64,000 bases of DNA from a virus. The notes beneath the pieces are model-generated. The model did not search any database. It was not told where the DNA came from and was given only the letters and a program-made list of their open reading frames with translations. The stretch lies in the IMG/VR virus record IMGVR_UViG_3300039452_000120. One strand, given 5' to 3'. Both the position numbers and the translations under genes were made by a program. Positions 1 through 64,000 of this stretch are shown here, piece after piece. Every line of letters begins with the position of its first letter. Positions within the stretch are counted from its first letter, which is position 1.

Positions 1-19
1 AACGTTATCAACAATCAAT

Positions 20-673
20 ATGGAAACTCTTACTTCTCAACAATTTGTAGATGAGCTATTGGGAATAGCTAAATCACAATCAGTAAAGCGCGTAGTTGAT
101 TTTCTCAGTGATGAGAAGAACTATGGTAATATAGGTTATCAGGATGTTAAAGAACTGTCTGAACAAGGCAATTCTGCTTCATTGCGTGAATATCGGCTCG
201 TGCCTGTTTACGGTCACATTCTCGTTAGTACCCACAATCCAAAGAATGAAGACAAAGTAATGTTTACTGGGCTGCGAGCAATGGTGTATGGGTTAGACAT
301 TCTTCTGAAGAACAATACAATAATGTTCCTTAACAATTGTACTGTTGGTCAAATGGATGCTTACGATACGGAAGCACAGGTGCATGTAGACCCAAAGACG
401 CTAAAGGAAACTGTATCAATGACAGGTTTAAACAAGAAGTTGCCTAAGAATTGGAAAGCCAACCTTGATTTTGTTCAGTATCGCTACATGTTTCATTACA
501 GTGTCATTCCGACATTGGAATTTGCGATAGGTGAGGATAGGCTTCACGTCTTGGTCAGGGAAGCACTCATTCACAAATACAATGATTTATTGCGCAAAGA
601 AGACCATCGTTCTGGGGGTTTCGCGTTTCAGGCAGAATGTGTTAGCAATCCAAACATAATGTATGTATCATGA
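20..673 (+). CDS. hypothetical protein (early region)
   Basis: 217-aa ATG ORF; its stop overlaps the next start (ATGA at 670-673); no motif recognised. Confidence 0.5.
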   Translation: METLTSQQFVDELLGIAKSQSVKRVVDFLSDEKNYGNIGYQDVKELSEQGNSASLREYRLVPVYGHILVSTHNPKNEDKVMFTGLRAMVYGLDILLKNNTIMFLNNCTVGQMDAYDTEAQVHVDPKTLKETVSMTGLNKKLPKNWKANLDFVQYRYMFHYSVIPTLEFAIGEDRLHVLVREALIHKYNDLLRKEDHRSGGFAFQAECVSNPNIMYVS

Positions 674-1029
674 AAGTTAAATGTTGGAACTGTGAATTTG
701 TATATGAGGACAGTGGCAAAATCTGCTGTCCTCGTTGTGGAGAAAGGAAGTCTGGTGTAACAGCCAAGTTGTTTGATACCCCAGAACCTTCCCCAATATT
801 CTTTGAAGCAACTGATACTCATCAGGCTGTCTTAGAAGGTATAGCGAGAAAAGCCATTAAGAAATACAAAGAATTGTTAAAAACTGGATTGTATCCTCAC
901 TTGATGTTATTGCATTCTTATGTTCAGGGACGACGAGGATGGATCATTGAGTTTGAAGCCCGTAAGCTGGGTGACCGGGAATATCTCATCACTCAAAGCA
1001 TTATTAATCGCTTGACCGTCAACAATTAG
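670..1029 (+). CDS. zinc-ribbon protein
   Basis: N-terminal CWNC...CPRC four-cysteine pair; coupled to the upstream ORF. Confidence 0.5.
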   Translation: MKVKCWNCEFVYEDSGKICCPRCGERKSGVTAKLFDTPEPSPIFFEATDTHQAVLEGIARKAIKKYKELLKTGLYPHLMLLHSYVQGRRGWIIEFEARKLGDREYLITQSIINRLTVNN

Positions 1030-1090
1030 CGAAAATATTTTGCCGTTTGAGAAATATTTACGAGATTAGCCATATTAAAACAAACGAAAA

Positions 1091-1381
1091 ATGAAAAAGC
1101 TTATCTTAACCATCTCAATCGCAGTAACAGTATTAACTGTAAACGCTCAAACCAAAAAACCGCGTGTTTACGAACACACTGACACAACTTATCTTATTGC
1201 TGCCCAAGGAAAAGTTCGTCACATTACTACAGCTGATTATCAGTTCGTATTGAAGAGCGTGAAAAATCCGTTCATTATGCCAACTAAAGTTTCTGCTCAG
1301 GTCAACAATGACATAGCAGACGTCATTTTAGCCGTATTGGAAAACCGTGATCGTAAAGCAATTTTAGCAAGTCATGAGTAA
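1091..1381 (+). CDS. small exported protein
   Basis: N-terminal signal peptide MKKLILTISIAVTVLTVNAQ; A-rich leader. Confidence 0.55.
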   Translation: MKKLILTISIAVTVLTVNAQTKKPRVYEHTDTTYLIAAQGKVRHITTADYQFVLKSVKNPFIMPTKVSAQVNNDIADVILAVLENRDRKAILASHE

Positions 1382-1793
1382 AGTTTGCGGGCGCAAGTTA
1401 CTTGCTCAATACGAGCAATCACGTGAGGACTTGAAGCAAGTCCACGCTCAAAACTATGATAATCTGCGTAAAGTATACGAAAGACAAGCACTCGATTGTG
1501 TTGTTAAAGAATATAAAAAGTGTACTTGGCGTGGATCGTTGTTCGCTAAAGATGTGTTAAAACACAATAAACGCATCTTTCCCAATGGTGTTCAATGCAT
1601 AACCATTCAATTGTCTGATAAAGGAATTTACTTCATGAGCAATGCCGGACACATCCGTCCATTGGTTGGATACGATCATGTTTCACTTCACCTTAATGAC
1701 TTGATCACATTGTTAGATAGGATTATTGAGTTGAACAAAATTCAAACCAAGAAGTGTAATTGCTTGGAAGTAGCTCACCGTGAAAGTGCGTAA
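1374..1793 (+). CDS. hypothetical protein
   Basis: 139-aa ORF overlapping the upstream stop by 8 nt. Confidence 0.5.
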   Translation: MSKVCGRKLLAQYEQSREDLKQVHAQNYDNLRKVYERQALDCVVKEYKKCTWRGSLFAKDVLKHNKRIFPNGVQCITIQLSDKGIYFMSNAGHIRPLVGYDHVSLHLNDLITLLDRIIELNKIQTKKCNCLEVAHRESA

Positions 1794-2196
1794 AATGTTA
1801 CGAAAAACCAACAAAGAAGTTAAAGGACTTATCGACGATGCAATCAAGAGCGGAGCGAAAGTCCTTTTTTTGCCAGAAAATCTCATGCGAGCGGCAATAA
1901 AATGGTTAGCCCCATCCGAACCCACGATCGAACGGCTAAAGTTGAAAGACAAGCAGAAAAACACCCTTCTCTTGATTGAACCATATGATGTACCTGAACC
2001 TGAGAAGGTAGCTGAAATCCTTATAAAGGGACACAATCTTACAGTAAATTACTTAGAAGGGGTGTGGTCGATTGATGATATACAAAACCAACCAAAAGCT
2101 GAAATTGAAGAGGCTGCTCAGCGTTGGCATGCTGAAGGTCATATTAAGTTGACACCTGAAGACATTGATATAATTAACAGGCTGTTTGGTATTTAG
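1780..2196 (+). CDS. hypothetical protein
   Basis: 138-aa ORF, followed by an intergenic gap with a terminator hairpin. Confidence 0.5.
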   Translation: MKVRKMLRKTNKEVKGLIDDAIKSGAKVLFLPENLMRAAIKWLAPSEPTIERLKLKDKQKNTLLLIEPYDVPEPEKVAEILIKGHNLTVNYLEGVWSIDDIQNQPKAEIEEAAQRWHAEGHIKLTPEDIDIINRLFGI

Positions 2197-2209
2197 CTTC
2201 ACGTCTTCT

Positions 2210-2220
2210 CAGTTATTCAA
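2210..2220 (+). promoter_or_regulatory. copy of recurrent intergenic motif CAGTTATTCAA
   Basis: One of seven intergenic copies of CAGTTAT[TC]NA; see findings. Confidence 0.3.
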
Positions 2221-2257
2221 CTGTCGATAAGGGAATAGATTTTTCATAGTTACTTGT

Positions 2258-2296
2258 ACACTCTACAGCGCGAGGCTTGTAGAGTGTTTTTATTTT
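2258..2296 (+). terminator. rho-independent terminator
   Basis: Perfect 10-bp stem ACACTCTACA/TGTAGAGTGT, 10-nt loop, then TTTTATTTT. Confidence 0.75.
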
Positions 2297-2373
2297 AAGA
2301 AAGTTTTACTTTCTCAAAACTATTTTCGACCTTTGGCGTTAAACAAATCGGATAAAATTCAACAGGTAACAGT

Positions 2374-2571
2374 ATGAAAACTCTCATTTTAATTAATTGC
2401 GGTACTCCAGTGGGTACTTACCCGGAAGATCAAATTGCTCAAGAGCGCGTTAAGTTTGAGCACTACCACGGACACATTTTCAAAGAACGTGATGCTTTTC
2501 CTCACGAAATTGCTAAGGAAGTTGAAAAGCGTGCTTGGGCTCAGTTATCAATATTTCAATTGGGAAATTAA
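2374..2571 (+). CDS. hypothetical protein
   Basis: 65-aa ATG ORF, first after the terminator. Confidence 0.4.
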   Translation: MKTLILINCGTPVGTYPEDQIAQERVKFEHYHGHIFKERDAFPHEIAKEVEKRAWAQLSIFQLGN

Positions 2572-2593
2572 TAGTAGCAACGTTAAAGAGCAT

Positions 2594-2848
2594 ATGAGAA
2601 AGTTTATTATGTCCCTATTAGCTAAGAGTGAAACGGGAACAGAAAGGAAACACTTAGTATTAAAGTCAGTTGTGCCTAATCAGTACGAAGATGCTGAAAG
2701 AGCCAAGCAACTTAGCACCACAGGTAAGAAATCTGCAATATTGGTTCTACCTGCAGTAATGCCACCTCAAAGAGTTAGTTACAATGCGTTTCAAAACAAT
2801 GTAGCTAAACAATTAGCACCAAAAGGTACAAGACGTAGATCAGCATAA
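2594..2848 (+). CDS. hypothetical protein
   Basis: Track ORF 2435-2848 trimmed to the internal ATG at 2594 (MRKFIMS...) so it does not overlap 2374-2571. Confidence 0.4.
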   Translation: MRKFIMSLLAKSETGTERKHLVLKSVVPNQYEDAERAKQLSTTGKKSAILVLPAVMPPQRVSYNAFQNNVAKQLAPKGTRRRSA

Positions 2849-2865
2849 GTAAGATTTACGTTATA

Positions 2866-2905
2866 AGAAAGGGCTGAATTGGTGAACTCCGACTCAGCCC
2901 TTTCT
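2866..2905 (+). terminator. terminator-like hairpin
   Basis: Perfect 12-bp stem AGAAAGGGCTGA/TCAGCCCTTTCT with a 16-nt loop; the trailing T-tract is weak. Confidence 0.5.
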
Positions 2906-2935
2906 GCTGTTATAGAGCGATAAAATTTGAATTGC

Positions 2936-2946
2936 CAGTTATTGAA
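2936..2946 (+). promoter_or_regulatory. copy of recurrent motif CAGTTATTGAA
   Basis: Lies just after the hairpin, upstream of the first ATG candidates of the next ORF. Confidence 0.3.
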
Positions 2947-3019
2947 AGTTTCCAATAAGTATCACAAGACTCACGTCTGTGGTATGATAGGTACGACACA
3001 AAATCTAAAAAGTGTAAAA

Positions 3020-3196
3020 ATGGAAACTTCCGGCAAGCAGCCCACCAAAAGGCTAAAAGAACGTTTAGAGGACGATGATCGTCAGGACATCGGTAAGGGT
3101 CATCTGTATGAAGATGATATCAATAAAAAGCATGAAGAAATAGGTAGTCGTCACAAGAACCATGGCACTCAGAGAGGAAATATTAAAAAGGGCTGA
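3020..3196 (+). CDS. small charged hypothetical protein (start uncertain)
   Basis: Track ORF 2927-3196 starts on TTG; the internal ATG at 3020 (METSGKQ...) is more plausible; overlaps the next ORF by 35 nt. Confidence 0.25.
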   Translation: METSGKQPTKRLKERLEDDDRQDIGKGHLYEDDINKKHEEIGSRHKNHGTQRGNIKKG

Positions 3197-3398
3197 AGCC
3201 CTACAAATTGTCCCTGAAGAAGTGCTGGACATTGTGACACAAACTTTTGTAGGCATTACTTTCGATAAAGTGTTCTACAAGAAAGACCGTCTGGTCAAGA
3301 GTTTTGTAAACAGACAAGAAGTTTCAGGGTTTAATGTTTCACTTGAAGGCAAGTCAAAGAAAGATTTGTTAATTGTAATAAGTAAAACAGTAAGCTAA
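3162..3398 (+). CDS. hypothetical protein
   Basis: 78-aa ATG ORF; TAATG junction with the next gene. Confidence 0.45.
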   Translation: MALREEILKRAEALQIVPEEVLDIVTQTFVGITFDKVFYKKDRLVKSFVNRQEVSGFNVSLEGKSKKDLLIVISKTVS

Positions 3399-3898
3399 TG
3401 CATAAAATTGTTCATTCACGGGCTGAAAAGCTTAAGAAAGTAATACATCTTGTTGACCTTAACAAGAAAGTTGACTTTGACCCAGAAACTGCCACCTTTA
3501 TACTTGTACCTTGTAATTGCAAGTTCATGGCTGATTTTGATAGGTGTGAAGTAGATGAAATATTGTATAATGTCAATTCTTACATATTGGAGCAGAATTA
3601 CAAGAAAGGGTATGAAATTCCTTTTTTGGGTAATTTTGGCTTCTTTATTGTACGTAAGTTACAAGAGTTGACAAAAGATAATGAATTTGTAGAGGTGTTG
3701 AATAATGGGGACGTTGATATTGTGGGACAAGCAATCACTATGAAACTCAACTTCTTTCAGCCCTTTAAAACCATTTTAGAACAAATCAATGTGACCTTAG
3801 CTGACGTGGAGAAGCACCGCAAGGTTAAATTGGGTAGAATTGTATACTTGAAAGCTGCTTCAACCAAACTGAAAACTGATGGCAGAAAGCGAAAGTGA
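3398..3898 (+). CDS. hypothetical protein
   Basis: 166-aa ORF, translationally coupled (TAATG). Confidence 0.55.
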   Translation: MHKIVHSRAEKLKKVIHLVDLNKKVDFDPETATFILVPCNCKFMADFDRCEVDEILYNVNSYILEQNYKKGYEIPFLGNFGFFIVRKLQELTKDNEFVEVLNNGDVDIVGQAITMKLNFFQPFKTILEQINVTLADVEKHRKVKLGRIVYLKAASTKLKTDGRKRK

Positions 3899-4268
3899 TA
3901 ACAATCACGCTGAGGACGAGAGCAGTTCACCACGTAATAAACTGAGACGCTTATTTATTGAGTTTGAAGACGTTACTTTCTTAGCGAGGGATTTTATGCG
4001 CTTCAAGCGGTCACAATCCACGACCACTAAATATAGCAGCGGAGTGGATTTTAAGCTGACGCTGCAGATGGCTGTTCCACCTTATGAGGAAGTGTTCAGC
4101 TATCCAACTGAAGAATTACGTAATGAAGCCTATGAGTTGTTGAGAATGCGATTACAAGATTGTGGGGTGATATTCGAGACAGCCAAGCCAATAGAGTTAA
4201 AAACAGTAAAAGAAGACACCTTAAACAACGAATCAGATGAACAACAAGCCTACCCCAGAGCAGATTAA
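3879..4268 (+). CDS. hypothetical protein with acidic termini
   Basis: 129-aa ORF. Confidence 0.5.
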   Translation: MAESESDNNHAEDESSSPRNKLRRLFIEFEDVTFLARDFMRFKRSQSTTTKYSSGVDFKLTLQMAVPPYEEVFSYPTEELRNEAYELLRMRLQDCGVIFETAKPIELKTVKEDTLNNESDEQQAYPRAD

Positions 4269-4854
4269 GGAAGCCATGATCGACATGTGTAAAGACCTTA
4301 TTGAGTTTCACGAAGGTGAACTTACACGTCTTAGAATGACTTTGGCTTTATTAGACGGCACTGCTGAAGAATTAGTAGATGTTAAGAAAGATCAAGATGT
4401 TCCATTTGTGCCGCTTGAACAACCTATTGTAACTCAATTGGAAGGACTTAATGGGAATGTCTATAAAGTTTCACCTACTGACTCTGGTTATGGTGATATT
4501 TTGTCGCAAGCTAAAGAAACTATCAAGAATGGGGAAGGTCACACTGTGAAAGGCTTAGTAGTGGAAAAATTGCCTACTGAGACCATTAAAATGTCTGGTA
4601 CAAACTTGGACTTCTTCAAGGTTGCACAAAAACTTCGCGGCAAGCGTTCACAGCGGGAAATAGCTAACGCCATTGGTTGTTCAGATGTATTGGTTGGTTA
4701 TATTGAAACAGGTCGTGGTGGTGTAAGCATGAATATGGTCAGGAAAATAGCAGAATATTACAAGTTTCATATTACTGAGTTTGTGGTTCCTGAAAAACTG
4801 AAAGGCAGCACGCTGAAAAAGCGTGAAAGTCGGGCTACTAAGGGAGAGGGTTGA
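4237..4854 (+). CDS. XRE-type helix-turn-helix protein
   Basis: C-terminal KRSQREIANAIGCSDVLVGYIETGRGGVSMNMVRKIAEYY matches the Cro/C1-type HTH pattern. Confidence 0.6.
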   Translation: MNNKPTPEQIKEAMIDMCKDLIEFHEGELTRLRMTLALLDGTAEELVDVKKDQDVPFVPLEQPIVTQLEGLNGNVYKVSPTDSGYGDILSQAKETIKNGEGHTVKGLVVEKLPTETIKMSGTNLDFFKVAQKLRGKRSQREIANAIGCSDVLVGYIETGRGGVSMNMVRKIAEYYKFHITEFVVPEKLKGSTLKKRESRATKGEG

Positions 4855-4899
4855 GGTTGCCTCAAGGCACGCTCATTAATCACCAACCCATTTCTTTTA

Positions 4900-5421
4900 T
4901 TGATACAAAATAACCTAAAGAAAGTTCGTACAATTACGAACCGCGCAGCTGCGACGTTTCAATATGACCACGATGAGATATTCTCTCACACTTGTGCTTG
5001 TCTTGTAAAATATTCTGAAAAGTACAAAGACAAATTTTCTGATTTCGGGTCTCAAATACATGGCTTCATATACACAATAGCTAAAAATCATTGTATCAAT
5101 ATATATCGTAAGGAACGATACATGCCAATGATTGATATTGAAACAGTGTACGATGTAGCTGATAATAGTAGGTCTACTGAACAACCAAATCTTGCCCATA
5201 AGGATGCTTTAAAGGACGTGCTTAAGGCTATTAATGAGTTTTTAGAAACCAAGCCACCCAAATACAAAGAAGTGTTTCAGGAACACTTTATTAATGAATT
5301 AGGGTATGAGGAAACCGCAGCAGTTGTTGGTATTCCATGCGGGTCAGTGAAAACTATAATACATTATATTCGTAAGTTTGTACGCAATAAATACGGGAAG
5401 TCTTATTTGTCAGTTGCCTGA
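4900..5421 (+). CDS. ECF-like RNA polymerase sigma factor
   Basis: Region-2-like FIYTIAKNHCINIYRKERY and region-4-like LGYEETAAVVGIPCGSVKTIIHYIRKFV; TTG start, so the exact start is uncertain. Confidence 0.7.
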   Translation: MIQNNLKKVRTITNRAAATFQYDHDEIFSHTCACLVKYSEKYKDKFSDFGSQIHGFIYTIAKNHCINIYRKERYMPMIDIETVYDVADNSRSTEQPNLAHKDALKDVLKAINEFLETKPPKYKEVFQEHFINELGYEETAAVVGIPCGSVKTIIHYIRKFVRNKYGKSYLSVA

Positions 5422-5438
5422 TCAGCGTTATTTGTGTT

Positions 5439-5993
5439 ATGGCAATGGTTAATGGTGGTTTATACCTATTTTCTCCAGATGAATTGTTGAACGAAGGGCA
5501 TTCTATACCGGGTTTTATTGACGAACAAGGTATAAGAGATTTGTTATGGATACAGGAAAATTTAGGTAGTAAGCTCTATATAGCAGCAGGAAGATGTCCA
5601 AATTGTGGTGAAAAGCAAATCACTATGTATATGAATATGCAATATACAAATTGTCTTCATTGTGGTTTTCAACTTTCCTTACAACCTAAAACAATACAAG
5701 AAAAAGCAATATTTGCTCAAGAGAACTTTCACACTAAAAAGAAGAAGCACAAGCGTATCGACAATAGCTATGAAGAAGATGAAATAGTTGAAGACCAATA
5801 TGAAATTACAGAAATTAATCCAAGGTTAGCTGATGTAATGATGTGTATTTGGAATGTTCAATTTAAGCGCAATCCAAGTGCTGTTTGGCCAGTTATTTAC
5901 AATAACAGTTTATATAAACGAAAATTATTAAAAATCAAGCGGTTATGGAAAACTTTATTAAAATTGATCCACGAGATGATGAAGATGAAATAG
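5439..5993 (+). CDS. zinc-ribbon protein
   Basis: CPNCGEKQ...CLHCGF four-Cys motif; basic C-terminal tail. Confidence 0.5.
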   Translation: MAMVNGGLYLFSPDELLNEGHSIPGFIDEQGIRDLLWIQENLGSKLYIAAGRCPNCGEKQITMYMNMQYTNCLHCGFQLSLQPKTIQEKAIFAQENFHTKKKKHKRIDNSYEEDEIVEDQYEITEINPRLADVMMCIWNVQFKRNPSAVWPVIYNNSLYKRKLLKIKRLWKTLLKLIHEMMKMK

Positions 5994-6085
5994 AAGAACG
6001 TGATGGTCACATCAACTATGAACAAGACGATGATGATGAGTGGGATGAGGAAGATGATGATTTCTATTACGATGATGAGGATTAA
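5945..6085 (+). CDS. 46-aa hyper-acidic protein (not in ORF track)
   Basis: ATG 5945 to TAA 6083-6085 gives MENFIKIDPRDDEDEIEERDGHINYEQDDDDEWDEEDDDFYYDDED; more than half the residues are D/E; below the track length cutoff. Confidence 0.4.
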   Translation: MENFIKIDPRDDEDEIEERDGHINYEQDDDDEWDEEDDDFYYDDED

Positions 6086-6096
6086 CCTGTAAAAAT

Positions 6097-6357
6097 ATGT
6101 TAATAAATAAAGAAAGTGATCCAAGTATTGACGATGTGATCATACTTGAAGGCATACAAGGTTTACCATTGCAAAATGTGGTAAATTATGATACAGATAG
6201 CCGGGAAGCCACAATTGAGCAACAACTTGGATATGTACAAAATAATCCATTGTTACCAATGCAATATGGCTATTCACAAGTAGCTTATCCTAATAGCATA
6301 GTTACAGACGCTAAAACGGGAAGACGGCTACAATTTAATGCGCCACCAACAGAATAA
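6097..6357 (+). CDS. hypothetical protein
   Basis: 86-aa ATG ORF. Confidence 0.45.
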   Translation: MLINKESDPSIDDVIILEGIQGLPLQNVVNYDTDSREATIEQQLGYVQNNPLLPMQYGYSQVAYPNSIVTDAKTGRRLQFNAPPTE

Positions 6358-6359
6358 CA

Positions 6360-7049
6360 ATGGAAAATAACACAAAACAGGAAAAAGACCTTTCTCCAAT
6401 AAAGCAAATGTTGGAGTGGTTACAATCTTCAACTTTTACTTTTGCAAGAGGAACGGGAATAAGCAAGACAATAATTGCTGAAAAGTACTTTCGTATGATG
6501 AAGGATACTCCATTTGAAATAGTAGGGTATAGTGATTTTCACGACACTGCCACAGAAATGGGAATGATCATTGAAGTAGCAGTACTAAATTCAAATGTTC
6601 AGCATTTTGCTTGGAACGATAAAATACCTACTGTTACTGATAAAGTTGTTAAAGACTTTTATATTGTATTGATGGCCAATATGGCTTCCCGGCATCAATC
6701 AGTTACACCTAAAACAGGTCAAAAGACTAAAGCTAAAATGCCTAATGAGGCTGATATGGACGTGCTATTAGATGTTACAATATCCCCTAATCAGTTCAAT
6801 CATTGTATTGAGCAAATAACTTTAAAGAGCGACTTCATATCTTGTAATAAGGTAGAATTAGCTGCTACAAAAGTATTAGTAGTAGATGATGAAAATTGCG
6901 CGAGTGGGATGGTTTTAGTGTTTCAGAATGATCAATTCTTAAATATAGCTGCTACGGAAATACCTGTAAACAAAAAGATCAAGCTTATTACCTTCGCTGT
7001 AGCTAAAATCGCACCCAATTTTACTGTAACAGAAGTAACCTTTGTATAA
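6360..7049 (+). CDS. hypothetical protein
   Basis: 229-aa ATG ORF. Confidence 0.55.
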   Translation: MENNTKQEKDLSPIKQMLEWLQSSTFTFARGTGISKTIIAEKYFRMMKDTPFEIVGYSDFHDTATEMGMIIEVAVLNSNVQHFAWNDKIPTVTDKVVKDFYIVLMANMASRHQSVTPKTGQKTKAKMPNEADMDVLLDVTISPNQFNHCIEQITLKSDFISCNKVELAATKVLVVDDENCASGMVLVFQNDQFLNIAATEIPVNKKIKLITFAVAKIAPNFTVTEVTFV

Positions 7050-7052
7050 GTC

Positions 7053-7196
7053 ATGGTTCAGAAAATCTTAGTTGGTATAGTAATGCTTGTTATTGTCGCT
7101 TTAGGAATTTTCACCATCATCAAAGTTATAGACAGTAACAAGCAACCACAAAATGAGAAATTTACCCATACCACTTCCCAAAATTCTGGTCGTTAA
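7053..7196 (+). CDS. small single-pass membrane protein (not in ORF track)
   Basis: ATG 7053 to TAA 7194-7196; MVQKILVGIVMLVIVALGIFTIIKVI... has one hydrophobic helix. Confidence 0.35.
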   Translation: MVQKILVGIVMLVIVALGIFTIIKVIDSNKQPQNEKFTHTTSQNSGR

Positions 7197-7398
7197 GACC
7201 CTTCCCAATCACAATCATCATTTACCTGTTCCGCTCGTAAAGGGTGAAAAGGTGATTGTAGTGAATGATCAGTTTCACTTCCTCACAAATGAACCAATCA
7301 ACAATCGTCAATTTGTGAGAGTTCGCCACAATGGCAACCGTACTGAATCAGTGTTTTCTATTGATTATTTCAAGACCTTATCCAGCGTTAAGAACTAA
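7153..7398 (+). CDS. hypothetical protein (start uncertain)
   Basis: 81-aa ORF; the N-terminal 44 nt overlap the small TM ORF. Confidence 0.4.
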   Translation: MRNLPIPLPKILVVKTLPNHNHHLPVPLVKGEKVIVVNDQFHFLTNEPINNRQFVRVRHNGNRTESVFSIDYFKTLSSVKN

Positions 7399-7399
7399 C

Positions 7400-8080
7400 A
7401 TGAAAGGAAACATGATGGTACTGGATTGCGAAACTGGGGGCTTATCAATTGATGAGCATCCTATTACCCAGTTTGCAGCAGTCATAATTGATGAAAATTT
7501 CACTGAAATTAACCGTTTTTCTACATTCGTAAAACCATATCATGGGTTAACAGTTACTAAAGCAGCTTTGGATGCTACGATGGTAAGTTTAGCTCAAATC
7601 AACAAGGGGATGAGCATCTCAGACTTTTTAGATGCTTTGGAGAAGTTTTGTAAACAAGCGACAACAGGTGGCGGTAAATACATCTATTTGCCTACAATTT
7701 GTGGTCACAACGTGAGTTTCGACATAGCAATGATGAAGCGTGCTTTTGAGTTGGAAGGTCGGGACATGACGAAGTGCTTTGATAATAATAATGGTGAATT
7801 TGTTCGGAAGGATACATTAGAAATAGCTGAACTAAAGTGGCCAAAGTTTAAGCACGATGACCCAGCTGCTAACTATAAGCTTAAGACTTGTTGTAAGAAT
7901 ATGGGTATTAAACTTACAGATGCTCACGGAGCAATGAATGATGTATTGGCCACATGGAAGCTTTTAAAGACATTTTCCTTGGATTTAAGCGGTAGCGGTG
8001 GTTCGGGAACATCGAAGGTCATCGACCGGGATTTAGGCATTCAGGACACCCCCAAAGCACGTAAAAAATGGAGATTTTAA
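7400..8080 (+). CDS. DnaQ-like DEDDh 3'-5' exonuclease
   Basis: ExoI MVLDCETGGL, ExoII GHNVSFDIAMM, ExoIII HGAMNDVLAT; trimmed to the ATG at 7400, right after the upstream stop. Confidence 0.75.
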   Translation: MKGNMMVLDCETGGLSIDEHPITQFAAVIIDENFTEINRFSTFVKPYHGLTVTKAALDATMVSLAQINKGMSISDFLDALEKFCKQATTGGGKYIYLPTICGHNVSFDIAMMKRAFELEGRDMTKCFDNNNGEFVRKDTLEIAELKWPKFKHDDPAANYKLKTCCKNMGIKLTDAHGAMNDVLATWKLLKTFSLDLSGSGGSGTSKVIDRDLGIQDTPKARKKWRF

Positions 8081-8418
8081 CTAACAATAAACAAATGGAA
8101 ATAGGCGACAACTTAAATGAAGAGAACATCTGGGGTAAGATGCGTGAACATTATCCCAATGCAATGGATGATTTTGGTGATTGGATGGACAAGTATAAAG
8201 AACGTGTAAAATGGAAAACCATGTTCTTTAAAACCAAGTTTCACGACATCCCAGCTGAATTACAATTTGGTGTGATGATTCAGTACTTCTTTGAAAAGAA
8301 GATGATTGATGGGATGACTTTTGATATGGATAGAAGTATCCCAACTGCTATTAATATCAAGACTTTTGCTAAACAAATTGATTATTATTTCAACAAACTG
8401 GAAAATCGACTAAAATAA
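8068..8418 (+). CDS. hypothetical protein
   Basis: 116-aa ORF. Confidence 0.5.
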   Translation: MEILTNNKQMEIGDNLNEENIWGKMREHYPNAMDDFGDWMDKYKERVKWKTMFFKTKFHDIPAELQFGVMIQYFFEKKMIDGMTFDMDRSIPTAINIKTFAKQIDYYFNKLENRLK

Positions 8419-8422
8419 CAAA

Positions 8423-9190
8423 ATGGAAAACCAACCAACAATCAAGAAAATCCTATACGTAGGTAGCCGGGACAATGACTTAGTTAAGTCTATTCGTACC
8501 ATATTTGAGGGGAAACCAGATGTGGTAGTGTCCGTAATGGAGCGTGCTGATATCAATGAAATGGATACCCGCACGAAGTTGAAAGTCATCAAGTGGCAAG
8601 AAAAGCAAAAGATGCACGACTTCATCAACAATCCCATCAATATCAAGATGGCTACAAAGAAAGGTGAAGACCTTTACCAGCATTTAAAAGAATACAAGGC
8701 TATTCAAGAATTTCGCAATACAATGGCTACTCAGACAACCCCGGAAGGTGAGATGAGCAGATTGCAGCTCGAAGCAATTCGTGATCACTGTAGGAACAAC
8801 TGGAATGGCTGGTTTATCATAAAAGATGTGGTAGAAGCCACTACTCTTAGCTATAAGGGTGGTAAAGAGTTATTGGATACTCTGTATGCATTCGGCTTTT
8901 GTGCTTTTCGTGAATATGAGGGTCAAACACAATACATGTTATTGTTAAGCCCTCACATGCAGCGTGATTATATCAACTTACTGTATGCCGAAAAGATGGA
9001 AGAACTGAAGATGCTTATGGGAATGCTCGATAATGCTAATGAGAAGGTTCAGACTTACGAAGCAGAACAGTTGGCTAAAGCGGAAACACTTGCCACTCCG
9101 ACTCTTAGTGAAGCTGAAAATTCAGATACTAAGCCTGTTAAAAAAACGCGTAAGAAAGTTGCTAAAGCTGAAGAAGGTGTTGAAAAGTAG
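8423..9190 (+). CDS. hypothetical protein (sits where a small terminase usually sits; unsupported by motifs)
   Basis: 255-aa ORF directly upstream of terL, with a Lys-rich C-terminal tail. Confidence 0.5.
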   Translation: MENQPTIKKILYVGSRDNDLVKSIRTIFEGKPDVVVSVMERADINEMDTRTKLKVIKWQEKQKMHDFINNPINIKMATKKGEDLYQHLKEYKAIQEFRNTMATQTTPEGEMSRLQLEAIRDHCRNNWNGWFIIKDVVEATTLSYKGGKELLDTLYAFGFCAFREYEGQTQYMLLLSPHMQRDYINLLYAEKMEELKMLMGMLDNANEKVQTYEAEQLAKAETLATPTLSEAENSDTKPVKKTRKKVAKAEEGVEK

Positions 9191-9233
9191 TTATTCTATT
9201 AATCCCAACATTCTAAAAGTTTTTTAAGAAAAT

Positions 9234-9266
9234 AAAAGCTGTCCTTGTGGCAGCTTTTATTGTTTT
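9234..9266 (+). terminator. rho-independent terminator
   Basis: Stem AAAAGCTGTC/GGCAGCTTTT (10 bp, one G-U), loop CTTGT, then ATTGTTTT. Confidence 0.65.
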
Positions 9267-9268
9267 AT

Positions 9269-9279
9269 CAGTTATTCCA
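9269..9279 (+). promoter_or_regulatory. copy of recurrent motif CAGTTATTCCA
   Basis: 20 nt upstream of the terL ATG; the same 11-mer recurs at 32754 and 58903. Confidence 0.35.
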
Positions 9280-9288
9280 CTTGGAACT

Positions 9289-12039
9289 ATGATAGGGCAA
9301 ACTGTAGACTTGTTTAACCCCATAAAGGGCATAAACGCATTTCAGCAAACTACTACGCTGAATAAACTGGAAGAAACTTACGCATTGGCAGAAGAAATCA
9401 TACTAAACTTAGATGAATTAGCCCTTGGTGAATTAATGGGTGGTAATTCGGATGATATTGATAAGTTGTATGATGCGTTGCTTTCCGAAATATACGAAGT
9501 TTTGTATGGTAAGGAAGGGCGAACGATTGAAGAAAGTAACTTACAATTCCTACCACATTTAACAGCGTCCGTAGAAGAAAACTTACGTATTACTAATCTT
9601 AACTATTTCGCTACATCTGTGTTGCCTAATTTCCAGATGAATTGGCATCACGTGGAGTGGGGAAACTTAGTAATGAAGTATAAAAAGCTGGCCATTATAG
9701 CGGCACGTGACCACGGGAAATGCGTAGCTTGTAATACATTGATAAGAATGTATGATGGTAGTTTAAAACGAGCGGATAATATACAGGTAGGTGATAAGCT
9801 AATGGGGATTGATTCAACACCTCGTGAAGTATTGAATGTGCATTTTGGCAGCGATAAAATGTACACAGTTCATCAAAAACGTGCATTATCTTATACCGTT
9901 AATTCGCGTCATACTATGCATTATCGCTGTAAAGGGAAAACTTGCAATATAGACATGAATGAATGGCTAAATAAGTCGGATTATTACCGTAGCACTTGTT
10001 ATGGCTATCGTGTTGGTTATGAATTACAAGAAAAGCATGTAAAAATTGATCCCTATTTCATGGGATTGTGGCTTGGTGATGGTAATTCTGATAGCCAGTA
10101 CATCACTAATACTGATAAAGAAGTGATAGTGTATTTACATAATTATGCTAAACAACTTGGATTAGTTTGTAATAATCATGATAATACTGATGTATGGTCA
10201 ATAAGTGATGAAAAAAGACAGTCAAATTGTTTACGAAATTGGCTAAAAGAATATGGCATCATTGGCAATAAGCATTTGCCTATAGATTATCTACAAAATA
10301 GCAAGTCTATACGCCTTAGTGTATTAGCAGGATTGGTTGATTCAGATGGCAATTTACATGAGGGTTGTTATTATATCGGTCAAAAAAGTGAACGTTTAGC
10401 TAAAGATATACAACAGTTAGCCTATTCATTAGGATATAGATGTTCAATATCTGTAAAGAATGAACAAATTCAATGGTTGAAAAGCGAAGATAAAAACTAC
10501 ACAACTTATGAATGCTGCATAACAGGTGATATTCATGAAATACCTGTTAAAATAGTACGAAAAAAGAAGTATCAAAGATTTGATAGCCGTAAGGATTTTC
10601 AAAATTCAAGCCTTTCAGTTGAAGAAGCAGGATATGGGAAATATGTAGGTTTTGAAGTTGATAAAGACCATTTGTTCCTATTAGAAGATGGTACAGTACT
10701 TCATAATTCTTATTTCTTGTCGCATCTTGTACCAGTCTGGAAAATGTACCGTTATACATCTCAAAAGAACTTGATGAGTACACATACCAACAGTCGGGCT
10801 GTTGATTTAGCACTATGTGAACGTGGTTTTATTATTACTAATGAGATGGAGTTGGCTAAGGACTTACTCGAAATTGTAAAAGGAACTATTGAAGAAAATC
10901 CCATACTTTATGAACGTCTTTTCCCCACCAATAAAGACAATTGGAGTACCATTAAAATAAAGTGTAAGAATGGTGCACGGTTAGCCCTGAAGTCTTATGG
11001 TTCATCTTTTCGCGGTCGTCACCCACATTATATTCTCGTAGATGACTTTTTAAAGGACAACGTGCTGTATTCTGAATTACAGCGTAAGAAAGCTACTGAT
11101 TACTTTCATTCTGTAATAATGAATGCCATTGTACCAGGTGGTCAAGTAATACTTGCTGGTACACCATTTCATGAAGCTGATTTGTATGGTGATTTGAAAG
11201 AGTCAATGAAGCGGTCAATGAATTCCAATGACCCCGAAATACGCAAGCGGTCGTGGATGGTATTTGAATATCCTTCGGTTTATCCTAATGGGACGGTACT
11301 TTGGGAAACACGCTATCCTTTAGGCGATTTATTACAAAAGCGTGAAGATCAAGGTAATTTGCGCTTTAGCCGGGAGCACTTGGTCAGACCAATTGTATCA
11401 GACTCATCTATTTTTCCATATGATATATTAAAGAATGCTATATTAGGAATGGAGAAATATAACTTGGTCAATAGCCGAGAAAATTTTCCTATAAAGTTTA
11501 ATCGTGTGTTAACCGCTTGTGACTTTGCAATGTCTTCCAGCGTGGGAGCGGATTATAGTGCTTTCGGCACGTTTGGAGTGGATGATATGAACCGCTTGTG
11601 GTTACTTAACTTATGGCGTGATAAAGGTAAATCTTATGGCGAGCAATTGGCTAAAATGAAGTCAATCAATGCTAACTTCCGACCTGATATTATGATACTG
11701 GAAGCTAACCAGTTTCAAACTATCTTCGTTGAAGGGGCAATGGACAGTGGACTTCCTGTAATTCCTCACCACACTGGTACAAATAAATACAATCTCGAAG
11801 AAGGATTGCCGTCAGTAGCCTTATTGTTTGAACATAACCGGGTTAAATTCCCTCGTGGAGATCAATATAGTCGTGATATGACTGATATTATGATGTCTGA
11901 ATTAGCAGCTGTGACTTGGACAGATAAAGGCAAGTTGGAAGGGGTGGGAGAACATGACGATACCGCAATGATGTTGTGGTTAGCTAAAGTCGGAACATCT
12001 TTAATCAGTAGTGGGTTTAGTTTTGGCTTTTTGGGCTAA
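9289..12039 (+). CDS. terL: terminase large subunit, intein-containing precursor
   Basis: Walker A AARDHGK|S split by the intein; Walker B HYILVDDF; LAGTPFH; nuclease-domain acidic motifs CDFAMS and GEHDDTAMM. Start moved from GTG 9247 (inside the terminator) to ATG 9289. Confidence 0.85.
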   Translation: MIGQTVDLFNPIKGINAFQQTTTLNKLEETYALAEEIILNLDELALGELMGGNSDDIDKLYDALLSEIYEVLYGKEGRTIEESNLQFLPHLTASVEENLRITNLNYFATSVLPNFQMNWHHVEWGNLVMKYKKLAIIAARDHGKCVACNTLIRMYDGSLKRADNIQVGDKLMGIDSTPREVLNVHFGSDKMYTVHQKRALSYTVNSRHTMHYRCKGKTCNIDMNEWLNKSDYYRSTCYGYRVGYELQEKHVKIDPYFMGLWLGDGNSDSQYITNTDKEVIVYLHNYAKQLGLVCNNHDNTDVWSISDEKRQSNCLRNWLKEYGIIGNKHLPIDYLQNSKSIRLSVLAGLVDSDGNLHEGCYYIGQKSERLAKDIQQLAYSLGYRCSISVKNEQIQWLKSEDKNYTTYECCITGDIHEIPVKIVRKKKYQRFDSRKDFQNSSLSVEEAGYGKYVGFEVDKDHLFLLEDGTVLHNSYFLSHLVPVWKMYRYTSQKNLMSTHTNSRAVDLALCERGFIITNEMELAKDLLEIVKGTIEENPILYERLFPTNKDNWSTIKIKCKNGARLALKSYGSSFRGRHPHYILVDDFLKDNVLYSELQRKKATDYFHSVIMNAIVPGGQVILAGTPFHEADLYGDLKESMKRSMNSNDPEIRKRSWMVFEYPSVYPNGTVLWETRYPLGDLLQKREDQGNLRFSREHLVRPIVSDSSIFPYDILKNAILGMEKYNLVNSRENFPIKFNRVLTACDFAMSSSVGADYSAFGTFGVDDMNRLWLLNLWRDKGKSYGEQLAKMKSINANFRPDIMILEANQFQTIFVEGAMDSGLPVIPHHTGTNKYNLEEGLPSVALLFEHNRVKFPRGDQYSRDMTDIMMSELAAVTWTDKGKLEGVGEHDDTAMMLWLAKVGTSLISSGFSFGFLG
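9721..10707 (+). mobile_element. intein with LAGLIDADG homing-endonuclease domain
   Basis: Starts CVACNTLI right after the P-loop GK and ends ...LLEDGTVLHN followed by Ser. Two LAGLIDADG motifs (FMGLWLGDGNS, LAGLVDSDGNL). 987 nt = 329 codons, in frame. Confidence 0.8.
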
Positions 12040-12040
12040 A

Positions 12041-12051
12041 CAGTTATTAAC
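12041..12051 (+). promoter_or_regulatory. copy of recurrent motif CAGTTATTAAC
   Basis: Intergenic, 34 nt upstream of ATG 12075. Confidence 0.3.
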
Positions 12052-12074
12052 AACATTCAAATTTTGGTCAATAA

Positions 12075-12860
12075 ATGGAAACATTAGCTTTAACACAAAA
12101 AGACTTCGAGTCACCCACTCGTGGTATTAACTTGGGTTCATTCACTAATATAGGCATAAGTGAAAGAGAATTCAGCAACCGTTACGGTAAGGGAACACAT
12201 TCTGTCCTTACCACTGCTCAAATGGCGGAACTCATTTACAAGTCACAGGAATTGACTGATATTGAGAAAGCAGACCTTGCTTCCGAAGAACTGCTAAAAG
12301 TTGAGCGCGTTCTGGTTGACCTCGAAAAAGGTGGTCAAAGTTTAGTGTTTTGCATTGAAATCCCCAAGGCTAATGAAATTGAGAAAGCTGGTGGGGACGA
12401 CCTTCAAAAAGCCGTCTTGGACACTTACCAAAGTAAACTTGAATTCAAGAAGAAAGGTAAGGACATCAAAGATAAATTAGCGACCGTAAAGACCAATATC
12501 AATACTCGCATTGCACAAATGAGTATTGCTTTAGCCGCACTTCAGGTAGCCATTGGAGAAGACCCAAGTGAGATTGCTCAGAATTGGTATTATCGTGGCA
12601 ATGATCAATCCAATATTGGTGTATATTTAACTTATCCTAACGAAATGTGTTATTACAATGATCGGGACGGTTTAAGTGGTTCAATGGGCGGTAATTTCAC
12701 TAAAGACCAGTGTGTTCAGTGTCGTGAATATAATGACGCTGTATACAACATTATATCACTTAAATGTGATTTAGCCGAATGTGATATGTACATTAATAAC
12801 TTGGAAGACGGTGACACTTATACCCTTTCAGGTGATCAAATGCGTACATTAGGTTATTAA
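12075..12860 (+). CDS. hypothetical protein
   Basis: 261-aa ORF with a Cys-rich C-terminal part. Confidence 0.55.
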   Translation: METLALTQKDFESPTRGINLGSFTNIGISEREFSNRYGKGTHSVLTTAQMAELIYKSQELTDIEKADLASEELLKVERVLVDLEKGGQSLVFCIEIPKANEIEKAGGDDLQKAVLDTYQSKLEFKKKGKDIKDKLATVKTNINTRIAQMSIALAALQVAIGEDPSEIAQNWYYRGNDQSNIGVYLTYPNEMCYYNDRDGLSGSMGGNFTKDQCVQCREYNDAVYNIISLKCDLAECDMYINNLEDGDTYTLSGDQMRTLGY

Positions 12861-12892
12861 GCCGTCCCCGGTTAACATTTACTATAAAACAA

Positions 12893-13240
12893 ATGAAGCG
12901 TCAGATGTTCACTATCGACTATTCTCTTTTAACAGATTGTGCAATCTGTGGTCTGGCAGGTTATGGTGTGAGATGGCGTTTAGACCGTAAGAAAGACCCA
13001 AAGCCAGATGGGTGGTTTCAGCTGTTTGCTTCTATAGGCAGCACATACATTGGGTATTTTACTTATAACTTCTACAAAATAAAGTTCACCCCTATTGAAC
13101 TCTGGATATTCGTGCTTAGTTTCATGGGGGCATTTTTAGTTACTTCTATTGATTTCGTATCAAAAAATGGTATCCTTATCTACTTGCGAAAGTTGGCTGA
13201 GGATTTTTTAGCATTCACAAAAGCGGACAAAAAACTGTAA
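12893..13240 (+). CDS. membrane protein
   Basis: 115 aa with about 3 hydrophobic segments. Confidence 0.5.
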   Translation: MKRQMFTIDYSLLTDCAICGLAGYGVRWRLDRKKDPKPDGWFQLFASIGSTYIGYFTYNFYKIKFTPIELWIFVLSFMGAFLVTSIDFVSKNGILIYLRKLAEDFLAFTKADKKL

Positions 13241-13244
13241 AACT

Positions 13245-13658
13245 ATGAATACGGATTTAGCTTATCAACTCTTGTCAATCTTTGGAACACTGATAGTGTT
13301 TTTCCTTTTCATTGAAGTTGTATTTTCAATGAAGTACAGCTTTTACAACATTATAGTCAACTTTATAAAGTGGCTATTTTGTAAAATAGTATTGAGAAAA
13401 GATTACCCTCAATACTTAGAGCCAATTGAATGGCTCAGTAAACACACAGGTTTTATCGGAGCAGTGATGATCGTAATAGGTCATTTTTATTCGTTGATAG
13501 CCTTAGTGATGCAATTGCGCTTAGGGACTTACCACAATGAGCCAACTGCTTACTTTATATCTTCTCCACTGAATCAGTTTGGCTTAATTTTATTGTGGGT
13601 TAACCCAGTTATCACATTTGTTAAGAATAAATTTATAAAACATTCAAAAAATGGATAA
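13245..13658 (+). CDS. membrane protein
   Basis: 137 aa with about 4 hydrophobic segments. Confidence 0.5.
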   Translation: MNTDLAYQLLSIFGTLIVFFLFIEVVFSMKYSFYNIIVNFIKWLFCKIVLRKDYPQYLEPIEWLSKHTGFIGAVMIVIGHFYSLIALVMQLRLGTYHNEPTAYFISSPLNQFGLILLWVNPVITFVKNKFIKHSKNG

Positions 13659-14046
13659 AGTAAACCTGAGCACGCTTACAGCGTGGCAACGCTTTAAAGC
13701 GGAATGTCCAATATGGGCTAAACGGTTAATTAAATGGTGTATCGGTGTAGCAGGAACTGCTACAGCTTTGGTAACTGCAAAAGCCACTCACATATTTGAG
13801 GACGTGTTTCCTCATTTGTTTTGGACAGTTTGTCACTATTTAATTGCTATGGGAGTAGCTGCTGGTGCAGTGGCTAAAAACACCGTTGATCAAGATAAGT
13901 TACAAGCCAAAGCAGATGCTCAGGCACAAGCGAGCACGCCAGAAGGTTCATTAACTTCTACTATCACACAAGTAGCGGAAGCAGCTGCAGGTGAAACCCC
14001 AGTCGCAACTACACCTGTTCAAAACACACCACCAGCACAAGGTTAA
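13651..14046 (+). CDS. membrane protein with Ala/Thr/Pro/Gln-rich tail
   Basis: 131 aa, about 2 hydrophobic segments, low-complexity C-terminus. Confidence 0.5.
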   Translation: MDKVNLSTLTAWQRFKAECPIWAKRLIKWCIGVAGTATALVTAKATHIFEDVFPHLFWTVCHYLIAMGVAAGAVAKNTVDQDKLQAKADAQAQASTPEGSLTSTITQVAEAAAGETPVATTPVQNTPPAQG

Positions 14047-14056
14047 TAAAAGTAAT

Positions 14057-14374
14057 ATGTTACCATCAATAAAAACAATTTACAGCTTCGTGATAATTGG
14101 ATTATTGCTCGCTGTAGCCATGCCTTCGCACGGTTCGCCCCCCAAACAGAAAGTGGAATACGTTAAACACGTACAGCCATCTAATGATGCTAATATTATA
14201 AAAGAAAACCTGTTTTGCGCTGAAATAAGCGTACCTGAAGTAGCCCCGGTGGTTGAACTACATAAAGTCTACCGAAGTCTGGAAGTGCTGCAATATAGCA
14301 AAAATGCCTACCTGGTCGTCCGGCAGAAAAGTTTTGACCAAAGTAAGGTAGGTTGGCGTACTTACAATATATAA
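14057..14374 (+). CDS. small exported protein
   Basis: Trimmed to ATG 14057; signal-peptide-like MLPSIKTIYSFVIIGLLLAVAMPSHG. Confidence 0.45.
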   Translation: MLPSIKTIYSFVIIGLLLAVAMPSHGSPPKQKVEYVKHVQPSNDANIIKENLFCAEISVPEVAPVVELHKVYRSLEVLQYSKNAYLVVRQKSFDQSKVGWRTYNI

Positions 14375-14398
14375 AGCTAACATTCCGACATTTTGCAG

Positions 14399-14430
14399 TA
14401 GCCCTCACCACAATGAGGGCTATTTTGTTG
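14399..14430 (+). terminator. rho-independent terminator
   Basis: Perfect 9-bp stem TAGCCCTCA/TGAGGGCTA, 6-nt loop, then TTTTGTTGTT. Confidence 0.7.
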
Positions 14431-14454
14431 TTGAGCAACGTTATTGAGATTGTT

Positions 14455-15735
14455 ATGTCAATAGAAGCTCAACAAATCGGACAATTCAATTCAATCAATG
14501 AATTAAGGCTTGAAGTTCAATACAAGCGTAATTACAATAATCAGCGCATTGAGGGTCAAAAGAACGGCTTGCCTTGGGCAGTCAACGTCATCAAGCTTTA
14601 CTTCCGCACTCCAGATGGGGACTTAATATATAAACCTTGGAGTTATAGCAGGTGGAAAGATATTATCGTTGAATATGAGTTCGCTAAACAAGTGTTTAGT
14701 GAATTTGGTTTGATTGGATACGTTGGATTGGCCAAAGATGCTCATCAATATCAAGCAGGAAACATTGAAAAAGCCGGAGAATGGTCTTTGAAGGTGTGGG
14801 AAGTGGGAATGAGTGAGCGTAAGAAATTGTCTCCAAATGAATTGGTCAATGATGTGATCACCCGATTTTACATTAGAATGCTCTTAGAAGGCAAGCTGCC
14901 TTGGCGTGAACCCTTACGCTTTAAAGAACTTCCTTACACGCTTGTCTTTGGTAATGAAGTACGGTTTCAAGGCATCAACCTCTTAACTGTCCTTTGCTCA
15001 GGAATGACTTACGGTATCACCAAAAATCAAGTTGAAGAACTGGGTGGGGAACTGGAGTACAATGCAAAAAAGTGGCCAATGGTGAGGTATAAGTGGTACA
15101 ATTTCGTATTAAAAGATGGTGTAGTTACAAAAGTTACTTACATAGCTAACATGTGGATTGATGAATGGGGAAACAAGTACAAACGTTCTCAAGTGAAGCA
15201 AGGATGGTTCATTAAGCCTTATTATTTATACGATGCTGAAACACAAGTTAACAATATTGAAGCCTTCCTACCAGTTTGCACTGAAATACATAGTATGTCT
15301 TCCCTTGATTTTGTAGACAAGGTGATTGAAGAAATGGGTGCTAAAGCCCCTCGCATTTTGCGTGGGTCAGAAATTAATTATTACAATATGGAATATGATA
15401 CAATCAATATCGGTGATTTAGACCGTTTTGAGAGCAGCAATGAATATTGTTTTATGATGTTTCGCTTGTTAGCTTATTCTGTATTTCGTTTTAATAGGCT
15501 TAATAAAGATACTGAAAAATATGACCTTTTTCTTGTAACGGAGTTCGTAGCCACGTTTTTATGCGCCGAGGGACGAATTAACCCACCTCGTGGGCCAGAG
15601 ATCACCGAAGTGATAAATCAAAGCTTAGAGGCACTTAAAAATGATCGAAACGTCCTAATTCGTTCCGCTCAGGTCGCCTCGAAAATTGTTAGATACATAC
15701 TTAATAAACCTGAATATGATGGACTTAACGATTGA
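14455..15735 (+). CDS. ArdC-N-like (ssDNA-binding, anti-restriction type) domain protein
   Basis: LLEGKLPWREPL...FQGINLLTVL...ITKNQVEELGGEL follows the ArdC N-terminal pattern (GxxPWxxPW...GIN...QAxxLGG). No HExxH seen in the C-terminal half. Start moved to ATG 14455, past the terminator. Confidence 0.5.
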   Translation: MSIEAQQIGQFNSINELRLEVQYKRNYNNQRIEGQKNGLPWAVNVIKLYFRTPDGDLIYKPWSYSRWKDIIVEYEFAKQVFSEFGLIGYVGLAKDAHQYQAGNIEKAGEWSLKVWEVGMSERKKLSPNELVNDVITRFYIRMLLEGKLPWREPLRFKELPYTLVFGNEVRFQGINLLTVLCSGMTYGITKNQVEELGGELEYNAKKWPMVRYKWYNFVLKDGVVTKVTYIANMWIDEWGNKYKRSQVKQGWFIKPYYLYDAETQVNNIEAFLPVCTEIHSMSSLDFVDKVIEEMGAKAPRILRGSEINYYNMEYDTINIGDLDRFESSNEYCFMMFRLLAYSVFRFNRLNKDTEKYDLFLVTEFVATFLCAEGRINPPRGPEITEVINQSLEALKNDRNVLIRSAQVASKIVRYILNKPEYDGLND

Positions 15736-15889
15736 CTTTTTGGTAATAGTTTTCATAGTGTTGATACTATTTCTATTTGTAAAAATAATGGCTAAAGTTA
15801 TCTATTGGCTATTATGCATAAGCATTCTGCGCTTAATTATAAGCATTATTTGTACAATGCTACTCATATACATTCTTAGTAATAAATAA
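15716..15889 (+). CDS. small two-pass membrane protein
   Basis: MMDLTIDFLVIVFIVLILFLFV...LLCISILRLIISIICTMLLIYIL. Confidence 0.4.
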   Translation: MMDLTIDFLVIVFIVLILFLFVKIMAKVIYWLLCISILRLIISIICTMLLIYILSNK

Positions 15890-15978
15890 TAAGATTGCAG
15901 GTAGATGCACACAATTTTAAAATAAATTTTAGAATACCAAACTTTATTACGACCTTTGTCTTAACAAACAAAGGTAAC

Positions 15979-16305
15979 ATGAAAGCATCAAAACGTAAAA
16001 TTGTAAATCATCTGAAGGCTGGTAAGCCATGGATGTACAAAAATCACCCCTGCAGTGAACCAAACACAATACACTTTGTATCAGAAGTTCCTTGGGAAAA
16101 TGGTGAAATTTCTTACACCATAAATACAAAAATATTACACACAAGCGGCAATGTACTTATCAATCCCTTTGATATTGCCCCTATAACTTTCAAGCCTACT
16201 GGGCATATGGAAGTGTTTCTAAACATAGGCGACATTAACGCAAGAGTCACTCTAAACTTCGATAAAATCATCCTTTTAGACAACAAATACAAACCTTTAC
16301 AATAA
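15979..16305 (+). CDS. hypothetical protein
   Basis: Track ORF 15895 starts on TTG; trimmed to ATG 15979 (MKASKRK...). Confidence 0.45.
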   Translation: MKASKRKIVNHLKAGKPWMYKNHPCSEPNTIHFVSEVPWENGEISYTINTKILHTSGNVLINPFDIAPITFKPTGHMEVFLNIGDINARVTLNFDKIILLDNKYKPLQ

Positions 16306-17336
16306 TGGCAAAGATTAAATTTAAAACCATTCATTTACACATGCGTAACCGGGATAAACTCATACTGGTTAACGACATCATCGAAAGCTACCTACAAAGG
16401 GGCTTTCGTATGACCCTACGTCAGCTTTACTATCAGCTTGTATCACGTGACATTATTCCTAACAATGACCTTGAATATGGTAAACTGGGTGACTTGATGG
16501 TTGCCGGGCGAATGATGGGAGTGGTTGACTGGGATGCTATTGTAGACCGTGGGCGTGCTCCCAAATTGCCTTATTTCTCAGATAGTGTGAATGATGCTAT
16601 TAGGGCAGCAGGTGACGAATACCGAGAAGACCGTCAATTTGGTCAAAATACTTATGTTGAAATCTGGGTTGAGAAGGATGCCTTAAGTGAAGTACTTTGG
16701 TACAAATCAGCTCATTATCATATCAATTTAATGGTAAATCGCGGTTACAGCAGTTGTACAGCTATGTTTCAATCATTTAACCGCTTCAAAGATGCTATTG
16801 ACAATGGTAAACAAGTTCACATTTTATATGTAGGTGATCATGACCCTTCAGGATTGGACATGCTACGTGATATCAATGAACGTCTTGCGGAATTTGGTTG
16901 CGATGAAGCACAATTGACTCATATTGCTCTCACTAAACGTCAGATAAACTTATACAATCCACCACCTAACCCTGCTAAAATCAAAGACCCACGTTATGGT
17001 TGGTATGTTGAAAAGCACGGAGATGTGAGTTGGGAAGTAGATGCCCTGACTCCCGAAGCCCTTCATCAAACAGTCGATGTTAATATCAAAAATCTGATTG
17101 ATATGGACAAGTTCAAAGCTGCTGTTTTGAAGGAAGCAGAGAACCGGGCTAAACTGCAATCATTGCCTGCGATGATAACTAATTTGAGAAATTGGAGAGA
17201 CAACACCGTTAACACTCTCAGCGTCATTGATCGTATCAAGAGGGACTTATCAGCTGATGAACTCAACACTTATATTGAGTTGAGCCGCAAGCTGGAAGAA
17301 ATGAAATTGAAAGTTCCTGAATTGATGCAATTTTAG
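16305..17336 (+). CDS. Spo11/Topo VI-A-like protein (winged-helix 5Y-CAP + Toprim)
   Basis: TLRQLYYQLVS (R-x-L-Y-Y catalytic-Tyr-type motif), WVEKDAL (Toprim Glu), YVGDHDPSGLDM (Toprim DxD), in the order found in Topo VI-A. Confidence 0.5.
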   Translation: MAKIKFKTIHLHMRNRDKLILVNDIIESYLQRGFRMTLRQLYYQLVSRDIIPNNDLEYGKLGDLMVAGRMMGVVDWDAIVDRGRAPKLPYFSDSVNDAIRAAGDEYREDRQFGQNTYVEIWVEKDALSEVLWYKSAHYHINLMVNRGYSSCTAMFQSFNRFKDAIDNGKQVHILYVGDHDPSGLDMLRDINERLAEFGCDEAQLTHIALTKRQINLYNPPPNPAKIKDPRYGWYVEKHGDVSWEVDALTPEALHQTVDVNIKNLIDMDKFKAAVLKEAENRAKLQSLPAMITNLRNWRDNTVNTLSVIDRIKRDLSADELNTYIELSRKLEEMKLKVPELMQF

Positions 17337-17350
17337 TTATTGTTACAAGA

Positions 17351-18007
17351 ATGAAAGAAAAACTTACAATTTGGTTTTTAGGCTCTAATTCAGTGGGGAA
17401 GACGACACAATGTGCGCTTCTCCACTTGTTATTGAGAGATGTTTACAACCAAAGCAATTATCGCTCTCGTGTTATTCAGGCTCATGAGAATGGTGTCACT
17501 TCTTACTATACTAAAGTAAGCCCGGTATCAGCCAACCTTGGTATATTTCATCATCCGCTTACCGCTGTCACTGACCCTTCCGTAAAACCTAATGCTTGTT
17601 GCGGTACGGATAAACTTTCAACCAAGGCACAAATCGAATTAGCCTACCGCGCAGCTTTAGCTGACCCGGAAGTGACGATCATCACGGTAGATGCAATTAT
17701 GGCTACCGGGCAGTTTCTCAACTTCCTCGTCAACGAAAACAGCTTACTTTTCACTATATTGTTGGACTGTACTGAAGAAATTAACTTTAAAAGGTTGGCT
17801 GAACGAAGGGCTGCTAAACGAGGAGTTGAGCCTTCCCAGATTATCATTGATGATCGTACTAAAGAAAATCTGAGTAGCAAGCTTCGTGGTTTTCGCTCTA
17901 TGTACGAAAAAGCGAAGCCTAAAAGTGACTTTTTCAAGGTGTTTTCAACCGATTTGATGTTGATAAACGAAATTTCGTCTTGTATAATTGACTTATTAAC
18001 GCTTTAG
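17351..18007 (+). CDS. P-loop kinase-like protein (candidate 5-hmdU DNA kinase)
   Basis: Walker A FLGSNSVGKTT. The specific role is inferred only from neighbouring genes. Confidence 0.45.
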   Translation: MKEKLTIWFLGSNSVGKTTQCALLHLLLRDVYNQSNYRSRVIQAHENGVTSYYTKVSPVSANLGIFHHPLTAVTDPSVKPNACCGTDKLSTKAQIELAYRAALADPEVTIITVDAIMATGQFLNFLVNENSLLFTILLDCTEEINFKRLAERRAAKRGVEPSQIIIDDRTKENLSSKLRGFRSMYEKAKPKSDFFKVFSTDLMLINEISSCIIDLLTL

Positions 18008-18028
18008 GTTTCAAAACTCAACGTTTTT

Positions 18029-18066
18029 CTCTTTTGCCCCCAGGGGAAAAAGAGTTCTTCTTTCTG
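18029..18066 (+). terminator. terminator-like hairpin
   Basis: CTCTTTT-G-CCC...GGG-A-AAAAGAG interrupted stem, followed by the T-rich TTCTTCTTTCT. Confidence 0.45.
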
Positions 18067-18126
18067 TATTCTGCTCTGTTAAGGATCATTATAAATGTGT
18101 TGCTAATCTCAAAATCAAAATAAGAA

Positions 18127-19125
18127 ATGAAAAAACAAACTAAACCTGAGAATAGTCTGATGAACGCAGACGTTATTGTAGTTGGTGCTGGAATGGTGGG
18201 CAGCATGATTACTAAACACTTGAGAGCTAATGGCTTACAAGTGTTATTAATTGATTGTGAAAGACCGTTTTCAGGTTCAAAATGCTCTTCAGGAATGTGG
18301 AGAGATGGATGGGTCAATGATAAAATCCGGGAACAATATGAACAGGGGCTGGAAGTGCTTCATGAATACGCAGGAATCAATACAATTGAAGTGGAAAACT
18401 TGGACACGAAGCTGTCCGTCAAGAAGAACGGTTCAGAGCAAACAGATGTACAAATTGATGAATTGATGTATGTGAATTGGAAGGACATTTGTGATGTACA
18501 AGCAGTTAATTATGAAGTTGTTAGTGTTTGTAAGAATATTGTGACGTGTCGCCACCATGGCAATGATCACAATAACCGACCACGCACGACTCAGTTTGTA
18601 GCAATGAAAAAGGTATTTTTGTGTACTGGTGCTTATACAGATGAGTTGCTTCGGGATAGCGGGTATTCTCCCATTGGATTGGATCGGTATTTTGGGTCAG
18701 CCATTGAAACCCGCAATTTAGATTACAAAATCATTAGCAAAATCAAAACTTGGGCACCGTATAAGCAATTCTTAGCTGCTCGCGTGGGAAAAACCAAGTT
18801 AAAGTTTTCTGATGGCTCGATGGTCAAAAACCCACCTTTAGAGCAGGGTGACGAGCGTTGTGACCGGGTGCATCAGCGGTTGAAGGAACATGTAGTCGAA
18901 GTGATGGGAACGAAATTCAAGTATGATAAGGACGATACCAAGGAACTTTTTGGATTGCGTCCCTACTTGCCCAAAGGTGACCACGAATTTGTGCATAATC
19001 ATGACTCTGACTTGTGGTCATTTACTGGAACAGCTAAAAACACTACCATCCTTTGTGGGTATTTAGCTATCAGGGCATTAGAGATTGCTACCTCTCCAAA
19101 AGCACGCTTGGTTAAGGAAAGTTAA
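18127..19125 (+). CDS. FAD-dependent oxidoreductase
   Basis: N-terminal Rossmann dinucleotide-binding motif DVIVVGAGMVGSMITKHLRANGLQVLLIDCE. Confidence 0.7.
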   Translation: MKKQTKPENSLMNADVIVVGAGMVGSMITKHLRANGLQVLLIDCERPFSGSKCSSGMWRDGWVNDKIREQYEQGLEVLHEYAGINTIEVENLDTKLSVKKNGSEQTDVQIDELMYVNWKDICDVQAVNYEVVSVCKNIVTCRHHGNDHNNRPRTTQFVAMKKVFLCTGAYTDELLRDSGYSPIGLDRYFGSAIETRNLDYKIISKIKTWAPYKQFLAARVGKTKLKFSDGSMVKNPPLEQGDERCDRVHQRLKEHVVEVMGTKFKYDKDDTKELFGLRPYLPKGDHEFVHNHDSDLWSFTGTAKNTTILCGYLAIRALEIATSPKARLVKES

Positions 19126-19136
19126 CCCAGCTCATC

Positions 19137-19292
19137 ATGAACAAGCGATTAATTAGCGTACTTGCAGTAATTGTGATATTTATACTGCTCATATACATAA
19201 TATGTTACAATATTTTTGCTGTGCCGCGTCTTAACAAGGTAAGGCAACCAGTCATAGATACCACAATTGAAACACAGGACTATACTGAGTGA
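19137..19292 (+). CDS. small single-pass membrane protein (not in ORF track)
   Basis: ATG 19137 to TGA 19290-19292; MNKRLISVLAVIVIFILLIYIICYNIFAV... Confidence 0.35.
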   Translation: MNKRLISVLAVIVIFILLIYIICYNIFAVPRLNKVRQPVIDTTIETQDYTE

Positions 19293-19480
19293 CACGGAAA
19301 GAAAAACAGTTGCTGTATTTTCAGTACACTGAGTATCGCAATAGAATGAAAGCCCAACCCTTACCAATTTACAGATTTTGGAAAGTGGAGCGTTACCGAC
19401 AGTGGTACAAAATGTTAAACGAAGTTGGTACAAACATCACCCTGTCAGATGAATTGTACTCTGAACAATTTCGTATTTAA
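19289..19480 (+). CDS. hypothetical protein
   Basis: 63-aa GTG-initiated ORF overlapping the previous stop (GTGA). Confidence 0.35.
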   Translation: MTRKEKQLLYFQYTEYRNRMKAQPLPIYRFWKVERYRQWYKMLNEVGTNITLSDELYSEQFRI

Positions 19481-19485
19481 ACGTA

Positions 19486-19555
19486 TCAGAGTTATTAGTA
19501 CACAGAATGATGCAAGTCGGTGGAAACGCTGCTGAAGCATCTCAGAGTTATAGTA
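19486..19555 (+). promoter_or_regulatory. direct repeat TCAGAGTTAT(T)AGTA, two copies
   Basis: Copies at 19486-19500 and 19542-19555 in the intergenic region upstream of ATG 19592. Confidence 0.3.
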
Positions 19556-19591
19556 ACAAAACAACATTGTAAACAATTAAAATTTCAACAA

Positions 19592-19846
19592 ATGCCAACT
19601 GTAAAAAAAGCAGGGTCAGCAGCACCCGCAGCAAAATCGGAAAAAGCAAAAGAAGGTGTGTACGCTTATTGCATGAGCACCAAGCAAAAAGAACTGGTAG
19701 ATGACGCCGTTATCACAAAAACTGACAAAGGTCAGTACATTGCTAAAGGTACTGCCACAAAAGACAAACACAAAGTGAGCGTAATTATGAGCGAAGCTGC
19801 CGCCAAGGAAGCTGTAGCTAATAAATGGGCTAAAAAAGACTACTAA
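19592..19846 (+). CDS. small Lys/Ala-rich protein
   Basis: Trimmed to ATG 19592 (MPTVKKAGSAAPAAKSEKAKEG...); a strong terminator follows. Confidence 0.5.
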   Translation: MPTVKKAGSAAPAAKSEKAKEGVYAYCMSTKQKELVDDAVITKTDKGQYIAKGTATKDKHKVSVIMSEAAAKEAVANKWAKKDY

Positions 19847-19882
19847 GTCGCCCCAGCACGCAATACCGTTTTTGTACTCCAG

Positions 19883-19921
19883 AAGGCTCAGGGTTAATTC
19901 CTTTGAGCCTTTGTTATTTTT
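19883..19921 (+). terminator. rho-independent terminator
   Basis: Perfect 8-bp stem AAGGCTCA/TGAGCCTT, 13-nt loop, then TGTTATTTTT. Confidence 0.6.
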
Positions 19922-19938
19922 ATACAAGACAAGTTAAT

Positions 19939-20586
19939 ATGGACAATACATTACGCAGTGTTTTACAATTTCATGAAGTTTTTGGGCAGTATATTTCGGC
20001 TGATATAACGCCAACTATACCAATGCCTGTAAAAACTTTACGGTTTAATTTGATGACGGAAGAATATTTAGAGTTGTTAAAAGCGGAAGCAGAAAATGAC
20101 CGGGTAGAAATTGCGGATGCGTTGTGTGACTTGAAGTATGTGCTTAACGGTACGATTATTGCTCACGGACTTCACAATCATTGGACAATTTTGTATAATG
20201 CTTTCGATCATTTGTTGAAGCATTTTCCCAATGTAAATTTTCGATTGGATGACTACTTATACTCAGGGGATGAGGGGTTTATCTACGTATTGTTGAAGCT
20301 GGATTATTTCATTCGTTCCAAAGTGGAGTTTCACGGATTAACAGTTGTATTCGGGGACATGTTCAACGAGGTGCACCGTTCCAATATGAGTAAGACTTGC
20401 CGTAATGAGGAAGTGGCCATTGCCACTTGTTTAGCCAGGATGCGTGAATTCGATACTGAATGTCACTATGCTTCAAAAGATGGTTATTTCTTGGTGTACC
20501 GTACCAGTGATCAAAAGACGCTTAAGAGCGTGGAATACTCTCCAGCCAATTTAGCACAATTCTTACCAGAATATAACATTAACTAA
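19939..20586 (+). CDS. MazG-like all-alpha NTP pyrophosphohydrolase
   Basis: LMTEEYLELLKA (EExxE) and EIADALCDLKYVL (DxxxD) metal-binding motifs, plus FNEVHRSNMSK and a C-terminal DGY...SPANL. Start moved to ATG 19939, past the terminator. Confidence 0.65.
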   Translation: MDNTLRSVLQFHEVFGQYISADITPTIPMPVKTLRFNLMTEEYLELLKAEAENDRVEIADALCDLKYVLNGTIIAHGLHNHWTILYNAFDHLLKHFPNVNFRLDDYLYSGDEGFIYVLLKLDYFIRSKVEFHGLTVVFGDMFNEVHRSNMSKTCRNEEVAIATCLARMREFDTECHYASKDGYFLVYRTSDQKTLKSVEYSPANLAQFLPEYNIN

Positions 20587-20613
20587 CAGTCATATCAAAG
20601 TTACCCACAGTAT

Positions 20614-21027
20614 ATGTGGATATTTTCTAAAAGAGGCTTTTATTCCATAGTGGAAGACAAGCTATTACCTAATAAGTGGCAAGTGAGAGCACGAACACGT
20701 GTAGACCTCGAAAACCTGATAAATGCTAATAATTTACAAGTAAAATTGATAGAAACACCCCACGCTGATTACCGTTTTCGTATAGTGGTTGACGCTACCC
20801 AGTTTGTATCAATAATGAGTGGCTTCGCAAAAGACGTCACATATACTAACTTCAAAGATGCTGTTAAGCATGTGAAGGGGCAGCAAGACAAGCTTGACAT
20901 ATTGCATCAGATTTGGGTGCTAATGTGGAAGCTACAAGCTAAACTTCATCCTTACAAGTTTAAGGGCAAGCGTAAAGCTAACAAATATGTAGGTGATAGC
21001 GGGAAGGAACATTATTCTGTATTTTAA
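20614..21027 (+). CDS. hypothetical protein
   Basis: 137-aa ORF; TAATG junction with the next gene. Confidence 0.55.
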   Translation: MWIFSKRGFYSIVEDKLLPNKWQVRARTRVDLENLINANNLQVKLIETPHADYRFRIVVDATQFVSIMSGFAKDVTYTNFKDAVKHVKGQQDKLDILHQIWVLMWKLQAKLHPYKFKGKRKANKYVGDSGKEHYSVF

Positions 21028-21953
21028 TGAAAGATATACGCAAGATACATCAAGACTTTGAACTTTTTAGTCGTGCTTTGATAGCTTCTAAGGACGTTGA
21101 TCCAGTGTATCCACTGGTACCTAAGTTGATAAAGTTGGGAAGGTATAATAAGCATTGGTTTGTATTTTGTTATGTAGCGTTTTATTCTTTGGAGAGTGCC
21201 ATAGTTATGTGTGATGAGATGCCTTCAATGAAGGATTGGTGGGCAGAAACTTTTCGGGAAATGCGCAACAGTGGTAAACTTCATAAGTTTGGTCATGAAC
21301 GAAGGGGAACAGCACGAAATGTATTAGTGCAAGAAATTATGTTCAAAGACATCATCCAGTTTATTGACACTTGGATGATAGAAGTCCTTTCCAAGGATAA
21401 TCAACACTTTCGCAACAGGTTGCAAACTAATTTGTCTAATCACGGTGGTTGGGCTTCATTTAAGATAGCCGAATTGTTTGAAAAGTCACTTGGCTATACT
21501 CAATTAGCCATTCCTGATTTAGGCTTAGAGGGACGCGACCCTAATTCTACAGATGGGCCAGTTGCAGGGTTGCGTTGGTTGTATGGCTTCGATAATCATT
21601 ATGACAAGGATTATTTTGAAGTTTGGAATAAGTTTGGAGCCAATTTAGCACGTGAGTGGGGTGTAGATATTGGAGAAGTAGAAACTTGTCTTTGTAAATT
21701 TCATAAATTGCGCACCGGGAAATATTATGTGGGACATGATATAGATGAGTTTTACGATTTAAGTCACGTTTTAGACCGTAAGACGTATGAGCAGACGATG
21801 AGTGATATCTTCGATGAGCGCACGTGGAAAGGTCGCACTGGCGTGAGAAAAAGTGATAAATCAGCATATTTAAAGACTGGGCGTATTCTGGGAAGTGAAT
21901 TTTCAGTTAATTTACCCAAAATTAATGTAACTGACATATTACTCTCCACGTAA
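21027..21953 (+). CDS. possible aGPT-Pplase / amino-acid:DNA transferase-like protein (second paralog-type)
   Basis: 308 aa, coupled (TAATG) to the next gene. DVDPVYPLV...WFVFCYVAFYSLESA recalls aGPT-Pplase clade signatures from memory only. Confidence 0.35.
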   Translation: MKDIRKIHQDFELFSRALIASKDVDPVYPLVPKLIKLGRYNKHWFVFCYVAFYSLESAIVMCDEMPSMKDWWAETFREMRNSGKLHKFGHERRGTARNVLVQEIMFKDIIQFIDTWMIEVLSKDNQHFRNRLQTNLSNHGGWASFKIAELFEKSLGYTQLAIPDLGLEGRDPNSTDGPVAGLRWLYGFDNHYDKDYFEVWNKFGANLAREWGVDIGEVETCLCKFHKLRTGKYYVGHDIDEFYDLSHVLDRKTYEQTMSDIFDERTWKGRTGVRKSDKSAYLKTGRILGSEFSVNLPKINVTDILLST

Positions 21954-22954
21954 TGTTATACGAATTTGTACATCCAAATAAGCGACTTGAAGATGTTTCC
22001 TTCTATAGTGCGTTGCCTGACGCCAATATTCATCTTCACGACCAACACTTGCAATCTTTTTTCAATTTTATGGCTGAACGTCAAAACGTTTGGTATAAGC
22101 GTAATATATTAAAGCAAAAAGCCCCTTGGACAAGTGATAAGCTGTTGGCGAATTACGCTTTTACCAATGTGTACCGCGAGTTAGACCGCTCATCTCAGTG
22201 GCTTATTCGTAATGTCATTAGTGATAAAAGCTTGGAGTTAAAAGACCTCATATTTCGTATATTTATATATAGGTATTTCAATAAGCCGGATGCATTTGAG
22301 GATGGTTATGTAGATTTACCAACTTGGGATAATTTTGATCCTGTAAAGCTTCATAAGCAGGTCATTAATTGCAGGAAGCATTACAATCCTTGGCACACAG
22401 CTTATATGAGCAATCTCGTGTGGGCAAAGAAACAACCATTTGAAGGCGAAATGTTCAAAGATCATGCTTACTGTATTCAGTTGTTTCCGCAATTTCGTAC
22501 AGTAAGTTGGTTTATATCAGAATTATTGACGAGCGGTAATAAGCCTGTAATCATAATGAAAAATCTCAACATGTTACCAAGCATATCGGGTTTTATGAGT
22601 CATGAATTGTGGCTTGATTATTGTTTATTACAGAAATATAACAAATATGACTTTGGTTGGGATGAAAATTCTTACACAAATGTTGGCCCCGGTGCAAGTC
22701 TTGGTATTAGATTGATATTTCCTTCCCTCTCACCGCAGGGACAGGAAGAAGGGATTTATGCACTCCGTGATGTATCAGAACACATGCTTTCAGACATGGA
22801 TTTTAAGTACGTGAAGTGGGACGGTAAAGAATATGTAGATTGTGAACACAATATTACACTGCATCAGATTGAGTTTGTACTTTGCGAATACTCGAAATAT
22901 TGGAAAATGCAAATAGGCATCGGTAAGCAGCGTAGTAAATTTGTTCCTCATTAA
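21953..22954 (+). CDS. aGPT-Pplase / amino-acid:DNA transferase-like DNA base hypermodification protein
   Basis: ERQNVWYKRNILKQKAPWTSDKLLANYAFTNVYRELDRSSQW matches the W-x-R...PWT-D...F-T-N-V-Y-R-E-L-D-R signature I associate with this family. Confidence 0.5.
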   Translation: MLYEFVHPNKRLEDVSFYSALPDANIHLHDQHLQSFFNFMAERQNVWYKRNILKQKAPWTSDKLLANYAFTNVYRELDRSSQWLIRNVISDKSLELKDLIFRIFIYRYFNKPDAFEDGYVDLPTWDNFDPVKLHKQVINCRKHYNPWHTAYMSNLVWAKKQPFEGEMFKDHAYCIQLFPQFRTVSWFISELLTSGNKPVIIMKNLNMLPSISGFMSHELWLDYCLLQKYNKYDFGWDENSYTNVGPGASLGIRLIFPSLSPQGQEEGIYALRDVSEHMLSDMDFKYVKWDGKEYVDCEHNITLHQIEFVLCEYSKYWKMQIGIGKQRSKFVPH

Positions 22955-23028
22955 ACATAGCTTGGCTGATTGTTTTCAGTTAGTAAGCATAATTTGAACA
23001 ATTGAAAAGACACAATTCAAGCATTACA

Positions 23029-24762
23029 ATGAATAATCCTATCTTACAGAGACGCCAATTACTGGCCAATAATGCACTCGCCAGCATCACGAAGGGTGAA
23101 GAAATACAGGTTTTTGAAGAAAAAGACTTGTCAGGTTTTACGGTATTTGAAGAACGCGCAGTTGACCAGATGATGGCTGACTTAATGAAAGCGGAAGCTA
23201 CTGGGGTGTTCGGGGGGCATAAGGTGACAACTGACGACATTCGTAAGGCACGGGAAGACGCTGGTAAGCTGGAAAAGAAAGTTGTAAAAGACAAGAATGG
23301 TGGCACACGTACTGTTTACGTGAAGGTGGTTGATCAAACCAAAGCTCATCATAAGATGACGCATGAAGAATTGATGGAGCACCACTCATCAGATGAGTTG
23401 CATAAAATAGCTGATAATTACAAGGTTAATCATGACAACATCCGGGAAAGTGTAGAAAAGAATGGTGCAGCTGATGATCCTTACCATAATCAAAAAGCTA
23501 TTAATAAGCGTGGGGATGTGGCCAGTTCTGAAGAAGCTTATATGCATATTAAACAAGCTGCTTACAAGAAAGAAAAATTGGAAGGTAAGGCAGGTGCTAA
23601 AGCTACTAAAGATGTCAATAAACCATATAAGCCCGGTGAAAAAGAAGAAGACATCAAGAAAGCTGAGTTTTCTGACAAAGAGCGTAAAAAGTTAGCTAAA
23701 GAAGGGGAAGCTGAAGAAAATGGTTCTTATCCGATTGAGAATGAGGAAGACTTGAAAAACGCTATTCAGGCTTATGGTCGCTCAAAAAACAAAGTTGCTA
23801 CTAAGCGGTGGATAAAGAAACGTGCCAAGGAACTGGATAAGGAAAGCTTGTTGCCTGATAGTTGGTCAGATAAGATTGAGAAAGCTATTGACGCTCTCAT
23901 AAAAGGTGACGATAGCTTAATAAAAGCCGAAGGGTTTGATGAGAACATGAAGCCACAGTTGGAGCGTAAGCAAATCATTGATAAAAATGGTCACTCTAAA
24001 ACTGTATATGTTCGTCATTGGGATACTGAGGAACACCACTTCGCTGTAGGTCATAAGGTTCACTTTACTCACAAGGACGGTTCTCAGGGTGAAGGTGATA
24101 TTACCGCTATGAAGTATCATCATAAGTACGATAAGTACGGTACAGCCACTATTCGCGACAAAGAAGGTAACGAACACAGCCGTTCGCTGCTTAAGGTGGA
24201 AAACCATAAAGACAATGATTTTCAATACGATACTTCCAAGGAAGATAAAGGTGAAACTAAGAAAGATGTTCCCGGTGGTTTTGATAAACCTGATGATTAT
24301 ATAACAGCTGAATTAGCATCAATGCAAGGTGCTGGTGGTGAAGAGAAGGGCAAAACATATCGTAAGCTTATAGCTTATATGGGTGAAACAGGTTTTTCTG
24401 ATGAAGAGATAATGAAAAAGCTTCATATCAGTAAAATTAATCTAAATTATTATAGAGAGCAACCTGCTGTTGTAAATGGAAAGTCAAAGCCAGAGAATAA
24501 GCCACAAGATGATAAATCTTCTGAAACCAAACTATCCGGGACTGAGGCTATAAACAAGAAGCAGAAAGACCTTAAAGCTGTTGAAGAAGCACTCAAAAAT
24601 CATGAGAGTGGTGTTAAAAAACTATCGGATGACGAGTTAGCCAGTCATAAGACGAAAAAGCAAACTTTAACCAAAATCATTGATCAGCTTAAGACTAAAA
24701 ACAATATTGAAAAGGCTCTTGAATCACTGCAAGGCACAGCCGAACCAACCATACAAAAGTAA
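23029..24762 (+). CDS. Lys/Glu-rich protein, probable internal virion protein
   Basis: Trimmed to ATG 23029; sits directly upstream of the portal; shares a roughly 50-aa module and xGxxxTVYV motifs with the 29251 polyvalent protein. Confidence 0.5.
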   Translation: MNNPILQRRQLLANNALASITKGEEIQVFEEKDLSGFTVFEERAVDQMMADLMKAEATGVFGGHKVTTDDIRKAREDAGKLEKKVVKDKNGGTRTVYVKVVDQTKAHHKMTHEELMEHHSSDELHKIADNYKVNHDNIRESVEKNGAADDPYHNQKAINKRGDVASSEEAYMHIKQAAYKKEKLEGKAGAKATKDVNKPYKPGEKEEDIKKAEFSDKERKKLAKEGEAEENGSYPIENEEDLKNAIQAYGRSKNKVATKRWIKKRAKELDKESLLPDSWSDKIEKAIDALIKGDDSLIKAEGFDENMKPQLERKQIIDKNGHSKTVYVRHWDTEEHHFAVGHKVHFTHKDGSQGEGDITAMKYHHKYDKYGTATIRDKEGNEHSRSLLKVENHKDNDFQYDTSKEDKGETKKDVPGGFDKPDDYITAELASMQGAGGEEKGKTYRKLIAYMGETGFSDEEIMKKLHISKINLNYYREQPAVVNGKSKPENKPQDDKSSETKLSGTEAINKKQKDLKAVEEALKNHESGVKKLSDDELASHKTKKQTLTKIIDQLKTKNNIEKALESLQGTAEPTIQK

Positions 24763-24769
24763 TTGATTC

Positions 24770-26470
24770 ATGTCTACAGAAATTATAAATAATTCTATAG
24801 GTAAGTCGTTGGATGACATTGATGTTGGCATAAAGCGACTTGAAGTAGAGCGAATGCTCACTATAGAAAAAGGCATGGCTTCTAATAACCCGGATGACAT
24901 AATGAAGTCCTATCAGGTGTTAGACCTTATTACCCGTAAGCATGAATCAAATCGAAAGTCTATTATTATAGACCCCAATGATTTTGGTTCATCTTTTGGC
25001 TATAAAGACAAGCCAATGTCTCTTAGCTATGATATGTTATACAATATGTCAAAAGTACCAATGGTTAATGCGGTAATTAAGACCCGTGTTAATCAGGTAG
25101 CCCGGTTCGCTGAACCTCAGCGTGATAAATACTCAATGGGGTTTGTTGTTCGTCGCAGACTTCGTCAAGGGGATTTAGACCGTCCTATGTCTAAAAAGGA
25201 TCAAAAAGAAGCCAACCGTATTGTAGATTTTATATTGAATTGCGGAAATGGTTTTTCCTTTGAAGGTGATCAGGATTTTGACACCTTTATTCGGAAGGTG
25301 ACGCTTGATAGCTTGCGTTATGATCAGATGTGCTTTGAGACTGTTTTTGATAAGAAAGGTGCACCGTATGCGTTTTATTCCACTGATGCTCAGACTATGC
25401 GTATAGCCGATACGTGGGATGATGATACGGTCATGACTAATAATCAGATTTGGGCTTACGGTCAAAAGAACAAGGTGTTGCCAATCAATTTGCGTAAAGC
25501 TATAAAGGGTTATTATCCGAATTACGTGCAAGTGATTGATGGGCAACCAATAAATGCTTTTTACCCATGGGAAATGTGCTTTGGTACACGCAACGCAAGC
25601 ACTTCAATCTATTCCAATGGGTACGGGTGCAGTGAGTTGGAAGAACTTGTATTAACAGTCACTTCTCTTATATGGGGTGAAGAATATAATCGTAGGTTCT
25701 TTAAACAAGGTTCTGTACCTAAAGGGCTTTTGCGTGTGTCAGGACAAATTAATGATACTAAGCTGGCTCAGTTTAAGCAGGAATGGAATGCTACAATGCG
25801 TGGGGTTTATAATGCTTGGAAAACACCAATACTCGAAGGGGAAAAAGTGGAGTGGGTAGACTTACAAAAGTCTAATAGCGACATGGAATATCATGCTTGG
25901 ATTGAGTTTCTTATTAAAGTAATATGTGCTGTATTTTGTATTGACCCCGCTGAAGTAAACTTTCCATTAGACGGGTCAGCTTCGTCGGGTGGTATAAAGT
26001 TTGGTGGTGATAATAAAGAACGCTTACAACAATCAAAAGACAAAGGGCTTTACCCTTTATTAAAGTTCATACAAATGAAGCTAAATCGTAGCATTGTTTG
26101 GCCAATGAACCCTGAATTTGAATTTGCTTTTGTTGGATTGAATACCATTGATGCTCAGACAGAGTTAGACATGGATATAAAGAAAGTTCAAAATTATGTA
26201 ACTGTAAATGAACTTCGTCGTGAAAAAGGAATGCCAGACATTGATGGGGGTGACATCATTCTCAATCCAGTTTACGCTTCACAATTGTTAGCTAAACAAC
26301 AGTTGGATCAAGCTAACGCAGCTAATGGCAAGCCTGATATGTTCGATATGACTGATTTACAGGGACAAGAAAACAATGAACGACCATCGGAACAAGATAA
26401 CATGATGGAAGAACCAATACAAAAAGCCTTTAACGAATACATAAACTCATTAAATAAGAAAGCAGCATGA
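24770..26470 (+). CDS. portal protein
   Basis: 566 aa; core EEYNRRFFKQGSVPKGLL...FKQEWNATMRGVYNAWKTPILEG...DMEYHAWIEFLIKVICAVFCIDPAEV is typical of portal proteins; acidic C-terminus. Confidence 0.8.
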   Translation: MSTEIINNSIGKSLDDIDVGIKRLEVERMLTIEKGMASNNPDDIMKSYQVLDLITRKHESNRKSIIIDPNDFGSSFGYKDKPMSLSYDMLYNMSKVPMVNAVIKTRVNQVARFAEPQRDKYSMGFVVRRRLRQGDLDRPMSKKDQKEANRIVDFILNCGNGFSFEGDQDFDTFIRKVTLDSLRYDQMCFETVFDKKGAPYAFYSTDAQTMRIADTWDDDTVMTNNQIWAYGQKNKVLPINLRKAIKGYYPNYVQVIDGQPINAFYPWEMCFGTRNASTSIYSNGYGCSELEELVLTVTSLIWGEEYNRRFFKQGSVPKGLLRVSGQINDTKLAQFKQEWNATMRGVYNAWKTPILEGEKVEWVDLQKSNSDMEYHAWIEFLIKVICAVFCIDPAEVNFPLDGSASSGGIKFGGDNKERLQQSKDKGLYPLLKFIQMKLNRSIVWPMNPEFEFAFVGLNTIDAQTELDMDIKKVQNYVTVNELRREKGMPDIDGGDIILNPVYASQLLAKQQLDQANAANGKPDMFDMTDLQGQENNERPSEQDNMMEEPIQKAFNEYINSLNKKAA

Positions 26471-26742
26471 GACCTGGACAAAGAATACATTATCCTGTAA
26501 CCAAAATTTTAGGTTTAAATGAATTACCTGAAGCTTACATAGAAGCTTTACCAGTAGATGGTAGCGGTAATACAGTAACTTATTTTGGTTATTCAGGCTT
26601 GGGTGTGAAAGAAACTGATAACGCTTGGTTAATTGTAAGGAAAACTGTAAATGGTAATATTACCAAATACGAGTATCCTAACAGCTCAATGGAATTTGTA
26701 AATGCGTGGTCTAACCGCGCAACTTTAGCTTATTCACGATAA
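26467..26742 (+). CDS. hypothetical protein
   Basis: 91-aa ORF overlapping the portal stop (ATGA). Confidence 0.5.
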   Translation: MRPGQRIHYPVTKILGLNELPEAYIEALPVDGSGNTVTYFGYSGLGVKETDNAWLIVRKTVNGNITKYEYPNSSMEFVNAWSNRATLAYSR

Positions 26743-26744
26743 TT

Positions 26745-27368
26745 ATGACAACTCAACCTTCTGTAATAAGTGCAATAGCGAAGTCCATTGGATTGGATTA
26801 CGCTATTTTTATGGCTTTCATAATGACGGAAAGCAGTGGACAAGGATTTGATCCAGCTACGGGTAAAATCATAATCCGTTTTGAAGCGAGTTGGTTTTTG
26901 AGGAAGTTAGACTTATTCCATATTCCGTATCAGGCAACACCTATATATACAGATGGTACTAAGACGAAAATAGCAAGTTATATCATAACAGCTGCTGAGA
27001 TAACTTTCACTACAAGTACAAAAGATCAAGCAGCAAACTGGGCTTCTTTTAATAACGCTTGGAAAATTAGTCACACTTGTGCTATGCTTTCTACAAGTTG
27101 GGGAGCAATGCAAGTAATGGGCTTTAATTACGCTGCTTGTGGTTTTAAGACGGTGGATGATATGGTTACCGCTATGCATACTGAAGTTGGTCAAATTACA
27201 GCTGCTGCTTCTTTCATACAACACACACCATCCTTACTGAATGCTTTAAAGGCTCGTAATTATCAGCGTTCTGCGTATTTCTACAATGGTGAAAACTATA
27301 GAGAAAACAATTACGATGTTACATTACAAAAATGGGATAACTACTATTCAAAACAGAACGTAGCATGA
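26745..27368 (+). CDS. N-acetylmuramidase-family peptidoglycan hydrolase (endolysin)
   Basis: MTESSGQGF...IIRFE...STSWGAMQVMGFNYAACGF...NGENYRENNYDVTLQ follows the DUF3380/muramidase pattern. Confidence 0.75.
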   Translation: MTTQPSVISAIAKSIGLDYAIFMAFIMTESSGQGFDPATGKIIIRFEASWFLRKLDLFHIPYQATPIYTDGTKTKIASYIITAAEITFTTSTKDQAANWASFNNAWKISHTCAMLSTSWGAMQVMGFNYAACGFKTVDDMVTAMHTEVGQITAAASFIQHTPSLLNALKARNYQRSAYFYNGENYRENNYDVTLQKWDNYYSKQNVA

Positions 27369-28126
27369 AACAAATTGGTACTAAAATATGGCAGTTTATG
27401 ACGGGTGGTCTTTTGCCGTGGTTTATTTTATTGTTGATAGGCTTTTTAGTATTACTTACTTTGTATCTTCGGAAGTCAAAGCAAGCTAATGAGTATAATG
27501 ATAACAATAAAACGTTGGCTGATAGCTTGCATACTTCGCTTGATCGTAATAATGAACAAATTGCTACCATACGCTCTTTTTCAGTGTTGAAGGCTTCGGA
27601 TTTGTCTCAAATTGTTACAAAAGATAGTACCATAAACTTGTTAAAGCATTTTGTTGATTCATTGCAAAAAGCAAAAACACGTGTTGTAACTGCCACTGTT
27701 GTAAAAACGGTAACTGTTGAATCAGGGTCTTCTAAAACACGAATACTGAATAAACCTGTAAACTTGTTAGATAGTGTCAAGAACCGAATAACGTATTGGC
27801 CTGTCTATTTTTCTCAGTGGAATGAAAAGTGGAGTTATGGTAGCATCACTGCCACTAAGGACAGTATTACTCGAAATATACACATTCATAATGAGTACGA
27901 AACGAGCGTAAACTATACAAGGAAGAACATTTTCAGTCCGTGGATACCAACTGTAATGATTAAAAACATCAACCCTTACAGTACGACCACTGATTTGCGT
28001 TCAGTCTTGGTATCACCAAAAGCAACAAGGTGGGGAATTGGAGCAAGTTTAATAGGAACTTATATTAATGGTGGGATTAAACCCGTTTTTGGTGTAGGAA
28101 TAAACTACAATTTATTTACATTCTAA
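27365..28126 (+). CDS. N-terminally membrane-anchored protein
   Basis: One N-terminal TM (LLPWFILLLIGFLVLLTLYL); beta-rich C-terminus ending GVGINYNLFTF; ATGA overlap with the muramidase gene. Confidence 0.5.
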   Translation: MKQIGTKIWQFMTGGLLPWFILLLIGFLVLLTLYLRKSKQANEYNDNNKTLADSLHTSLDRNNEQIATIRSFSVLKASDLSQIVTKDSTINLLKHFVDSLQKAKTRVVTATVVKTVTVESGSSKTRILNKPVNLLDSVKNRITYWPVYFSQWNEKWSYGSITATKDSITRNIHIHNEYETSVNYTRKNIFSPWIPTVMIKNINPYSTTTDLRSVLVSPKATRWGIGASLIGTYINGGIKPVFGVGINYNLFTF

Positions 28127-28365
28127 TGTTTGTGAATGAGGACAATATTGGTCAGATTACGAAGGCTATCGTAGCGAAGGCTTTAAGGAATATGGAAAAA
28201 CCAAAGGATGAGCCACGTTATAAGACCATTATTCAATATGAACGAGATTTTAAAATTGTATATGCCACTGGATTAAGTTCTGTATTGAAAGTGGCTTTTG
28301 ATAAATATAAGAAAGAATTGGTTAGCGATGTTATTAACGCCAGACAAAATACAGGAAATACTTGA
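28126..28365 (+). CDS. hypothetical protein
   Basis: 79-aa ORF, TAATG coupled. Confidence 0.4.
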   Translation: MFVNEDNIGQITKAIVAKALRNMEKPKDEPRYKTIIQYERDFKIVYATGLSSVLKVAFDKYKKELVSDVINARQNTGNT

Positions 28366-29251
28366 TATATTTGACAATTTTCATGTATTGTTTATTGCTA
28401 ACCAAGTTGGTACTGATATATTAACTCCAAATGATTTAGCAGTTCTTGCTAAACACGGTGTAGACATTTCCAATATTGTAGATGTGGAAGGGAAAGTTAC
28501 AGATGCCTTTAAATTTGGCTTATTAGCTGAAGCTTTGGGAAATAAAGCTGCTAAAAAACTGGATTACAAAAGCTTTTTGAAATTTGTAGAATCAGGGAAG
28601 TTCTTACCATTGACTGATGCAGAGCAGAATGCTTTGAGGATGCTTAAATTTCAAGCCTATAATGATATAAAAGGTCTGAGTAATAGGATTAGCCAAGATT
28701 TTGTACAAATCTTGATAGATAGTGAAAAAACTCAACGGGTAAAATATGAGAAAACTATACAAGATGAAGCTGCTCAGGTTGTACTTATGCGCGAAACTCA
28801 GAATGACCTTGCTTCACGACTTGGACACAAAACGCAAGATTGGACAAGGGATTTTGACCGTATCGCTGACTACGTGCTACACTCAGCGTTTGACTATGGA
28901 AAGGCAGAACAAATCTTCAAGACATATGGTGAGAATGCGGAAGTCTATAAATCTGTCTATAAGGGAGCGTGCAAGCATTGTATAGCAGCATATTTAACTG
29001 ATGGATTAGGTAGTGAACCTAAGATATTTAAGCTAAAGGAATTGTTAGCTAATGGCAGTAATATTGGGCGAAAGGTAGCTGATTGGTTGCCTGTAATTGG
29101 CCCACATCACCCTTGGTGTCGTTGCGAACTTTGTGGTAAACCTGAAAATAGGCTTTGGAATCAACAAGCACAAGATTTTACAACTATTGTACGAAATAAT
29201 TATGGTGTTAAACGCAATAGCAAGGTCAAAGTAACCATAACCAAAGAGTAA
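28328..29251 (+). CDS. MuF / SPP1 gp7-like head morphogenesis protein
   Basis: C-terminal GPHHPWCRCEL motif typical of Mu F-like minor head proteins; trimmed to ATG 28328. Confidence 0.6.
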   Translation: MLLTPDKIQEILDIFDNFHVLFIANQVGTDILTPNDLAVLAKHGVDISNIVDVEGKVTDAFKFGLLAEALGNKAAKKLDYKSFLKFVESGKFLPLTDAEQNALRMLKFQAYNDIKGLSNRISQDFVQILIDSEKTQRVKYEKTIQDEAAQVVLMRETQNDLASRLGHKTQDWTRDFDRIADYVLHSAFDYGKAEQIFKTYGENAEVYKSVYKGACKHCIAAYLTDGLGSEPKIFKLKELLANGSNIGRKVADWLPVIGPHHPWCRCELCGKPENRLWNQQAQDFTTIVRNNYGVKRNSKVKVTITKE

Positions 29252-32200
29252 TGGAGAAGAAATACAAATTTTATGACAAAAAGAACCTTGGCTATAAACG
29301 CCACGAGTTGCCTCAGATTGATGAGGACAGCATAGATGAGTTCTTGATATATTTTGCAGGTAAGGTGAAGGTGTCTAAGCTTAAGATGGCTTTAGATCGA
29401 ATTAAGCCGACTCAAGATGAAATCAATGAAGATAAGGTAAAAGGCATGATAGATAGTGGGTATGATTGGAAAGGTCGTATCTACATTGTATCATCAGATA
29501 ATTATCTGCTTGATGGTCATCATGGTTACGCAATGGGTCTTGAAGAAGACCCGGACGCTGAAGTAACGGTATATCGTATCAATATACCAATGAAGCAATT
29601 AATAGCACGTTCTAATAAGCTAAAAATCACTCATAAGGTTGATGTAAATGATGATTTAGTGAAGTCTGAAATGTTGTGCGATTTGATAGAGAAAGGTCAC
29701 ATGATTGTTACTGATTTAGCTTTAGAAGAACAGCTTGAATATGTATATGAAGAATTTGGTTTTGAAAAAGCTATACCAACTCACCTTGTAAAAAAAGTAA
29801 TAGTCAATAAGGAAGGTCATACACAAACTGTATATATTGACCCTAACAAAGACAATAAAATTTACGATTTTCATAAGCATCCTTACACTGGGACTCATCC
29901 AGTTTTCGCTGAGAATGTTACTAATGCTGTTAAACAAGTATTGGAAAGTAAGGGTGAAAAACTTAAGTTGGTTACTAAGCCTTATGATAGTAAGGTGGCT
30001 TATATAACAGCTAAACAGGATGGAAGCCCAAATGAGGCAGCTGTTGTTGAGTGGTATAAGACTAAGAATTTCAATAAAACAGGGGTTATTGGTATAAAGC
30101 ATGGTGGAAAAATACACGAAAAGAAGATAGCTAACCACGAAGATGAATTAGCAGCTGAAAAAGAATATCTTGAAAACATCGACATAGCACGCAAGAAAGG
30201 ACAGGCACTGGCAGATAAAATCGAAGCCACGACGAGTGGAGACGGGGGATTGCAAAATTTTGGTGGTTTTAGTGTCGGAGATCACGTAACCTTCGAGGAT
30301 GCAGGCGAGAAGATAAGCGGTAAGATAACAGGGCTTAAATATCACGAAAAGTATGATAAATTTGGTACTGCTATTGTTACTACAGAAGACGGCAAGAAGT
30401 ATTCACGCAGTTTAAAGAAAGTGCAATTTACTGCAGTTCCTGTTAAAGGTGTTGAAGCAGCAGCACAGAAGCTTGCTGAGGCTATGAAAGGAAATCAGAA
30501 TGCTAAGAAAGATACGACAACTGTATCTAAAATTACAGACAACTTAAAGTTTATTCAGTCATTAGGTGGTAGCAATGGTGCTCAACTGTTGGAGAGTGAA
30601 GACGGCAAGCATAAATATGTTGTAAAAACTCTTAAGAATGAAGTAGCACAAAATGAGGCGAACGCTAATTGGATATACAAATCATTTGGGATAGCTGTCC
30701 CAGATACTATTCATGTGGGTGATAAACTTTTAACAACTTATATACCCAACACAGTAAATCTAAAACAATACCTTGCTTCAGCAACCATAATTGATACTGG
30801 TAAGATTTACAAGCAGATAAAAGATGGTTTTGTTGCTGATGCTTTGTTGGGTAATTGGGATGTTGTTGGATTGGATGAGGATAATATGGTAGTTGATCCA
30901 GCTACTAAAAAGTTGTACCGAATAGATAATGGTGGTGCATTGTTCTATCGTGCTCAGGGGGCTGCTAAAGGGGATGAGTTTAAAGATACAGTGATTGAAC
31001 TGGATACCTTGCGCGACCCAAAGAAAAATCCACAAACTGCTAAATTTTTCAAGGGTGTAACTGATGCTGACATAGCTGCTCAGGTTAAGCACATCTTAGA
31101 AAATAAAGCCATCTACCTGCAATATGCCGCGATATTAGGTGGGGATAAAGAGCAAAAGATGCTCAAAAGGCTGTCTTATCTTGAAACTAAATACAATACT
31201 GATATTAAGCCGTCTGCTAAAGCTGAAGGTTATCATAAGAACGGTTTATATAAGAAAACAGGTATCGAAAAAATAGACAATTTGTACGATAAAATTGACG
31301 AAGCTATGGCTTTAACTGAAGCTGATTATGCATTCATTGAATCTGATACAATGTCGTCTGACCGCAGTGGTGCTAAGAACTTAGCTGGTGTTAAGGATGG
31401 TGCTTCTGATATGTCTACTTGGGTAAAAAAGGCTTTACAAGCAGGTGCAACTCCATTAGAAATGTACTGTATTCAAATGTATACTGGTGGTTCATATAAA
31501 AGTATGAATGATGCATTGGTGAACGTGACTAATGTACAAACTGCTAATATCAACCCGGATAAGCTAATCTTTAAGAAACAGCATCAAAATACTAACAAAG
31601 TAACACATGATGTTTTGGTGCAAGCTAATGTTACTAAGCATCCTAAAGACGTGTTTTATCAAACGTTGTTAGATGCTGCCAAGACGGTTAATCATCATAA
31701 AGAAGATAAGCAATATAATATGGCCAAAATTACTGCTTTGAAGGCACAATTGGTGAGCTTAGACGGTATATTAAAGGATGTTGAAAAGAATAAAACTAAA
31801 TATAATCCTTCGGACGTACATATGATGCAGTATTATTTCCACGCTTCTAAGAATGTATTAGATGCTAAGGAAATGCAAAAAGAAGCACCAAAGGTTGCTC
31901 AATATGAACTTACAGGTGACATGCATAAAAAACATAATGCATTTGTTGAAAAATTGACGTCTAAAAATAAGAAAGAGAACAAGCCGTCTGAGTCGTTAAA
32001 AATTAACACTAAATTGGATGCATTAGTGTCAAACGATGATAAAAGGTGGTTAGCGAGGGTTAAGCTGCTTACCAGTGGATTAGCTAAGTTGGAGAAACAT
32101 GATGATTTTCACTATAAAGGCAATGTGTATCGTAAGATTACAGCTTGGGAAGAAAATGAAGGCGATATACAAGCATTCAAGGACATTCATCATGAGCATG

Positions 32201-32427
32201 CTAATGTAATATGGCAGCGTAATAACAGTACCTCTAAGAAATCAAGCACTTGGAGTGGTGATATAAAGTTTGAGATTAAACAACATTTAGGTGTAGACGT
32301 GCAAGCTATTTCTCATCATGACAGTGAGGAAGAAGTGATGTTGAAGCCGTTTACCTGCATCAAAGTTAACAAAGTTAGTACTACTGCTGGTGGCAGCACT
32401 TTCTATGAAGTAGAACAATTAGGATAA
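29251..32427 (+). CDS. polyvalent protein: ParB-like domain + kinase-like domain + ADP-ribosyltransferase
   Basis: ParB-like IKPTQDEI...LLDGHHGY. Kinase-like GSNGAQLL..KYVVK..LLGNWDVVGLDEDN..YRIDNGG. ART R-S-E pattern YTGGSYKSMNDAL / NVYRKI / NNSTSKK / SEEEVMLKP. Confidence 0.65.
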   Translation: MEKKYKFYDKKNLGYKRHELPQIDEDSIDEFLIYFAGKVKVSKLKMALDRIKPTQDEINEDKVKGMIDSGYDWKGRIYIVSSDNYLLDGHHGYAMGLEEDPDAEVTVYRINIPMKQLIARSNKLKITHKVDVNDDLVKSEMLCDLIEKGHMIVTDLALEEQLEYVYEEFGFEKAIPTHLVKKVIVNKEGHTQTVYIDPNKDNKIYDFHKHPYTGTHPVFAENVTNAVKQVLESKGEKLKLVTKPYDSKVAYITAKQDGSPNEAAVVEWYKTKNFNKTGVIGIKHGGKIHEKKIANHEDELAAEKEYLENIDIARKKGQALADKIEATTSGDGGLQNFGGFSVGDHVTFEDAGEKISGKITGLKYHEKYDKFGTAIVTTEDGKKYSRSLKKVQFTAVPVKGVEAAAQKLAEAMKGNQNAKKDTTTVSKITDNLKFIQSLGGSNGAQLLESEDGKHKYVVKTLKNEVAQNEANANWIYKSFGIAVPDTIHVGDKLLTTYIPNTVNLKQYLASATIIDTGKIYKQIKDGFVADALLGNWDVVGLDEDNMVVDPATKKLYRIDNGGALFYRAQGAAKGDEFKDTVIELDTLRDPKKNPQTAKFFKGVTDADIAAQVKHILENKAIYLQYAAILGGDKEQKMLKRLSYLETKYNTDIKPSAKAEGYHKNGLYKKTGIEKIDNLYDKIDEAMALTEADYAFIESDTMSSDRSGAKNLAGVKDGASDMSTWVKKALQAGATPLEMYCIQMYTGGSYKSMNDALVNVTNVQTANINPDKLIFKKQHQNTNKVTHDVLVQANVTKHPKDVFYQTLLDAAKTVNHHKEDKQYNMAKITALKAQLVSLDGILKDVEKNKTKYNPSDVHMMQYYFHASKNVLDAKEMQKEAPKVAQYELTGDMHKKHNAFVEKLTSKNKKENKPSESLKINTKLDALVSNDDKRWLARVKLLTSGLAKLEKHDDFHYKGNVYRKITAWEENEGDIQAFKDIHHEHANVIWQRNNSTSKKSSTWSGDIKFEIKQHLGVDVQAISHHDSEEEVMLKPFTCIKVNKVSTTAGGSTFYEVEQLG

Positions 32428-32741
32428 TGAACATATTAACACTAAAATACCGGGACAAAGACTATGAAATTGTAGAGGACTTTCCAGACCAGATGATGTT
32501 ACTTCGTCAGATAATAGGTGACCTGCCTACTGATGAGCAGCTTAAGGCTGTTAAACATTATATTGGTGAGGGTGAAGGTGAAATGCGTGATATGATATCA
32601 GGCGCATTCTTAGCTGGGAACTTGTCTGGGGATGAGGATGACTTTCAGTCTAATATGCGTTTTACTCTATTAGAGGCACAATTCCCATTAGGTGAGCAGG
32701 TAACTGTATTGCGAGGTGCAGCAGGTTCAAACCAACTCTAA
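32427..32741 (+). CDS. hypothetical acidic protein
   Basis: 104-aa ORF, TAATG coupled. Confidence 0.5.
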   Translation: MNILTLKYRDKDYEIVEDFPDQMMLLRQIIGDLPTDEQLKAVKHYIGEGEGEMRDMISGAFLAGNLSGDEDDFQSNMRFTLLEAQFPLGEQVTVLRGAAGSNQL

Positions 32742-32753
32742 ATAGCCCAGAAG

Positions 32754-32764
32754 CAGTTATTCCA
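32754..32764 (+). promoter_or_regulatory. copy of recurrent motif CAGTTATTCCA, followed by palindrome CCAATCATTTGATTGG (32762-32777)
   Basis: Intergenic, 35 nt upstream of the protease/scaffold ATG. Confidence 0.35.
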
Positions 32765-32788
32765 ATCATTTGATTGGTATAAAATGCT

Positions 32789-34477
32789 ATGGCAAAAAAC
32801 AATAAAAAAGACCGTTTCGTGTTTTGGATGCCCTGTGAAATTGAGAAGGGTGGCAAGAGCGATAAACCTGAAGAACGAGTGATGCGCCTTAAGGGGATTG
32901 CGTCAACCAATGATCGTGATTCAGATGGGGAAGTGTTAGACCCAGATGGTTTTGATTTATCTTTCTTTAAAAGTAGTGGAATGGTAAATTGGCATCATCA
33001 GGCTAAAGACCGTCCTATGGCTAATATCGGTGAGCCTGAAAAAGCTGAAATCCAACCCAAAGGATTATATGTAGAGTGCTTGCTCTACCCCGGCTCACCT
33101 TTAGCAAACGAAGTATTTGATTTAGCGGAATTGCTGGAGAAAAACTCCAAAACGCGTAGATTGGGCTTTTCTATTGAAGGAAAAGTCTTGGAACGTGACC
33201 CGTTGGATGATAATCACATTACTAAGTCTAAAATCACTGGGTTGGCCGTTACTCATATTCCTAAAAATCCTGCTACACTTTGTGAAATAATGAAAGGGGA
33301 GCGTAACGGCTTCGATATGGAGTGGGATGAAGAGAACATTTGGAAGGCTGAAGATGAGGACGATGGCACAGAAAATGGTAGTGGTAATGGGATTGAAGAA
33401 GGAGAAAAACCTACTATTGTAAAAGACGATGTTGGTAATGGGGACATGGGTAACCAAGAAATGAATGGGGAAGAAGAACTGGAAGCTGCTGAGAAGGCAT
33501 TAGATACTACCACAGGAAAACCTTTGATAAAGGAATCACTTGATCCACAGCTTAAACCAACTTGCTTAAGTAAGGGAGAGGTATTTGATCGGATATTTGC
33601 TCAGTTTCCAACTATAAGTATTCCAAACTCCAAACAAGTTTACACAATTATTGAAAAAGTCGCAGAAGACATGAATACAAAAACTCAAATTACTGCCGAA
33701 GCCATTCAAAAGGCTTTCGACATTTTGGGACTGCCTGGAGCAGGCTCAAATGACATCAACAAAGCCGAAGGTGGTTTCACTTCTACTGATGCACCTTCTG
33801 TAGCTGGTATGGCTGCCGCCAATGGTTCTCGTGAAGCCTTTTTTAAGGACATGGGAGACGGTAACTATAAGAAAATGTACAAAGGTGAAGCGGAAGACGG
33901 CTCAGAAGATGAGGAAGCTGACGACAAAGTGTATGTTAAAAAGGGTGATGAATATGAAGTAAAACCCGGTGAAGGTACTGGCTTGGAAAAAGCTCAAACC
34001 AATGAAATCGGTGCTTCAAATCCAACTGTTGAGATTGCTAAAGCATTCGGGGACGTTGTTACTGGATTGGCTAAGCAAAATGCTGAAATGTTTAAAGCCA
34101 TCGGTACAGTACTTCAAGGTGTTACTGAAACACAAAATCGTATCCTTGAACGTTTGGAAGGCATTGAATCTCAACCGGCAGCTGGTGTAGGACGTAAATC
34201 AGTAAGCAATGTGCGTGAGTTAGTGCGTCAGGGCTTCAACAAAGGTGATCAAAATGAGCTGGGCGAAGGCAATGAACAACGCGGTAATTCAAAGCAGTTA
34301 TCGTTGACTCAGAACAGACGAGAGATCATAAACTTGTTCAATAAACTGTCGTTCAACAAAGGTGAATTAGACCCATTCTATGGTCAGGCAGTTGTTCGCT
34401 ACGAGTCATCAGGTCAAATTCTTGAAGACGTTCGCCGGGCGATAAAGGACAGTGAAGGTATTACTTTCGTATCGTAA
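32789..34477 (+). CDS. HK97-family prohead protease fused to an acidic scaffold-like region
   Basis: N-terminal DRDSDGEVLDPDGF...VNWHHQ...LGFSIEGKV pattern of S78/U35 proteases; C-terminal 350 aa or so is D/E/G-rich and helical-looking. Confidence 0.65.
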   Translation: MAKNNKKDRFVFWMPCEIEKGGKSDKPEERVMRLKGIASTNDRDSDGEVLDPDGFDLSFFKSSGMVNWHHQAKDRPMANIGEPEKAEIQPKGLYVECLLYPGSPLANEVFDLAELLEKNSKTRRLGFSIEGKVLERDPLDDNHITKSKITGLAVTHIPKNPATLCEIMKGERNGFDMEWDEENIWKAEDEDDGTENGSGNGIEEGEKPTIVKDDVGNGDMGNQEMNGEEELEAAEKALDTTTGKPLIKESLDPQLKPTCLSKGEVFDRIFAQFPTISIPNSKQVYTIIEKVAEDMNTKTQITAEAIQKAFDILGLPGAGSNDINKAEGGFTSTDAPSVAGMAAANGSREAFFKDMGDGNYKKMYKGEAEDGSEDEEADDKVYVKKGDEYEVKPGEGTGLEKAQTNEIGASNPTVEIAKAFGDVVTGLAKQNAEMFKAIGTVLQGVTETQNRILERLEGIESQPAAGVGRKSVSNVRELVRQGFNKGDQNELGEGNEQRGNSKQLSLTQNRREIINLFNKLSFNKGELDPFYGQAVVRYESSGQILEDVRRAIKDSEGITFVS

Positions 34478-34529
34478 ACTAAACAACACAAGTATAAACA
34501 AAGCAATTAACAAATTTTAAATTAGCCAT

Positions 34530-36050
34530 ATGAATTTAGGTATTAACATCGACGCGTACAGTAGCATGAAGGACAACTTCGCGTTCACTGGCGAGGCTAA
34601 TACTTCACCTGAAGCCCTGCAGGACATTGCAAAGGCACTCGAAGCAGGAAGTCTTAGCGGGCAAGCTACTATGAACAGAACAGACCTGTCTGGTAGCCCA
34701 TTGAAAACAGAAAGTCTGGACTCAACGCTTCGTGTTACCACTTTCCAAGAAAGTGAAATCGTAGTGTGGAAACGTATACCGAAAAGTGCTGCTTACAGTA
34801 CCAATGAGGAATACAACCAAATGACCGACTACGGTAGTGACGTTGGTGGGTTCTACGGTGAAGGTGAAACTCCAAATGAGGAAGATAGCACCTATGTACG
34901 TAGGCAACAGTTAGTGAAATTCCTTGGTGTGAAAAAGGGCGTGACTCATGTGATGACCCTGACTCAGACCATGATTGGTAACGCCATTGCTCAGGAAGCT
35001 AAGAATGGCACCATGTGGATTTTACGTAAGCTTAACCGCTCAATTGTGGATGCCGATAGCCGTATTATACCGAATGCCTTTAACGGTGTATATGCTCAGC
35101 ATATTCGCCCAGATGGTAGTAATTTCAATGGTGGTTTAGGTGAGTATGATTACCTGAGCTCAGAAATTGTAGTTGACTTGCGTGGTTCTTACCTGAAAGA
35201 GGAACACATGGAAACGGCACAGGAAGGGATGATTGAAAACCACGGTATCGGTAACGAGTTCTTTGGTGCTCCAAAAATCTTCTCTGACTTTGCGAAAGGC
35301 TTCTACGGTAAAAAGTATATCAACCCGAATACTGAGCAGACATCTGCCGGCATTATGGGTCAAAGGGTTGTAGGACACGACACTCAATTTGGTCGTGTTA
35401 ACTTTACACCTGACCTGTTCATGAACAAACGTAAACCGAAATTTTATAATGACGGTGGTGTTGGTGGTAGTGGTGCTCCGAATGCTATCGTACCAGATGG
35501 TACTACACCAATTAATGCTTTAACAGGCATTACAAATTCTCTTTGGGCTTCCAGTGATGCTGGTAACTACGTATATGGTATTACCGCTGTAAATTATCTT
35601 GGTGAATCACCAATGACTGTACTTTCTAATACTGCTACTACTATTTCTGCTGGTGGCGCAGTTGACTTGAAATTTACAGCTTCTACTTCTGGCCCAGCTG
35701 CTACAGGTTTTGTTATCTGGAGAGCAGAAAAAGGTATGGCTTATAATGTTGCTAAATTCTACAAACTGTTCGAGGTTTCTGCTCAGGAATTAGCAAACGG
35801 TTACAATGGTGCTGCTGCTTCTACAGTACGTGACACTAACATGTATATGCCAAATACTAACCAGGCATTCTTGATCCAGAACACTTCAGACGTTTGGACT
35901 TTCCGCCAATTGCTTCCGATGATGAAGATGGATTTAGCGATCACTGGCCCAGTGTTCAACTTCTTAGTGTTGCTTTATGGTACACCAATTCTGTTCCAGC
36001 AACGTAAGATGGTGAGGTTCATCAATGTTGGTTTATTTATCGACAATTAA
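34530..36050 (+). CDS. major capsid protein
   Basis: 506 aa, immediately after the protease/scaffold, followed by the strongest terminator in the window. Called from position and size. Confidence 0.65.
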   Translation: MNLGINIDAYSSMKDNFAFTGEANTSPEALQDIAKALEAGSLSGQATMNRTDLSGSPLKTESLDSTLRVTTFQESEIVVWKRIPKSAAYSTNEEYNQMTDYGSDVGGFYGEGETPNEEDSTYVRRQQLVKFLGVKKGVTHVMTLTQTMIGNAIAQEAKNGTMWILRKLNRSIVDADSRIIPNAFNGVYAQHIRPDGSNFNGGLGEYDYLSSEIVVDLRGSYLKEEHMETAQEGMIENHGIGNEFFGAPKIFSDFAKGFYGKKYINPNTEQTSAGIMGQRVVGHDTQFGRVNFTPDLFMNKRKPKFYNDGGVGGSGAPNAIVPDGTTPINALTGITNSLWASSDAGNYVYGITAVNYLGESPMTVLSNTATTISAGGAVDLKFTASTSGPAATGFVIWRAEKGMAYNVAKFYKLFEVSAQELANGYNGAAASTVRDTNMYMPNTNQAFLIQNTSDVWTFRQLLPMMKMDLAITGPVFNFLVLLYGTPILFQQRKMVRFINVGLFIDN

Positions 36051-36077
36051 TCACCGTTAAATCAATAAAGTACAAGA

Positions 36078-36108
36078 GGGTGGGGGCTATAAATCCTCAC
36101 CCTTTTTT
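36078..36108 (+). terminator. rho-independent terminator
   Basis: GC-rich 8-bp stem GGGTGGGG/CCTCACCC (one G-U), 9-nt loop, then TTTTTT. Confidence 0.75.
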
Positions 36109-36130
36109 GTTGCACTAAAACATTAAAAAC

Positions 36131-36565
36131 ATGAAAATCAGAGTAAAAGACGAAGCAGTAATAAAACACGGTAAGGTGAATTTGCCTGACATTGGTACCG
36201 TAGATGTACCTGAAGATGGCGTGTTAGACGTTCATGAAGATTTGGGGAACATGCTTATCACAGCTGCTCCAGATGCTTGGGCTAAACATCATTTTCAAGG
36301 TGGTAAAACTTCTAAGCAGATTGAATGGTCGCCGAAAGCGCAACCTGCTGTCGAAAGCGCAGCCGAGAGCAATGAACCTGAAGAGATTGAAGATAATCCA
36401 CAGGACAACGATGAAGTTAAAGCGAGGCGCAAGGAATTGCTTCAAAAACCATTTGAAAGTTTACGCGACATCTGCGCTGCACTTCAGTTTCCACAAGAAG
36501 AATATGAAAACTTAAAGAAGTCGCAGCTGGTTAATTATATTCTGAATAAATCAGAAGAAGAATAG
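36131..36565 (+). CDS. hypothetical acidic protein with SAP/Rho-N-like C-terminal motif
   Basis: C-terminal LRDICAALQFPQEEYENLKKSQLVNYIL resembles a helix-extended-helix motif. Confidence 0.45.
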   Translation: MKIRVKDEAVIKHGKVNLPDIGTVDVPEDGVLDVHEDLGNMLITAAPDAWAKHHFQGGKTSKQIEWSPKAQPAVESAAESNEPEEIEDNPQDNDEVKARRKELLQKPFESLRDICAALQFPQEEYENLKKSQLVNYILNKSEEE

Positions 36566-36567
36566 CC

Positions 36568-37350
36568 ATGCCACAGTTAGCTTTACAGCTAAAGTATAAA
36601 AAGAACCAAGGCATAGCCCTCTCAGCTACAGAACTGATAGAGGGCTATTTCTTTGGTATTCCTTTGACTAACCGATTTGGACAATCGCTTAGTCCAAAGG
36701 TTATTGAAGACAAGATCATGTTTGCTCAGGCTCAGGTGGAAGACATCTTGGGTATTAAGTTGTCTTACACTTTAATGAAAGAGAACCGGGATTATCTGCG
36801 CGGGGATTATGAGACGTGGGGATTTTTGAAGATGGGTTTCCCGGTGGTTCAAGCTTTAAGTTTAAACGGTCAATATGGTAACACACCTGTTCAGAAATGG
36901 CCAACTAATTGGATGACTGTGTCTAAGAATAGTGAAGAATATCTCATTGGTAGGTCTATTCACATTGTCCCTAATGGGAATGGCACCATACAAGCGAATG
37001 GTTTCATAGGCATATTTCCGCAATTGGGCTTCTTAGCACAGGATTTTCTGCCTAATTACTGGATTGTGCAATATTTAACCGGGATGGGAGTGATAAGAGG
37101 GGACTTGTTAGATTTTATTGGTAAATTAGCAGCAATTCCACTTTTAGCCATGTTAGGTGATATAGTGCTTGGCCCCGGTTTGACTTCTCAATCGTTGTCT
37201 TTCGATGGGTTGAGCCAAACTACAACTACTACCAAGAGCGCGACATCGTCTGCTTATTCGGCACGTATTAATCAATATATCAATGATCTTAAATACGGAT
37301 TACCTACATTAGTTAATACGTACAAGGGAATTGCTTTTAATGTACTATAA
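36568..37350 (+). CDS. virion structural protein (head-tail joining region)
   Basis: Position between the capsid and sheath genes. Confidence 0.45.
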   Translation: MPQLALQLKYKKNQGIALSATELIEGYFFGIPLTNRFGQSLSPKVIEDKIMFAQAQVEDILGIKLSYTLMKENRDYLRGDYETWGFLKMGFPVVQALSLNGQYGNTPVQKWPTNWMTVSKNSEEYLIGRSIHIVPNGNGTIQANGFIGIFPQLGFLAQDFLPNYWIVQYLTGMGVIRGDLLDFIGKLAAIPLLAMLGDIVLGPGLTSQSLSFDGLSQTTTTTKSATSSAYSARINQYINDLKYGLPTLVNTYKGIAFNVL

Positions 37351-38195
37351 TGAGTGGTTCATTTGATACTACACCAAAAATCGTTATTCCTGACGACAGG
37401 TTTAATGTTATGGAGCCCATCTTTAGCCAGAATGCTTTCGATGGTGCTGTAGATAGTAAGGGTTATACGGTAACGATAGAAAAAGCTATTCGCTGCCCTT
37501 GTGTTGTATTAGGCACAGGTCAGGGCAATCCGTCTTGCTTAAGCTGTGGTGGGTCAAGTTGGTTCTTTATTTCTAAGCGAAAAACTGTAGGCTTGGTACA
37601 GTCTATGAATAAGGAAACTAAGTACCAACAGTGGAGTGAAACGCAACGTGGGACGGCTAAGATAAGCCTTAAAGGCATTGATCAGGTAGCCTTCATGGAC
37701 AGGGTTACTGTATTAGAAGTAGAAAGTATATTTACACAAAATGCTGTAATGAGACGGTCTTCAACTAATCAGTTGTTCGCATTTTTGTTTTATCGCCCCA
37801 AAGAAATAGAGTATATTTATGCATTTACAGCAGTCGATAGTCAACCCAGATTAGTAGATAGTACTAAGTATACTGTTGAAGATGATCACATTATCTTTGA
37901 TAGTTCACTGAGTAGCTTGATGAATACAGATACATTAGGCGAAGTGTATTGCATGTTAGGGATACGATACAAGCATAATCCTACTTACCATGTGATTGAT
38001 ATACTGAGAGAAACAGTCAAAACCTTCTCGTCAGATGATACGCCTGTTATTTTGCCTGAGCAAAATCCTATTGAAGATTTGGCTGTAAAAGAGCCGATGC
38101 CTATTTATGCTGTGGGAAGAAAGGTACATTTTATGTTTGACTCTCCTAATTTAAGTGGAGAGAGTTTATTTGATAATACACCAACTAACGAATAA
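37350..38195 (+). CDS. virion structural protein with Cys4 motif
   Basis: CPCV...CLSCGG motif; position in the neck module. Confidence 0.45.
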   Translation: MSGSFDTTPKIVIPDDRFNVMEPIFSQNAFDGAVDSKGYTVTIEKAIRCPCVVLGTGQGNPSCLSCGGSSWFFISKRKTVGLVQSMNKETKYQQWSETQRGTAKISLKGIDQVAFMDRVTVLEVESIFTQNAVMRRSSTNQLFAFLFYRPKEIEYIYAFTAVDSQPRLVDSTKYTVEDDHIIFDSSLSSLMNTDTLGEVYCMLGIRYKHNPTYHVIDILRETVKTFSSDDTPVILPEQNPIEDLAVKEPMPIYAVGRKVHFMFDSPNLSGESLFDNTPTNE

Positions 38196-38196
38196 G

Positions 38197-38973
38197 ATGG
38201 CTATTAAAATATCAGTCGATTTAAGTGCTACTTTTGATGAGTTTGTTATGACGGCTGATGAAGCACATGCAATGACCGAAGCTGTTTTAGATGAGGTTAC
38301 GGATGCTTTCATTTTTCAATGGAAGGCTGAAGCTAAACAAGCATTACGTTCGACCCGAAATGACTATATCCGTAATATACATAAGATTGATAAGGGACGT
38401 TTTGAACGGATGGTTGTATTGATGGGTAAGTTCAATAATATGTTAGAAATGGGTTGTAGCCCGTTTGATATGAAGGTGGGATTTGAAAAATCAAACAAGC
38501 GTAAAATAACAGCGAAAGGTGGTTGGTATTTGACAATCCCTTTCAGGTGGGCGACCCCGGACGCCTTAGGAGAGAATGAAGCTTTTTCAGGTCAGATGCC
38601 ACCTGAAATACATGATATTGTGAAAGGAAAGGCTTTAAAAGCAGGGTCACAGTCATCTGAACCTATTAAATTACAAGATATACCGAAAGCATTACAGGGA
38701 TTGGGAGTAAGAAAAGCGGTAGGTGATTTTGCTTCATATACACATAAAAATAACATATATGAAGGTATACAGAAAAGCACTGCTGATTATGAGAAGACAT
38801 CACAAAATTCGTATGTGTCTTTTAGACGGGTATCAGACAAGTCGAGTGCTCTATCGTGGATTTATTCGGGTATAAAAGCATATGATTTGGCTAACAGAGC
38901 ATTAAACAATTTAGATATAGAAACTATTGTGGATAATACAGTAGATAAGTTCTTATCAGAAATAGGAGAATAA
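38197..38973 (+). CDS. virion structural protein (neck module)
   Basis: Trimmed to ATG 38197, right after the upstream stop. Confidence 0.45.
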   Translation: MAIKISVDLSATFDEFVMTADEAHAMTEAVLDEVTDAFIFQWKAEAKQALRSTRNDYIRNIHKIDKGRFERMVVLMGKFNNMLEMGCSPFDMKVGFEKSNKRKITAKGGWYLTIPFRWATPDALGENEAFSGQMPPEIHDIVKGKALKAGSQSSEPIKLQDIPKALQGLGVRKAVGDFASYTHKNNIYEGIQKSTADYEKTSQNSYVSFRRVSDKSSALSWIYSGIKAYDLANRALNNLDIETIVDNTVDKFLSEIGE

Positions 38974-38974
38974 A

Positions 38975-39661
38975 ATGGCAATATTACTACCGGAAGTTGT
39001 ATTATTTAAGCTTGTAAAAGGGCTTTTACAAGTCGCCAAGGACGACTACAACAATGCTGCTAATAAAGATGACTCTTTATTGGCTTATATGTTCAAGGGG
39101 CAAACGCTCAACACTTTCGATTTTTATCAGAGTGCTATAAATATGCTTACCAAGCCAAATACTGAACGTCGTGTTTTAGACGTAACAGTAGGCTATAATC
39201 AATCACGGGCAGAAATGCCTACAATTCATATCATATTACCTTCGGAACAGTTGCCTACTGCCCCTATTGGTAGTAACAGTGGTTATGAGGATGATATATT
39301 GACTTATGATCCATCTGATACTGGTCATACTAATCCATTAACGCACATCCTGGTATATACATATGATTCATTTTGTACGTATAATTTGCTCATAACAAGT
39401 GATAATGTGCTTGAAGTAATTGTGATATATAACACGTTAAAGTACTTGATGATTTCTGCCAGTTTTACATTGGCTGCGTCAGGTTTTATCAATGCGAAGT
39501 TTGGTGGGTCGGATTTATCATTTGATGAGAGTTTATTACCGAATAATGCTTTTCACAGGAACTTCAATTTTACTTTCCAATTTGAGAACAGCATACGTGA
39601 TATTCAACAGTTTACAATCGGTAAAACATTTACCCTTGATCCAACAATACTTGAAAATTAA
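38975..39661 (+). CDS. virion structural protein (neck / tail terminator region)
   Basis: Position only. Confidence 0.4.
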   Translation: MAILLPEVVLFKLVKGLLQVAKDDYNNAANKDDSLLAYMFKGQTLNTFDFYQSAINMLTKPNTERRVLDVTVGYNQSRAEMPTIHIILPSEQLPTAPIGSNSGYEDDILTYDPSDTGHTNPLTHILVYTYDSFCTYNLLITSDNVLEVIVIYNTLKYLMISASFTLAASGFINAKFGGSDLSFDESLLPNNAFHRNFNFTFQFENSIRDIQQFTIGKTFTLDPTILEN

Positions 39662-39666
39662 CTTTT

Positions 39667-39677
39667 CAGTTATCAAT
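39667..39677 (+). promoter_or_regulatory. copy of recurrent motif CAGTTATCAAT
   Basis: TTCAGTTATCAATTGAGTA here against TTCAGTTATCAATTTAGTC at 53946: 17 of 19 nt identical. Confidence 0.4.
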
Positions 39678-39711
39678 TGAGTAACATTGTAAGCAATATA
39701 AAAGTAAAGCT

Positions 39712-39912
39712 ATGTCTGATAACAAAGATAACACTACCAGCAAGCCATCTGAGGATAAAGCAGTAATTACTGCTAAACAATTTGCTGATATACACGGTTT
39801 TAGCCCAAGGGATAAGGCTGTTGTGAAGAAGATGTACGGCAATAAGCTAAACACTTCAGAAGCATGGCATACTGAGTTGGAAGCTAAGTTTAGTTACGAA
39901 TTATTATCATAA
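39712..39912 (+). CDS. hypothetical protein
   Basis: 66-aa ATG ORF just before the sheath gene. Confidence 0.45.
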   Translation: MSDNKDNTTSKPSEDKAVITAKQFADIHGFSPRDKAVVKKMYGNKLNTSEAWHTELEAKFSYELLS

Positions 39913-39915
39913 CCC

Positions 39916-41577
39916 ATGCCTAAGTATCAATATTTCAACAACCAGCAAGTTTTAGAGCCGGGTGCGTATACCCAAGTGCTTGGTGGTGATGTACAAGCGC
40001 CAGCTGGCGTTAATTCTGGCTCTGTTTGTATCATAGATACTGGATTAGGTGCTAACTTTGGTGGCGGTTCAGGTTCATTAGGTACAAAGTATAGTGGTAA
40101 GAAAGCCATCTATGAGTTTACCCAGCTTGATGATTTTCGTAATTGGATTGGTGGTGGTGTATTTTGGGACATTGCTAAACGCTTGTGGAAGCCTTCAAAA
40201 ACCACCAATGTTCCGGGTATTCAACAGTTGTTTTTCATTTCTGCTAAACAAACGGTTGGTGCTTCATTTACCGCTAATATCGGTACTGTTACTGGTGGGT
40301 CACCAAATGGCGGTTCATTAGTATTTACAGCTTTTGCTGAAGGAACTGTTGGTAATGGTGTGATCAATTCGACTTCACAAGAATTACAAAGTGGGTATGC
40401 CTTAAAGCTGATCACTTACCCAGCCGACAATACTAAGTTTCAATTTCAATTCTTTAAAGGTAATTACCTTGGACAGGATTTGAATGGTGCCGATATTAAC
40501 AATCTTACACCAGTTGCTGCAAAGGGGCAGTTGGTCTTCACTTCTCAGCCTTTCAATAAGCTTTCAGATTTTGTTACTTACTTTAACACAAATCAGGATT
40601 TTGAAGCTGCTGGCTTTTACTTGGCTTCTTCTTCAATATCTGGCTTAGGTTCGGTTACTGGTACAGACGTTACTAACATGTCAACTTACCAGTTGTTTGC
40701 TGGTGGAACTGAGACTTACAATTCAAATGCTGTCGATGAAGCGGTTGAATCGGTTGAAGAATTACCAAACATTTATTTTTTGTTCGATCAATATGGCGTA
40801 GCAAATGCCATGGGTGTACAAAATACAAAGATTTTCACTTCAATGCTTACCGAAAGCACCTATGAGCGATTAGCTGTTATTGGTGGTGGGGAAGACCGCA
40901 CTGAGAGTGTTCAGTTGTCTTCATCTTCGTCTGCTATTGCAGCTTACTATAATAGTGGTAGAGCATTCGTGGTTCACGGTAATATCTTGGAAAAATACAC
41001 AGACGGGCGTAGTGGTTTCCGGGAACTTGATTCAATTTATCACGCTGCTACTGTTTTGGGTAAAATGGCTGGTAATCCACCGCAAAAACCTATTACTTGG
41101 GAAGCACTTGATATTGACGGCACACCCGACATCCTTAAACGTAGTGAGCGTGAGACGCTGTTGAAAAATGGTGTAATGCACTTGAAAGAAGTGGGTGGTA
41201 ATCTGGTGATTAATCAGGAAATCACTTCTTTGCAGAAGAATGACAATTACGTTTATCCTGATGGAGATTGTCCAGACGGTTCATTAATGCGCATCTCTGC
41301 TGTTTTAAATGCCACTATTAAGGACAATTTGGAACAGCGAGCAGTTGGCTCAAATCAGAACTTGTCTGACCCTTCTGACATTCAGTCTTACGTTGAAAAG
41401 TTGTTACATGACAACACTGCACAGCGTAACGCTGACAGTTTGATAATCTCTTATCAGGATGTGAGTGTTACTTTGACAGGTACTGATTACACTATCAAGT
41501 ATAGCTTTAATCCAAATGGGCCAATTAACCGATTATTCGTGACTGGCTTTATGTACAGTCCTAACGTTACAGTATAA
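39916..41577 (+). CDS. tail sheath protein
   Basis: 553 aa, directly upstream of a 172-aa tube-sized gene, a chaperone pair and the tape measure. Confidence 0.6.
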   Translation: MPKYQYFNNQQVLEPGAYTQVLGGDVQAPAGVNSGSVCIIDTGLGANFGGGSGSLGTKYSGKKAIYEFTQLDDFRNWIGGGVFWDIAKRLWKPSKTTNVPGIQQLFFISAKQTVGASFTANIGTVTGGSPNGGSLVFTAFAEGTVGNGVINSTSQELQSGYALKLITYPADNTKFQFQFFKGNYLGQDLNGADINNLTPVAAKGQLVFTSQPFNKLSDFVTYFNTNQDFEAAGFYLASSSISGLGSVTGTDVTNMSTYQLFAGGTETYNSNAVDEAVESVEELPNIYFLFDQYGVANAMGVQNTKIFTSMLTESTYERLAVIGGGEDRTESVQLSSSSSAIAAYYNSGRAFVVHGNILEKYTDGRSGFRELDSIYHAATVLGKMAGNPPQKPITWEALDIDGTPDILKRSERETLLKNGVMHLKEVGGNLVINQEITSLQKNDNYVYPDGDCPDGSLMRISAVLNATIKDNLEQRAVGSNQNLSDPSDIQSYVEKLLHDNTAQRNADSLIISYQDVSVTLTGTDYTIKYSFNPNGPINRLFVTGFMYSPNVTV

Positions 41578-41582
41578 CAAAA

Positions 41583-42101
41583 ATGAGTGCACAAAACCCT
41601 AAAGTAATGACTGCCCCGCTGGGCATCATAAAGTTTAACGGCATAGCCATCGGCAGGATGCGTGACCTGACGCTTACAGAATCAATTTCACGTGGTAGTG
41701 TCCGGGGCATTGGTGCTTTAACTGTACAAGAAGTACCAGCATTAGCTTATGACTGTACTTTGAATTGTGGTTTGTATTTGATTGATTTCAGTAAAGCCAT
41801 GAATTACATAAATAATGCTGATACTGTTAAAGGTGCGCCGATCATTCAAAGACATGTAAAATCTATTGAGGCGTTTGTTGATACCATCTTATTGCAGGAA
41901 GATGGGGTAACAATCGACATCATGCGTAAAGTAGCAACTGGCACTGATCAGACAACTGGTATCATTTCTTCAGGTTTAAGTGTATTTGCTTCTATAAAAG
42001 GTGCTTTCCTTACCAGAGAAAGCATGAATATCTCTGAATCACAGGTCGGTGGTCGTAACGCTGACTTTATTTATACAACCCCGGTGATTTACTCTGTGTA
42101 A
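41583..42101 (+). CDS. tail tube protein
   Basis: 172 aa, positioned between sheath and chaperones. Confidence 0.55.
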   Translation: MSAQNPKVMTAPLGIIKFNGIAIGRMRDLTLTESISRGSVRGIGALTVQEVPALAYDCTLNCGLYLIDFSKAMNYINNADTVKGAPIIQRHVKSIEAFVDTILLQEDGVTIDIMRKVATGTDQTTGIISSGLSVFASIKGAFLTRESMNISESQVGGRNADFIYTTPVIYSV

Positions 42102-42110
42102 TCCGGGGTT
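42077..42110 (+). terminator. hairpin spanning the tube-gene stop (possible attenuator)
   Basis: Perfect 8-bp GC-rich stem AACCCCGG/CCGGGGTT with an 18-nt loop; only a weak T-tract follows. Confidence 0.3.
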
Positions 42111-42153
42111 ACCCTCTTTCTAAAAATTGGACACTTAAAATTGGTATATACAA

Positions 42154-42555
42154 ATGGCTTCTACTACACAAAAATGTAAAATCAAGGTATTCGATGACGA
42201 ATACATGATACCTTTCCCAGACGTTAGCGAACATATGGAAATTGAGTCAATGAAAATGGCTCTTACCAATAACCGTTATGCTGCTATGGCTGCTTCTGCT
42301 TCTATTAAGTCGGTAACATTAAACTTAGACATGGTAGATGCTATTAGCACTTTCTCCATTCTTTCAGAAGATTTGAAAAAACGTTGGTTGAGTGGTGTTA
42401 CTCTTAAGAATATTGATATGAAATTGGGCAGCGTTTTAGCTCATCAGTATTCTGAAGTGTATTCACCTTGGTACGATGGAATAATGTCTGAAATTAATAA
42501 GGAATTGGAAAAGCTGGGGTATACTACCAATGATAAGCCTGCAACCGCCGAATAA
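42154..42555 (+). CDS. tail assembly chaperone (positional)
   Basis: 133 aa, first of two overlapping ORFs before the tape measure. Confidence 0.45.
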   Translation: MASTTQKCKIKVFDDEYMIPFPDVSEHMEIESMKMALTNNRYAAMAASASIKSVTLNLDMVDAISTFSILSEDLKKRWLSGVTLKNIDMKLGSVLAHQYSEVYSPWYDGIMSEINKELEKLGYTTNDKPATAE

Positions 42556-42898
42556 ACCCCTTCGTCAGTATTTAAACGAGTGGAACACAAAGTACCCCGT
42601 AGATTTAATATGGCGTGCTAAGAATAATGTACAATTTGGTTCAATCGAACATAAGAGCATGGATTTTTTGTCCATGCTTTTTAATTTAATGCAAGAGCAT
42701 GATATAGCTGAGTATAAGAAGGAACAGGAAATACAGAATGATGAGTTCGGTGAATACTCACAAGTATATAAAGACCAAAATAAAGTGGTCAAAATGTCCA
42801 AGCAAGAAATTGATGATGTTTGGGATGAGCTTGATCTTGATAAATTAAACGAGGGCATACTCAATGGGGATACAAAGGGAAATAATATTCAAAGCTGA
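42530..42898 (+). CDS. tail assembly chaperone, second ORF (positional)
   Basis: Own ATG at 42530; in the +1 frame relative to 42154-42555. Confidence 0.4.
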   Translation: MISLQPPNKPLRQYLNEWNTKYPVDLIWRAKNNVQFGSIEHKSMDFLSMLFNLMQEHDIAEYKKEQEIQNDEFGEYSQVYKDQNKVVKMSKQEIDDVWDELDLDKLNEGILNGDTKGNNIQS

Positions 42899-45011
42899 TG
42901 ATTCACAGTTCGCTTCCATAGTAGACCGTGTAGGAAAGTCCATTTCTGGGGCTTTTGAAGAAGCTGGAAAAAGTGTAGACAGCGTTAACAAGCGTATGAA
43001 TGACTTTTCTGGCTCTGTCAGGTCAGAAATGGATAGGATACAAAATTCTGGAAAGAATGCTTTCGCTGATTTATTGAGAAATAGTGAAAAATATAGTACT
43101 AATGTAAAAGACCGTATCACTTATTTACAACGAGAATTACAACTACAACAATCCTTACTCCGGGAAGAAACTTCACGCTTGCAGTTGGCTTCTAAGCTTC
43201 GCTATGAGGCAGAGAAACAGACTATGCTGGAAAATGGTGCGTCAGCCAGTAGCCCCGAAATGGCTGATTTGAAAGACCGTTACAATGAGGAACAAACACA
43301 AATTGAAACAGATGCACGTATAAAGCAACTTAAGCTTAAGGCAGCTCAGAATGAGTTTCAACAATATCGCGCCAATGAAACTGAACGGAAACATGATGAA
43401 GATGATCATAGACGGGGTGGTGGTTATGGTGGTGGTATAGTGCGAAGTGCCTTAGCAGGTGCATTTGGTGCCGCTGGTTTCGGTGCTGTATTTTCTATAG
43501 CAGGAATATTAGGTAAGATCATTACAGAAGGTGAAGAACTTTCCAGAGCGCAAACACGTATTGGAGGTTTAACTTCTGGTATGGGTGGTTTAGGTATAGG
43601 AAGAATGTATGATTTTAAGACTGCCGATGCTATGCGTTATGATGAAGAAGTAGCACGTCAGGCAGGTACTTCCTTTGGGTTAGCAGGGCGTGGTAGGCGT
43701 CAATATTCTTTTGAAAGATCATTTGGGTTGAATGCTGGAGAATTGAACAATAATGCAATTGCTCTCAGAATGTCAACTACTCACCGTTCTTCAGCAGATG
43801 TTGCTATAGAAATGCTTAATTTCTTTAAGCAATCTAAGGTGTTTGGAATTGATAAGGGAGACTTTGCTAAGGTTTCTGAATTACTTAGCATAAACAATCA
43901 GCTCAATCAGGAACAAGTAGAACAAACAGGGCGTGTAGACCCTCGTCAGACTACAGCTTTAATGGCTATGTTCGGGCGACTTGGTATTGACTCCAGTCGT
44001 ATCATGTCTTATGAAGGTGGTATTAATACTGGTATACGTTCTCCACACGATGAATTTTCAGGAGCAGTTGTATTAAGGGCTTTGCGCAGGGCTAATCCTG
44101 GTATGTCTTTATTTCAATTACAAGAACAACAAGCAAAAGGCGCAACACCAAGTAATATAAGTGCAGTAATGAGTGAATTTGGACACACTTCGAGTGGTGA
44201 ACTAATGATGCGTACCGTACAATCTGCTTTTGGGTTAGAGCCTGCTCAGGCACGCACTTTAGTAGAAGCTTATCAGAAAAATCCACGTGTATTTGATACA
44301 CAAGAAGGGATGAAACTGGCAGGTTCATTCACAAGAAAAAGTGTTGAACAGCGAGCAGCTGAAAATACAACATTTTTGCAAGATGCTTTAAGTAAGTTTA
44401 ATGATAAGTTTGCCGACCTTGGACAAAAGACTTTAGCTGAATTAGCTAAACTTGTTAATGCCTATGAGACTAAGGGTTTCGAGGGAATGGTGAAACAAGG
44501 TATTAAGGACATTGTAGATGCTATAGTAGATGGTTTCAAGCGTGTAACTGGTCAGAACGTTTCTGGAAAAGAAATGGTTGAACATACGAATGAAACATTT
44601 AAGAAAGTTGCTAACAATCGGCTTGGGAATATGTTTGGTTATGGCGTAGATGTGCCGGGTGATAAGGGTGTTTTATATCATATACAGCATCGTCAGCAAT
44701 TACAGAACATGTTTAGTGACCAAGTGACTTACATGGTTGATAAAAAAGACTATTTGAAAGATGTAGACTATGGTAGGCATATAGGTTTTAGGGGTGAACC
44801 AAAAGAGTTACAAGCTGCGTTGTCTGATACGAAATATGGTGAATTGCAAAAGGTAATTGAATTATTGGATACAAAAGGTAATAAGTATTTTCCTAATGCT
44901 AAAGCTGATGATGATGAAATCATAACTGTAAAAGTTTTACAACAAATACTTGACGAAATACGTAAGCAGAACAAAAAACCTTCTCAAAATGTTATACATA
45001 AAGGTAAATAG
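42864..45011 (+). CDS. tape measure protein
   Basis: 715 aa; coiled-coil-like N-terminus; Gly-rich hydrophobic patch GGGYGGGIVRSALAGAFGAAGFGAVFSIAGILG; lies after the chaperones. Confidence 0.65.
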   Translation: MGIQREIIFKADDSQFASIVDRVGKSISGAFEEAGKSVDSVNKRMNDFSGSVRSEMDRIQNSGKNAFADLLRNSEKYSTNVKDRITYLQRELQLQQSLLREETSRLQLASKLRYEAEKQTMLENGASASSPEMADLKDRYNEEQTQIETDARIKQLKLKAAQNEFQQYRANETERKHDEDDHRRGGGYGGGIVRSALAGAFGAAGFGAVFSIAGILGKIITEGEELSRAQTRIGGLTSGMGGLGIGRMYDFKTADAMRYDEEVARQAGTSFGLAGRGRRQYSFERSFGLNAGELNNNAIALRMSTTHRSSADVAIEMLNFFKQSKVFGIDKGDFAKVSELLSINNQLNQEQVEQTGRVDPRQTTALMAMFGRLGIDSSRIMSYEGGINTGIRSPHDEFSGAVVLRALRRANPGMSLFQLQEQQAKGATPSNISAVMSEFGHTSSGELMMRTVQSAFGLEPAQARTLVEAYQKNPRVFDTQEGMKLAGSFTRKSVEQRAAENTTFLQDALSKFNDKFADLGQKTLAELAKLVNAYETKGFEGMVKQGIKDIVDAIVDGFKRVTGQNVSGKEMVEHTNETFKKVANNRLGNMFGYGVDVPGDKGVLYHIQHRQQLQNMFSDQVTYMVDKKDYLKDVDYGRHIGFRGEPKELQAALSDTKYGELQKVIELLDTKGNKYFPNAKADDDEIITVKVLQQILDEIRKQNKKPSQNVIHKGK

Positions 45012-45013
45012 TC

Positions 45014-47293
45014 ATGGCCATTACAGACATTATAAATATCGTTATCAACAGTTCCAAAGTATCGACTTGGCAGTCTGTAATAGATGAATATCTTATCTAT
45101 TTCACTAATCCTGACTCACCTATAAAAGACGCTAATGCTTTATTTACATACTTGGGAAATGATACCCGTATCTTTGCTCAGTACAACGCTTTTGAACAAA
45201 ATAAATACAGTAGAGCTGATCAAAGTTTAATAAAGTTCGGAACACTCATAAAAGTGCCCAAGGAATGTCTCTCACGTGAAATATTACCCAATGCTGGTAA
45301 TTTGTCAGTAGACCTTAAAACAGTAGCATTAGATATGCCTATTGAGGTTCTTGCTCAGCTACAAAGCAAAGATTATATACAAGTACAACAATTAAACACA
45401 AATACCAATGCAGGCAATTCCTTTTTGGGGAATGCTTATCGCGTCTGTAGTCAGTATACCGTTTGGGTGTATGCGAAAGCTTTAGGAACTGGGAAGGGAA
45501 AGATGATAAATGTTACTCCATTTGTACATAACATAACTACAAATGTTGCTGTAGGTGGTGGTAATTTTGGTTTAACATTAGCCCCAATAAGTTGCGAATA
45601 TGATCAAGCAGACGGGTGGATAGTTAGTGATGGCACTTTTAACAGTTTTGCATTTAATGGTGAAATTAACAGTTTAGTGCGTGATTCACTCGTTGCCCAG
45701 AAGGAAGGTCAATTTAAGCGCAAAACAATGCTCTTTCATCACCTTATTCAGCCGAATGACGTAATTTTTATTCAATTCGAGACATTGCAAAGTGAGGTTA
45801 AAATTCGGGATTTTGATCCTAATTTGATGAATTCAGCTGATTTTTTGTTTCCCGGACAGTCGCCAGCTGGCAGGAATTGGGACATGATTGGACTGATTGA
45901 TACGTCTTCTTTAACATATGACCCATCTAATACATTTTCTGAAATAAACATAAATGGCAGGTGCTTAATGAAGTTGTTAATAGATGACGGTTGTTATATA
46001 TATCCATTAGACTATGCCAGAGGGTTTGATGGTAGAAAGGGAATTGCTATTCAACGTGTATTAAGTAAAGAGTTGTATTTTTTCAAATCTTTCGTAGATG
46101 TTTCAGTAGGTTATTTAGTGAATTTTGTAATGAATTTGCTTTCTAATATAGCAGTGACAGACGATGATAGTTTGTTTTTAGGATGGGGTGATAGAAGGTC
46201 ATATCGCTATGATATTAATCCGAATGATGAATCAACGCTTACTGATACACCATTTTTAGACGGTAAAAGTACTTTACAAAATGGTACCATAAGCAAGACT
46301 ACAAGCGTGACTAAGAATTTAAGTCAGGGGATATGGCAAATTGTAAAATTAGCGCTTGATGAAAATGTAGCAAGTTTGCGCTTGGTGGACACTTCAATCA
46401 CTGATTATCAGGGTAGCTTGTTAAATTACATAAGTAAAGTAGTACAAATGCCTTTTTGTGAATTTAAGGGTGATACGTATGGTGATCAGTATTATTTTCA
46501 AGTTTGGCGTCCACCATTTACACAAGATGCTTATTTAGAAGCTTTTGATAAGACGGGGAAAATCGAAATTAGTGGTGATTTTGTACAAAATGAATCATTA
46601 GATTTTGATGATGCTGATATATATTCTTGGTATCGGTTGCGTCCTTCAGGAAGCTTTATTGACAAAACAGTGGGTGATAATTATGCAGCAGAATTGACTG
46701 TTTGGTTGGAAGAACTTGCTGTATTGTTTGGTGCAAAATGCATGGATGTGACTACTATTTATGGGCAGATTTTTAATACGAATACTGATAGTGTTACTGT
46801 AGAATCATTGCTTAAGCAGTTCAGAAGTGACCTCATTTACATAATTTCCACAAGTGTTTATTTACCATTCACAAGGAAGGGAACAATTACACTTAATCCA
46901 GGCGACCGCAGGATAAAGCGCGGTATGGTAATTCGTTATACAGATACTGGTGAATTGTTTTATGTAGACGCAGTAACTAACACTGCTACACAAGGAACTT
47001 CTTCTGTAGAACGCGAAACTATATTAACCGTTTCCAGAGGAATGGTTGAACAATATGCTCGTGCCAAAGCTATTCCGAATAGCAGTTTACCATATGTTAA
47101 TTCAACTTTAAAAAGTCAAACTGTATCATACTTTAATATAGTAGATTATGGTTTAGATATAACATATAACACTGAAAACACTTCGGCTTCAAATATCAAA
47201 GTGAATAAAGATGTATTGAACTTTTTCTTAAAACGTAAACAGTTTGTTGATGATTACGTAGTAGGAAGTGCTGATTTTACTAATGGAAACTAA
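45014..47293 (+). CDS. tail/baseplate hub-associated structural protein
   Basis: 759 aa, immediately after the tape measure; position only. Confidence 0.35.
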   Translation: MAITDIINIVINSSKVSTWQSVIDEYLIYFTNPDSPIKDANALFTYLGNDTRIFAQYNAFEQNKYSRADQSLIKFGTLIKVPKECLSREILPNAGNLSVDLKTVALDMPIEVLAQLQSKDYIQVQQLNTNTNAGNSFLGNAYRVCSQYTVWVYAKALGTGKGKMINVTPFVHNITTNVAVGGGNFGLTLAPISCEYDQADGWIVSDGTFNSFAFNGEINSLVRDSLVAQKEGQFKRKTMLFHHLIQPNDVIFIQFETLQSEVKIRDFDPNLMNSADFLFPGQSPAGRNWDMIGLIDTSSLTYDPSNTFSEININGRCLMKLLIDDGCYIYPLDYARGFDGRKGIAIQRVLSKELYFFKSFVDVSVGYLVNFVMNLLSNIAVTDDDSLFLGWGDRRSYRYDINPNDESTLTDTPFLDGKSTLQNGTISKTTSVTKNLSQGIWQIVKLALDENVASLRLVDTSITDYQGSLLNYISKVVQMPFCEFKGDTYGDQYYFQVWRPPFTQDAYLEAFDKTGKIEISGDFVQNESLDFDDADIYSWYRLRPSGSFIDKTVGDNYAAELTVWLEELAVLFGAKCMDVTTIYGQIFNTNTDSVTVESLLKQFRSDLIYIISTSVYLPFTRKGTITLNPGDRRIKRGMVIRYTDTGELFYVDAVTNTATQGTSSVERETILTVSRGMVEQYARAKAIPNSSLPYVNSTLKSQTVSYFNIVDYGLDITYNTENTSASNIKVNKDVLNFFLKRKQFVDDYVVGSADFTNGN

Positions 47294-48233
47294 TACAAGA
47301 AATAATCTGAGTCAGCGAAGTACGGAAGTGTCTCCACAGCCTGTTGTGGTGGGTTATGCGGTAGTACCTTCTAATATTGATAAGGACACTTATCTGAAGT
47401 CTGTATATAAAAACAAGACACTCATGATGAGAACTGTAGACGGCAATCTGTTTCGGAATGTGTTATGCGATAAGGATAAGTTGATGCATATTCAGTTTCC
47501 AGAGGATGATAAGGGCTTCGGTAGTTTATTGGTTTGTATAAATGTACCAATGGAAAACCGTAAGATTGTAATAAGTGTGGTAGATTTTATGGGAGATGCC
47601 GCTAAGACCCTTAGTCAGAATCAATATAGTATTGAGAAAATTTCAGACATTGCTAACGTAGCTACCCTATGGGATGCTGATAATGCTGAATTAAACATTT
47701 CAGTATCGGCTAATCAAAGTGGTGTAGTAGCAAAAACAAATATACAAGTAACTAATCCTGATAAAAATGCTGAACTAAATGTAGAAGTTAGTGGAGACAT
47801 TAATGTAAAAGCTACAAATAAAGTTCACTTAATGGCTAATCAGGAATCACAGTTCACAGTGGAAGATGAAACTGGGAAAGTGTTGTATAATCTTGATTAT
47901 GTGCGTGGGACGGGTTTAACGGTTACTGATGAGTTTAATAACAGCTTTATGATGAATAAAGACATTGTAAGGCTTTATAATAAAGCTGGAGATAAGATCA
48001 TTGAGATGAATAGGAATGGTCTGAGCTTTGGGTCGGCAAATAAGTCAGCTGAGCAGGCAGTATTGGGTAATACATTAGATAAATTGTTAAAACAGTTTAT
48101 TCAAATAGTGGAAGATTTGATAATAATATCACCACTTGGCCCCCTTACAGTAAGCCCGGTTAGTGTACAAGCATTGGGAGATTTGTCAAATCAAATTGAT
48201 AATATTTTAAGTAAGGTTTCAACATTAGATTGA
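47283..48233 (+). CDS. baseplate protein, possibly central spike
   Basis: Repetitive beta-strand-like stretch NISVSANQSGVVAKTNIQVTNPDKNAELNVEVSGDINVKATNKVHL; trimmed to ATG 47283. Confidence 0.35.
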   Translation: METNTRNNLSQRSTEVSPQPVVVGYAVVPSNIDKDTYLKSVYKNKTLMMRTVDGNLFRNVLCDKDKLMHIQFPEDDKGFGSLLVCINVPMENRKIVISVVDFMGDAAKTLSQNQYSIEKISDIANVATLWDADNAELNISVSANQSGVVAKTNIQVTNPDKNAELNVEVSGDINVKATNKVHLMANQESQFTVEDETGKVLYNLDYVRGTGLTVTDEFNNSFMMNKDIVRLYNKAGDKIIEMNRNGLSFGSANKSAEQAVLGNTLDKLLKQFIQIVEDLIIISPLGPLTVSPVSVQALGDLSNQIDNILSKVSTLD

Positions 48234-48234
48234 T

Positions 48235-48531
48235 ATGTCAGCAAGTGTAAAAACAGCATTTCAAACAGCATTACAAGCTGCTTTTAATAAGCAGTTTAAC
48301 AAGACTAATAAGGACAAAAATCCAGGTGACTCTTTTAAAGAGTTTACACAAGATTTTTGTGATGCATTATTCACGCTACTTGAAGGTCAAACCGTGACCT
48401 TTAACAAGCCAGTAACACAATTATTTGCTGATGCAGTGCCAATACCAAATGATGGTGGGGCTGCTATTAACGCTCAATATCAAGTAAACGCAGAAACATT
48501 TGATAATGAATCAACAGTAACATTAACATGA
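48235..48531 (+). CDS. small baseplate-module protein
   Basis: 98 aa; position only. Confidence 0.4.
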   Translation: MSASVKTAFQTALQAAFNKQFNKTNKDKNPGDSFKEFTQDFCDALFTLLEGQTVTFNKPVTQLFADAVPIPNDGGAAINAQYQVNAETFDNESTVTLT

Positions 48532-49274
48532 GTAGTACATTAGAACAAGCTAAAGCGCAATTTTTTGGGTTAGTTGCTGATTTAGGTCGGGGAACGCTTC
48601 ATTCATTGTATCCTAATGACTTTGAATATTATATGATGACTTTTGAACTCATTAATTCAAGAGGTCAAAGGGAAAACATGTTATTGCTACCAATATTACC
48701 ATCTGATATTAGATACACAACTAATACATTATCTTCTATACGTAAGACCTCATCAGGGGTAGTATCGAACTTTAACCCAACATTTGTACCATTTCCTATA
48801 GTAATGCAAGGGACATTTGGTAAGAAATTAAAATTCTTATTAGGTGATAGTGAATTTCTTACATTGGCTATGGACTTAAGAAATAGTTTGAGTAAACAGG
48901 ATGGTTCAGGGACTGCATCTACCTGGAATACTCAAATTAAGACAGGGTATGGTGTAACTAAATTGCTTGAAGGTATAATAGCTAAATCTCAAACATTAGA
49001 CTTAGACAATAAGCCTTATAGATTGATATTTACTGATAGCACTTTTAACAAGGATGTTGTTGTAGAAATTAACAATTATTCATTTACACAAAATGAGAGG
49101 TCTAATAACGCTTACTGGAATTATTCTTTACAGATGACGGCTATTGCCCCTGCTCTTTCAATTCGCAAACTTTCTGTAAGTAGTTTAACAGGTTTAGTGG
49201 CTATAGACCAAGTTAATCATTTTACACAAACATTTATAGATAACAACAAAGCAGGATTTTTAAGCAGGTTATGA
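48528..49274 (+). CDS. baseplate-module protein
   Basis: 248 aa, ATGA coupled. Confidence 0.4.
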   Translation: MSSTLEQAKAQFFGLVADLGRGTLHSLYPNDFEYYMMTFELINSRGQRENMLLLPILPSDIRYTTNTLSSIRKTSSGVVSNFNPTFVPFPIVMQGTFGKKLKFLLGDSEFLTLAMDLRNSLSKQDGSGTASTWNTQIKTGYGVTKLLEGIIAKSQTLDLDNKPYRLIFTDSTFNKDVVVEINNYSFTQNERSNNAYWNYSLQMTAIAPALSIRKLSVSSLTGLVAIDQVNHFTQTFIDNNKAGFLSRL

Positions 49275-50233
49275 GTTACCAGTTGTTAACACAGAAATAT
49301 ACGTTACCTCAAGATATCATTGATCTCTTTCAGGTGACTTTTCAATTTGATATTAACGCTTATTTTGATGCGTTTTATTATTTCTTAGTGTATCAGTATC
49401 CTAACATACAAAGTTTTTATACTGGTAACTTGGAGACAATTGACCCGGCGAATTTCGCTGCGCTTAATAGCTTAATAGCAATTTCTACTAATATGATGAA
49501 TCTTCTCCGCGAAAACAAGGAAGATTTTACTACATATGAGCATTGGGATTTTATTGATTATGTGACTGATATGAATGAGAAACTTCTTACTATACAGAAG
49601 ATTTACAAGTTTTTGAGGTCGAGTAAGGTAAAGACCAATTTCAGTAGCGAATTAAAATTCAATTACAATATTGGTCAGAATGAGTCATTAGAACAGATTA
49701 GTCGTAAGCAATTAAGTAGCACAAATCCTGATAACGATTGGATAGATATAGCTACAGAAAATAATTTGCGTGAGATTGATTACTCTGATCAGAGTGGTAA
49801 CGCTATAGTACTATCTATAAAGCTCAATGCTCAATCTTTAGGGGTTAAAAGTGTAGTTGATAGTGTGGAAGGTATACGGGTGCTTGGACTTGATCTTAAT
49901 AGGATTACAACGTTTACAAATAACGATTTAGATGTAAAACAATATGTTGATACATTTAAACAGTCTGTAGGTATTTTATTAAGTTTATTGAAGGAAGACA
50001 TTCCAGAGTTCCCCGACATGGGGCGCACCCCTAATATCGGTACTAATGTAAACATATTCGCTTTTAATAGTAACGTTCGGGAATTAGCAGAAACAATCTC
50101 GTCGGATGATTCAATTGTAGGATTTACTATATTAAATATTACAAATGACTTCGCCAGTGGTCAGGTATTTATCAATTGTTCACTGCGTAGCCGTCTTGAC
50201 TCTATCAGTACAACACAAACATTGAATACATAA
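49271..50233 (+). CDS. baseplate-module protein
   Basis: 320 aa, ATGA coupled. Confidence 0.4.
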   Translation: MSYQLLTQKYTLPQDIIDLFQVTFQFDINAYFDAFYYFLVYQYPNIQSFYTGNLETIDPANFAALNSLIAISTNMMNLLRENKEDFTTYEHWDFIDYVTDMNEKLLTIQKIYKFLRSSKVKTNFSSELKFNYNIGQNESLEQISRKQLSSTNPDNDWIDIATENNLREIDYSDQSGNAIVLSIKLNAQSLGVKSVVDSVEGIRVLGLDLNRITTFTNNDLDVKQYVDTFKQSVGILLSLLKEDIPEFPDMGRTPNIGTNVNIFAFNSNVRELAETISSDDSIVGFTILNITNDFASGQVFINCSLRSRLDSISTTQTLNT

Positions 50234-51435
50234 TGGGCATTATAAAACCACAACTTGAAGAAGATTTAAAGCAGGTACTGTCTGAGATATTATTTGCGCG
50301 TACTGATAAAGTTACTAAGATTACAGACGGTTCTGTATTGAATGGTTTCTTTTATGGTAATGCAAAGATTGCTCAGAAGATGCTCAAAGATTTAGCGTTA
50401 ATACAGTCTATTCTGTTTCCACAAGACGCCAATGGTTCAACTTTGGATGAAGCTGCAGCCATTTTAGGTATAGCCCCTCGTTTAGGGGCATTAGGGTCTA
50501 ACACTTATGTTAGGTTATGGGGTGACCCCGGTACTACATATACAGCTGGTACTCAAACGGTTGTAGGAAATGACGGTATTACGTTTGACTTGATGGAAAA
50601 TAAGGTAATTGGGCCAGTAGGTTTTACATACGCTTTAGTACAATCTGAAATCACTGGGTCTATTACCAATGTGAATCCTTATACACTTAATGTGTTAAAC
50701 AGTGCTCCAACTGGTCATAAATATGTAACCAACGAGTATATTGCTGCGGGCGGTAGGGACGTGGAAGATGATATTTCATTTAAGCAACGTATACAAGACT
50801 CATTTAATGCTTTCGCTACAGGAACAATATCTAAGTTGGAACAAATTTTTATGATATTCAATCCAAAGGTATTAAGGATGTTCAATTGTGGTACTAATGG
50901 TAACGGGAAGCTTCAACAAGCCATTATAGCGCAGAACGGGGACTTATTTACAGATACGGAATTAGGAACATTAATAGCTTCTTACAGTAAATTTTTGTCT
51001 CTTAGTGAAATAAATCTGGATTGGAATACTCAGTGTGGTATAGAATTGATTAATGCTAATTATGCGCCATTTGATATGTCATTTCGTTGTACTTTATTAC
51101 CCAGTGCAGTGCCAAATGATGTAGCTAAATATATTCAAATAAGGATGGATAAATATGTAGACTATCGCACATGGAAAATGGGTGACCGTATTTTATGGGA
51201 TGATATGTTACAGATTGTAAAGAATACTCCGGGAGTTCAAACTGTTCCTGATAATTACTTTTACCCGCACAATGATGTGTTATTTGATTTTGGCGTTTTA
51301 CCAAGATTACGTGGCTTTCAAATGTTGAATGCTGATGGCAACATAATAGTGGATAATGAAGGGGTTTTAAGTCCAACATATTACCCCTCTTCTCAGAATT
51401 TTAACCTGATTTCTAATGTATTAAGGACGATCTAA
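50233..51435 (+). CDS. baseplate J-like wedge protein
   Basis: 400 aa; GSTLDEAAAILGIAPRLGALGSNTYVRLWGDPGTTYTAGTQTV resembles the gpJ/gp6-family core. Confidence 0.55.
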   Translation: MGIIKPQLEEDLKQVLSEILFARTDKVTKITDGSVLNGFFYGNAKIAQKMLKDLALIQSILFPQDANGSTLDEAAAILGIAPRLGALGSNTYVRLWGDPGTTYTAGTQTVVGNDGITFDLMENKVIGPVGFTYALVQSEITGSITNVNPYTLNVLNSAPTGHKYVTNEYIAAGGRDVEDDISFKQRIQDSFNAFATGTISKLEQIFMIFNPKVLRMFNCGTNGNGKLQQAIIAQNGDLFTDTELGTLIASYSKFLSLSEINLDWNTQCGIELINANYAPFDMSFRCTLLPSAVPNDVAKYIQIRMDKYVDYRTWKMGDRILWDDMLQIVKNTPGVQTVPDNYFYPHNDVLFDFGVLPRLRGFQMLNADGNIIVDNEGVLSPTYYPSSQNFNLISNVLRTI

Positions 51436-53081
51436 TGTCATTTGTAAATATAACAGTAGGCACTCCCCAGAATATTGAAGCTGGACAACAAATAATAGCA
51501 AGTTCTTTGCCTTTAAGGGGATGGGATACTGTTATTACTGCTTCTCCACAATATTCTGGATTAACTACGGGAATTGTTTATACAGTGAAATTTCGGTATT
51601 CCTTTGATGCTGTGAGATTTACAGAGTGGGATGATATATCAAATTTTGTATCAATTACAGTAGGAAAGAAAGATGATTTTATTATCGAATTTCAAATGGG
51701 TCGTAGCGGTACTGATACAACTGACGTATTTACTGGTGGTAGCGTTGATTTACAAGGTAGCTATACTCAAAGCTATTTTGATGTATGGAATTTTTTACAG
51801 GGTACTATTTTTGAAGAAATTACATATGATGATCCAAATTGGAATGAATTGTGGATCAATTTGCTGCGTAAATTATACAACCGTAATATCATTCCTGAAT
51901 ACATAACACGTGGAGATGAAGAAATTGACGATACGGATTATATAACGTATTGGAAAACTATAGCAATGTTTTTTGCTTTAGTGGGAGAATTGGGACGCCG
52001 TAAGATTGAAGGTTTGACGGAAGACCCGGACTACCTTATCGAATACCTAACCCAAAAGGGGTTGTTTTTCTGCAATTCCTGCGCTGATTGCTTGGAAGAG
52101 TTAGTTTATATACTTTATAACATTTACGATGAATTCCGTCAACGAGGGACAGTAAATATCTCACTTCCTGCTTCCTCACCCAAGCTATCGGACGGTGAAA
52201 TGTTACGCATGATTTGTTGGGAGACAACAGACGAGATGTTATTTGAGTACGTTCCACGCCACTTGTCAGGTTGGACAATGAATCGTTCCTCTCCAATATA
52301 TCGAGGAAAGACAGGGCATATACAGCTAAATAAAGCCCCGGAGAATACGCAAGATTTTGTGGATTTGACTAAGTTTGTTCTCAGTAATAACTTAATCCTT
52401 GCTCAGGATGGTACTAAGAATGTAGCTGAATTAGCCTCTGGTGGGGTATTGAGTTTTTATACTAAAGTAGACCCCACAATAGGATATGAGATAACTTTTT
52501 GGGCGAAGTTTTCGGCAGCTAACACTAACATGCTTACTGTAAGTGCGAATGCTTTTATTGATACTGTAAGTCGCCCGTTACCAACTGTTTCTGGTGGTGA
52601 TGCTAATGTAATTTTAGACAATGTATCAATGCCAAACAATAGTGTTTATTATTTTGTAAGATGTATTGTATATGCTAAAAATACTGACCTGAGTTCAGAA
52701 GACGGTGTTACAGAATTGGGACAGGGAGAAAATTTGGTATTTGGTACTTACGATACAAATAAACTACAATTTTTGATTTCCAATACTGGGTCTTCAGGGA
52801 CTTTCATAAACATATGGGATTTAAAGGTAGTTCCTTTAAATTTACCTGCACCTACAGTTTTTGTAAATTCTTATAATATACTTAATACATTCTTAAACAA
52901 CCGAAACAGTTCATTGACAATTATAGACTTTGAGGAAAGAATGAGACGGTATTTGACACCATATAATACAGTTTATTGCCCGTTTTATTCATTACAATCA
53001 CAGTTTAATCCAGATGCATTCTTGCTACAAAATAGTGGGTCATACTTACTACAAAATAGTCAAGGTAGATTTAAGATATAA
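51435..53081 (+). CDS. baseplate / fibre-attachment structural protein
   Basis: 548 aa, TAATG coupled after the J-like gene. Confidence 0.4.
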   Translation: MSFVNITVGTPQNIEAGQQIIASSLPLRGWDTVITASPQYSGLTTGIVYTVKFRYSFDAVRFTEWDDISNFVSITVGKKDDFIIEFQMGRSGTDTTDVFTGGSVDLQGSYTQSYFDVWNFLQGTIFEEITYDDPNWNELWINLLRKLYNRNIIPEYITRGDEEIDDTDYITYWKTIAMFFALVGELGRRKIEGLTEDPDYLIEYLTQKGLFFCNSCADCLEELVYILYNIYDEFRQRGTVNISLPASSPKLSDGEMLRMICWETTDEMLFEYVPRHLSGWTMNRSSPIYRGKTGHIQLNKAPENTQDFVDLTKFVLSNNLILAQDGTKNVAELASGGVLSFYTKVDPTIGYEITFWAKFSAANTNMLTVSANAFIDTVSRPLPTVSGGDANVILDNVSMPNNSVYYFVRCIVYAKNTDLSSEDGVTELGQGENLVFGTYDTNKLQFLISNTGSSGTFINIWDLKVVPLNLPAPTVFVNSYNILNTFLNNRNSSLTIIDFEERMRRYLTPYNTVYCPFYSLQSQFNPDAFLLQNSGSYLLQNSQGRFKI

Positions 53082-53938
53082 TGGCAGCAGGTGATAAAAG
53101 ATACTTTGAACTGGACTATACAGACACAGTCCAAGATAACGATTTGATAGCATTAGGTCGAGGACAAAGTGCTGACGGTACGTTGGTGACCAGTGCTAAA
53201 AGCTTCGCTAAATATGTAGGTATCGTGCCATTCAACGGTAACCGAAACATAACCAGAGCCGTTATTGGTCTTGAAGGATTGAATGTGGGAACTTCTACAG
53301 TAAATGATTTCTTAGCGCAAGTTTTCTTTCCTCTGTCTGCTCCAGGTGGCTCATTAACCATTGGCACACCAGCACGTGAAGTAGGTTCATCAAAAGCTTA
53401 TACTTTGAATTGGGGTGTTGTAAGAAATGCTCAACCAATAACTGGTATAGTAGTAAACGGACAATCAGAAGTTGCTACAGGTAATAATCAGACTGGCACC
53501 CTTTCTGGCAATGTGAGTTCCGCTAATGGTGTTTATACTTTTACGATGACTGTAGACGATGGGGTGTCACCAACTCAAACATTTACTTGTACATTGACTT
53601 ATTATCAAGCTTATTTCTTTGGTTCATCAGCAACTGTACCAGCAGTTAGTGCAGATGTGAGGGCTTTACCAGTGAATCAATTGACTTATCTGGGCAATTC
53701 ATTCATATTAAATACAGGAACAACAAACAGGATATTTAACATAGCCATTCCAGCTTCAAAATCATTACAAAGTGTTGTAGATGAGGATGCAATGAATTTT
53801 GATATTACCTCTTTCTTCACTTCTACAACGATGTCCGTAAATGATGCAGGTGGCGCAGCTCAATCGTATAAATTATACACAATGATAGCTGCTATACCTT
53901 ATACTTCAAATCATAGGTTCGTTGTTACTATAGCCTAA
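53081..53938 (+). CDS. receptor-binding-module protein with shared N-terminal anchor (copy A)
   Basis: The first 88 aa or so (MAAGDKRYFELDYTDTVQDNDLIALGRG...) are paralogous to the N-terminus of 59580-60941. Confidence 0.5.
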   Translation: MAAGDKRYFELDYTDTVQDNDLIALGRGQSADGTLVTSAKSFAKYVGIVPFNGNRNITRAVIGLEGLNVGTSTVNDFLAQVFFPLSAPGGSLTIGTPAREVGSSKAYTLNWGVVRNAQPITGIVVNGQSEVATGNNQTGTLSGNVSSANGVYTFTMTVDDGVSPTQTFTCTLTYYQAYFFGSSATVPAVSADVRALPVNQLTYLGNSFILNTGTTNRIFNIAIPASKSLQSVVDEDAMNFDITSFFTSTTMSVNDAGGAAQSYKLYTMIAAIPYTSNHRFVVTIA

Positions 53939-53947
53939 ATTCAAATT

Positions 53948-53958
53948 CAGTTATCAAT
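53948..53958 (+). promoter_or_regulatory. copy of recurrent motif CAGTTATCAAT
   Basis: Intergenic, 17 nt upstream of the tail-fibre ATG. Confidence 0.4.
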
Positions 53959-53964
53959 TTAGTC

Positions 53965-56900
53965 ATGGCAGCAATACAAATACCAACTGGGTTTTCTCTA
54001 ACTAATCCGGGTTTACTTGATGCTGATTATGGGCCATATAGTTCGTTATCAGCAGCCCTTCTTGCCTTACCATTGGCTACGAGAGCACCGGGTAAGACAT
54101 TCGGCGTTTATGTAAGTAGCGTAATAAAAGAATACACTTGGGATAGTAATGTTAGTGATGGAGCAGTCCGTCTTAAGGTGGATACTTCCAGTTTCTTAAC
54201 GTCTGCTTCTGCTAATGTGCCTAATGGCTATGCTCAACTTGATAGCAGTGGCTTGATCCCTTCTTCTTTATTTTCTTCTACAGCTTTAGGGGACGTTGTT
54301 TATAAGGGAACTTATAATGGTACAGTCATCACTTCAGATGATAGTTCATTGAATGGGAATGCTTTACCAACTGCTGCTACTGGTAATAAGGGATATTATT
54401 TTATTTGTACATCTGCTTTTACTTTGAGTTCAGTTGTGTACAGTGTAGGTGATTGGATAATTAGTAATGGAGCAGCAGGCTGGTCACGGGTAGCAAACGC
54501 TGATGCTGTTAGTACAGTTTTTGGTAGAAATGGCAATATAGTAGCAAATGCTACTGATTATTCTGCTTATTATCCATCTTTATCTGGTGCTTATGTAAAT
54601 CCTTCTTGGATTTCTTCATTAGCTTGGGTAAAGCTTACTGGTGTTCCTTCTACAGTGTCTGGTTACGGTATTACTGATGTTTTAGCACAACCGCTTACAG
54701 GATTTGCTAACTCTTCTGGTAGCGTCACCTCAAGTGATACTATATTAACAGCTTTACAAAAGATTTATGGTAATTACGCTGCGGGTGGTGGTACTGGTAC
54801 AGTTTCCTCATTAACAACAAGTGGGTCTTCTGGCGCGGCTACCTTCATATCAGGTGTATTAAATATACCAAATTATACCTTATCGGGGTTGGGTGGTATT
54901 TCAGCGTCTTCTACAGATGTCTTAACCAATAAAAATCTCACTGACTCCAGCAATGTTTTTCCAACTTTTAATCAAAGTACGACCGGGAACGCTGCCACTG
55001 CTACTGCTTTGCAAACGTCACGAAATATCAATGGAGTGGCTTTTGATGGTTCAGCAAATATTACGGTAGCTGCTGCAGCCAATACATTAACAGGGACTAC
55101 ATTAGCTTCCAACGTAGTTAATTCATCCCTTACTTCAGTTGGAACGTTATTGAATTTAACAGTAACTAATCCTATTAGCGGCAGTTTGGCAGGAAATGCT
55201 TCAACAGCAACTGCTTTACAAACTGCTCGAAGTATAAATGGGGTTAATTTTGATGGGTCAGCCAATATTACAATAGCAGCTGCTGCTGGTACTTTAACAG
55301 GAACAACACTTCCTTCTAATGTTGTAAATTCATCATTAACGTCTGTTGGAACGCTTGCAAATTTAACGGTAACAAATGTCATAAGTGGTAGTGTTAGTGG
55401 AAATGCTGGTACTGTAACCAATGGCTTGTATTCAACTGGTACTTATTCAAATCCTTCTTGGTTAACTGGGTTGGCTTGGTCGAAAATAAGTGCCACCCCT
55501 ACCACTGTTTCAGGTTACGGCATTACCGACATTCTTTCTCAAACTCTTGCTGGTCTGTCTACAAGCACTGGAGGTGTGATATCAACTTCTGATACTATAA
55601 TAAGTGGTTTCGGAAAGCTGCAAAACCAAATCAGTGGGATTGTTGGTGGAATGATATATAAGGGTGTTTGGAACGCTTCGATAAATAGTCCTACAATTAC
55701 GAGTGGTTCAGGAACACTTGGTTGGTTTTATAAAGTAGGTACAGCTGGTACTACAACTGTTGACGGTAATTCTCAATGGAATGTAGGTGACCTATTATTA
55801 TTTGATGGTACGACTTGGGATAAAATTGATGGTATTTCTTCTGAGGTTGTTTCAGTATTTGGTAGAGTTGGCTCTGTAACTGCTCAATCAGGTGATTACA
55901 CTACTTCTTTAGTAACGGAAGGCACTAACCTGTATTTCACAAATGCGAGGGCTATAGCTTCGACATTAACAGGTTACGCTGCAGCTGCTGGAACAGTAAG
56001 TTCAACTGATACTGTAAAGGGCGCAATACAAAAGATTGATGGTAATGTTGCTGCATTAGTTACCGGGGTATCGTCATTTAATACAAGAACTGGAGCAATC
56101 ACACCAGCTTCGGGTGATTACACTTTTGCACAGATAGGCTCTAAACCTACTACAGTATCTGGTTATGGTATTGCGGATATACTGACTCAGGCTTTAACAG
56201 GCTTTAGTTCAACTACAGGCACAGTAACATCTTCAGATGGTATTCTGACTGCGTTCCAAAAATTGTATGGAAACGATGCGTTAAAAGCACCTTTAGCTTC
56301 GCCTACGTTTACGGGCACTCCCGCTGCTCCAACTGCCGCTCAAGGCACTAATACCACTCAGGTCGCAACGACTGCTTACGTTCAGGGTGAGTTCACTGCT
56401 TCAGCGATTTATTTCAGTTCAAATACCTTCGGTGGTTCAGGTACTTCAGGAAGCCCATATGCTATAACTTTAACGACTACAGGAACTTCTGGAGCTGCTT
56501 CTTTTGTAAGTGGCACATTAAATATACCGCAATATTCAGGTACAGTTTATACATTCACGAATGGTGTAACTGCACCAAGTAATGCTATACAATTAGATAC
56601 AACATATGCTGCTACTTACACTGCTGCTTGGACTTTTCAAACAAGTGCTGCTGGTTCAAGCGGTAGAAATGTAGTACTAAATATTAATACAAGTACAGTA
56701 TCGACTTCCGGGTCACCAGTGCAAAGATCAGGAACGTTACATTTTCAAGGTTACGGATGGGGAACAACAGCAGCTACTAACCAATCAACTGATTGGCAAG
56801 TATATGTGGCTCCAATATCATCTACTACGGCATATAGCCAGTTGAATTTTGATGCTTCTAATAATGGGGGTGTGTATTCTACTGTATTTTATGTAAATAG

Positions 56901-57930
56901 TTTTGGTTCATTTGTAGCGAACGGCACATTTTATATGGCTGTTGGAAACGTATTGGCTTCAAATACGACTGATGGTTTTGTGTATCAGAACGGTTCTGCT
57001 GCTACTTCAGGTGCTAAATTACAAAATACTACAGTTGAACGTTTTCGTGGTTCAGTATGGAATCAGACAGGAACACCAACAGCTTGGTATTATGATTTTA
57101 TTTTTGGTGCTCGTGGTACTTCCAATACTACCGTTAATCCTAACGCAACTTTTTATTGGTCAAATTATTTGGGTTCTTCAACTACTACAGGAACAGTAAA
57201 TGATTTGATGAGTCTTGATAATTTCGGGAATTTGACTCTTTTAAAGGGTAAATTGAATTTCTCTGTAACCAGTTATGCACAGACGGCTTGGGCTAATAAC
57301 ACAATAGCGAATGTATCAGGTGCTGCATTTAATATGACTGCTGCTACTTATCAAGATACAAGCACAGGGTCAGGTGCAACTGTAACATATAACTTTGTAC
57401 ATGTATTTGCTCAACCGACTTTATCAGCTTTAAATACTGTAGTTACTTACACAAATGCTGCTACTGTTTATATTGCTGGTTCACCAATAGCTGGAGCAAA
57501 TGTAACACTGACAAGTTCTTATTCCTTGTGGGTAAATTCAGGGGCATCTTTCTTTGGGGGAAATGTGACTGTTGCACACTTAGGTGGTAATATTTCGACT
57601 GCTCCAACTAAGACAGCTGGTGCTGGTGCTGGTACTTCACCGACCATTACTGTAACAGGTAGTGATATGGTAATTAAAATCAGTGTCCTTACAGGAACTT
57701 CCCCTTCAAATAACTCGATAATAGCTACAATAACATTCAATCAAACATATGCTGTTACACCTAAAGTATTTTTGGTACCTGTAAACGCAGCTGCTGCTGC
57801 TTTAACCGGGTCAGCCAAGCCGTTTGTAGATGATTCACTATCAGGAACAAGTTCTTTCTCGTTCAGTAGTGGTGCAACTGCTTTAGCAGCTTCTACTACT
57901 TATCTATGGTATGCTTTTGTAGTGCAATAA
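53965..57930 (+). CDS. long tail fibre protein
   Basis: 1321 aa, Ser/Thr/Gly/Ala-rich. Contains GNAxTATALQTxRxINGVxFDGSANIT fibre repeats and three xPTTVSGYG(I)TDxL modules. Confidence 0.75.
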   Translation: MAAIQIPTGFSLTNPGLLDADYGPYSSLSAALLALPLATRAPGKTFGVYVSSVIKEYTWDSNVSDGAVRLKVDTSSFLTSASANVPNGYAQLDSSGLIPSSLFSSTALGDVVYKGTYNGTVITSDDSSLNGNALPTAATGNKGYYFICTSAFTLSSVVYSVGDWIISNGAAGWSRVANADAVSTVFGRNGNIVANATDYSAYYPSLSGAYVNPSWISSLAWVKLTGVPSTVSGYGITDVLAQPLTGFANSSGSVTSSDTILTALQKIYGNYAAGGGTGTVSSLTTSGSSGAATFISGVLNIPNYTLSGLGGISASSTDVLTNKNLTDSSNVFPTFNQSTTGNAATATALQTSRNINGVAFDGSANITVAAAANTLTGTTLASNVVNSSLTSVGTLLNLTVTNPISGSLAGNASTATALQTARSINGVNFDGSANITIAAAAGTLTGTTLPSNVVNSSLTSVGTLANLTVTNVISGSVSGNAGTVTNGLYSTGTYSNPSWLTGLAWSKISATPTTVSGYGITDILSQTLAGLSTSTGGVISTSDTIISGFGKLQNQISGIVGGMIYKGVWNASINSPTITSGSGTLGWFYKVGTAGTTTVDGNSQWNVGDLLLFDGTTWDKIDGISSEVVSVFGRVGSVTAQSGDYTTSLVTEGTNLYFTNARAIASTLTGYAAAAGTVSSTDTVKGAIQKIDGNVAALVTGVSSFNTRTGAITPASGDYTFAQIGSKPTTVSGYGIADILTQALTGFSSTTGTVTSSDGILTAFQKLYGNDALKAPLASPTFTGTPAAPTAAQGTNTTQVATTAYVQGEFTASAIYFSSNTFGGSGTSGSPYAITLTTTGTSGAASFVSGTLNIPQYSGTVYTFTNGVTAPSNAIQLDTTYAATYTAAWTFQTSAAGSSGRNVVLNINTSTVSTSGSPVQRSGTLHFQGYGWGTTAATNQSTDWQVYVAPISSTTAYSQLNFDASNNGGVYSTVFYVNSFGSFVANGTFYMAVGNVLASNTTDGFVYQNGSAATSGAKLQNTTVERFRGSVWNQTGTPTAWYYDFIFGARGTSNTTVNPNATFYWSNYLGSSTTTGTVNDLMSLDNFGNLTLLKGKLNFSVTSYAQTAWANNTIANVSGAAFNMTAATYQDTSTGSGATVTYNFVHVFAQPTLSALNTVVTYTNAATVYIAGSPIAGANVTLTSSYSLWVNSGASFFGGNVTVAHLGGNISTAPTKTAGAGAGTSPTITVTGSDMVIKISVLTGTSPSNNSIIATITFNQTYAVTPKVFLVPVNAAAAALTGSAKPFVDDSLSGTSSFSFSSGATALAASTTYLWYAFVVQ
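54985..55398 (+). repeat. in-frame tandem duplication, 2 x 207 nt, inside the tail-fibre gene
   Basis: 69-aa units GNAATATALQTSRNINGVAFDGSANITVAAAANTLTGTTLASNVVNSSLTSVGTLLNLTVTNPISGSLA and GNASTATALQTARSINGVNFDGSANITIAAAAGTLTGTTLPSNVVNSSLTSVGTLANLTVTNVISGSVS. Confidence 0.85.
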
Positions 57931-57934
57931 AAAC

Positions 57935-59143
57935 ATGGGGAATTATTACATATCCACTGCTGGCTCGACACTCAATACTGGGTTGTCGTTATTTTCTCCG
58001 TGGCCATATTCAAAGATTGGCACCTTTGAAAATCCAGGCGACACGGTTTATTTACGGAAAGGTGAAAGTTACATTGGCACTCTTACATTTTCACGTTCAG
58101 GGTCTTCTGGTAATCGTATAACTTATGATTTGTACGATACTATGACTAACAACGCTATTATTGATGGCGGTGGTAGTACTTCTGGCCCAGTTTGTAATGT
58201 TACAGGTAGTTTTATCAATTTCAGAAACATAGTATTCCAAAACAATTCTCACTTAAACGGTGTAATATTTATAGGTAACAATGTAAGAGATGTAACATTT
58301 TACAATTGTTGTGCTTTTAATGGTTTGAGAGGATTTTATTCATATCAGGCAGGAACTGGTGGTGTAGCTAACATAGTATTAGACACTTGTTGGACTAAGG
58401 GAATATTTGCTGCTGTTAGTGGCGGTAACCCGGTAGGTGGTGCAGGTAGTCATATACAATTCAATGCTATGAATGGTTCTGGTGTGGAAATTAAGAACAA
58501 TAAGTGCTATACACCAGTAACGGTAAATAACGCTAATACTGCTAACAATGGGGTTGGTGATATTATAAATTTGTATCAATGTAATGGTACATCGGCAAGC
58601 TACATGCTCGTTCATGATAATGAGATACGTGGTGGTAGTTCGGGTTCAAATGGTTATGCTGGTTTAATATTAGGTGACTTAGGGGGCTCATATCAATATG
58701 GCTACAATAACATATTCATCAATTCTGGTCGAGTTGGTGCTCAGGTGCAAGGTGGTACGTTCATTAATATGAGCAATAATAAGATTTATACGGCTCACTT
58801 CCCGTATACTTCAGTTGGCTTATCATTTGGTAATTACTCTGGACTACCTTGTAATAATATTACGATGGGTGGTAATTTAATAAACTTCCCGTCCGCTGAT
58901 AACAGTTATTCCATTTTCAATGAATGGATAGACACATCTACACCAAATTCGACTTCTACAGGTGTATCTGGTGGGGCTGCTTTAGCGACTCCAACAAATT
59001 GGTCAACTAATACACCTGTCAACACCGCAGATTCAGGTGCTTATGACGCGTTGTTGGCTGACCCTTTGTTTAATAATGGAGATTGGAATACAGTAACAGG
59101 AAGTGGTTTAATCACTGTAAAAAGGAAAATACATTTAATATAA
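57935..59143 (+). CDS. right-handed beta-helix protein (candidate polysaccharide depolymerase / tail spike)
   Basis: N-terminal YYISTAGSTLNTGLSLFSPW...PGDTVYLRKGESY and repeated xNNxI/GG turns; paralog of 60953-62095. Confidence 0.6.
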   Translation: MGNYYISTAGSTLNTGLSLFSPWPYSKIGTFENPGDTVYLRKGESYIGTLTFSRSGSSGNRITYDLYDTMTNNAIIDGGGSTSGPVCNVTGSFINFRNIVFQNNSHLNGVIFIGNNVRDVTFYNCCAFNGLRGFYSYQAGTGGVANIVLDTCWTKGIFAAVSGGNPVGGAGSHIQFNAMNGSGVEIKNNKCYTPVTVNNANTANNGVGDIINLYQCNGTSASYMLVHDNEIRGGSSGSNGYAGLILGDLGGSYQYGYNNIFINSGRVGAQVQGGTFINMSNNKIYTAHFPYTSVGLSFGNYSGLPCNNITMGGNLINFPSADNSYSIFNEWIDTSTPNSTSTGVSGGAALATPTNWSTNTPVNTADSGAYDALLADPLFNNGDWNTVTGSGLITVKRKIHLI

Positions 59144-59159
59144 CATAAAAACTGGAAAA

Positions 59160-59573
59160 ATGCAAAATTTAACATTTCAAGAACTGGAAGAAGTAAGTAT
59201 CAATTCTCAAATTCTGAGAAGCTGTAATGACGTCCCCTTTGCGATGTCAAATCTTATTAATGGAAATTCTATAATAGCACAAGCTACTATAGAAAAACAC
59301 AAAAAAGCAGTTGATAATCTGGAAGACCGTAAAAAGGAAGCTGAAAAGATTAAGTCTGAAAAAGACCGTAAGATTGCTTTAGACAAAGTAGAGGTGGATA
59401 GAAAGGGGTTGGAAACAGCTACTTATGAGATTGAACTTCATCAATGGGCTGAGTCTGATTTTACTTGTTTAGATATTAAGGGTGACAAGGAAGTGCCACA
59501 ACCGGGTGGTTTCGTACTTCGTTTTAGCTATCGTGAAGCATTCTACAATATGAGGAAGTTTATCCTCAAATAA
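59160..59573 (+). CDS. hypothetical protein (possible fibre assembly factor)
   Basis: 137 aa, between the two receptor-binding modules. Confidence 0.4.
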   Translation: MQNLTFQELEEVSINSQILRSCNDVPFAMSNLINGNSIIAQATIEKHKKAVDNLEDRKKEAEKIKSEKDRKIALDKVEVDRKGLETATYEIELHQWAESDFTCLDIKGDKEVPQPGGFVLRFSYREAFYNMRKFILK

Positions 59574-59579
59574 AACATT

Positions 59580-60941
59580 ATGGCTACAGGGGATAAGAAA
59601 TACTTTGAGATTGATTATACTGCTACTGTTCAGGATGATGATTTAATTGCTTTAGGACGAGGAACAGGCACAGATGGTAGTTTAGCCACGAGTGCTTCAG
59701 TTTTTAAGAATTATATCAATAGTCCTGTTTTCGATAGCAATAAACCCATCACCCGAAATGTAGATGGGTTTTATGGTATAAATATCGGGGCTTCTACAAT
59801 ACAAGATTTTCTTGAAGGGGCTTTCTTTCCTGCCGTAACTCCAGTGAATCAGGACATAATGTTTGATTTCACTAATACACTGAAAAATTATTATTATGAC
59901 GGTGTAAACGTTCTGTTTAATAATCCTAATGGAACAGGTGGGACTTGTTATGCGCATCAGATAATGTTGATGTTTTTTGATACCAGCAATACTTTGATGT
60001 ACATCGTTATTCTTCCACCGGGTCATTACCAATTCTTAGTAAAGAATGTGATGTCAAATTGGAAGATGGCGATGGCTATTGGGGCGGTTAAACAGAATGT
60101 TACTGCAAAGTACGTTAAAATAAATAACACTGCTGTTGTAAATAGTAAATTGGATTTGGGAGCAGTTGTTAATAATTTTAATGGATTGTATGATTATCGT
60201 TGGCTTTATCCGCCAACAATAGTAGGTTTAACTACAAATTTGATTGTAGAGGCTGGTGATATCAATGATTCAGGTGTTCCCCTCATCCTTAAAAACGAAA
60301 TGCCATTGGTTCCTTGGTATTGGGTACACAATTTGAATTTCTTTAGTCATTTAATATTTGTATGTAATCAAAACTATGATACAGTAACAAATCAATATGT
60401 CACTTGGGCACCAGAATATTGGACACAGGAATTTCGTTGGATACCTGATAATTGGCATGCATTAGCCTTTATAATCAATTCATCTGATTATCCCGTATTA
60501 TATGATGCTTATTTTCGCCGTACTTCCGGGGATGTTTTAGCATTACAATATGCTGAACGTGATCAAATTAGCGGAGTTCAAACTGGTGATATAATAGTAA
60601 TGAAGCAAAGTGTGGGCAATCCCGCTGGGCGTATTAAAGTCATTGATGCTCGTCAGTATTCTACAGATGCTATAGTAATAGAAGTTTTCTCAAATTATGA
60701 GATGGCTTTCAATGTTTCTTTACCGGGCGATACCCACTATTTCAAGGATACCTCTCCAGCTAATGGACAAATGTATTTCTTTATGCGTTCTTATGATATG
60801 ACATTTGGAACGGCTAATCAATTTAAGAAATTCGCTGTACATAATGGAGTAACTCATACTAATTCAGGGAGTGGTTTGATATTTTTTCAAACTGTGAATA
60901 ATGGTGGGCAACGTGTAGTAACTATTCAAGATAATCCATAA
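59580..60941 (+). CDS. receptor-binding-module protein with shared N-terminal anchor (copy B)
   Basis: MATGDKKYFEIDYTATVQDDDLIALGRG... is paralogous to 53081-53938 over about 88 aa, then diverges. Confidence 0.5.
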   Translation: MATGDKKYFEIDYTATVQDDDLIALGRGTGTDGSLATSASVFKNYINSPVFDSNKPITRNVDGFYGINIGASTIQDFLEGAFFPAVTPVNQDIMFDFTNTLKNYYYDGVNVLFNNPNGTGGTCYAHQIMLMFFDTSNTLMYIVILPPGHYQFLVKNVMSNWKMAMAIGAVKQNVTAKYVKINNTAVVNSKLDLGAVVNNFNGLYDYRWLYPPTIVGLTTNLIVEAGDINDSGVPLILKNEMPLVPWYWVHNLNFFSHLIFVCNQNYDTVTNQYVTWAPEYWTQEFRWIPDNWHALAFIINSSDYPVLYDAYFRRTSGDVLALQYAERDQISGVQTGDIIVMKQSVGNPAGRIKVIDARQYSTDAIVIEVFSNYEMAFNVSLPGDTHYFKDTSPANGQMYFFMRSYDMTFGTANQFKKFAVHNGVTHTNSGSGLIFFQTVNNGGQRVVTIQDNP

Positions 60942-60952
60942 AACAAACAACA

Positions 60953-62095
60953 ATGAAACGATTAATCACCTTTTGTATGTGCTTGATGGTAGCCGTCAGC
61001 ACATTTGCACAGACTTTAACCAAGTCGCAGGCAGACTCAATCCCGATTATTGGTATTAATGCTATGAAACAGCAAGTTGCTAAGTACAAGTATTATCAGC
61101 CAACTCAGGGGAAAATTGATAGTTTAATTGATATTTATAGTGGACAGTTAACAGCTGCTTTCAATAATTTGACTTATCTCCAACCACCAGTTGTAACTCC
61201 ACCAGTGGTAGTAATTACTTATAAGGCTTCGGGGACTATTCATTATCAAAATTTAAGTAATGTAGTGATAAGTGGGTTATCGGTGGATGCTAAAAGTACA
61301 GGAACTATTGCTATACAATTAGATAATTGTACTAATGTAAAAATTGTTGCAAGCCGTATTGTAAATTCTACTAATGACGGTATTCAGCTTAATAATTGTA
61401 CGAATGTTGAAATTAGTAATTGTTTTATAAGTAACGTGAAAGCTGGGGTTAATGCTAAGTATTCAAAAACTATAAATGTACACAATAATCAGTTTTTGAA
61501 TATGAATGGGCCATTTCCTTCTGGAAATTTTGTACAATTTAATAATGTCAATGGTAGTGGCAACAGAGTGCAAAATAATAAATGTGAGGACATTGCTGGA
61601 GTAGCTAAACATCCACAGGACGGCATTAGTATATATGAATCAAATGGCTTACCGGGTGATAGTATAATGGTTACAGGCAACTGGATACGTGGTGGACAGA
61701 TAATCAATGATTCAGGTGGTGCAGCTGCTGTAGTTTTAGGGGACGTTGGTGGTTCCTATCAGGTTGCTCGTAATAATATAGTAGTTAATGGCGGTTTTGT
61801 AGGAATGCAAGTACAAGGTGGTTCACACATTAAAATGGATCACAATAAGATATATGGTGGTGTAACTGCTTATTCAAATTGTGGACTTTGTTTTGGTAAT
61901 TATTCAGGACAAAGTAGCTATGATATATACATAGCTTATAATCAGGTGAAGTATTTCAAGACAAATGGACAAGAACAGGATGATTGGTATGACCCAAGTA
62001 CAGCATTCCAGCCAGATGGATGGTATACAAACATATTAGGGGCTAATATTACACCTACTTCACTTTTACCTACAACTATAATCACCTTGAATTAA
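60953..62095 (+). CDS. beta-helix protein with Sec-type signal peptide
   Basis: MKRLITFCMCLMVAVSTFAQ signal peptide; the core GDVGGSYQVARNNIVVNGGFVGMQVQGGSHIKMDHNKIY...GLCFGNYSG aligns with 57935-59143. Confidence 0.6.
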   Translation: MKRLITFCMCLMVAVSTFAQTLTKSQADSIPIIGINAMKQQVAKYKYYQPTQGKIDSLIDIYSGQLTAAFNNLTYLQPPVVTPPVVVITYKASGTIHYQNLSNVVISGLSVDAKSTGTIAIQLDNCTNVKIVASRIVNSTNDGIQLNNCTNVEISNCFISNVKAGVNAKYSKTINVHNNQFLNMNGPFPSGNFVQFNNVNGSGNRVQNNKCEDIAGVAKHPQDGISIYESNGLPGDSIMVTGNWIRGGQIINDSGGAAAVVLGDVGGSYQVARNNIVVNGGFVGMQVQGGSHIKMDHNKIYGGVTAYSNCGLCFGNYSGQSSYDIYIAYNQVKYFKTNGQEQDDWYDPSTAFQPDGWYTNILGANITPTSLLPTTIITLN

Positions 62096-62128
62096 TTCAG
62101 GTATAATTTTTCGTAAATATACAGTAGA

Positions 62129-64000
62129 ATGTCTAATCTTAAAATATCCGAAGACCAATATATAGGTAAACAGGAACTCAACAAGTTACAGTCGTTTCTT
62201 GGTGATAATGGTTTCCGCACCTTTTTTCAAAGGTTTATCAATACTTATGGAGTGGCTTTGGATAATGTGTTTCCTAATGCTCTTCAAGTTGTTCCGGGAA
62301 CTACACCTGGAGCAATTACCATAAAAGCAGGGGCTATCATTGATCAAACTGCTCAGTCAGGAATTTTATTCAATGATTTGATCAATGCTTATACTTTACC
62401 ACAAGCAACTTTATTTAACATTTACGCTAAACGTGATGTTACAAACGCTGAGATGGGGACAGTATCTATAGATACATTAGGAAATGTAACAGGGGTTGGT
62501 ACTAAGTTTACTGATGTTTTGCGAGGGCAACCGGGAAATGCTACTACTATTCGTTTCCCGAATTCAAATTTCAATGTCAATGATTACGTTGTATTAAACG
62601 TGATTGATGATACTCACATGGTTGTACAAGCACCAAGCTTTACAGCTGAAAATAATATAAAATATGGTGTTGTAGGTACATTTTCGCCCGGTGTGATTGT
62701 TTCGACTGCGGCTAAGATGATATATGGTAATGACACTATAACGTTCGCTGTTGATACAGACGGCACATTTACTTATCCATGGTATAAGATAGCTACAGCT
62801 ATTTTTGATGGAACAAACGTTACCATTACTGATTTGCGTGAAAATTGTAAGCTCACCTTGTTGCTTCAGCCGTCTATACGTCAAGATGGCACTATCGCGT
62901 TACTCAACAAAATACAAACGTTTACTAAAATACAAACTTGGGCTCAAGGTTCTCAGACTGTTGTAGCCAGCAAGCAATTAGCTTTACCGGGGGATGGTAA
63001 TACGTATGTGGCTGGTATCCAGGATACGACACTACAGTATATACAAGATCAACCACTGGGAACACTGATTACAATAGCATTCCTTGATAACAATGTAGGT
63101 TCACCTGCAACTCTGATGAACAAGTTGACAATGAAGGATGCACAGACACCTGCCGCCCCTTCAGGGTTTAAACCTATAAAGTGTTATGTTGATACACCGA
63201 TAGTGCCATATGATGTATTGATATTTCAACGTGTTCAAATTACGCATAATGCTTCACCGAGCGCAGTTTTTGATGGGTGGGTGGTAGTTTCTAATTCGGA
63301 AGCTTATCCATTGGCTTTAGACGCAGAAAACAAGGTAAACACACTAAATAATTCACCTTGGGTTGATTACCAATTTACCAATTCGGATTTAAGAACCGGG
63401 AAGTTGACCGGGGCAGTGGCTGTCACTTCAGGAATGGGGTGGTTTAAATACAAGTCAATTGCTAATATGTTGATAGGCAACTGTTATATAAAATTTACAG
63501 TTGCTGCAGGCACATCAAGTAATGTGCTTTCTATTAAATTGCCTAATAATTTATTACTTACTGATACTGATATATATGGACAACGTGCTGCAGCTTCATG
63601 TGCAATCAATTCATCTCAAGCTGTACCTGTAGAAGTAGTATCTCTCCGAGGTGTGGCATATAATGGTTATTTAAATGCTTATGTAAGAGATAGATATTGG
63701 AATAGTGGGGACGTTGTAGAATTGTCATTTGCTTTTTCATTTGAATTAGGGGCTTCTTCCTACGTACCACCTGCTAATTTACCACCAATATCTGCTAATA
63801 TAGCGATGACTGTTATTCAGGGTTCATTTGGTAATGTGGTGAATTTTGATTTAAATGGAACAAATTACGACCCGGATGGTGTATTAAATTCTTTAAGTGT
63901 AATCATTGTTACTCAACCGCTTAATGGTGATTTGATCAGAACGGTACTGACAACAGACGGTGCTGGTAATCCAACAAGTGTTCAGTATAGCTATACACCA
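62129..64000 (+). CDS. large structural (fibre-like) protein, 3'-truncated by the window end; not in ORF track
   Basis: By my manual translation, ATG 62129 (MSNLKISEDQYIGKQELNK...) stays open for 624 codons to position 64000. Confidence 0.6.
   Translation, partial: MSNLKISEDQYIGKQELNKLQSFLGDNGFRTFFQRFINTYGVALDNVFPNALQVVPGTTPGAITIKAGAIIDQTAQSGILFNDLINAYTLPQATLFNIYAKRDVTNAEMGTVSIDTLGNVTGVGTKFTDVLRGQPGNATTIRFPNSNFNVNDYVVLNVIDDTHMVVQAPSFTAENNIKYGVVGTFSPGVIVSTAAKMIYGNDTITFAVDTDGTFTYPWYKIATAIFDGTNVTITDLRENCKLTLLLQPSIRQDGTIALLNKIQTFTKIQTWAQGSQTVVASKQLALPGDGNTYVAGIQDTTLQYIQDQPLGTLITIAFLDNNVGSPATLMNKLTMKDAQTPAAPSGFKPIKCYVDTPIVPYDVLIFQRVQITHNASPSAVFDGWVVVSNSEAYPLALDAENKVNTLNNSPWVDYQFTNSDLRTGKLTGAVAVTSGMGWFKYKSIANMLIGNCYIKFTVAAGTSSNVLSIKLPNNLLLTDTDIYGQRAAASCAINSSQAVPVEVVSLRGVAYNGYLNAYVRDRYWNSGDVVELSFAFSFELGASSYVPPANLPPISANIAMTVIQGSFGNVVNFDLNGTNYDPDGVLNSLSVIIVTQPLNGDLIRTVLTTDGAGNPTSVQYSYTP

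Follow-up and report, generated by a model that had tools for sequence, protein, structure and literature searches.

The locus analysed here has its described counterpart in the thymidine hypermodification system of phage PaMx11. Its proteins gp49, gp46, gp47 and gp50 are a kinase, an amino-acid:DNA transferase of the ADDT family, an FAD lyase and a clade-1 protein, and its pathway adds an acetyltransferase (gp48) step. The biochemistry of the reference enzymes has been described (PMC8989533, PMC11472151). The substrate attached by known ADDT enzymes is glycine, serine or putrescine. In the tests of Lee et al. 2021, the kinases put a single phosphate on 5-hmdU, giving 5-PmdU and not a pyrophosphate; the pyrophosphorylation that the original prediction ascribed to such phages is not supported.

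The window, a stretch of 64,000 nucleotides, comes from an uncultivated phage with a circular assembly of ~109.7 kb; 81% of this genome, all but ~20.3 kb, was read and searched. Five ORFs on the + strand between 17351 and 22954, which had been proposed to form a 5-hmdU-derived thymidine hypermodification cassette, were all found with the coordinates and motifs given for them. These are not chance ORFs: the products of all but one exceed the curated Pfam cut-offs (DAO 56 bits, PRA-PH 42, ADDT 30.8 and HMUDK_hel 163). The proposal is supported by the ADDT and HMUDK_hel matches, a gp47 homologue and synteny; the cassette is real and coherent, and is a variant of a known system. We read it as probably a PaMx11-type post-replicative cassette with 5-aminomethyl-dU (5-NmdU) as the predicted final base.

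Enzymes shared with PaMx11

BLASTP paired the proteins of the window one-to-one with PaMx11 gp46 (1.6e-5), gp47 (2.8e-26), gp50 (1.9e-13) and gp49 (0.03), and the acetyltransferase gp48 had no partner. The enzyme set, previously regarded as unmatched, is that of PaMx11 without gp48.

The ORF at 18127-19125 (+ strand, 332 aa; VVGAGMVGS...LLIDCE) encodes a putative FAD-dependent N-alpha-glycinylthymine oxidase/lyase (NGTO). Its product matches Pfam DAO (5.6e-15) and the PDB entries 8z2o/8z79 of gp47, 'flavin-dependent lyase' (E 6e-21; residues 12-315 on 2-280), and gp47 is a full-length homologue, in agreement with the tailoring lyase originally predicted. GxGxxG and gp47 residues W51, Y180, Q182, K202, R210, R242, Y244 and K268 are kept, and the replacement of gp47 F52 by Val is the sole change among the substrate-contact residues checked (residue roles from PMC11472151). 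R242 of gp47 has been proposed to hold the glycyl carboxylate. The product is predicted to turn N-alpha-GlyT into 5-NmdU and glyoxylate.

The two coupled ORFs 21027-21953 and 21953-22954 (both + strand) share one base, and both belong to the aGPT-Pplase superfamily as expected. The second (333 aa) carries the signature VWYKRN...APWTSD...FTNVYRELDR, from which it had been taken for the amino-acid transferase. This assignment is ruled out by its match to Pfam PF18723 (HMUDK_hel, former aGPT-Pplase clade 1; 1.6e-47) and by the ADDT match of the upstream ORF, which encodes the transferase.

The 308-aa product of 21027-21953 is assigned to the amino-acid:DNA transferases (AADT; former aGPT-Pplase clade 2) by Pfam ADDT (3.1e-7), with a score barely over the cut-off of 26.2 bits. 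The BLASTP match to gp46 spans 271 aa at 23% identity, and PDB 25qc and 8z2m are weak matches. The gp46 residues D24, Y47, Y51, E92, W146, K150, E243, T244, C247, D262 and E265 are all kept, among them the catalytic C247, the metal ligands E243 and T244, and the glycine contacts D24, W146 and K150. Both W146 and K150 are kept in five of five related cassettes having NGTO, and in cassette types without it W146 is altered in four of four and K150 in three of four, a reading that depends on a single crystal structure and a correlation across few cassettes, with the ViI serine and phiW-14 putrescine transferases outside the comparison. This transferase is predicted to be glycine-specific and to form N-alpha-glycinylthymidine from 5-PmdU and glycine.

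Counterparts of the 21953 product are PaMx11 gp50, M6 gp55 and ViI gp160, and homologues occur in 313 phage records, mostly of ViI-like, Vibrio, M6-like and SP10-like Bacillus phages. The motif I-E-x-x-x-C-E-x-x-K-Y is invariant in 11 HMUDK_hel homologues and aligns with the catalytic E243...C247 of AADT. The role of this protein in the cassette is putative; clade-1 proteins were dispensable for amino-acid transfer in vitro (PMC8989533).

A divergent P-loop kinase

The ORF at 17351-18007 (+ strand) encodes a divergent P-loop kinase of 218 aa carrying FLGSNSVGKTTQ. Its product had no match to Pfam PF18748 (5-hmdU DNA kinase), phage genomes or PDB sequences, and BLAST-level similarity to characterised 5-hmdU DNA kinases is absent. 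When its 16-member family was compared with an M6-type kinase by hhalign, the probability was 95.5% (E 1.6e-8), and the motifs G-x-N-x-x-GKTT, G-x-D and L-K/F-R-L-x-x-R are common to both. A custom HMM of 12 M6/PaMx11-type kinases gave 28 bits for the window protein and matched all 16 family members. The family profile matched just 159 of 1.84 billion representatives; its weak tail is enriched in PF18748 members, which made up 13 of the 58 tail matches scanned, a scan that omitted long repetitive and short fragment matches. The AF2 model of the protein has a pLDDT of 91, and its top BFVD Foldseek matches include an SP10 protein named 5-hmdU DNA kinase and the kinases of Bordetella phage CN1 and Klebsiella phage KpS110, which we take to be M6-like and ViI-like, respectively. 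Of the 11 related locus records, 10 (nine distinct cassettes) have the family together with ADDT and HMUDK_hel, and the eleventh record ends at a contig edge inside the locus.

Profile-profile comparison, Foldseek, the library-wide profile search and the synteny with ADDT and HMUDK_hel place the 17351 product in a small sister clade of the PF18748 family. Although the PF18748 model missed it, it most probably corresponds to the DNA kinase of the original prediction, and would convert 5-hmdU to 5-phosphomethyl-dU (5-PmdU).

Predicted 5-hmdU source and pathway, and alternatives

A ThyA homologue (PF00303) is located at 13481-14698 of L030, a part of the same circular genome, ~8.4 kb beyond the 3' end of the window. 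Its best matches among 2,185 phage records are the dUMP hydroxymethylases of the hmU phages SPO1 (gp29), SP8 and SP-10 (~41% identity, E 1e-43 to 4e-46; BLASTP against SPO1 gp29, 2e-52). Bona fide thymidylate synthase has a cut-off of 327 bits, of which this homologue reaches 84. The genome thus holds a homologue of the dUMP hydroxymethylase that the original prediction called for, and with it encodes a source of 5-hmdU. A YfbR-like HD 5'-deoxynucleotidase lies near it, after two DNA polymerase III alpha genes.

Inside the cassette, the ORF at 19939-20586 (+ strand, 215 aa; EEYLELLKAE / DALCD / HRSNMSK) encodes a MazG/PRA-PH-type all-alpha NTP pyrophosphohydrolase (Pfam PRA-PH 1.7e-10; phrog_671 'nucleotide pyrophosphohydrolase' 4e-26). 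The ATG at 19939, also used by the ENA contig gene call, is the better start because the longer ORF, which opens with TTG at 19903, begins within a terminator-like hairpin (19882-19912, + strand; a 12-bp stem then a T run, a consensus match only). The MazG-type gene is also kept within the L006 cassette. The nearest isolates carrying relatives are jumbo phages, which are not known to be T-modifiers, and the protein did not detectably resemble the dTTPase/dUTPase characterised from phage SH-Ab 15599. The enzyme may act as a dTTPase/dUTPase that prevents the incorporation of T and U during replication.

In the pathway suggested by the enzyme homologies, conserved catalytic and contact residues, synteny and hydroxymethylase homologue computed here, the SPO1-gp29-like enzyme would make 5-hmdUMP, and the HD 5'-deoxynucleotidase and the MazG-type pyrophosphohydrolase would lower dTMP, dTTP and dUTP, so that replication would place 5-hmdU instead of T. 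The P-loop kinase would then convert 5-hmdU in DNA to 5-PmdU. In the transferase, Cys attack at C6 would displace the phosphate, and glycine would be joined via its alpha-amine to give N-alpha-glycinylthymidine. The FAD enzyme would oxidise the N-C-alpha bond, after which hydrolysis would free glyoxylate and leave 5-aminomethyl-2'-deoxyuridine (5-NmdU). Since the enzymes match the PaMx11 pathway minus its last step, the likely product is 5-NmdU, a known intermediate, and not the new adduct once suggested. It is the predicted final base because the 81% of the genome that was read yielded no further tailoring enzyme. Among the 67 window ORFs no radical-SAM or PLP domain was found, as noted originally, nor any acetyltransferase, methyltransferase, ThyA or TET/JBP domain (E <= 1e-4), and the window, L011 and L030 hold no GNAT, FkbM, GATase, rSAM or TAGT homologues. 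As the final base, 5-NmdU would stand in for T with a positive charge and would block restriction enzymes.

It is unlikely, on our estimate, that the pathway runs alike to 5-NmdU and the virion base is then acetylated, methylated or otherwise tailored, by an enzyme in the remaining 20.3 kb or among the unannotated ORFs. PaMx11 includes an acetyltransferase, the cassettes L015 and L018 join the same FAD enzyme to an FkbM-type methyltransferase, and L019 has a GNAT; the unread 19% could encode an acetyl- or methyltransferase, and two ORFs without assigned function (19592-19846 and 20614-21027) lie inside the cassette. However, in the related uncultivated phages the kinase and HMUDK_hel flanks are constant and the tailoring genes, which are exchanged, all lie between them, an interval that holds none in the window. 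L006 and L021 share its minimal enzyme set, and 20614-21027 is missing from all related cassettes. We consider it very improbable that the transferase adds a non-glycine nucleophile and the flavoenzyme oxidises another N-substituent, giving an adduct undescribed so far. Sequence is an unreliable guide to ADDT specificity, identity to gp46 is low, and amine oxidases with the fold of the FAD enzyme take varied substrates, but the three glycine contacts of gp46 and R242 of gp47 are kept and co-vary with the flavoenzyme across related cassettes.

There is also a small chance that the 17351 product is a nucleotide kinase (e.g. a 5-hmdUMP or dNMP kinase for the dNTP pool) and that the DNA kinase is absent or encoded elsewhere. 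The hmU phages require a dNMP kinase for 5-hmdUMP (PMC8989533). The closest PDB structural neighbours of the model are NMP kinases, the PF18748 threshold was missed, and nine of the 16 family members have weak Thymidylate_kin matches, but these are confined to the lid segment. Among viral models, the best matches include the SP10 5-hmdU DNA kinase and the kinases of the apparently M6-like and ViI-like phages, which clearly surpass dTMP kinases in TM (0.63-0.65 for the top viral kinase matches versus 0.3-0.55 for generic NMP kinases) and in rmsd. Thymidylate kinases are ubiquitous, yet the 25 families listed for the profile tail matches do not include Thymidylate_kin, and the nearest named family across the 1.84 billion representatives is PF18748. 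The 17351 family is fixed beside ADDT and HMUDK_hel, in some related cassettes with two to three paralogous copies as in ViI, and without this protein the cassette would have no kinase within the 81% of the genome.

Other genes in and around the cassette

The ORF at 19592-19846 (+ strand), followed 3' by the hairpin and also called on the ENA contig, encodes a small lysine-rich protein of 84 aa that matched nothing in Pfam, PHROG, the phage genomes or PDB. BLAST homologues lie, at varying positions, within the majority of related cassettes (L006, L008/L016, L018, L019/L020, L021 and L022/L023). The product is possibly DNA-associated, and its membership of the pathway is uncertain. The ORF at 20614-21027 (+ strand) encodes a hypothetical protein of 137 aa with no Pfam or PHROG family. 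Its sporadic homologues occur in six isolated phages of ~90-130 kb, none of which is known to us to hypermodify thymine, and it probably entered the cassette as an unrelated insertion, outside the pathway.

Upstream of the kinase, the ORF at 16305-17336 (+ strand) encodes a Toprim / Topo-VI-A-like protein (phrog_6247 'DNA topoisomerase' 1.5e-78; weak TP6A_N). A homologue lies immediately 5' of the kinase in L005, L006, L015 and L021, with a weak match there in L023. Homologues are widespread in siphoviruses, with top matches in Flavobacterium psychrophilum phages (47% identity), and we know of no thymine hypermodification in these siphoviruses. The gene probably serves replication or recombination and not the pathway.

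The portal gene is at 24770-26470 (Pfam Phage_portal). The position of the cassette between terminase and portal had been thought unusual, but location 5' of the portal is conserved in this phage lineage and is no peculiarity of this genome. Further upstream, a 930-aa ORF at 9247-12039, a putative terminase, contains an intein (Hint and LAGLIDADG).

Gene content of the cassette and its counterparts in PaMx11

An ORF check of the window recovered the five cassette ORFs of the original prediction (17351-22954) on the + strand, which carries every large ORF of the window, and all the motifs ascribed to them were present. For the MazG-like gene (19939-20586, +; Pfam PRA-PH/MazG) the ATG at 19939 was favoured as start, because the alternative, a longer ORF starting with TTG, shares sequence with a terminator-like hairpin (19882-19912). 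The ORFs 20614-21027, 21027-21953 and 21953-22954 overlap by one base, each with the next, and the portal gene lies downstream of the cassette (24770-26470). The location between terminase and portal had been considered an oddity, but it is simply conserved across the lineage, and a functional meaning for it was dropped. The cassette showed no DNA-level similarity to any of 50,697 phage records.

The two ORFs at the 3' end had both been read as transferases, the second one with more assurance. That role belongs to the upstream ORF alone, 21027-21953 (+), which matched Pfam PF18724 (ADDT, now amino-acid:DNA transferase or AADT, formerly clade 2) with 30.8 bits against a cut-off of 26.2. ORF 21953-22954 (+) matched PF18723 instead (HMUDK_hel, formerly aGPT-Pplase clade 1; E 1.6e-47, residues 32-320). 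Amino-acid transfer in vitro proceeds without the clade-1 proteins M6 gp55 and ViI gp160 (PMC8989533). The motif I-E-x-x-x-C-E-x-x-K-Y is invariant in the window HMUDK_hel protein and 10 homologues. Because this motif aligns with the catalytic E243...C247 of the AADT gp46 of PaMx11, we speculate that HMUDK_hel may be an active enzyme on the pyrimidine C6/C5-methylene or the activated base, not a passive helical domain. The best isolate match to the window clade-1 protein was from phage YungSlug, which we take to be SP10-like.

The enzyme set had also been thought to match no worked-out pathway. It pairs one-to-one with proteins of the PaMx11 5-AcNmdU pathway (gp46-gp52; Lee et al. 2021, Wen et al. 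2024), whose genes are ordered gp46 AADT, gp47 lyase, gp48 acetyltransferase, gp49 kinase, gp50 clade-1 protein, gp51 ThyA-like protein and gp52 HD protein. By BLASTP, gp47 paired with 18127-19125 (E 2.8e-26), gp50 with 21953-22954 (E 1.9e-13), gp46 with 21027-21953 (E 1.6e-5) and gp49, weakly, with 17351-18007 (E 0.03); gp48 had no partner in the window.

The flavoenzyme (18127-19125, +; Pfam DAO) found by sequence the PDB entries 8z2o/8z79, the 'flavin-dependent lyase' gp47 of PaMx11, over its whole length (E 6e-21). Its homologues among the 50,697 phage records were confined to 20 siphovirus records, mostly PaMx11-like Pseudomonas phages. Residue roles of gp46 and gp47 were taken from their crystal structures (PMC11472151). 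The gp47 residues W51, Y180, Q182, K202, R210, R242, Y244 and K268 are kept in the window protein and F52 is replaced by Val; R242 has been proposed to hold the glycyl carboxylate (PMC11472151). ORF 18127-19125 has both the FAD-binding and the substrate-contact features of a gp47-type oxidase/lyase, and its product appears not to be a generic oxidoreductase.

In the window ADDT the nucleophile C247, the metal ligands E243 and T244 and the phosphate-pocket residues are all conserved relative to gp46, and so are the three glycine contacts D24, W146 and K150. We compared the last two within the set of related cassettes, which is separate from the serine (ViI) and putrescine (phiW-14) transferases. 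Both W146 and K150 are retained in exactly the five cassettes that have the flavoenzyme; among the flavoenzyme-free types, W146 is changed in four of four (M or Y) and K150 in three of four (F or L). Because the conserved contact residues co-occur with the flavoenzyme, this pattern supports a glycine-specific transferase that would supply a glycinyl-thymine oxidase.

A kinase beyond the reach of PF18748

The product of 17351-18007 had been proposed to be akin to 5-hmdU DNA kinases, and here the standard profile failed. It had no match to the Pfam 5-hmdU DNA kinase family PF18748 at E <= 0.1 (gathering threshold 27 bits), and only one of the 16 members of its family matched that profile (E 0.005); an M6-type control kinase scored 64.9 bits. 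Because the threshold was missed, we do not file the kinase as a PF18748 member. Searches with tblastn against the phage records at E <= 1 and with phmmer against PDB found nothing, and the protein is placeable only through profile and structure methods. Its family is small: a set of 5.8 billion proteins contains 16 clusters of it, and a set of 1.84 billion representatives contains 159.

By these methods the kinship held. With hhalign, the family aligned to the M6-type kinase of phage Jack (probability 95.5%, E 1.6e-8). The alignment takes in Walker A (G-x-N-x-x-GKTT), a G-x-D motif, the strand that leads into the substrate lid and the lid itself (K/F-R-L-x-x-R). The best viral Foldseek matches of an AF2 model (pLDDT 91) included the SP10 '5-hmdU DNA kinase' and the kinases of Bordetella phage CN1 and Klebsiella phage KpS110, presumably M6-like and ViI-like, respectively. 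These gave TM 0.63-0.65 and an rmsd of about 4 A, and thymidylate and other NMP kinases were clearly worse. We also scanned 58 of the weakest matches of the family profile, leaving out long repetitive and short fragment matches. Thirteen were PF18748 members, and in others a kinase domain was joined to a GNAT or amidoligase domain. Despite the ubiquity of thymidylate kinases, Thymidylate_kin was absent from the 25 families listed for these matches. A custom HMM built from 12 M6/PaMx11-type kinases matched all 16 family members, the window protein with 28 bits. In 10 of 11 related locus records fetched (9 distinct cassettes), ADDT and HMUDK_hel genes accompany the kinase gene; the eleventh, L005, ends at the contig end just past the flavoenzyme gene. 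Some related loci hold one or two additional kinase paralogues, as in ViI. On account of the hhalign, structural, weak-tail, custom-HMM and synteny evidence, we treat the kinase as belonging to a sister clade of PF18748, and it probably acts as a 5-hmdU DNA kinase.

This clade would escape survey searches that use tblastn with M6, ViI or phiW-14 kinases or Pfam PF18748, and such surveys therefore undercount T-hypermodifying phages. We found no description of it in the literature searched.

The probable source of 5-hmdU and the predicted end product

The original prediction called for a hydroxymethylase elsewhere in the genome. ENA contig ERZ27313792:k141_2108777 (109,798 bp) is, by coordinate arithmetic, the same phage as the window. 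Its ends overlap by 141 bases, which is the assembler's k, and the window reads straight through the junction; for these reasons the genome is circular or circularly permuted. Its length is about 109,657 bp, of which the window spans 58%. The phage is known only from metagenomes. It was also found fragmented inside the NCBI MAG GCA_019237105.1, and searches for it by exact pattern in IMG/VR and in JGI metagenomes, and by protein in JGI metagenomes, gave no match.

Queries of the M6 type and from PaMx11, as well as Pfam, detected no ThyA homologue in the window, and no TET/JBP was found there; this says little, because the window holds no replication genes. ThyA was likewise absent from L011, the 10 kb upstream of the window. 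On the related contig 3300048588_000114 neither ThyA nor TET/JBP occurred within 6.8-70.5 kb, an absence of little weight because the polymerase module of that contig falls outside this stretch. A homologue search with a partial protein gave no match. The gene was reached through the phage's own primase, by reading its neighbourhood (the next 10 kb). L030, a stretch that runs on past the 3' end of the window, encodes a 405-aa ThyA homologue (PF00303) at 13481-14698, about 8.4 kb past that end, followed by DNA polymerase III alpha in two ORFs (14700-16466 and 16463-18526); a YfbR-like HD 5'-deoxynucleotidase is encoded in the same stretch. Among 2,185 phage ThyA-like records, the best matches of the ThyA homologue were Goe26, SP-10, SPO1 gp29, SP82G and SP8, and it is about 41% identical to the dUMP hydroxymethylases of Bacillus hmU phages (E 1e-43 to 4e-46). 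BLASTP gave 2e-52 to SPO1 gp29 and 1e-42 to PaMx11 gp51, and the three share the motifs K-D-x-P-C-N and N-R-S-N-D-L. Against the NCBIfam thymidylate synthase equivalogs it scored 84 bits, with a cut-off of 327. The same circular contig thus carries, at the level of homology, the ThyA-related enzyme that the original prediction called for, and the genome appears to encode a source of 5-hmdU, a predicted dUMP hydroxymethylase.

Before replication, the hydroxymethylase would make 5-hmdUMP, and the HD nucleotidase and the MazG enzyme would clear dTMP, dTTP and dUTP. A selective dTTPase/dUTPase of the MazG-like general fold class was recently characterised from phage SH-Ab 15599 (PMC13458397); the window MazG protein has no direct similarity to it. 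[quoted passage not shown]

The predicted chemistry is the same as in PaMx11 up to 5-NmdU. The phage has homologues of gp46, gp47, gp50, gp51 and, remotely, gp49, with the catalytic and substrate-contact residues of gp46 and gp47 conserved, and an HD-type nucleotidase near the hydroxymethylase. Unlike PaMx11, its cassette has no acetyltransferase and includes a MazG-type pyrophosphohydrolase, and its kinase falls in a separate clade missing PF18748. The hydroxymethylase, adjacent in PaMx11, lies about 50 kb from the window cassette and is nearer to SPO1 gp29 than to gp51. PaMx11 is a Pseudomonas siphovirus, whereas the window phage is an SPO1-like myovirus, probably of Bacteroidota.

Acetylation to 5-AcNmdU is the next step in PaMx11, for which an acetyltransferase was sought. 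There is no GNAT among the 67 window ORFs, and tblastn with gp48 and with the GNAT of the related locus L019 found no match in the window, L011 and L030 (81% of the genome). Homologues of GNAT, FkbM, GATase, radical-SAM and TAGT proteins were all absent from 89.3 of 109.7 kb (the window, the 10 kb upstream and on through the polymerase). ORF 20614-21027 was considered as a hidden acetyltransferase and rejected: it matches no family, none of the related cassettes contains it, and its only homologues are scattered over six isolated, unrelated phages. We regard it as an insertion. Because no gp48/GNAT homologue occurs in the window, L011 and L030, the cassette does not appear, on this 81% of the genome, to be a 5-AcNmdU system.

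The 5-NedU set of M6 (gp51 AADT, gp52 PLP decarboxylase, gp53 radical-SAM isomerase, gp54 kinase, gp55 clade-1 protein) has in common with the window the kinase, a glycine-type AADT, the clade-1 protein and the intermediate N-alpha-GlyT. The window cassette differs in having a flavin lyase in place of the PLP and radical-SAM enzymes, so C-N cleavage would be expected rather than the isomerisation and decarboxylation of M6. Among the Bacillus hmU phages (SPO1, SP8) and SP10, to which the portal and the ThyA-like hydroxymethylase of the window phage are most similar, SPO1 and SP8 stop at 5-hmdU. The SP10 kinase ranks with the best structural neighbours of the window kinase model, but in SP10 it is fused to the clade-1 domain and the product is alpha-glutamylthymidine; none of these phages has DNA-level similarity to the window cassette. 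Like the FAD domain of MnmC (tRNA cmnm5U to nm5U), beside which Lee et al. 2021 set gp47, the flavoenzyme would remove a glycine-derived carboxymethyl group oxidatively from a 5-aminomethyl-uracil, and it gave a faint match to NCBIfam MnmC. It differs in that its substrate would be DNA, not tRNA, and the window has no fused or neighbouring methyltransferase (the related loci L015 and L018 add FkbM).

The literature already covers the chemistry, the enzyme families involved and their modular arrangement, and the window reveals no new kind of chemistry. In the literature searched we found no natural-phage pathway that stops at 5-NmdU and no description of the lineage-specific slot between the kinase and HMUDK_hel genes. 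To our knowledge, 5-NmdU has so far been seen only in vitro, as an intermediate of the PaMx11 pathway. With this cassette, PaMx11/M6-type thymine hypermodification would reach beyond Pseudomonas siphoviruses into a lineage of SPO1-like myoviruses known from metagenomes alone. The predicted final base carries a free primary amine, and such a phage would be a natural source of amine-functionalised DNA, useful for studying restriction and CRISPR evasion.

Related loci and neighbouring genes

In the relatives with an annotated portal (L006, L008/L016), the cassette lies upstream of the portal gene with at most one gene intervening, and the remaining relatives have the same gene order as far as read. 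The best isolate matches of the window portal were Chryseobacterium phage MA9V-3 (38.5%) and SPO1-like Herelleviridae, and those of the Toprim-like neighbour were Flavobacterium phages; the phage is an SPO1-like myovirus, probably with a host in the Bacteroidota, candidates being Flavobacteriia.

The kinase and HMUDK_hel genes bound the cassette in the related loci, and the gene content between them varies. The window and L006 have the flavoenzyme and ADDT only, with the MazG gene; L021 has the flavoenzyme, ADDT and two extra kinase paralogues. The flavoenzyme and ADDT are joined by an FkbM methyltransferase in L015 and L018, and L017 has the ADDT and FkbM methyltransferase. L022/L023 (9980-15136) carry a GATase, a variant ADDT, an FkbM methyltransferase and a GIY-YIG gene, L019/L020 a GATase, a variant ADDT and a GNAT, and L008/L016 (10001-15957) a variant ADDT, a radical-SAM/SPASM protein and a TAGT glycosyltransferase-like protein. 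The glycine-contact residues are changed in the variant ADDTs of these last three types, which are candidates for thymine adducts not yet described. Combinatorial tailoring was described for metaviromes by Lee et al. 2021; here the pattern is found at a single conserved slot of one lineage. Fixed flanking genes and changing tailoring modules make these loci a compact set for comparison and good candidates for discovering new adducts.

L015 8093-12587 and L018 11028-15508 (IMG/VR contigs 3300012956_000021 and 3300042356_001663) encode an N-alpha-GlyT oxidase and a glycine-type ADDT, with the FkbM-family methyltransferase just before HMUDK_hel. By analogy with MnmC (cmnm5U to nm5U to mnm5U), these cassettes are predicted to place 5-methylaminomethyl-dU in DNA, of which we found no report.

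Taken jointly, a terminal 5-NmdU, an unrecognised clade of 5-hmdU DNA kinases and a module-swapping slot that yields several undescribed adducts make up a reading that we hold tentatively, at slightly under an even chance. If it is true, the slot upstream of the portal swaps FkbM methyltransferase, GATase, GNAT and radical-SAM plus TAGT modules.

Several neighbouring genes were also observed. An 84-aa lysine-rich protein is encoded at 19592-19846, with the strong terminator-like hairpin after its gene. It had no Pfam, PHROG, isolated-phage or PDB match; homologues sit inside most related cassettes, at differing positions. TF1 of SPO1 prefers hmU DNA, and by analogy the 84-aa protein could be a DNA-binding protein linked to modified DNA.

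The next gene upstream of the kinase gene in the window, L005, L006, L015 and L021 encodes a Toprim/Topo-VI-A-like protein (16305-17336; phrog_6247, weak TP6A_N, motifs E-K-D and DHDPSG); L023 has no more than a weak match there. It was rejected as a pathway member, because it is common in siphoviruses with no known thymine hypermodification. In Rhizobium phage RHph_TM26 about 1.4 kb separates the Toprim-like gene from a gp47-like flavoenzyme gene, across the ends of the linear record.

An ArdC-like anti-restriction protein (14353-15735; MPTase-PolyVal zincin domain, phrog_7245) is encoded 1.6 kb upstream of the cassette, and L005 has an ArdcN domain in the same place. It would be a second counter-defence function beside the DNA-modification genes. 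Upstream of its own cassette, at about 6.8-50 kb (L025-L028), the related contig 3300048588_000114 encodes a protein with a Tad2-like domain (Thoeris anti-defence), a patatin-like phospholipase, an RNase H and a RecA/Mre11/Rad50-like/UvrD block; a second MazG gene lies within 6.8-70.5 kb.

Inteins occur in a 930-aa putative large terminase (9247-12039; Hint and LAGLIDADG homing endonuclease) and in an 883-aa protein with PT-HINT/Intein_splicing domains (62129-64000, continuing as L030 3160-5811). One window ORF matched the Pfam ART family (NAD:arginine ADP-ribosyltransferase; E 1.9e-5), and the early region of the window encodes an HTH protein (4237-4854) and a sigma-70-like factor (4900-5421).

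Follow-up and report, generated by a model that had tools for sequence, protein, structure and literature searches.

A head-module polyvalent phage protein combining ParB/sulfiredoxin-like, HopAG1-type kinase-like and ADP-ribosyltransferase domains

The window, by which we mean the whole 64,000-nucleotide stretch of viral DNA that was analysed, contains a gene for a 1058-aa protein that sits between the portal gene and the genes for the prohead protease and capsid (Table 1). A head-module location had been proposed in the first-pass annotation, and it is borne out by the portal gene before and the protease and capsid genes after. The ORF itself is real, as confirmed by the ORF list and its translation, and it overlaps both neighbours at their start and stop codons, its ATG overlapping the TAA stop of the preceding 317-aa gene by a single base.

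Table 1. Features of the head-module locus and predicted units of the 1058-aa protein
Feature	Position (nt)	Strand	Basis
Portal protein	24770..26470	+	Pfam Phage_portal, E 1.4e-23; PHROG 12
Candidate minor head protein, 317 aa, MuF-like motif	28298..29251	+	Motif CKHC ... HHPWCRC; position
Polyvalent protein gene, 1058 aa	29251..32427	+	ORF list, translation, homologues
ParB/sulfiredoxin-like domain, aa 10-125	29278..29625	+	AF2, Foldseek, profiles
Poorly modelled middle region, aa ~150-339	29701..30267	+	BLASTP, AF2
Small Tudor/SH3-like beta-barrel, aa ~340-393	30268..30429	+	AF2, Foldseek
Atypical protein-kinase-like domain, HopAG1 type, aa 422-650	30514..31200	+	AF2, Foldseek, alignment, BLASTP
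ART N-terminal helix motif YTGGSYKSMNDAL, aa 744-756	31480..31518	+	Alignment
Helical module of ~165 aa inserted in ART, aa ~760-930	31528..32040	+	Alignment
ART catalytic core, aa 936-1058 (R961, S993-T-S995, E1026-x-E1028)	32056..32424	+	Pfam, alignment
104-aa ORF	32427..32741	+	Start overlaps polyvalent gene stop by 1 nt
Prohead maturation protease, probably with scaffold	32789..34477	+	PHROG 1028, E 6.6e-45
Probable major capsid protein	34530..36050	+	Weak SU10_MCP, E 0.004; position as in relatives

The gene upstream had been described as MuF-like, a reading that its H-x-x-C-R-C motif and portal-side position favour but that the Pfam and hhalign comparisons do not. Its product has the C-terminal motif HHPWCRCEL, to be compared with HMHMAKDDCNCRCAL in SPP1 gp7. 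Among Bacillus phages, homologues are encoded directly beside the portal gene in SP-10 and two genes before it in Nachito, where the homologue is annotated 'minor capsid protein'. The protein gave no Pfam match at E ≤ 5, Phage_Mu_F (PF04233) included, hhalign against SPP1 gp7 returned a probability of 0.4%, and PHROG 758 ('head morphogenesis') was reached with an E-value of only 0.009. On the other side of the polyvalent gene, the 104-aa ORF is absent from the related loci L019 and L020, and a by-eye resemblance to the N-terminal half of an ADP-ribosyltransferase (ART) proved no better than that of shuffled controls.

Three separable domains had been proposed for the 1058-aa protein, and structure or profile matches were obtained for each of the three kinds, with all of the underlying motifs found where they had been placed. 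The ParB-like set comprises IKPTQ (aa 51-55) and LLDGHH (aa 86-91; nt 29401-29523), the kinase-like set LGGSNGA (aa 438-444), KYVVK (including K459), FVADALLGNWDVVGLDEDN (aa 527-545) and RIDNGG (aa 557-562; together nt 30562-30936), and the ART set YTGGSYKSMNDAL, VYRKI (including R961), STS (aa 993-995) and SEEEVML (including E1026 and E1028; together nt 31480-32343). Because many homologues were found for each region of the ORF and the motif residues are invariant alignment columns, the three sets lie far beyond chance.

The N-terminal domain is modelled by AF2 with a pLDDT of 84-94 as a ParB/sulfiredoxin fold, with invariant residues R17, P21, Q22, Q55, K62, D88, G89 and H91 in the family alignment. 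Support for the module suggested in the first pass comes from Foldseek against BFVD, where viral matches bear the names ParB/Sulfiredoxin (E 2e-9 to 1e-7, TM 0.75-0.81 on target), these names being automatic UniProt annotations of homologues, and from sequence-profile matches that are weak but consistent. The best matches of the domain profile in the PDB were the ParB/Srx-fold proteins SerK (5x0j, a free serine kinase; E 0.035) and 1vk1, and Pfam ParBc_2 was matched by 8 of 14 family members, below the curated threshold and with a best E-value of 6.6e-4, both E-values being marginal. The polyvalent protein itself has no ParBc or ParBc_2 profile match in Pfam, and no ParB was among the best 50 PDB matches of a 400-aa model in Foldseek. 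Alignment with ParBc_2, SerK and 1vk1 is at the K-P-x-Q and D-G-H-H-R motifs, but the active-site Arg of the (D)GxxR/DGHHR motif, kept in some relatives only, is replaced here by glycine (DGHHG, G92), and the family has an additional invariant N-terminal R-x-x-M-P-Q-I element. The domain would probably act as an NTP-dependent phosphotransferase, an NTPase or a nickase.

The following stretch is less well modelled, with pLDDT mostly below 50 at aa 132-214 and 70-83 at aa ~215-300, and the middle region (aa ~150-339) has no Pfam or PHROG match. BLASTP matched aa 1-392 to P0002 and P0003, the middle region being common to both. A small barrel is predicted beyond it (strands at aa 345-387, pLDDT ~86), and it is a likely source of the Foldseek matches to the ERCC6L2 Tudor domain (TM 0.82 on target) and to eS4, which were reported without aligned query ranges. 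The barrel segment is present twice in P0003 by BLASTP.

The modelled structure of aa 422-650 (pLDDT 95.3, pTM 0.91) is a bilobal protein-kinase-like fold. Foldseek against the PDB gave 124 matches at E ≤ 1e-3, and the best 50 of the 124 are all of the kinase superfamily, led by PRPK/Bud32, CtkA, RIO and PI3K (E 1.7e-6 to 1e-4, TM ~0.5), with PRPK, CtkA, RIOK1, PI3K, COQ8A and DNA-PK scoring at E 1e-6 to 1e-4. Like PRPK/Bud32, RIO, CtkA (HipA-like) and PI3K, to which its sequence identity is 11-17%, the domain has a compact version of the kinase fold in which the C-lobe is reduced, whereas its catalytic loop and post-DFG motif are specific to its family. Conserved positions are the G440/G443 loop, K459, E469, D537, N545, D559 and R567; across 40 homologues, the first six of these are each invariant or conserved to at least 90%. 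In the model, N545 directly precedes the strand at aa 546-549 and D559 directly follows that at aa 554-557, places that we take to be the usual sites of the catalytic Asn and the DFG Asp in kinases, and some 90 aa of helices remain after the DFG-equivalent. The first-pass annotation had thus recognized a kinase-like module correctly, and PI3K is indeed among its nearest structures, but the further likeness to PI3K/PI4K-type kinases holds at the level of the fold only: we reject membership in that family, as PI3_PI4_kinase (PF00454) gave no match for the polyvalent protein and matched only 2 of 40 family members, at E ~0.2. No Pfam family reaches significance for this domain.

The catalytic loop, GNWDVVGLxxDN, lacks the HRD His and has a spacing of 8 residues rather than 5 from the presumed catalytic Asp to the Asn, so that the chemistry may depart from standard phosphotransfer. 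We therefore considered whether the domain might be something other than a protein kinase. It could phosphorylate small molecules in the manner of APH or choline kinase, it could catalyse another reaction (AMPylation, as SelO does, or glutamylation, as SidJ does), or it could be a pseudokinase that regulates the ART. The unusual loop, the family's own invariant motif R-I-D-N-G-G...R-A-Q-G and weak sequence matches to choline kinase (E 0.077), APH (E 0.0011), HipA_C and RIO all lean this way. We judge it improbable nonetheless, since true protein kinases (CtkA and many eukaryotic ones) are among the closest structural matches, and the invariance of the full ATP-/Mg-binding set (Gly loop, Lys, Glu, Asn, Asp) argues against a pseudokinase.

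By sequence, this kinase-like domain is homologous to the central part of HopAG1, a type III effector of Pseudomonas syringae, BLASTP aligning it with aa 278-444 of that protein at 35% identity over 173 aa (E 1e-24; the identity of HopAG1 was taken from cluster names). The resemblance goes beyond the kinase, as HopAG1 also has an R-S-ExE-type ART and, like the phage relatives P0050, P0052 and P0060, a NUDIX domain. HopAG1 differs in its order (ART-kinase-NUDIX), in having neither the ParB-like domain nor the helical insert, in a DFG-equivalent that reads IDLGG and not IDNGG as in the phage protein, and in being delivered into plant cells by the type III secretion system.

The C-terminal unit, aa ~735-1058, is on the basis of alignment and profile an R-S-E clade ART in which the R-S-ExE active site is intact; enzymes with this type of motif usually modify arginine. 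The R-S-E pattern noted earlier stands, with Pfam ART (PF01129) above its gathering cutoff (24.6 bits against 22.3, and 27.2 bits on the subsequence) and with the catalytic R, S-T-S and E-x-E kept in order in 15 relatives; there are also weak matches to HopU1 and XopAI. A tblastn search of 50,697 deposited phage genomes found no BLAST-detectable relative of the ART region, T4 Alt included. The helix motif YTGGSYKSMNDAL is conserved as Y/F-T-G-x-x-Y-x-x-[MIV]-N in the aligned ART-bearing sequences and is absent from the ART-less P0062 and P0069. Between this first motif and the Arg lie 204 aa, as against ~40 aa in compact relatives, so the actual insert is ~165 aa; the long insertion reported in the first pass, where it was put at ~190 aa, is present. 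The insert has a conserved core (aa 799-886, motif AAKTVNHH...YN) and occurs in P0001, P0050-54, P0056-58 and P0060, whereas the compact ARTs lack it. In P0062, P0069 and 17 of 81 viral ORFs the same module follows the kinase with no ART, and the only PDB match to its profile was a de novo helical bundle.

The combination of kinase and ART had been singled out as the unusual part of this protein, a view that the relatives contradict. The kinase domain was found in at least 569 viral contig stretches, and 77 of the 81 viral ORFs that carry it are at least 700 aa long. An ART lies downstream in about one-third of the sampled viral ORFs (~24 of 68 post-kinase regions) and is by far the commonest identifiable partner, and the same order, kinase then ART, is seen in ~20 of 30 ART homologues. 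It recurs in two cultured phages, where gp117 of Pseudomonas phage Dolphis (1222 aa) and gp47 of Escherichia phage ECML-606-1 (2253 aa) also have this kinase-like domain and, after it, an ART at the C-terminus, in these cases of the ADPrib_exo_Tox type, with neither the insert nor a ParB-like domain. The annotation of these two proteins goes no further than 'ADP-ribosyltransferase' or 'hypothetical protein'.

Such recurrence, together with the architectures NUDIX-kinase-ART (P0050, P0052, P0060) and ART-kinase-NUDIX (HopAG1), could mean that kinase and ART form a coupled NAD+/ADP-ribose-processing module and not two independent effectors. The substrate of the kinase would then be ADP-ribose, NAD+ or the target that carries the ADP-ribose, the reaction yielding for instance an irreversible mark or a composite modification, with NUDIX as a third step in the relatives and HopAG1. 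This seems to us rather unlikely. About two-thirds of the sampled viral kinase-domain ORFs have no recognisable ART, some having SNF2 helicases or LPD38, stand-alone versions of the kinase domain were found among the homologues, and structurally the domain is closest to protein, lipid or ATPase-type kinases and not to nucleotide kinases. No enzyme is commoner than ART in polyvalent proteins in any case (PMC9503650), and the co-occurrence may reflect this abundance.

In the related loci L019 and L020 the gene order is portal, a 307-aa MuF-like gene, polyvalent gene, protease and capsid, and the cargo at the same slot differs, L019 having no kinase or ART and L020 a different ART. This exchange of cargo domains bears out the earlier reading of the gene as encoding a polyvalent protein: it has at least two distinct effector-type domains, a late/virion gene context and a variable architecture at the locus. 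Polyvalent proteins that are embedded in the virion and carry ART, ParB and kinase domains have been known since 2017 (Iyer, Burroughs, Anand, de Souza, Aravind 2017, PMC5512222), and the 1058-aa protein is a further example of them. Head-packaged ARTs have also been described (PMC9503650). It shares with them large size, multidomain structure, late/virion context, ART, ParB/Srx-fold and kinase-fold domains, shuffled cargo and a presumed delivery with the DNA; its domain order and the helical module inserted in the ART were not found in two papers of the Aravind group. The polyvalent kinase of 2017 lacks its whole C-terminal subdomain and has conserved His, Gln and Glu (PMC5512222), a description that does not obviously fit the kinase seen here, with its post-DFG helices and no HRD His, but the shared Verrucomicrobia/Chlamydia/Bacteroidetes-phage distribution suggests that the two may be the same family.

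An alternative to delivery is that the protein is not ejected but acts in the producing cell, either as a cytoplasmic enzyme made late or as a component of the head that is internal or scaffold-like. There it might, for instance, exclude superinfecting phages or manipulate the late physiology of the host, and its place in the head module would reflect co-expression only. The lack of a demonstrable packaging signal or MuF domain is compatible with this, as is the occurrence of the ParB-like domain in stand-alone proteins of ~150 aa at assorted positions in large phages. We see only a slim likelihood for it, as the slot between minor head protein and protease is kept in L019 and L020, and family members are fused to Phage_Mu_F (P0062, with the HopAG1-type kinase domain) or, like the stand-alone kinase P0014, adjoin Phage_Mu_F and a portal-ART-TopoIB fusion; T4 Alt and P1 DdrB provide precedents for ejection (PMC5512222). 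T4 Alt, an R-S-E clade ART that is synthesised late, taken up into the head and injected together with the DNA (PMC5512222, and established knowledge), is alike in the clade of its ART but has no detectable sequence similarity to the ART region here (tblastn, all deposited phages), is a single-enzyme protein and comes from a phage with no MuF-type partner.

We therefore favour, with somewhat better than even confidence, the reading of this gene as a phage polyvalent effector that would be made late, together with the capsid proteins, packaged into the head, probably via the portal-proximal minor head protein encoded directly upstream, and released with the DNA into the next host cell. Besides the ParB/Srx-fold domain, it would bring with it a Tudor/SH3-like barrel, an atypical but catalytically complete kinase fold of the HopAG1 family and a C-terminal mono-ART with its helical interruption. 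Most likely, it would modify host proteins covalently at an early stage, through both ADP-ribosylation and phosphorylation, which, by analogy with T4 Alt and T7 Gp0.7, may serve the takeover of host functions or the disarming of host defences.

The polyvalent gene is a single unbroken reading frame in both the ORF list and the translation, its ATG and the TAA of the upstream gene overlap by one base, and its G+C content is even along its length (0.36-0.38, against 0.38 for the window). All motifs quoted for the 1058-aa protein in the first-pass annotation were recovered at the positions it gave. We place the gene in a head-morphogenesis module because of the surrounding gene order, which is collected in the table. 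The 586-aa ORF just ahead of the portal gene gave no significant match in Pfam, PHROG, and NCBIfam scans. The N-acetylmuramidase gene lies inside the module, between the portal and MuF-like genes, as it also does in L019, a related 106-kb metagenomic phage contig, and its product may be a virion-borne cell-wall enzyme. Megablast of the polyvalent gene against phage genomes gave no match, and searches of the whole protein and its segments against Pfam, PHROGs, and NCBIfam yielded nothing beyond the ART half and a single PHROG of unknown function. The adjacent ADDT and 5-hmdU DNA kinase genes are also found in L019, there with an additional PRA-PH protein, and their predicted products suggest that the phage probably hypermodifies the thymidine of its own DNA.

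Head-module features of the window and related loci discussed in the text
Sequence	Feature	Coordinates	Strand	Evidence or remark
window	ADDT (amino acid:DNA transferase) and 5-hmdU DNA kinase, adjacent genes	21027-22954	+	PF18724, E 3e-7; PF18723, E 2e-47
window	586-aa ORF	23002-24762	+	first in gene order, at the expected position of the terminase large subunit
window	Portal	24770-26470		Pfam Phage_portal, E 1.4e-23
window	91-aa ORF			between portal and N-acetylmuramidase
window	N-acetylmuramidase	26745-27368	+	PF11860, E 3e-39
window	DUF6808 protein, then 79-aa ORF			between N-acetylmuramidase and the 317-aa gene
window	317-aa MuF-like candidate	28298-29251	+	upstream gene
window	Polyvalent gene, 1058 aa	29251-32427	+	
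window	104-aa ORF	32427-32741	+	begins at the final base of the polyvalent stop codon
window	Prohead protease	32789-34477		PHROG 1028, E 6.6e-45
window	Major capsid protein, probable	34530-36050		end of head module
L009	NUDIX gene of Chryseobacterium phage MA9V-3	14001-14708		stand-alone
L014	Kinase-like gene P0008 and neighbors	4273-8749		1.27-Mb bacterial contig
L016	Portal-ART-topoisomerase fusion	1-3266		1776-aa phage protein
L172	HopAG1 locus	4158-6314		Pseudomonas cerasi

The upstream gene had been called MuF-like, a label that we regard as plausible from its motif and position but that profile membership does not bear out. Its CKHC...HHPWCRC motif, which closes in a C-terminal part reading ...GPHHPWCRCEL..., resembles the ...CNCRC end of SPP1 gp7, and its homologues directly adjoin the portal gene in Bacillus phage SP-10; in Nachito the homologue, annotated as a minor capsid protein, is encoded two genes upstream of the portal. 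Searches against Pfam at E ≤ 5 returned nothing, the only PHROG signal was to PHROG 758 at E 0.009, hhalign against SPP1 gp7 gave a probability of 0.4%, and a PHROG scan of five homologues was negative for MuF membership. The closest deposited relative of this gene is in Chryseobacterium phage MA9V-3; the 1459-aa protein encoded two small ORFs past the MuF-like gene of that phage was considered as a counterpart of the polyvalent protein and rejected, as it shares none of its domains. That 1459-aa protein has no recognizable domains, and the gene after it is a stand-alone NUDIX gene, echoing the NUDIX domains fused in P0050, P0052, and P0060, homologues of the polyvalent protein.

The kinase domain (aa 422-650) has no matching model in Pfam, PHROG, or NCBIfam. 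In an alignment of 40 relatives from the homology search, the invariant or nearly invariant positions are a Gly-rich loop (LGGSxGA), Lys-459, Glu-469, the stretch FVADALLGNWDVVGLxxDN (containing Asp-537 and Asn-545), RIDNGG (containing Asp-559), and RYRAQG. With this alignment as input, AlphaFold2 gave a model of the domain with a pLDDT of 95.3 and a pTM of 0.91, for which Foldseek found 124 matches in the PDB at E ≤ 1e-3; the best 50 of the 124 are all protein-kinase-like, with TM-scores of about 0.5, and are led by PRPK/Bud32 (1.7e-6), CtkA, RIOK1, PI3K-alpha, COQ8A, and DNA-PK, followed by many eukaryotic protein kinases. In the model Asn-545 directly precedes a strand (aa 546-549) and Asp-559 directly follows another (aa 554-557), which we take to be the usual seats of the catalytic-loop Asn and the DFG Asp in kinases. 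The model, the Foldseek matches, and the conserved catalytic residues therefore confirm the kinase-like reading at the level of the fold. The PI3K/PI4K resemblance that had been proposed for the domain thus survives as a kinase fold with a full catalytic set and not as membership of the PI3K/PI4K family. Weak sequence matches of family members to HipA_C, APH, RIO1, PI3_PI4_kinase, and choline kinase all fall within one superfamily. The spacing from the Asp to the Asn is eight residues and not five, and the His of the HRD motif is absent; the kinase-like domain is atypical.

The C-terminal region (aa ~735-1058) had been read as an ADP-ribosyltransferase from an R-S-E pattern, and this assignment holds: the R-S-ExE site is intact, Pfam ART (PF01129) matches aa 937-1048 with a score above the gathering cutoff, and the motifs are conserved in relatives. 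The region also matches HopU1 and XopAI weakly; by tblastn, no relative at the BLAST level turned up in deposited phage genomes. In an alignment of 17 post-kinase regions, of which 15 carry an ART, every one of the 15 retains an N-terminal helix motif (Y/F-T-G-x-x-Y-x-x-[MIV]-N), Arg-961, the S-T-S triplet (aa 993-995), and the E-x-E pair (Glu-1026 and Glu-1028). ARTs of the R-S-ExE class (C2, iota, VIP2, and the ecto-ARTs) are usually arginine-specific. The ART is compact in five relatives, where about 40 aa separate the helix motif from the Arg; this protein and nine others carry about 165 extra residues between the two. The inserted segment has a conserved core, AAKTVNxHAxDGxYN, with invariant Lys, His, and Asn residues, and a module of the same type follows the kinase domain without an ART in the homologues P0062 and P0069, in 17 of 81 viral ORFs, and in 13 of 81 genomic ORFs. 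Judged by this sequence distribution, the insert is an independent, mobile module. The sole PDB match to its profile is a de novo helical bundle, and it is probably a helical bundle itself.

The N-terminal domain has no Pfam family match, and the ParB/sulfiredoxin likeness suggested for it was borne out in fold but not in the complete motif. Arg-17, Pro-21, Gln-22, Gln-55, Lys-62, Asp-88, Gly-89, and His-91 are invariant in a 14-sequence alignment, eight members of which match ParBc_2 below threshold. The best PDB matches of the profile are the ParB/sulfiredoxin-fold free serine kinase SerK (5x0j, E 0.035) and 1vk1, in alignments running through the K-P-x-Q and D-G-H-H-R motifs. For aa 1-400, AlphaFold2 gave a model with high confidence only in aa 10-125 and in some beta elements beyond them; among the best 50 Foldseek matches of this model in the PDB, weak hits to eS4 and Tudor domains dominate and no ParB appears, and these hits probably stem from a small beta-barrel. 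A search of predicted viral structures returned many matches named ParB/Sulfiredoxin in UniProt (E 2e-9 to 1e-7, TM 0.75-0.81 on the target). We take a ParB/sulfiredoxin fold for aa 10-125, which emerged only from the viral structure library and the profile searches, as supported. In this protein, however, Gly stands in place of the motif Arg, and the canonical ParB/sulfiredoxin active site is therefore incomplete. Stand-alone versions of about 150 aa are common in large phages and sometimes lie between the portal and prohead protease genes. Farther along, aa ~150-339 are poorly modeled, and aa ~340-393 form a small Tudor/SH3-like barrel that is duplicated in the homologue P0003.

At least 569 viral stretches in IMG/VR encode the kinase domain by pattern scan, and in the best 80 of these loci 77 of 81 kinase-bearing ORFs are at least 700 aa long. 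Pfam analysis of 68 distinct viral post-kinase regions identified ADPrib_exo_Tox in 19, ART in four, and ART-PolyVal in one, together with SNF2 helicase in three and LPD38 and NUDIX in one each. Conversely, the ART region of this protein has 30 relatives among 1.84 billion representatives, and in about 20 of these a kinase domain lies upstream of the ART; a NUDIX domain is present in P0050, P0052, and P0060, the last two of which also carry a ParB-like domain. Other homologues are tied to head genes, as P0062 is a fusion of Phage_Mu_F to the kinase domain and P0014 is a stand-alone kinase domain whose head-module neighbors are Phage_Mu_F and a 1776-aa portal-ART-topoisomerase fusion. The latter joins a Phage_portal_3 portal, an ADP-ribosyltransferase, and a type IB topoisomerase. 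Among deposited phages, Dolphis gp117 and ECML-606-1 gp47 are kinase-then-ART proteins labeled only "ADP-ribosyltransferase" or "hypothetical."

The domain is also found, mostly in large proteins, in the genomes of Verrucomicrobiota, Chlamydiae, Planctomycetota, Endozoicomonas, Saccharibacteria, actinomycetes, and the Pseudomonas syringae group. Endozoicomonas genomes encode several large proteins with the domain, mostly of 1000-1400 aa (loci L133, L137, L139, and L150 of E. atrinae, which has at least four, and L132, L134-136, and L140), which may represent an expanded effector family in animal symbionts. On a bacterial contig, the stand-alone kinase-like gene P0008 neighbors genes for an LHH toxin-domain protein, a MazG-like protein, and an Anti-Pycsar Apyc1-like metallo-beta-lactamase-fold protein, in what looks like a conflict system or prophage remnant. 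The Pseudomonas carrier is the type III effector HopAG1, identified from cluster names (proteins P0080-P0094). Its central region aligns with the kinase domain of the window at 35% identity (E 1e-24), and on this similarity we place the two in one kinase-fold family. HopAG1 has an R-S-ExE ART at its N terminus and a NUDIX domain at its C terminus (PMC9963460), as is also seen in its sequence; the literature that we found on it covers these two domains, and a kinase-like domain is unmentioned in the open literature searched.

The frequent pairing of kinase and ART, the NUDIX-kinase-ART relatives, and the ART-kinase-NUDIX order of HopAG1 would fit a single coupled NAD+/ADP-ribose modification module, with NUDIX in some relatives, common to polyvalent proteins that phages eject and to a type III effector of a plant pathogen, in which the kinase would take ADP-ribose or an ADP-ribosylated target as its substrate and leave a composite or irreversible mark. 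We consider this unlikely, as most of the sampled kinase-bearing ORFs have no recognizable ART and ART is in any case the commonest polyvalent enzyme. If correct, it would amount to a host-modification chemistry not yet described.

The slot occupied by the polyvalent gene carries different cargo in related phages with the same gene order. In L019 it encodes a protein of 801 aa that has the ParB-like and middle regions and lacks kinase and ART, and in L020, a second related contig, a 779-aa protein in which these regions are joined to a different ART, of the ADPrib_exo_Tox type. Elsewhere the N-terminal module is reused beside a type IB topoisomerase, a ClpP protease, or a cytidylyltransferase. 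Such shuffling of cargo at a fixed locus is a hallmark of polyvalent proteins (Iyer et al. 2017, PMC5512222). The 104-aa ORF that follows the polyvalent gene is missing from L019 and L020 alike, no homologue is present in deposited phages, and a search against the PDB found nothing relevant; its product might act on the toxic domains as a chaperone or an inhibitor. A by-eye likeness to a truncated N-terminal half of an ART was discarded, since the ART HMM scored the ORF no better than 1000 shuffles.

The folds of the domains, their catalytic residues, the head-module setting, the shuffled cargo, and the MuF or portal fusions of family members are all shown by the analysis, and the best-supported reading of the polyvalent gene product is a virion-associated polyvalent effector. 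By analogy with T4 Alt, P1 DdrB, and T7 Gp0.7 (PMC5512222, PMC9503650), we infer that it would be packaged and ejected, and its presumed activities and targets follow from the same comparison. Polyvalent proteins with ART, ParB-fold, and kinase domains have been described, as has a "distinctive" kinase of Verrucomicrobia-Chlamydia and Bacteroidetes (pro)phages, including stand-alone versions (PMC5512222), and because of these combinations and the similar range of that kinase we class the protein with the known polyvalent proteins. Compared by description only, the 2017 kinase has a phyletic pattern like that of the domain studied here, but its listed structural features show no obvious fit. 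The literature searched, whose coverage is incomplete so that absence is weak evidence, held no description of this kinase family or of the phage kinase-ART pairing; nor did we find there the HopAG1 link, the missing library model for so abundant a domain, or the mobile helical module in the ART.

As a phage multi-effector the protein is clean and well bounded, and each of its three enzymatic domains can be expressed and assayed separately. The kinase-fold domain is the more useful result, as it is a new domain for annotators to name. It raises the questions of whether this is a protein kinase and whether it cooperates with ADP-ribosylation, for which E. coli phage ECML-606-1, Pseudomonas phage Dolphis, and P. 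syringae HopAG1 offer tractable systems.
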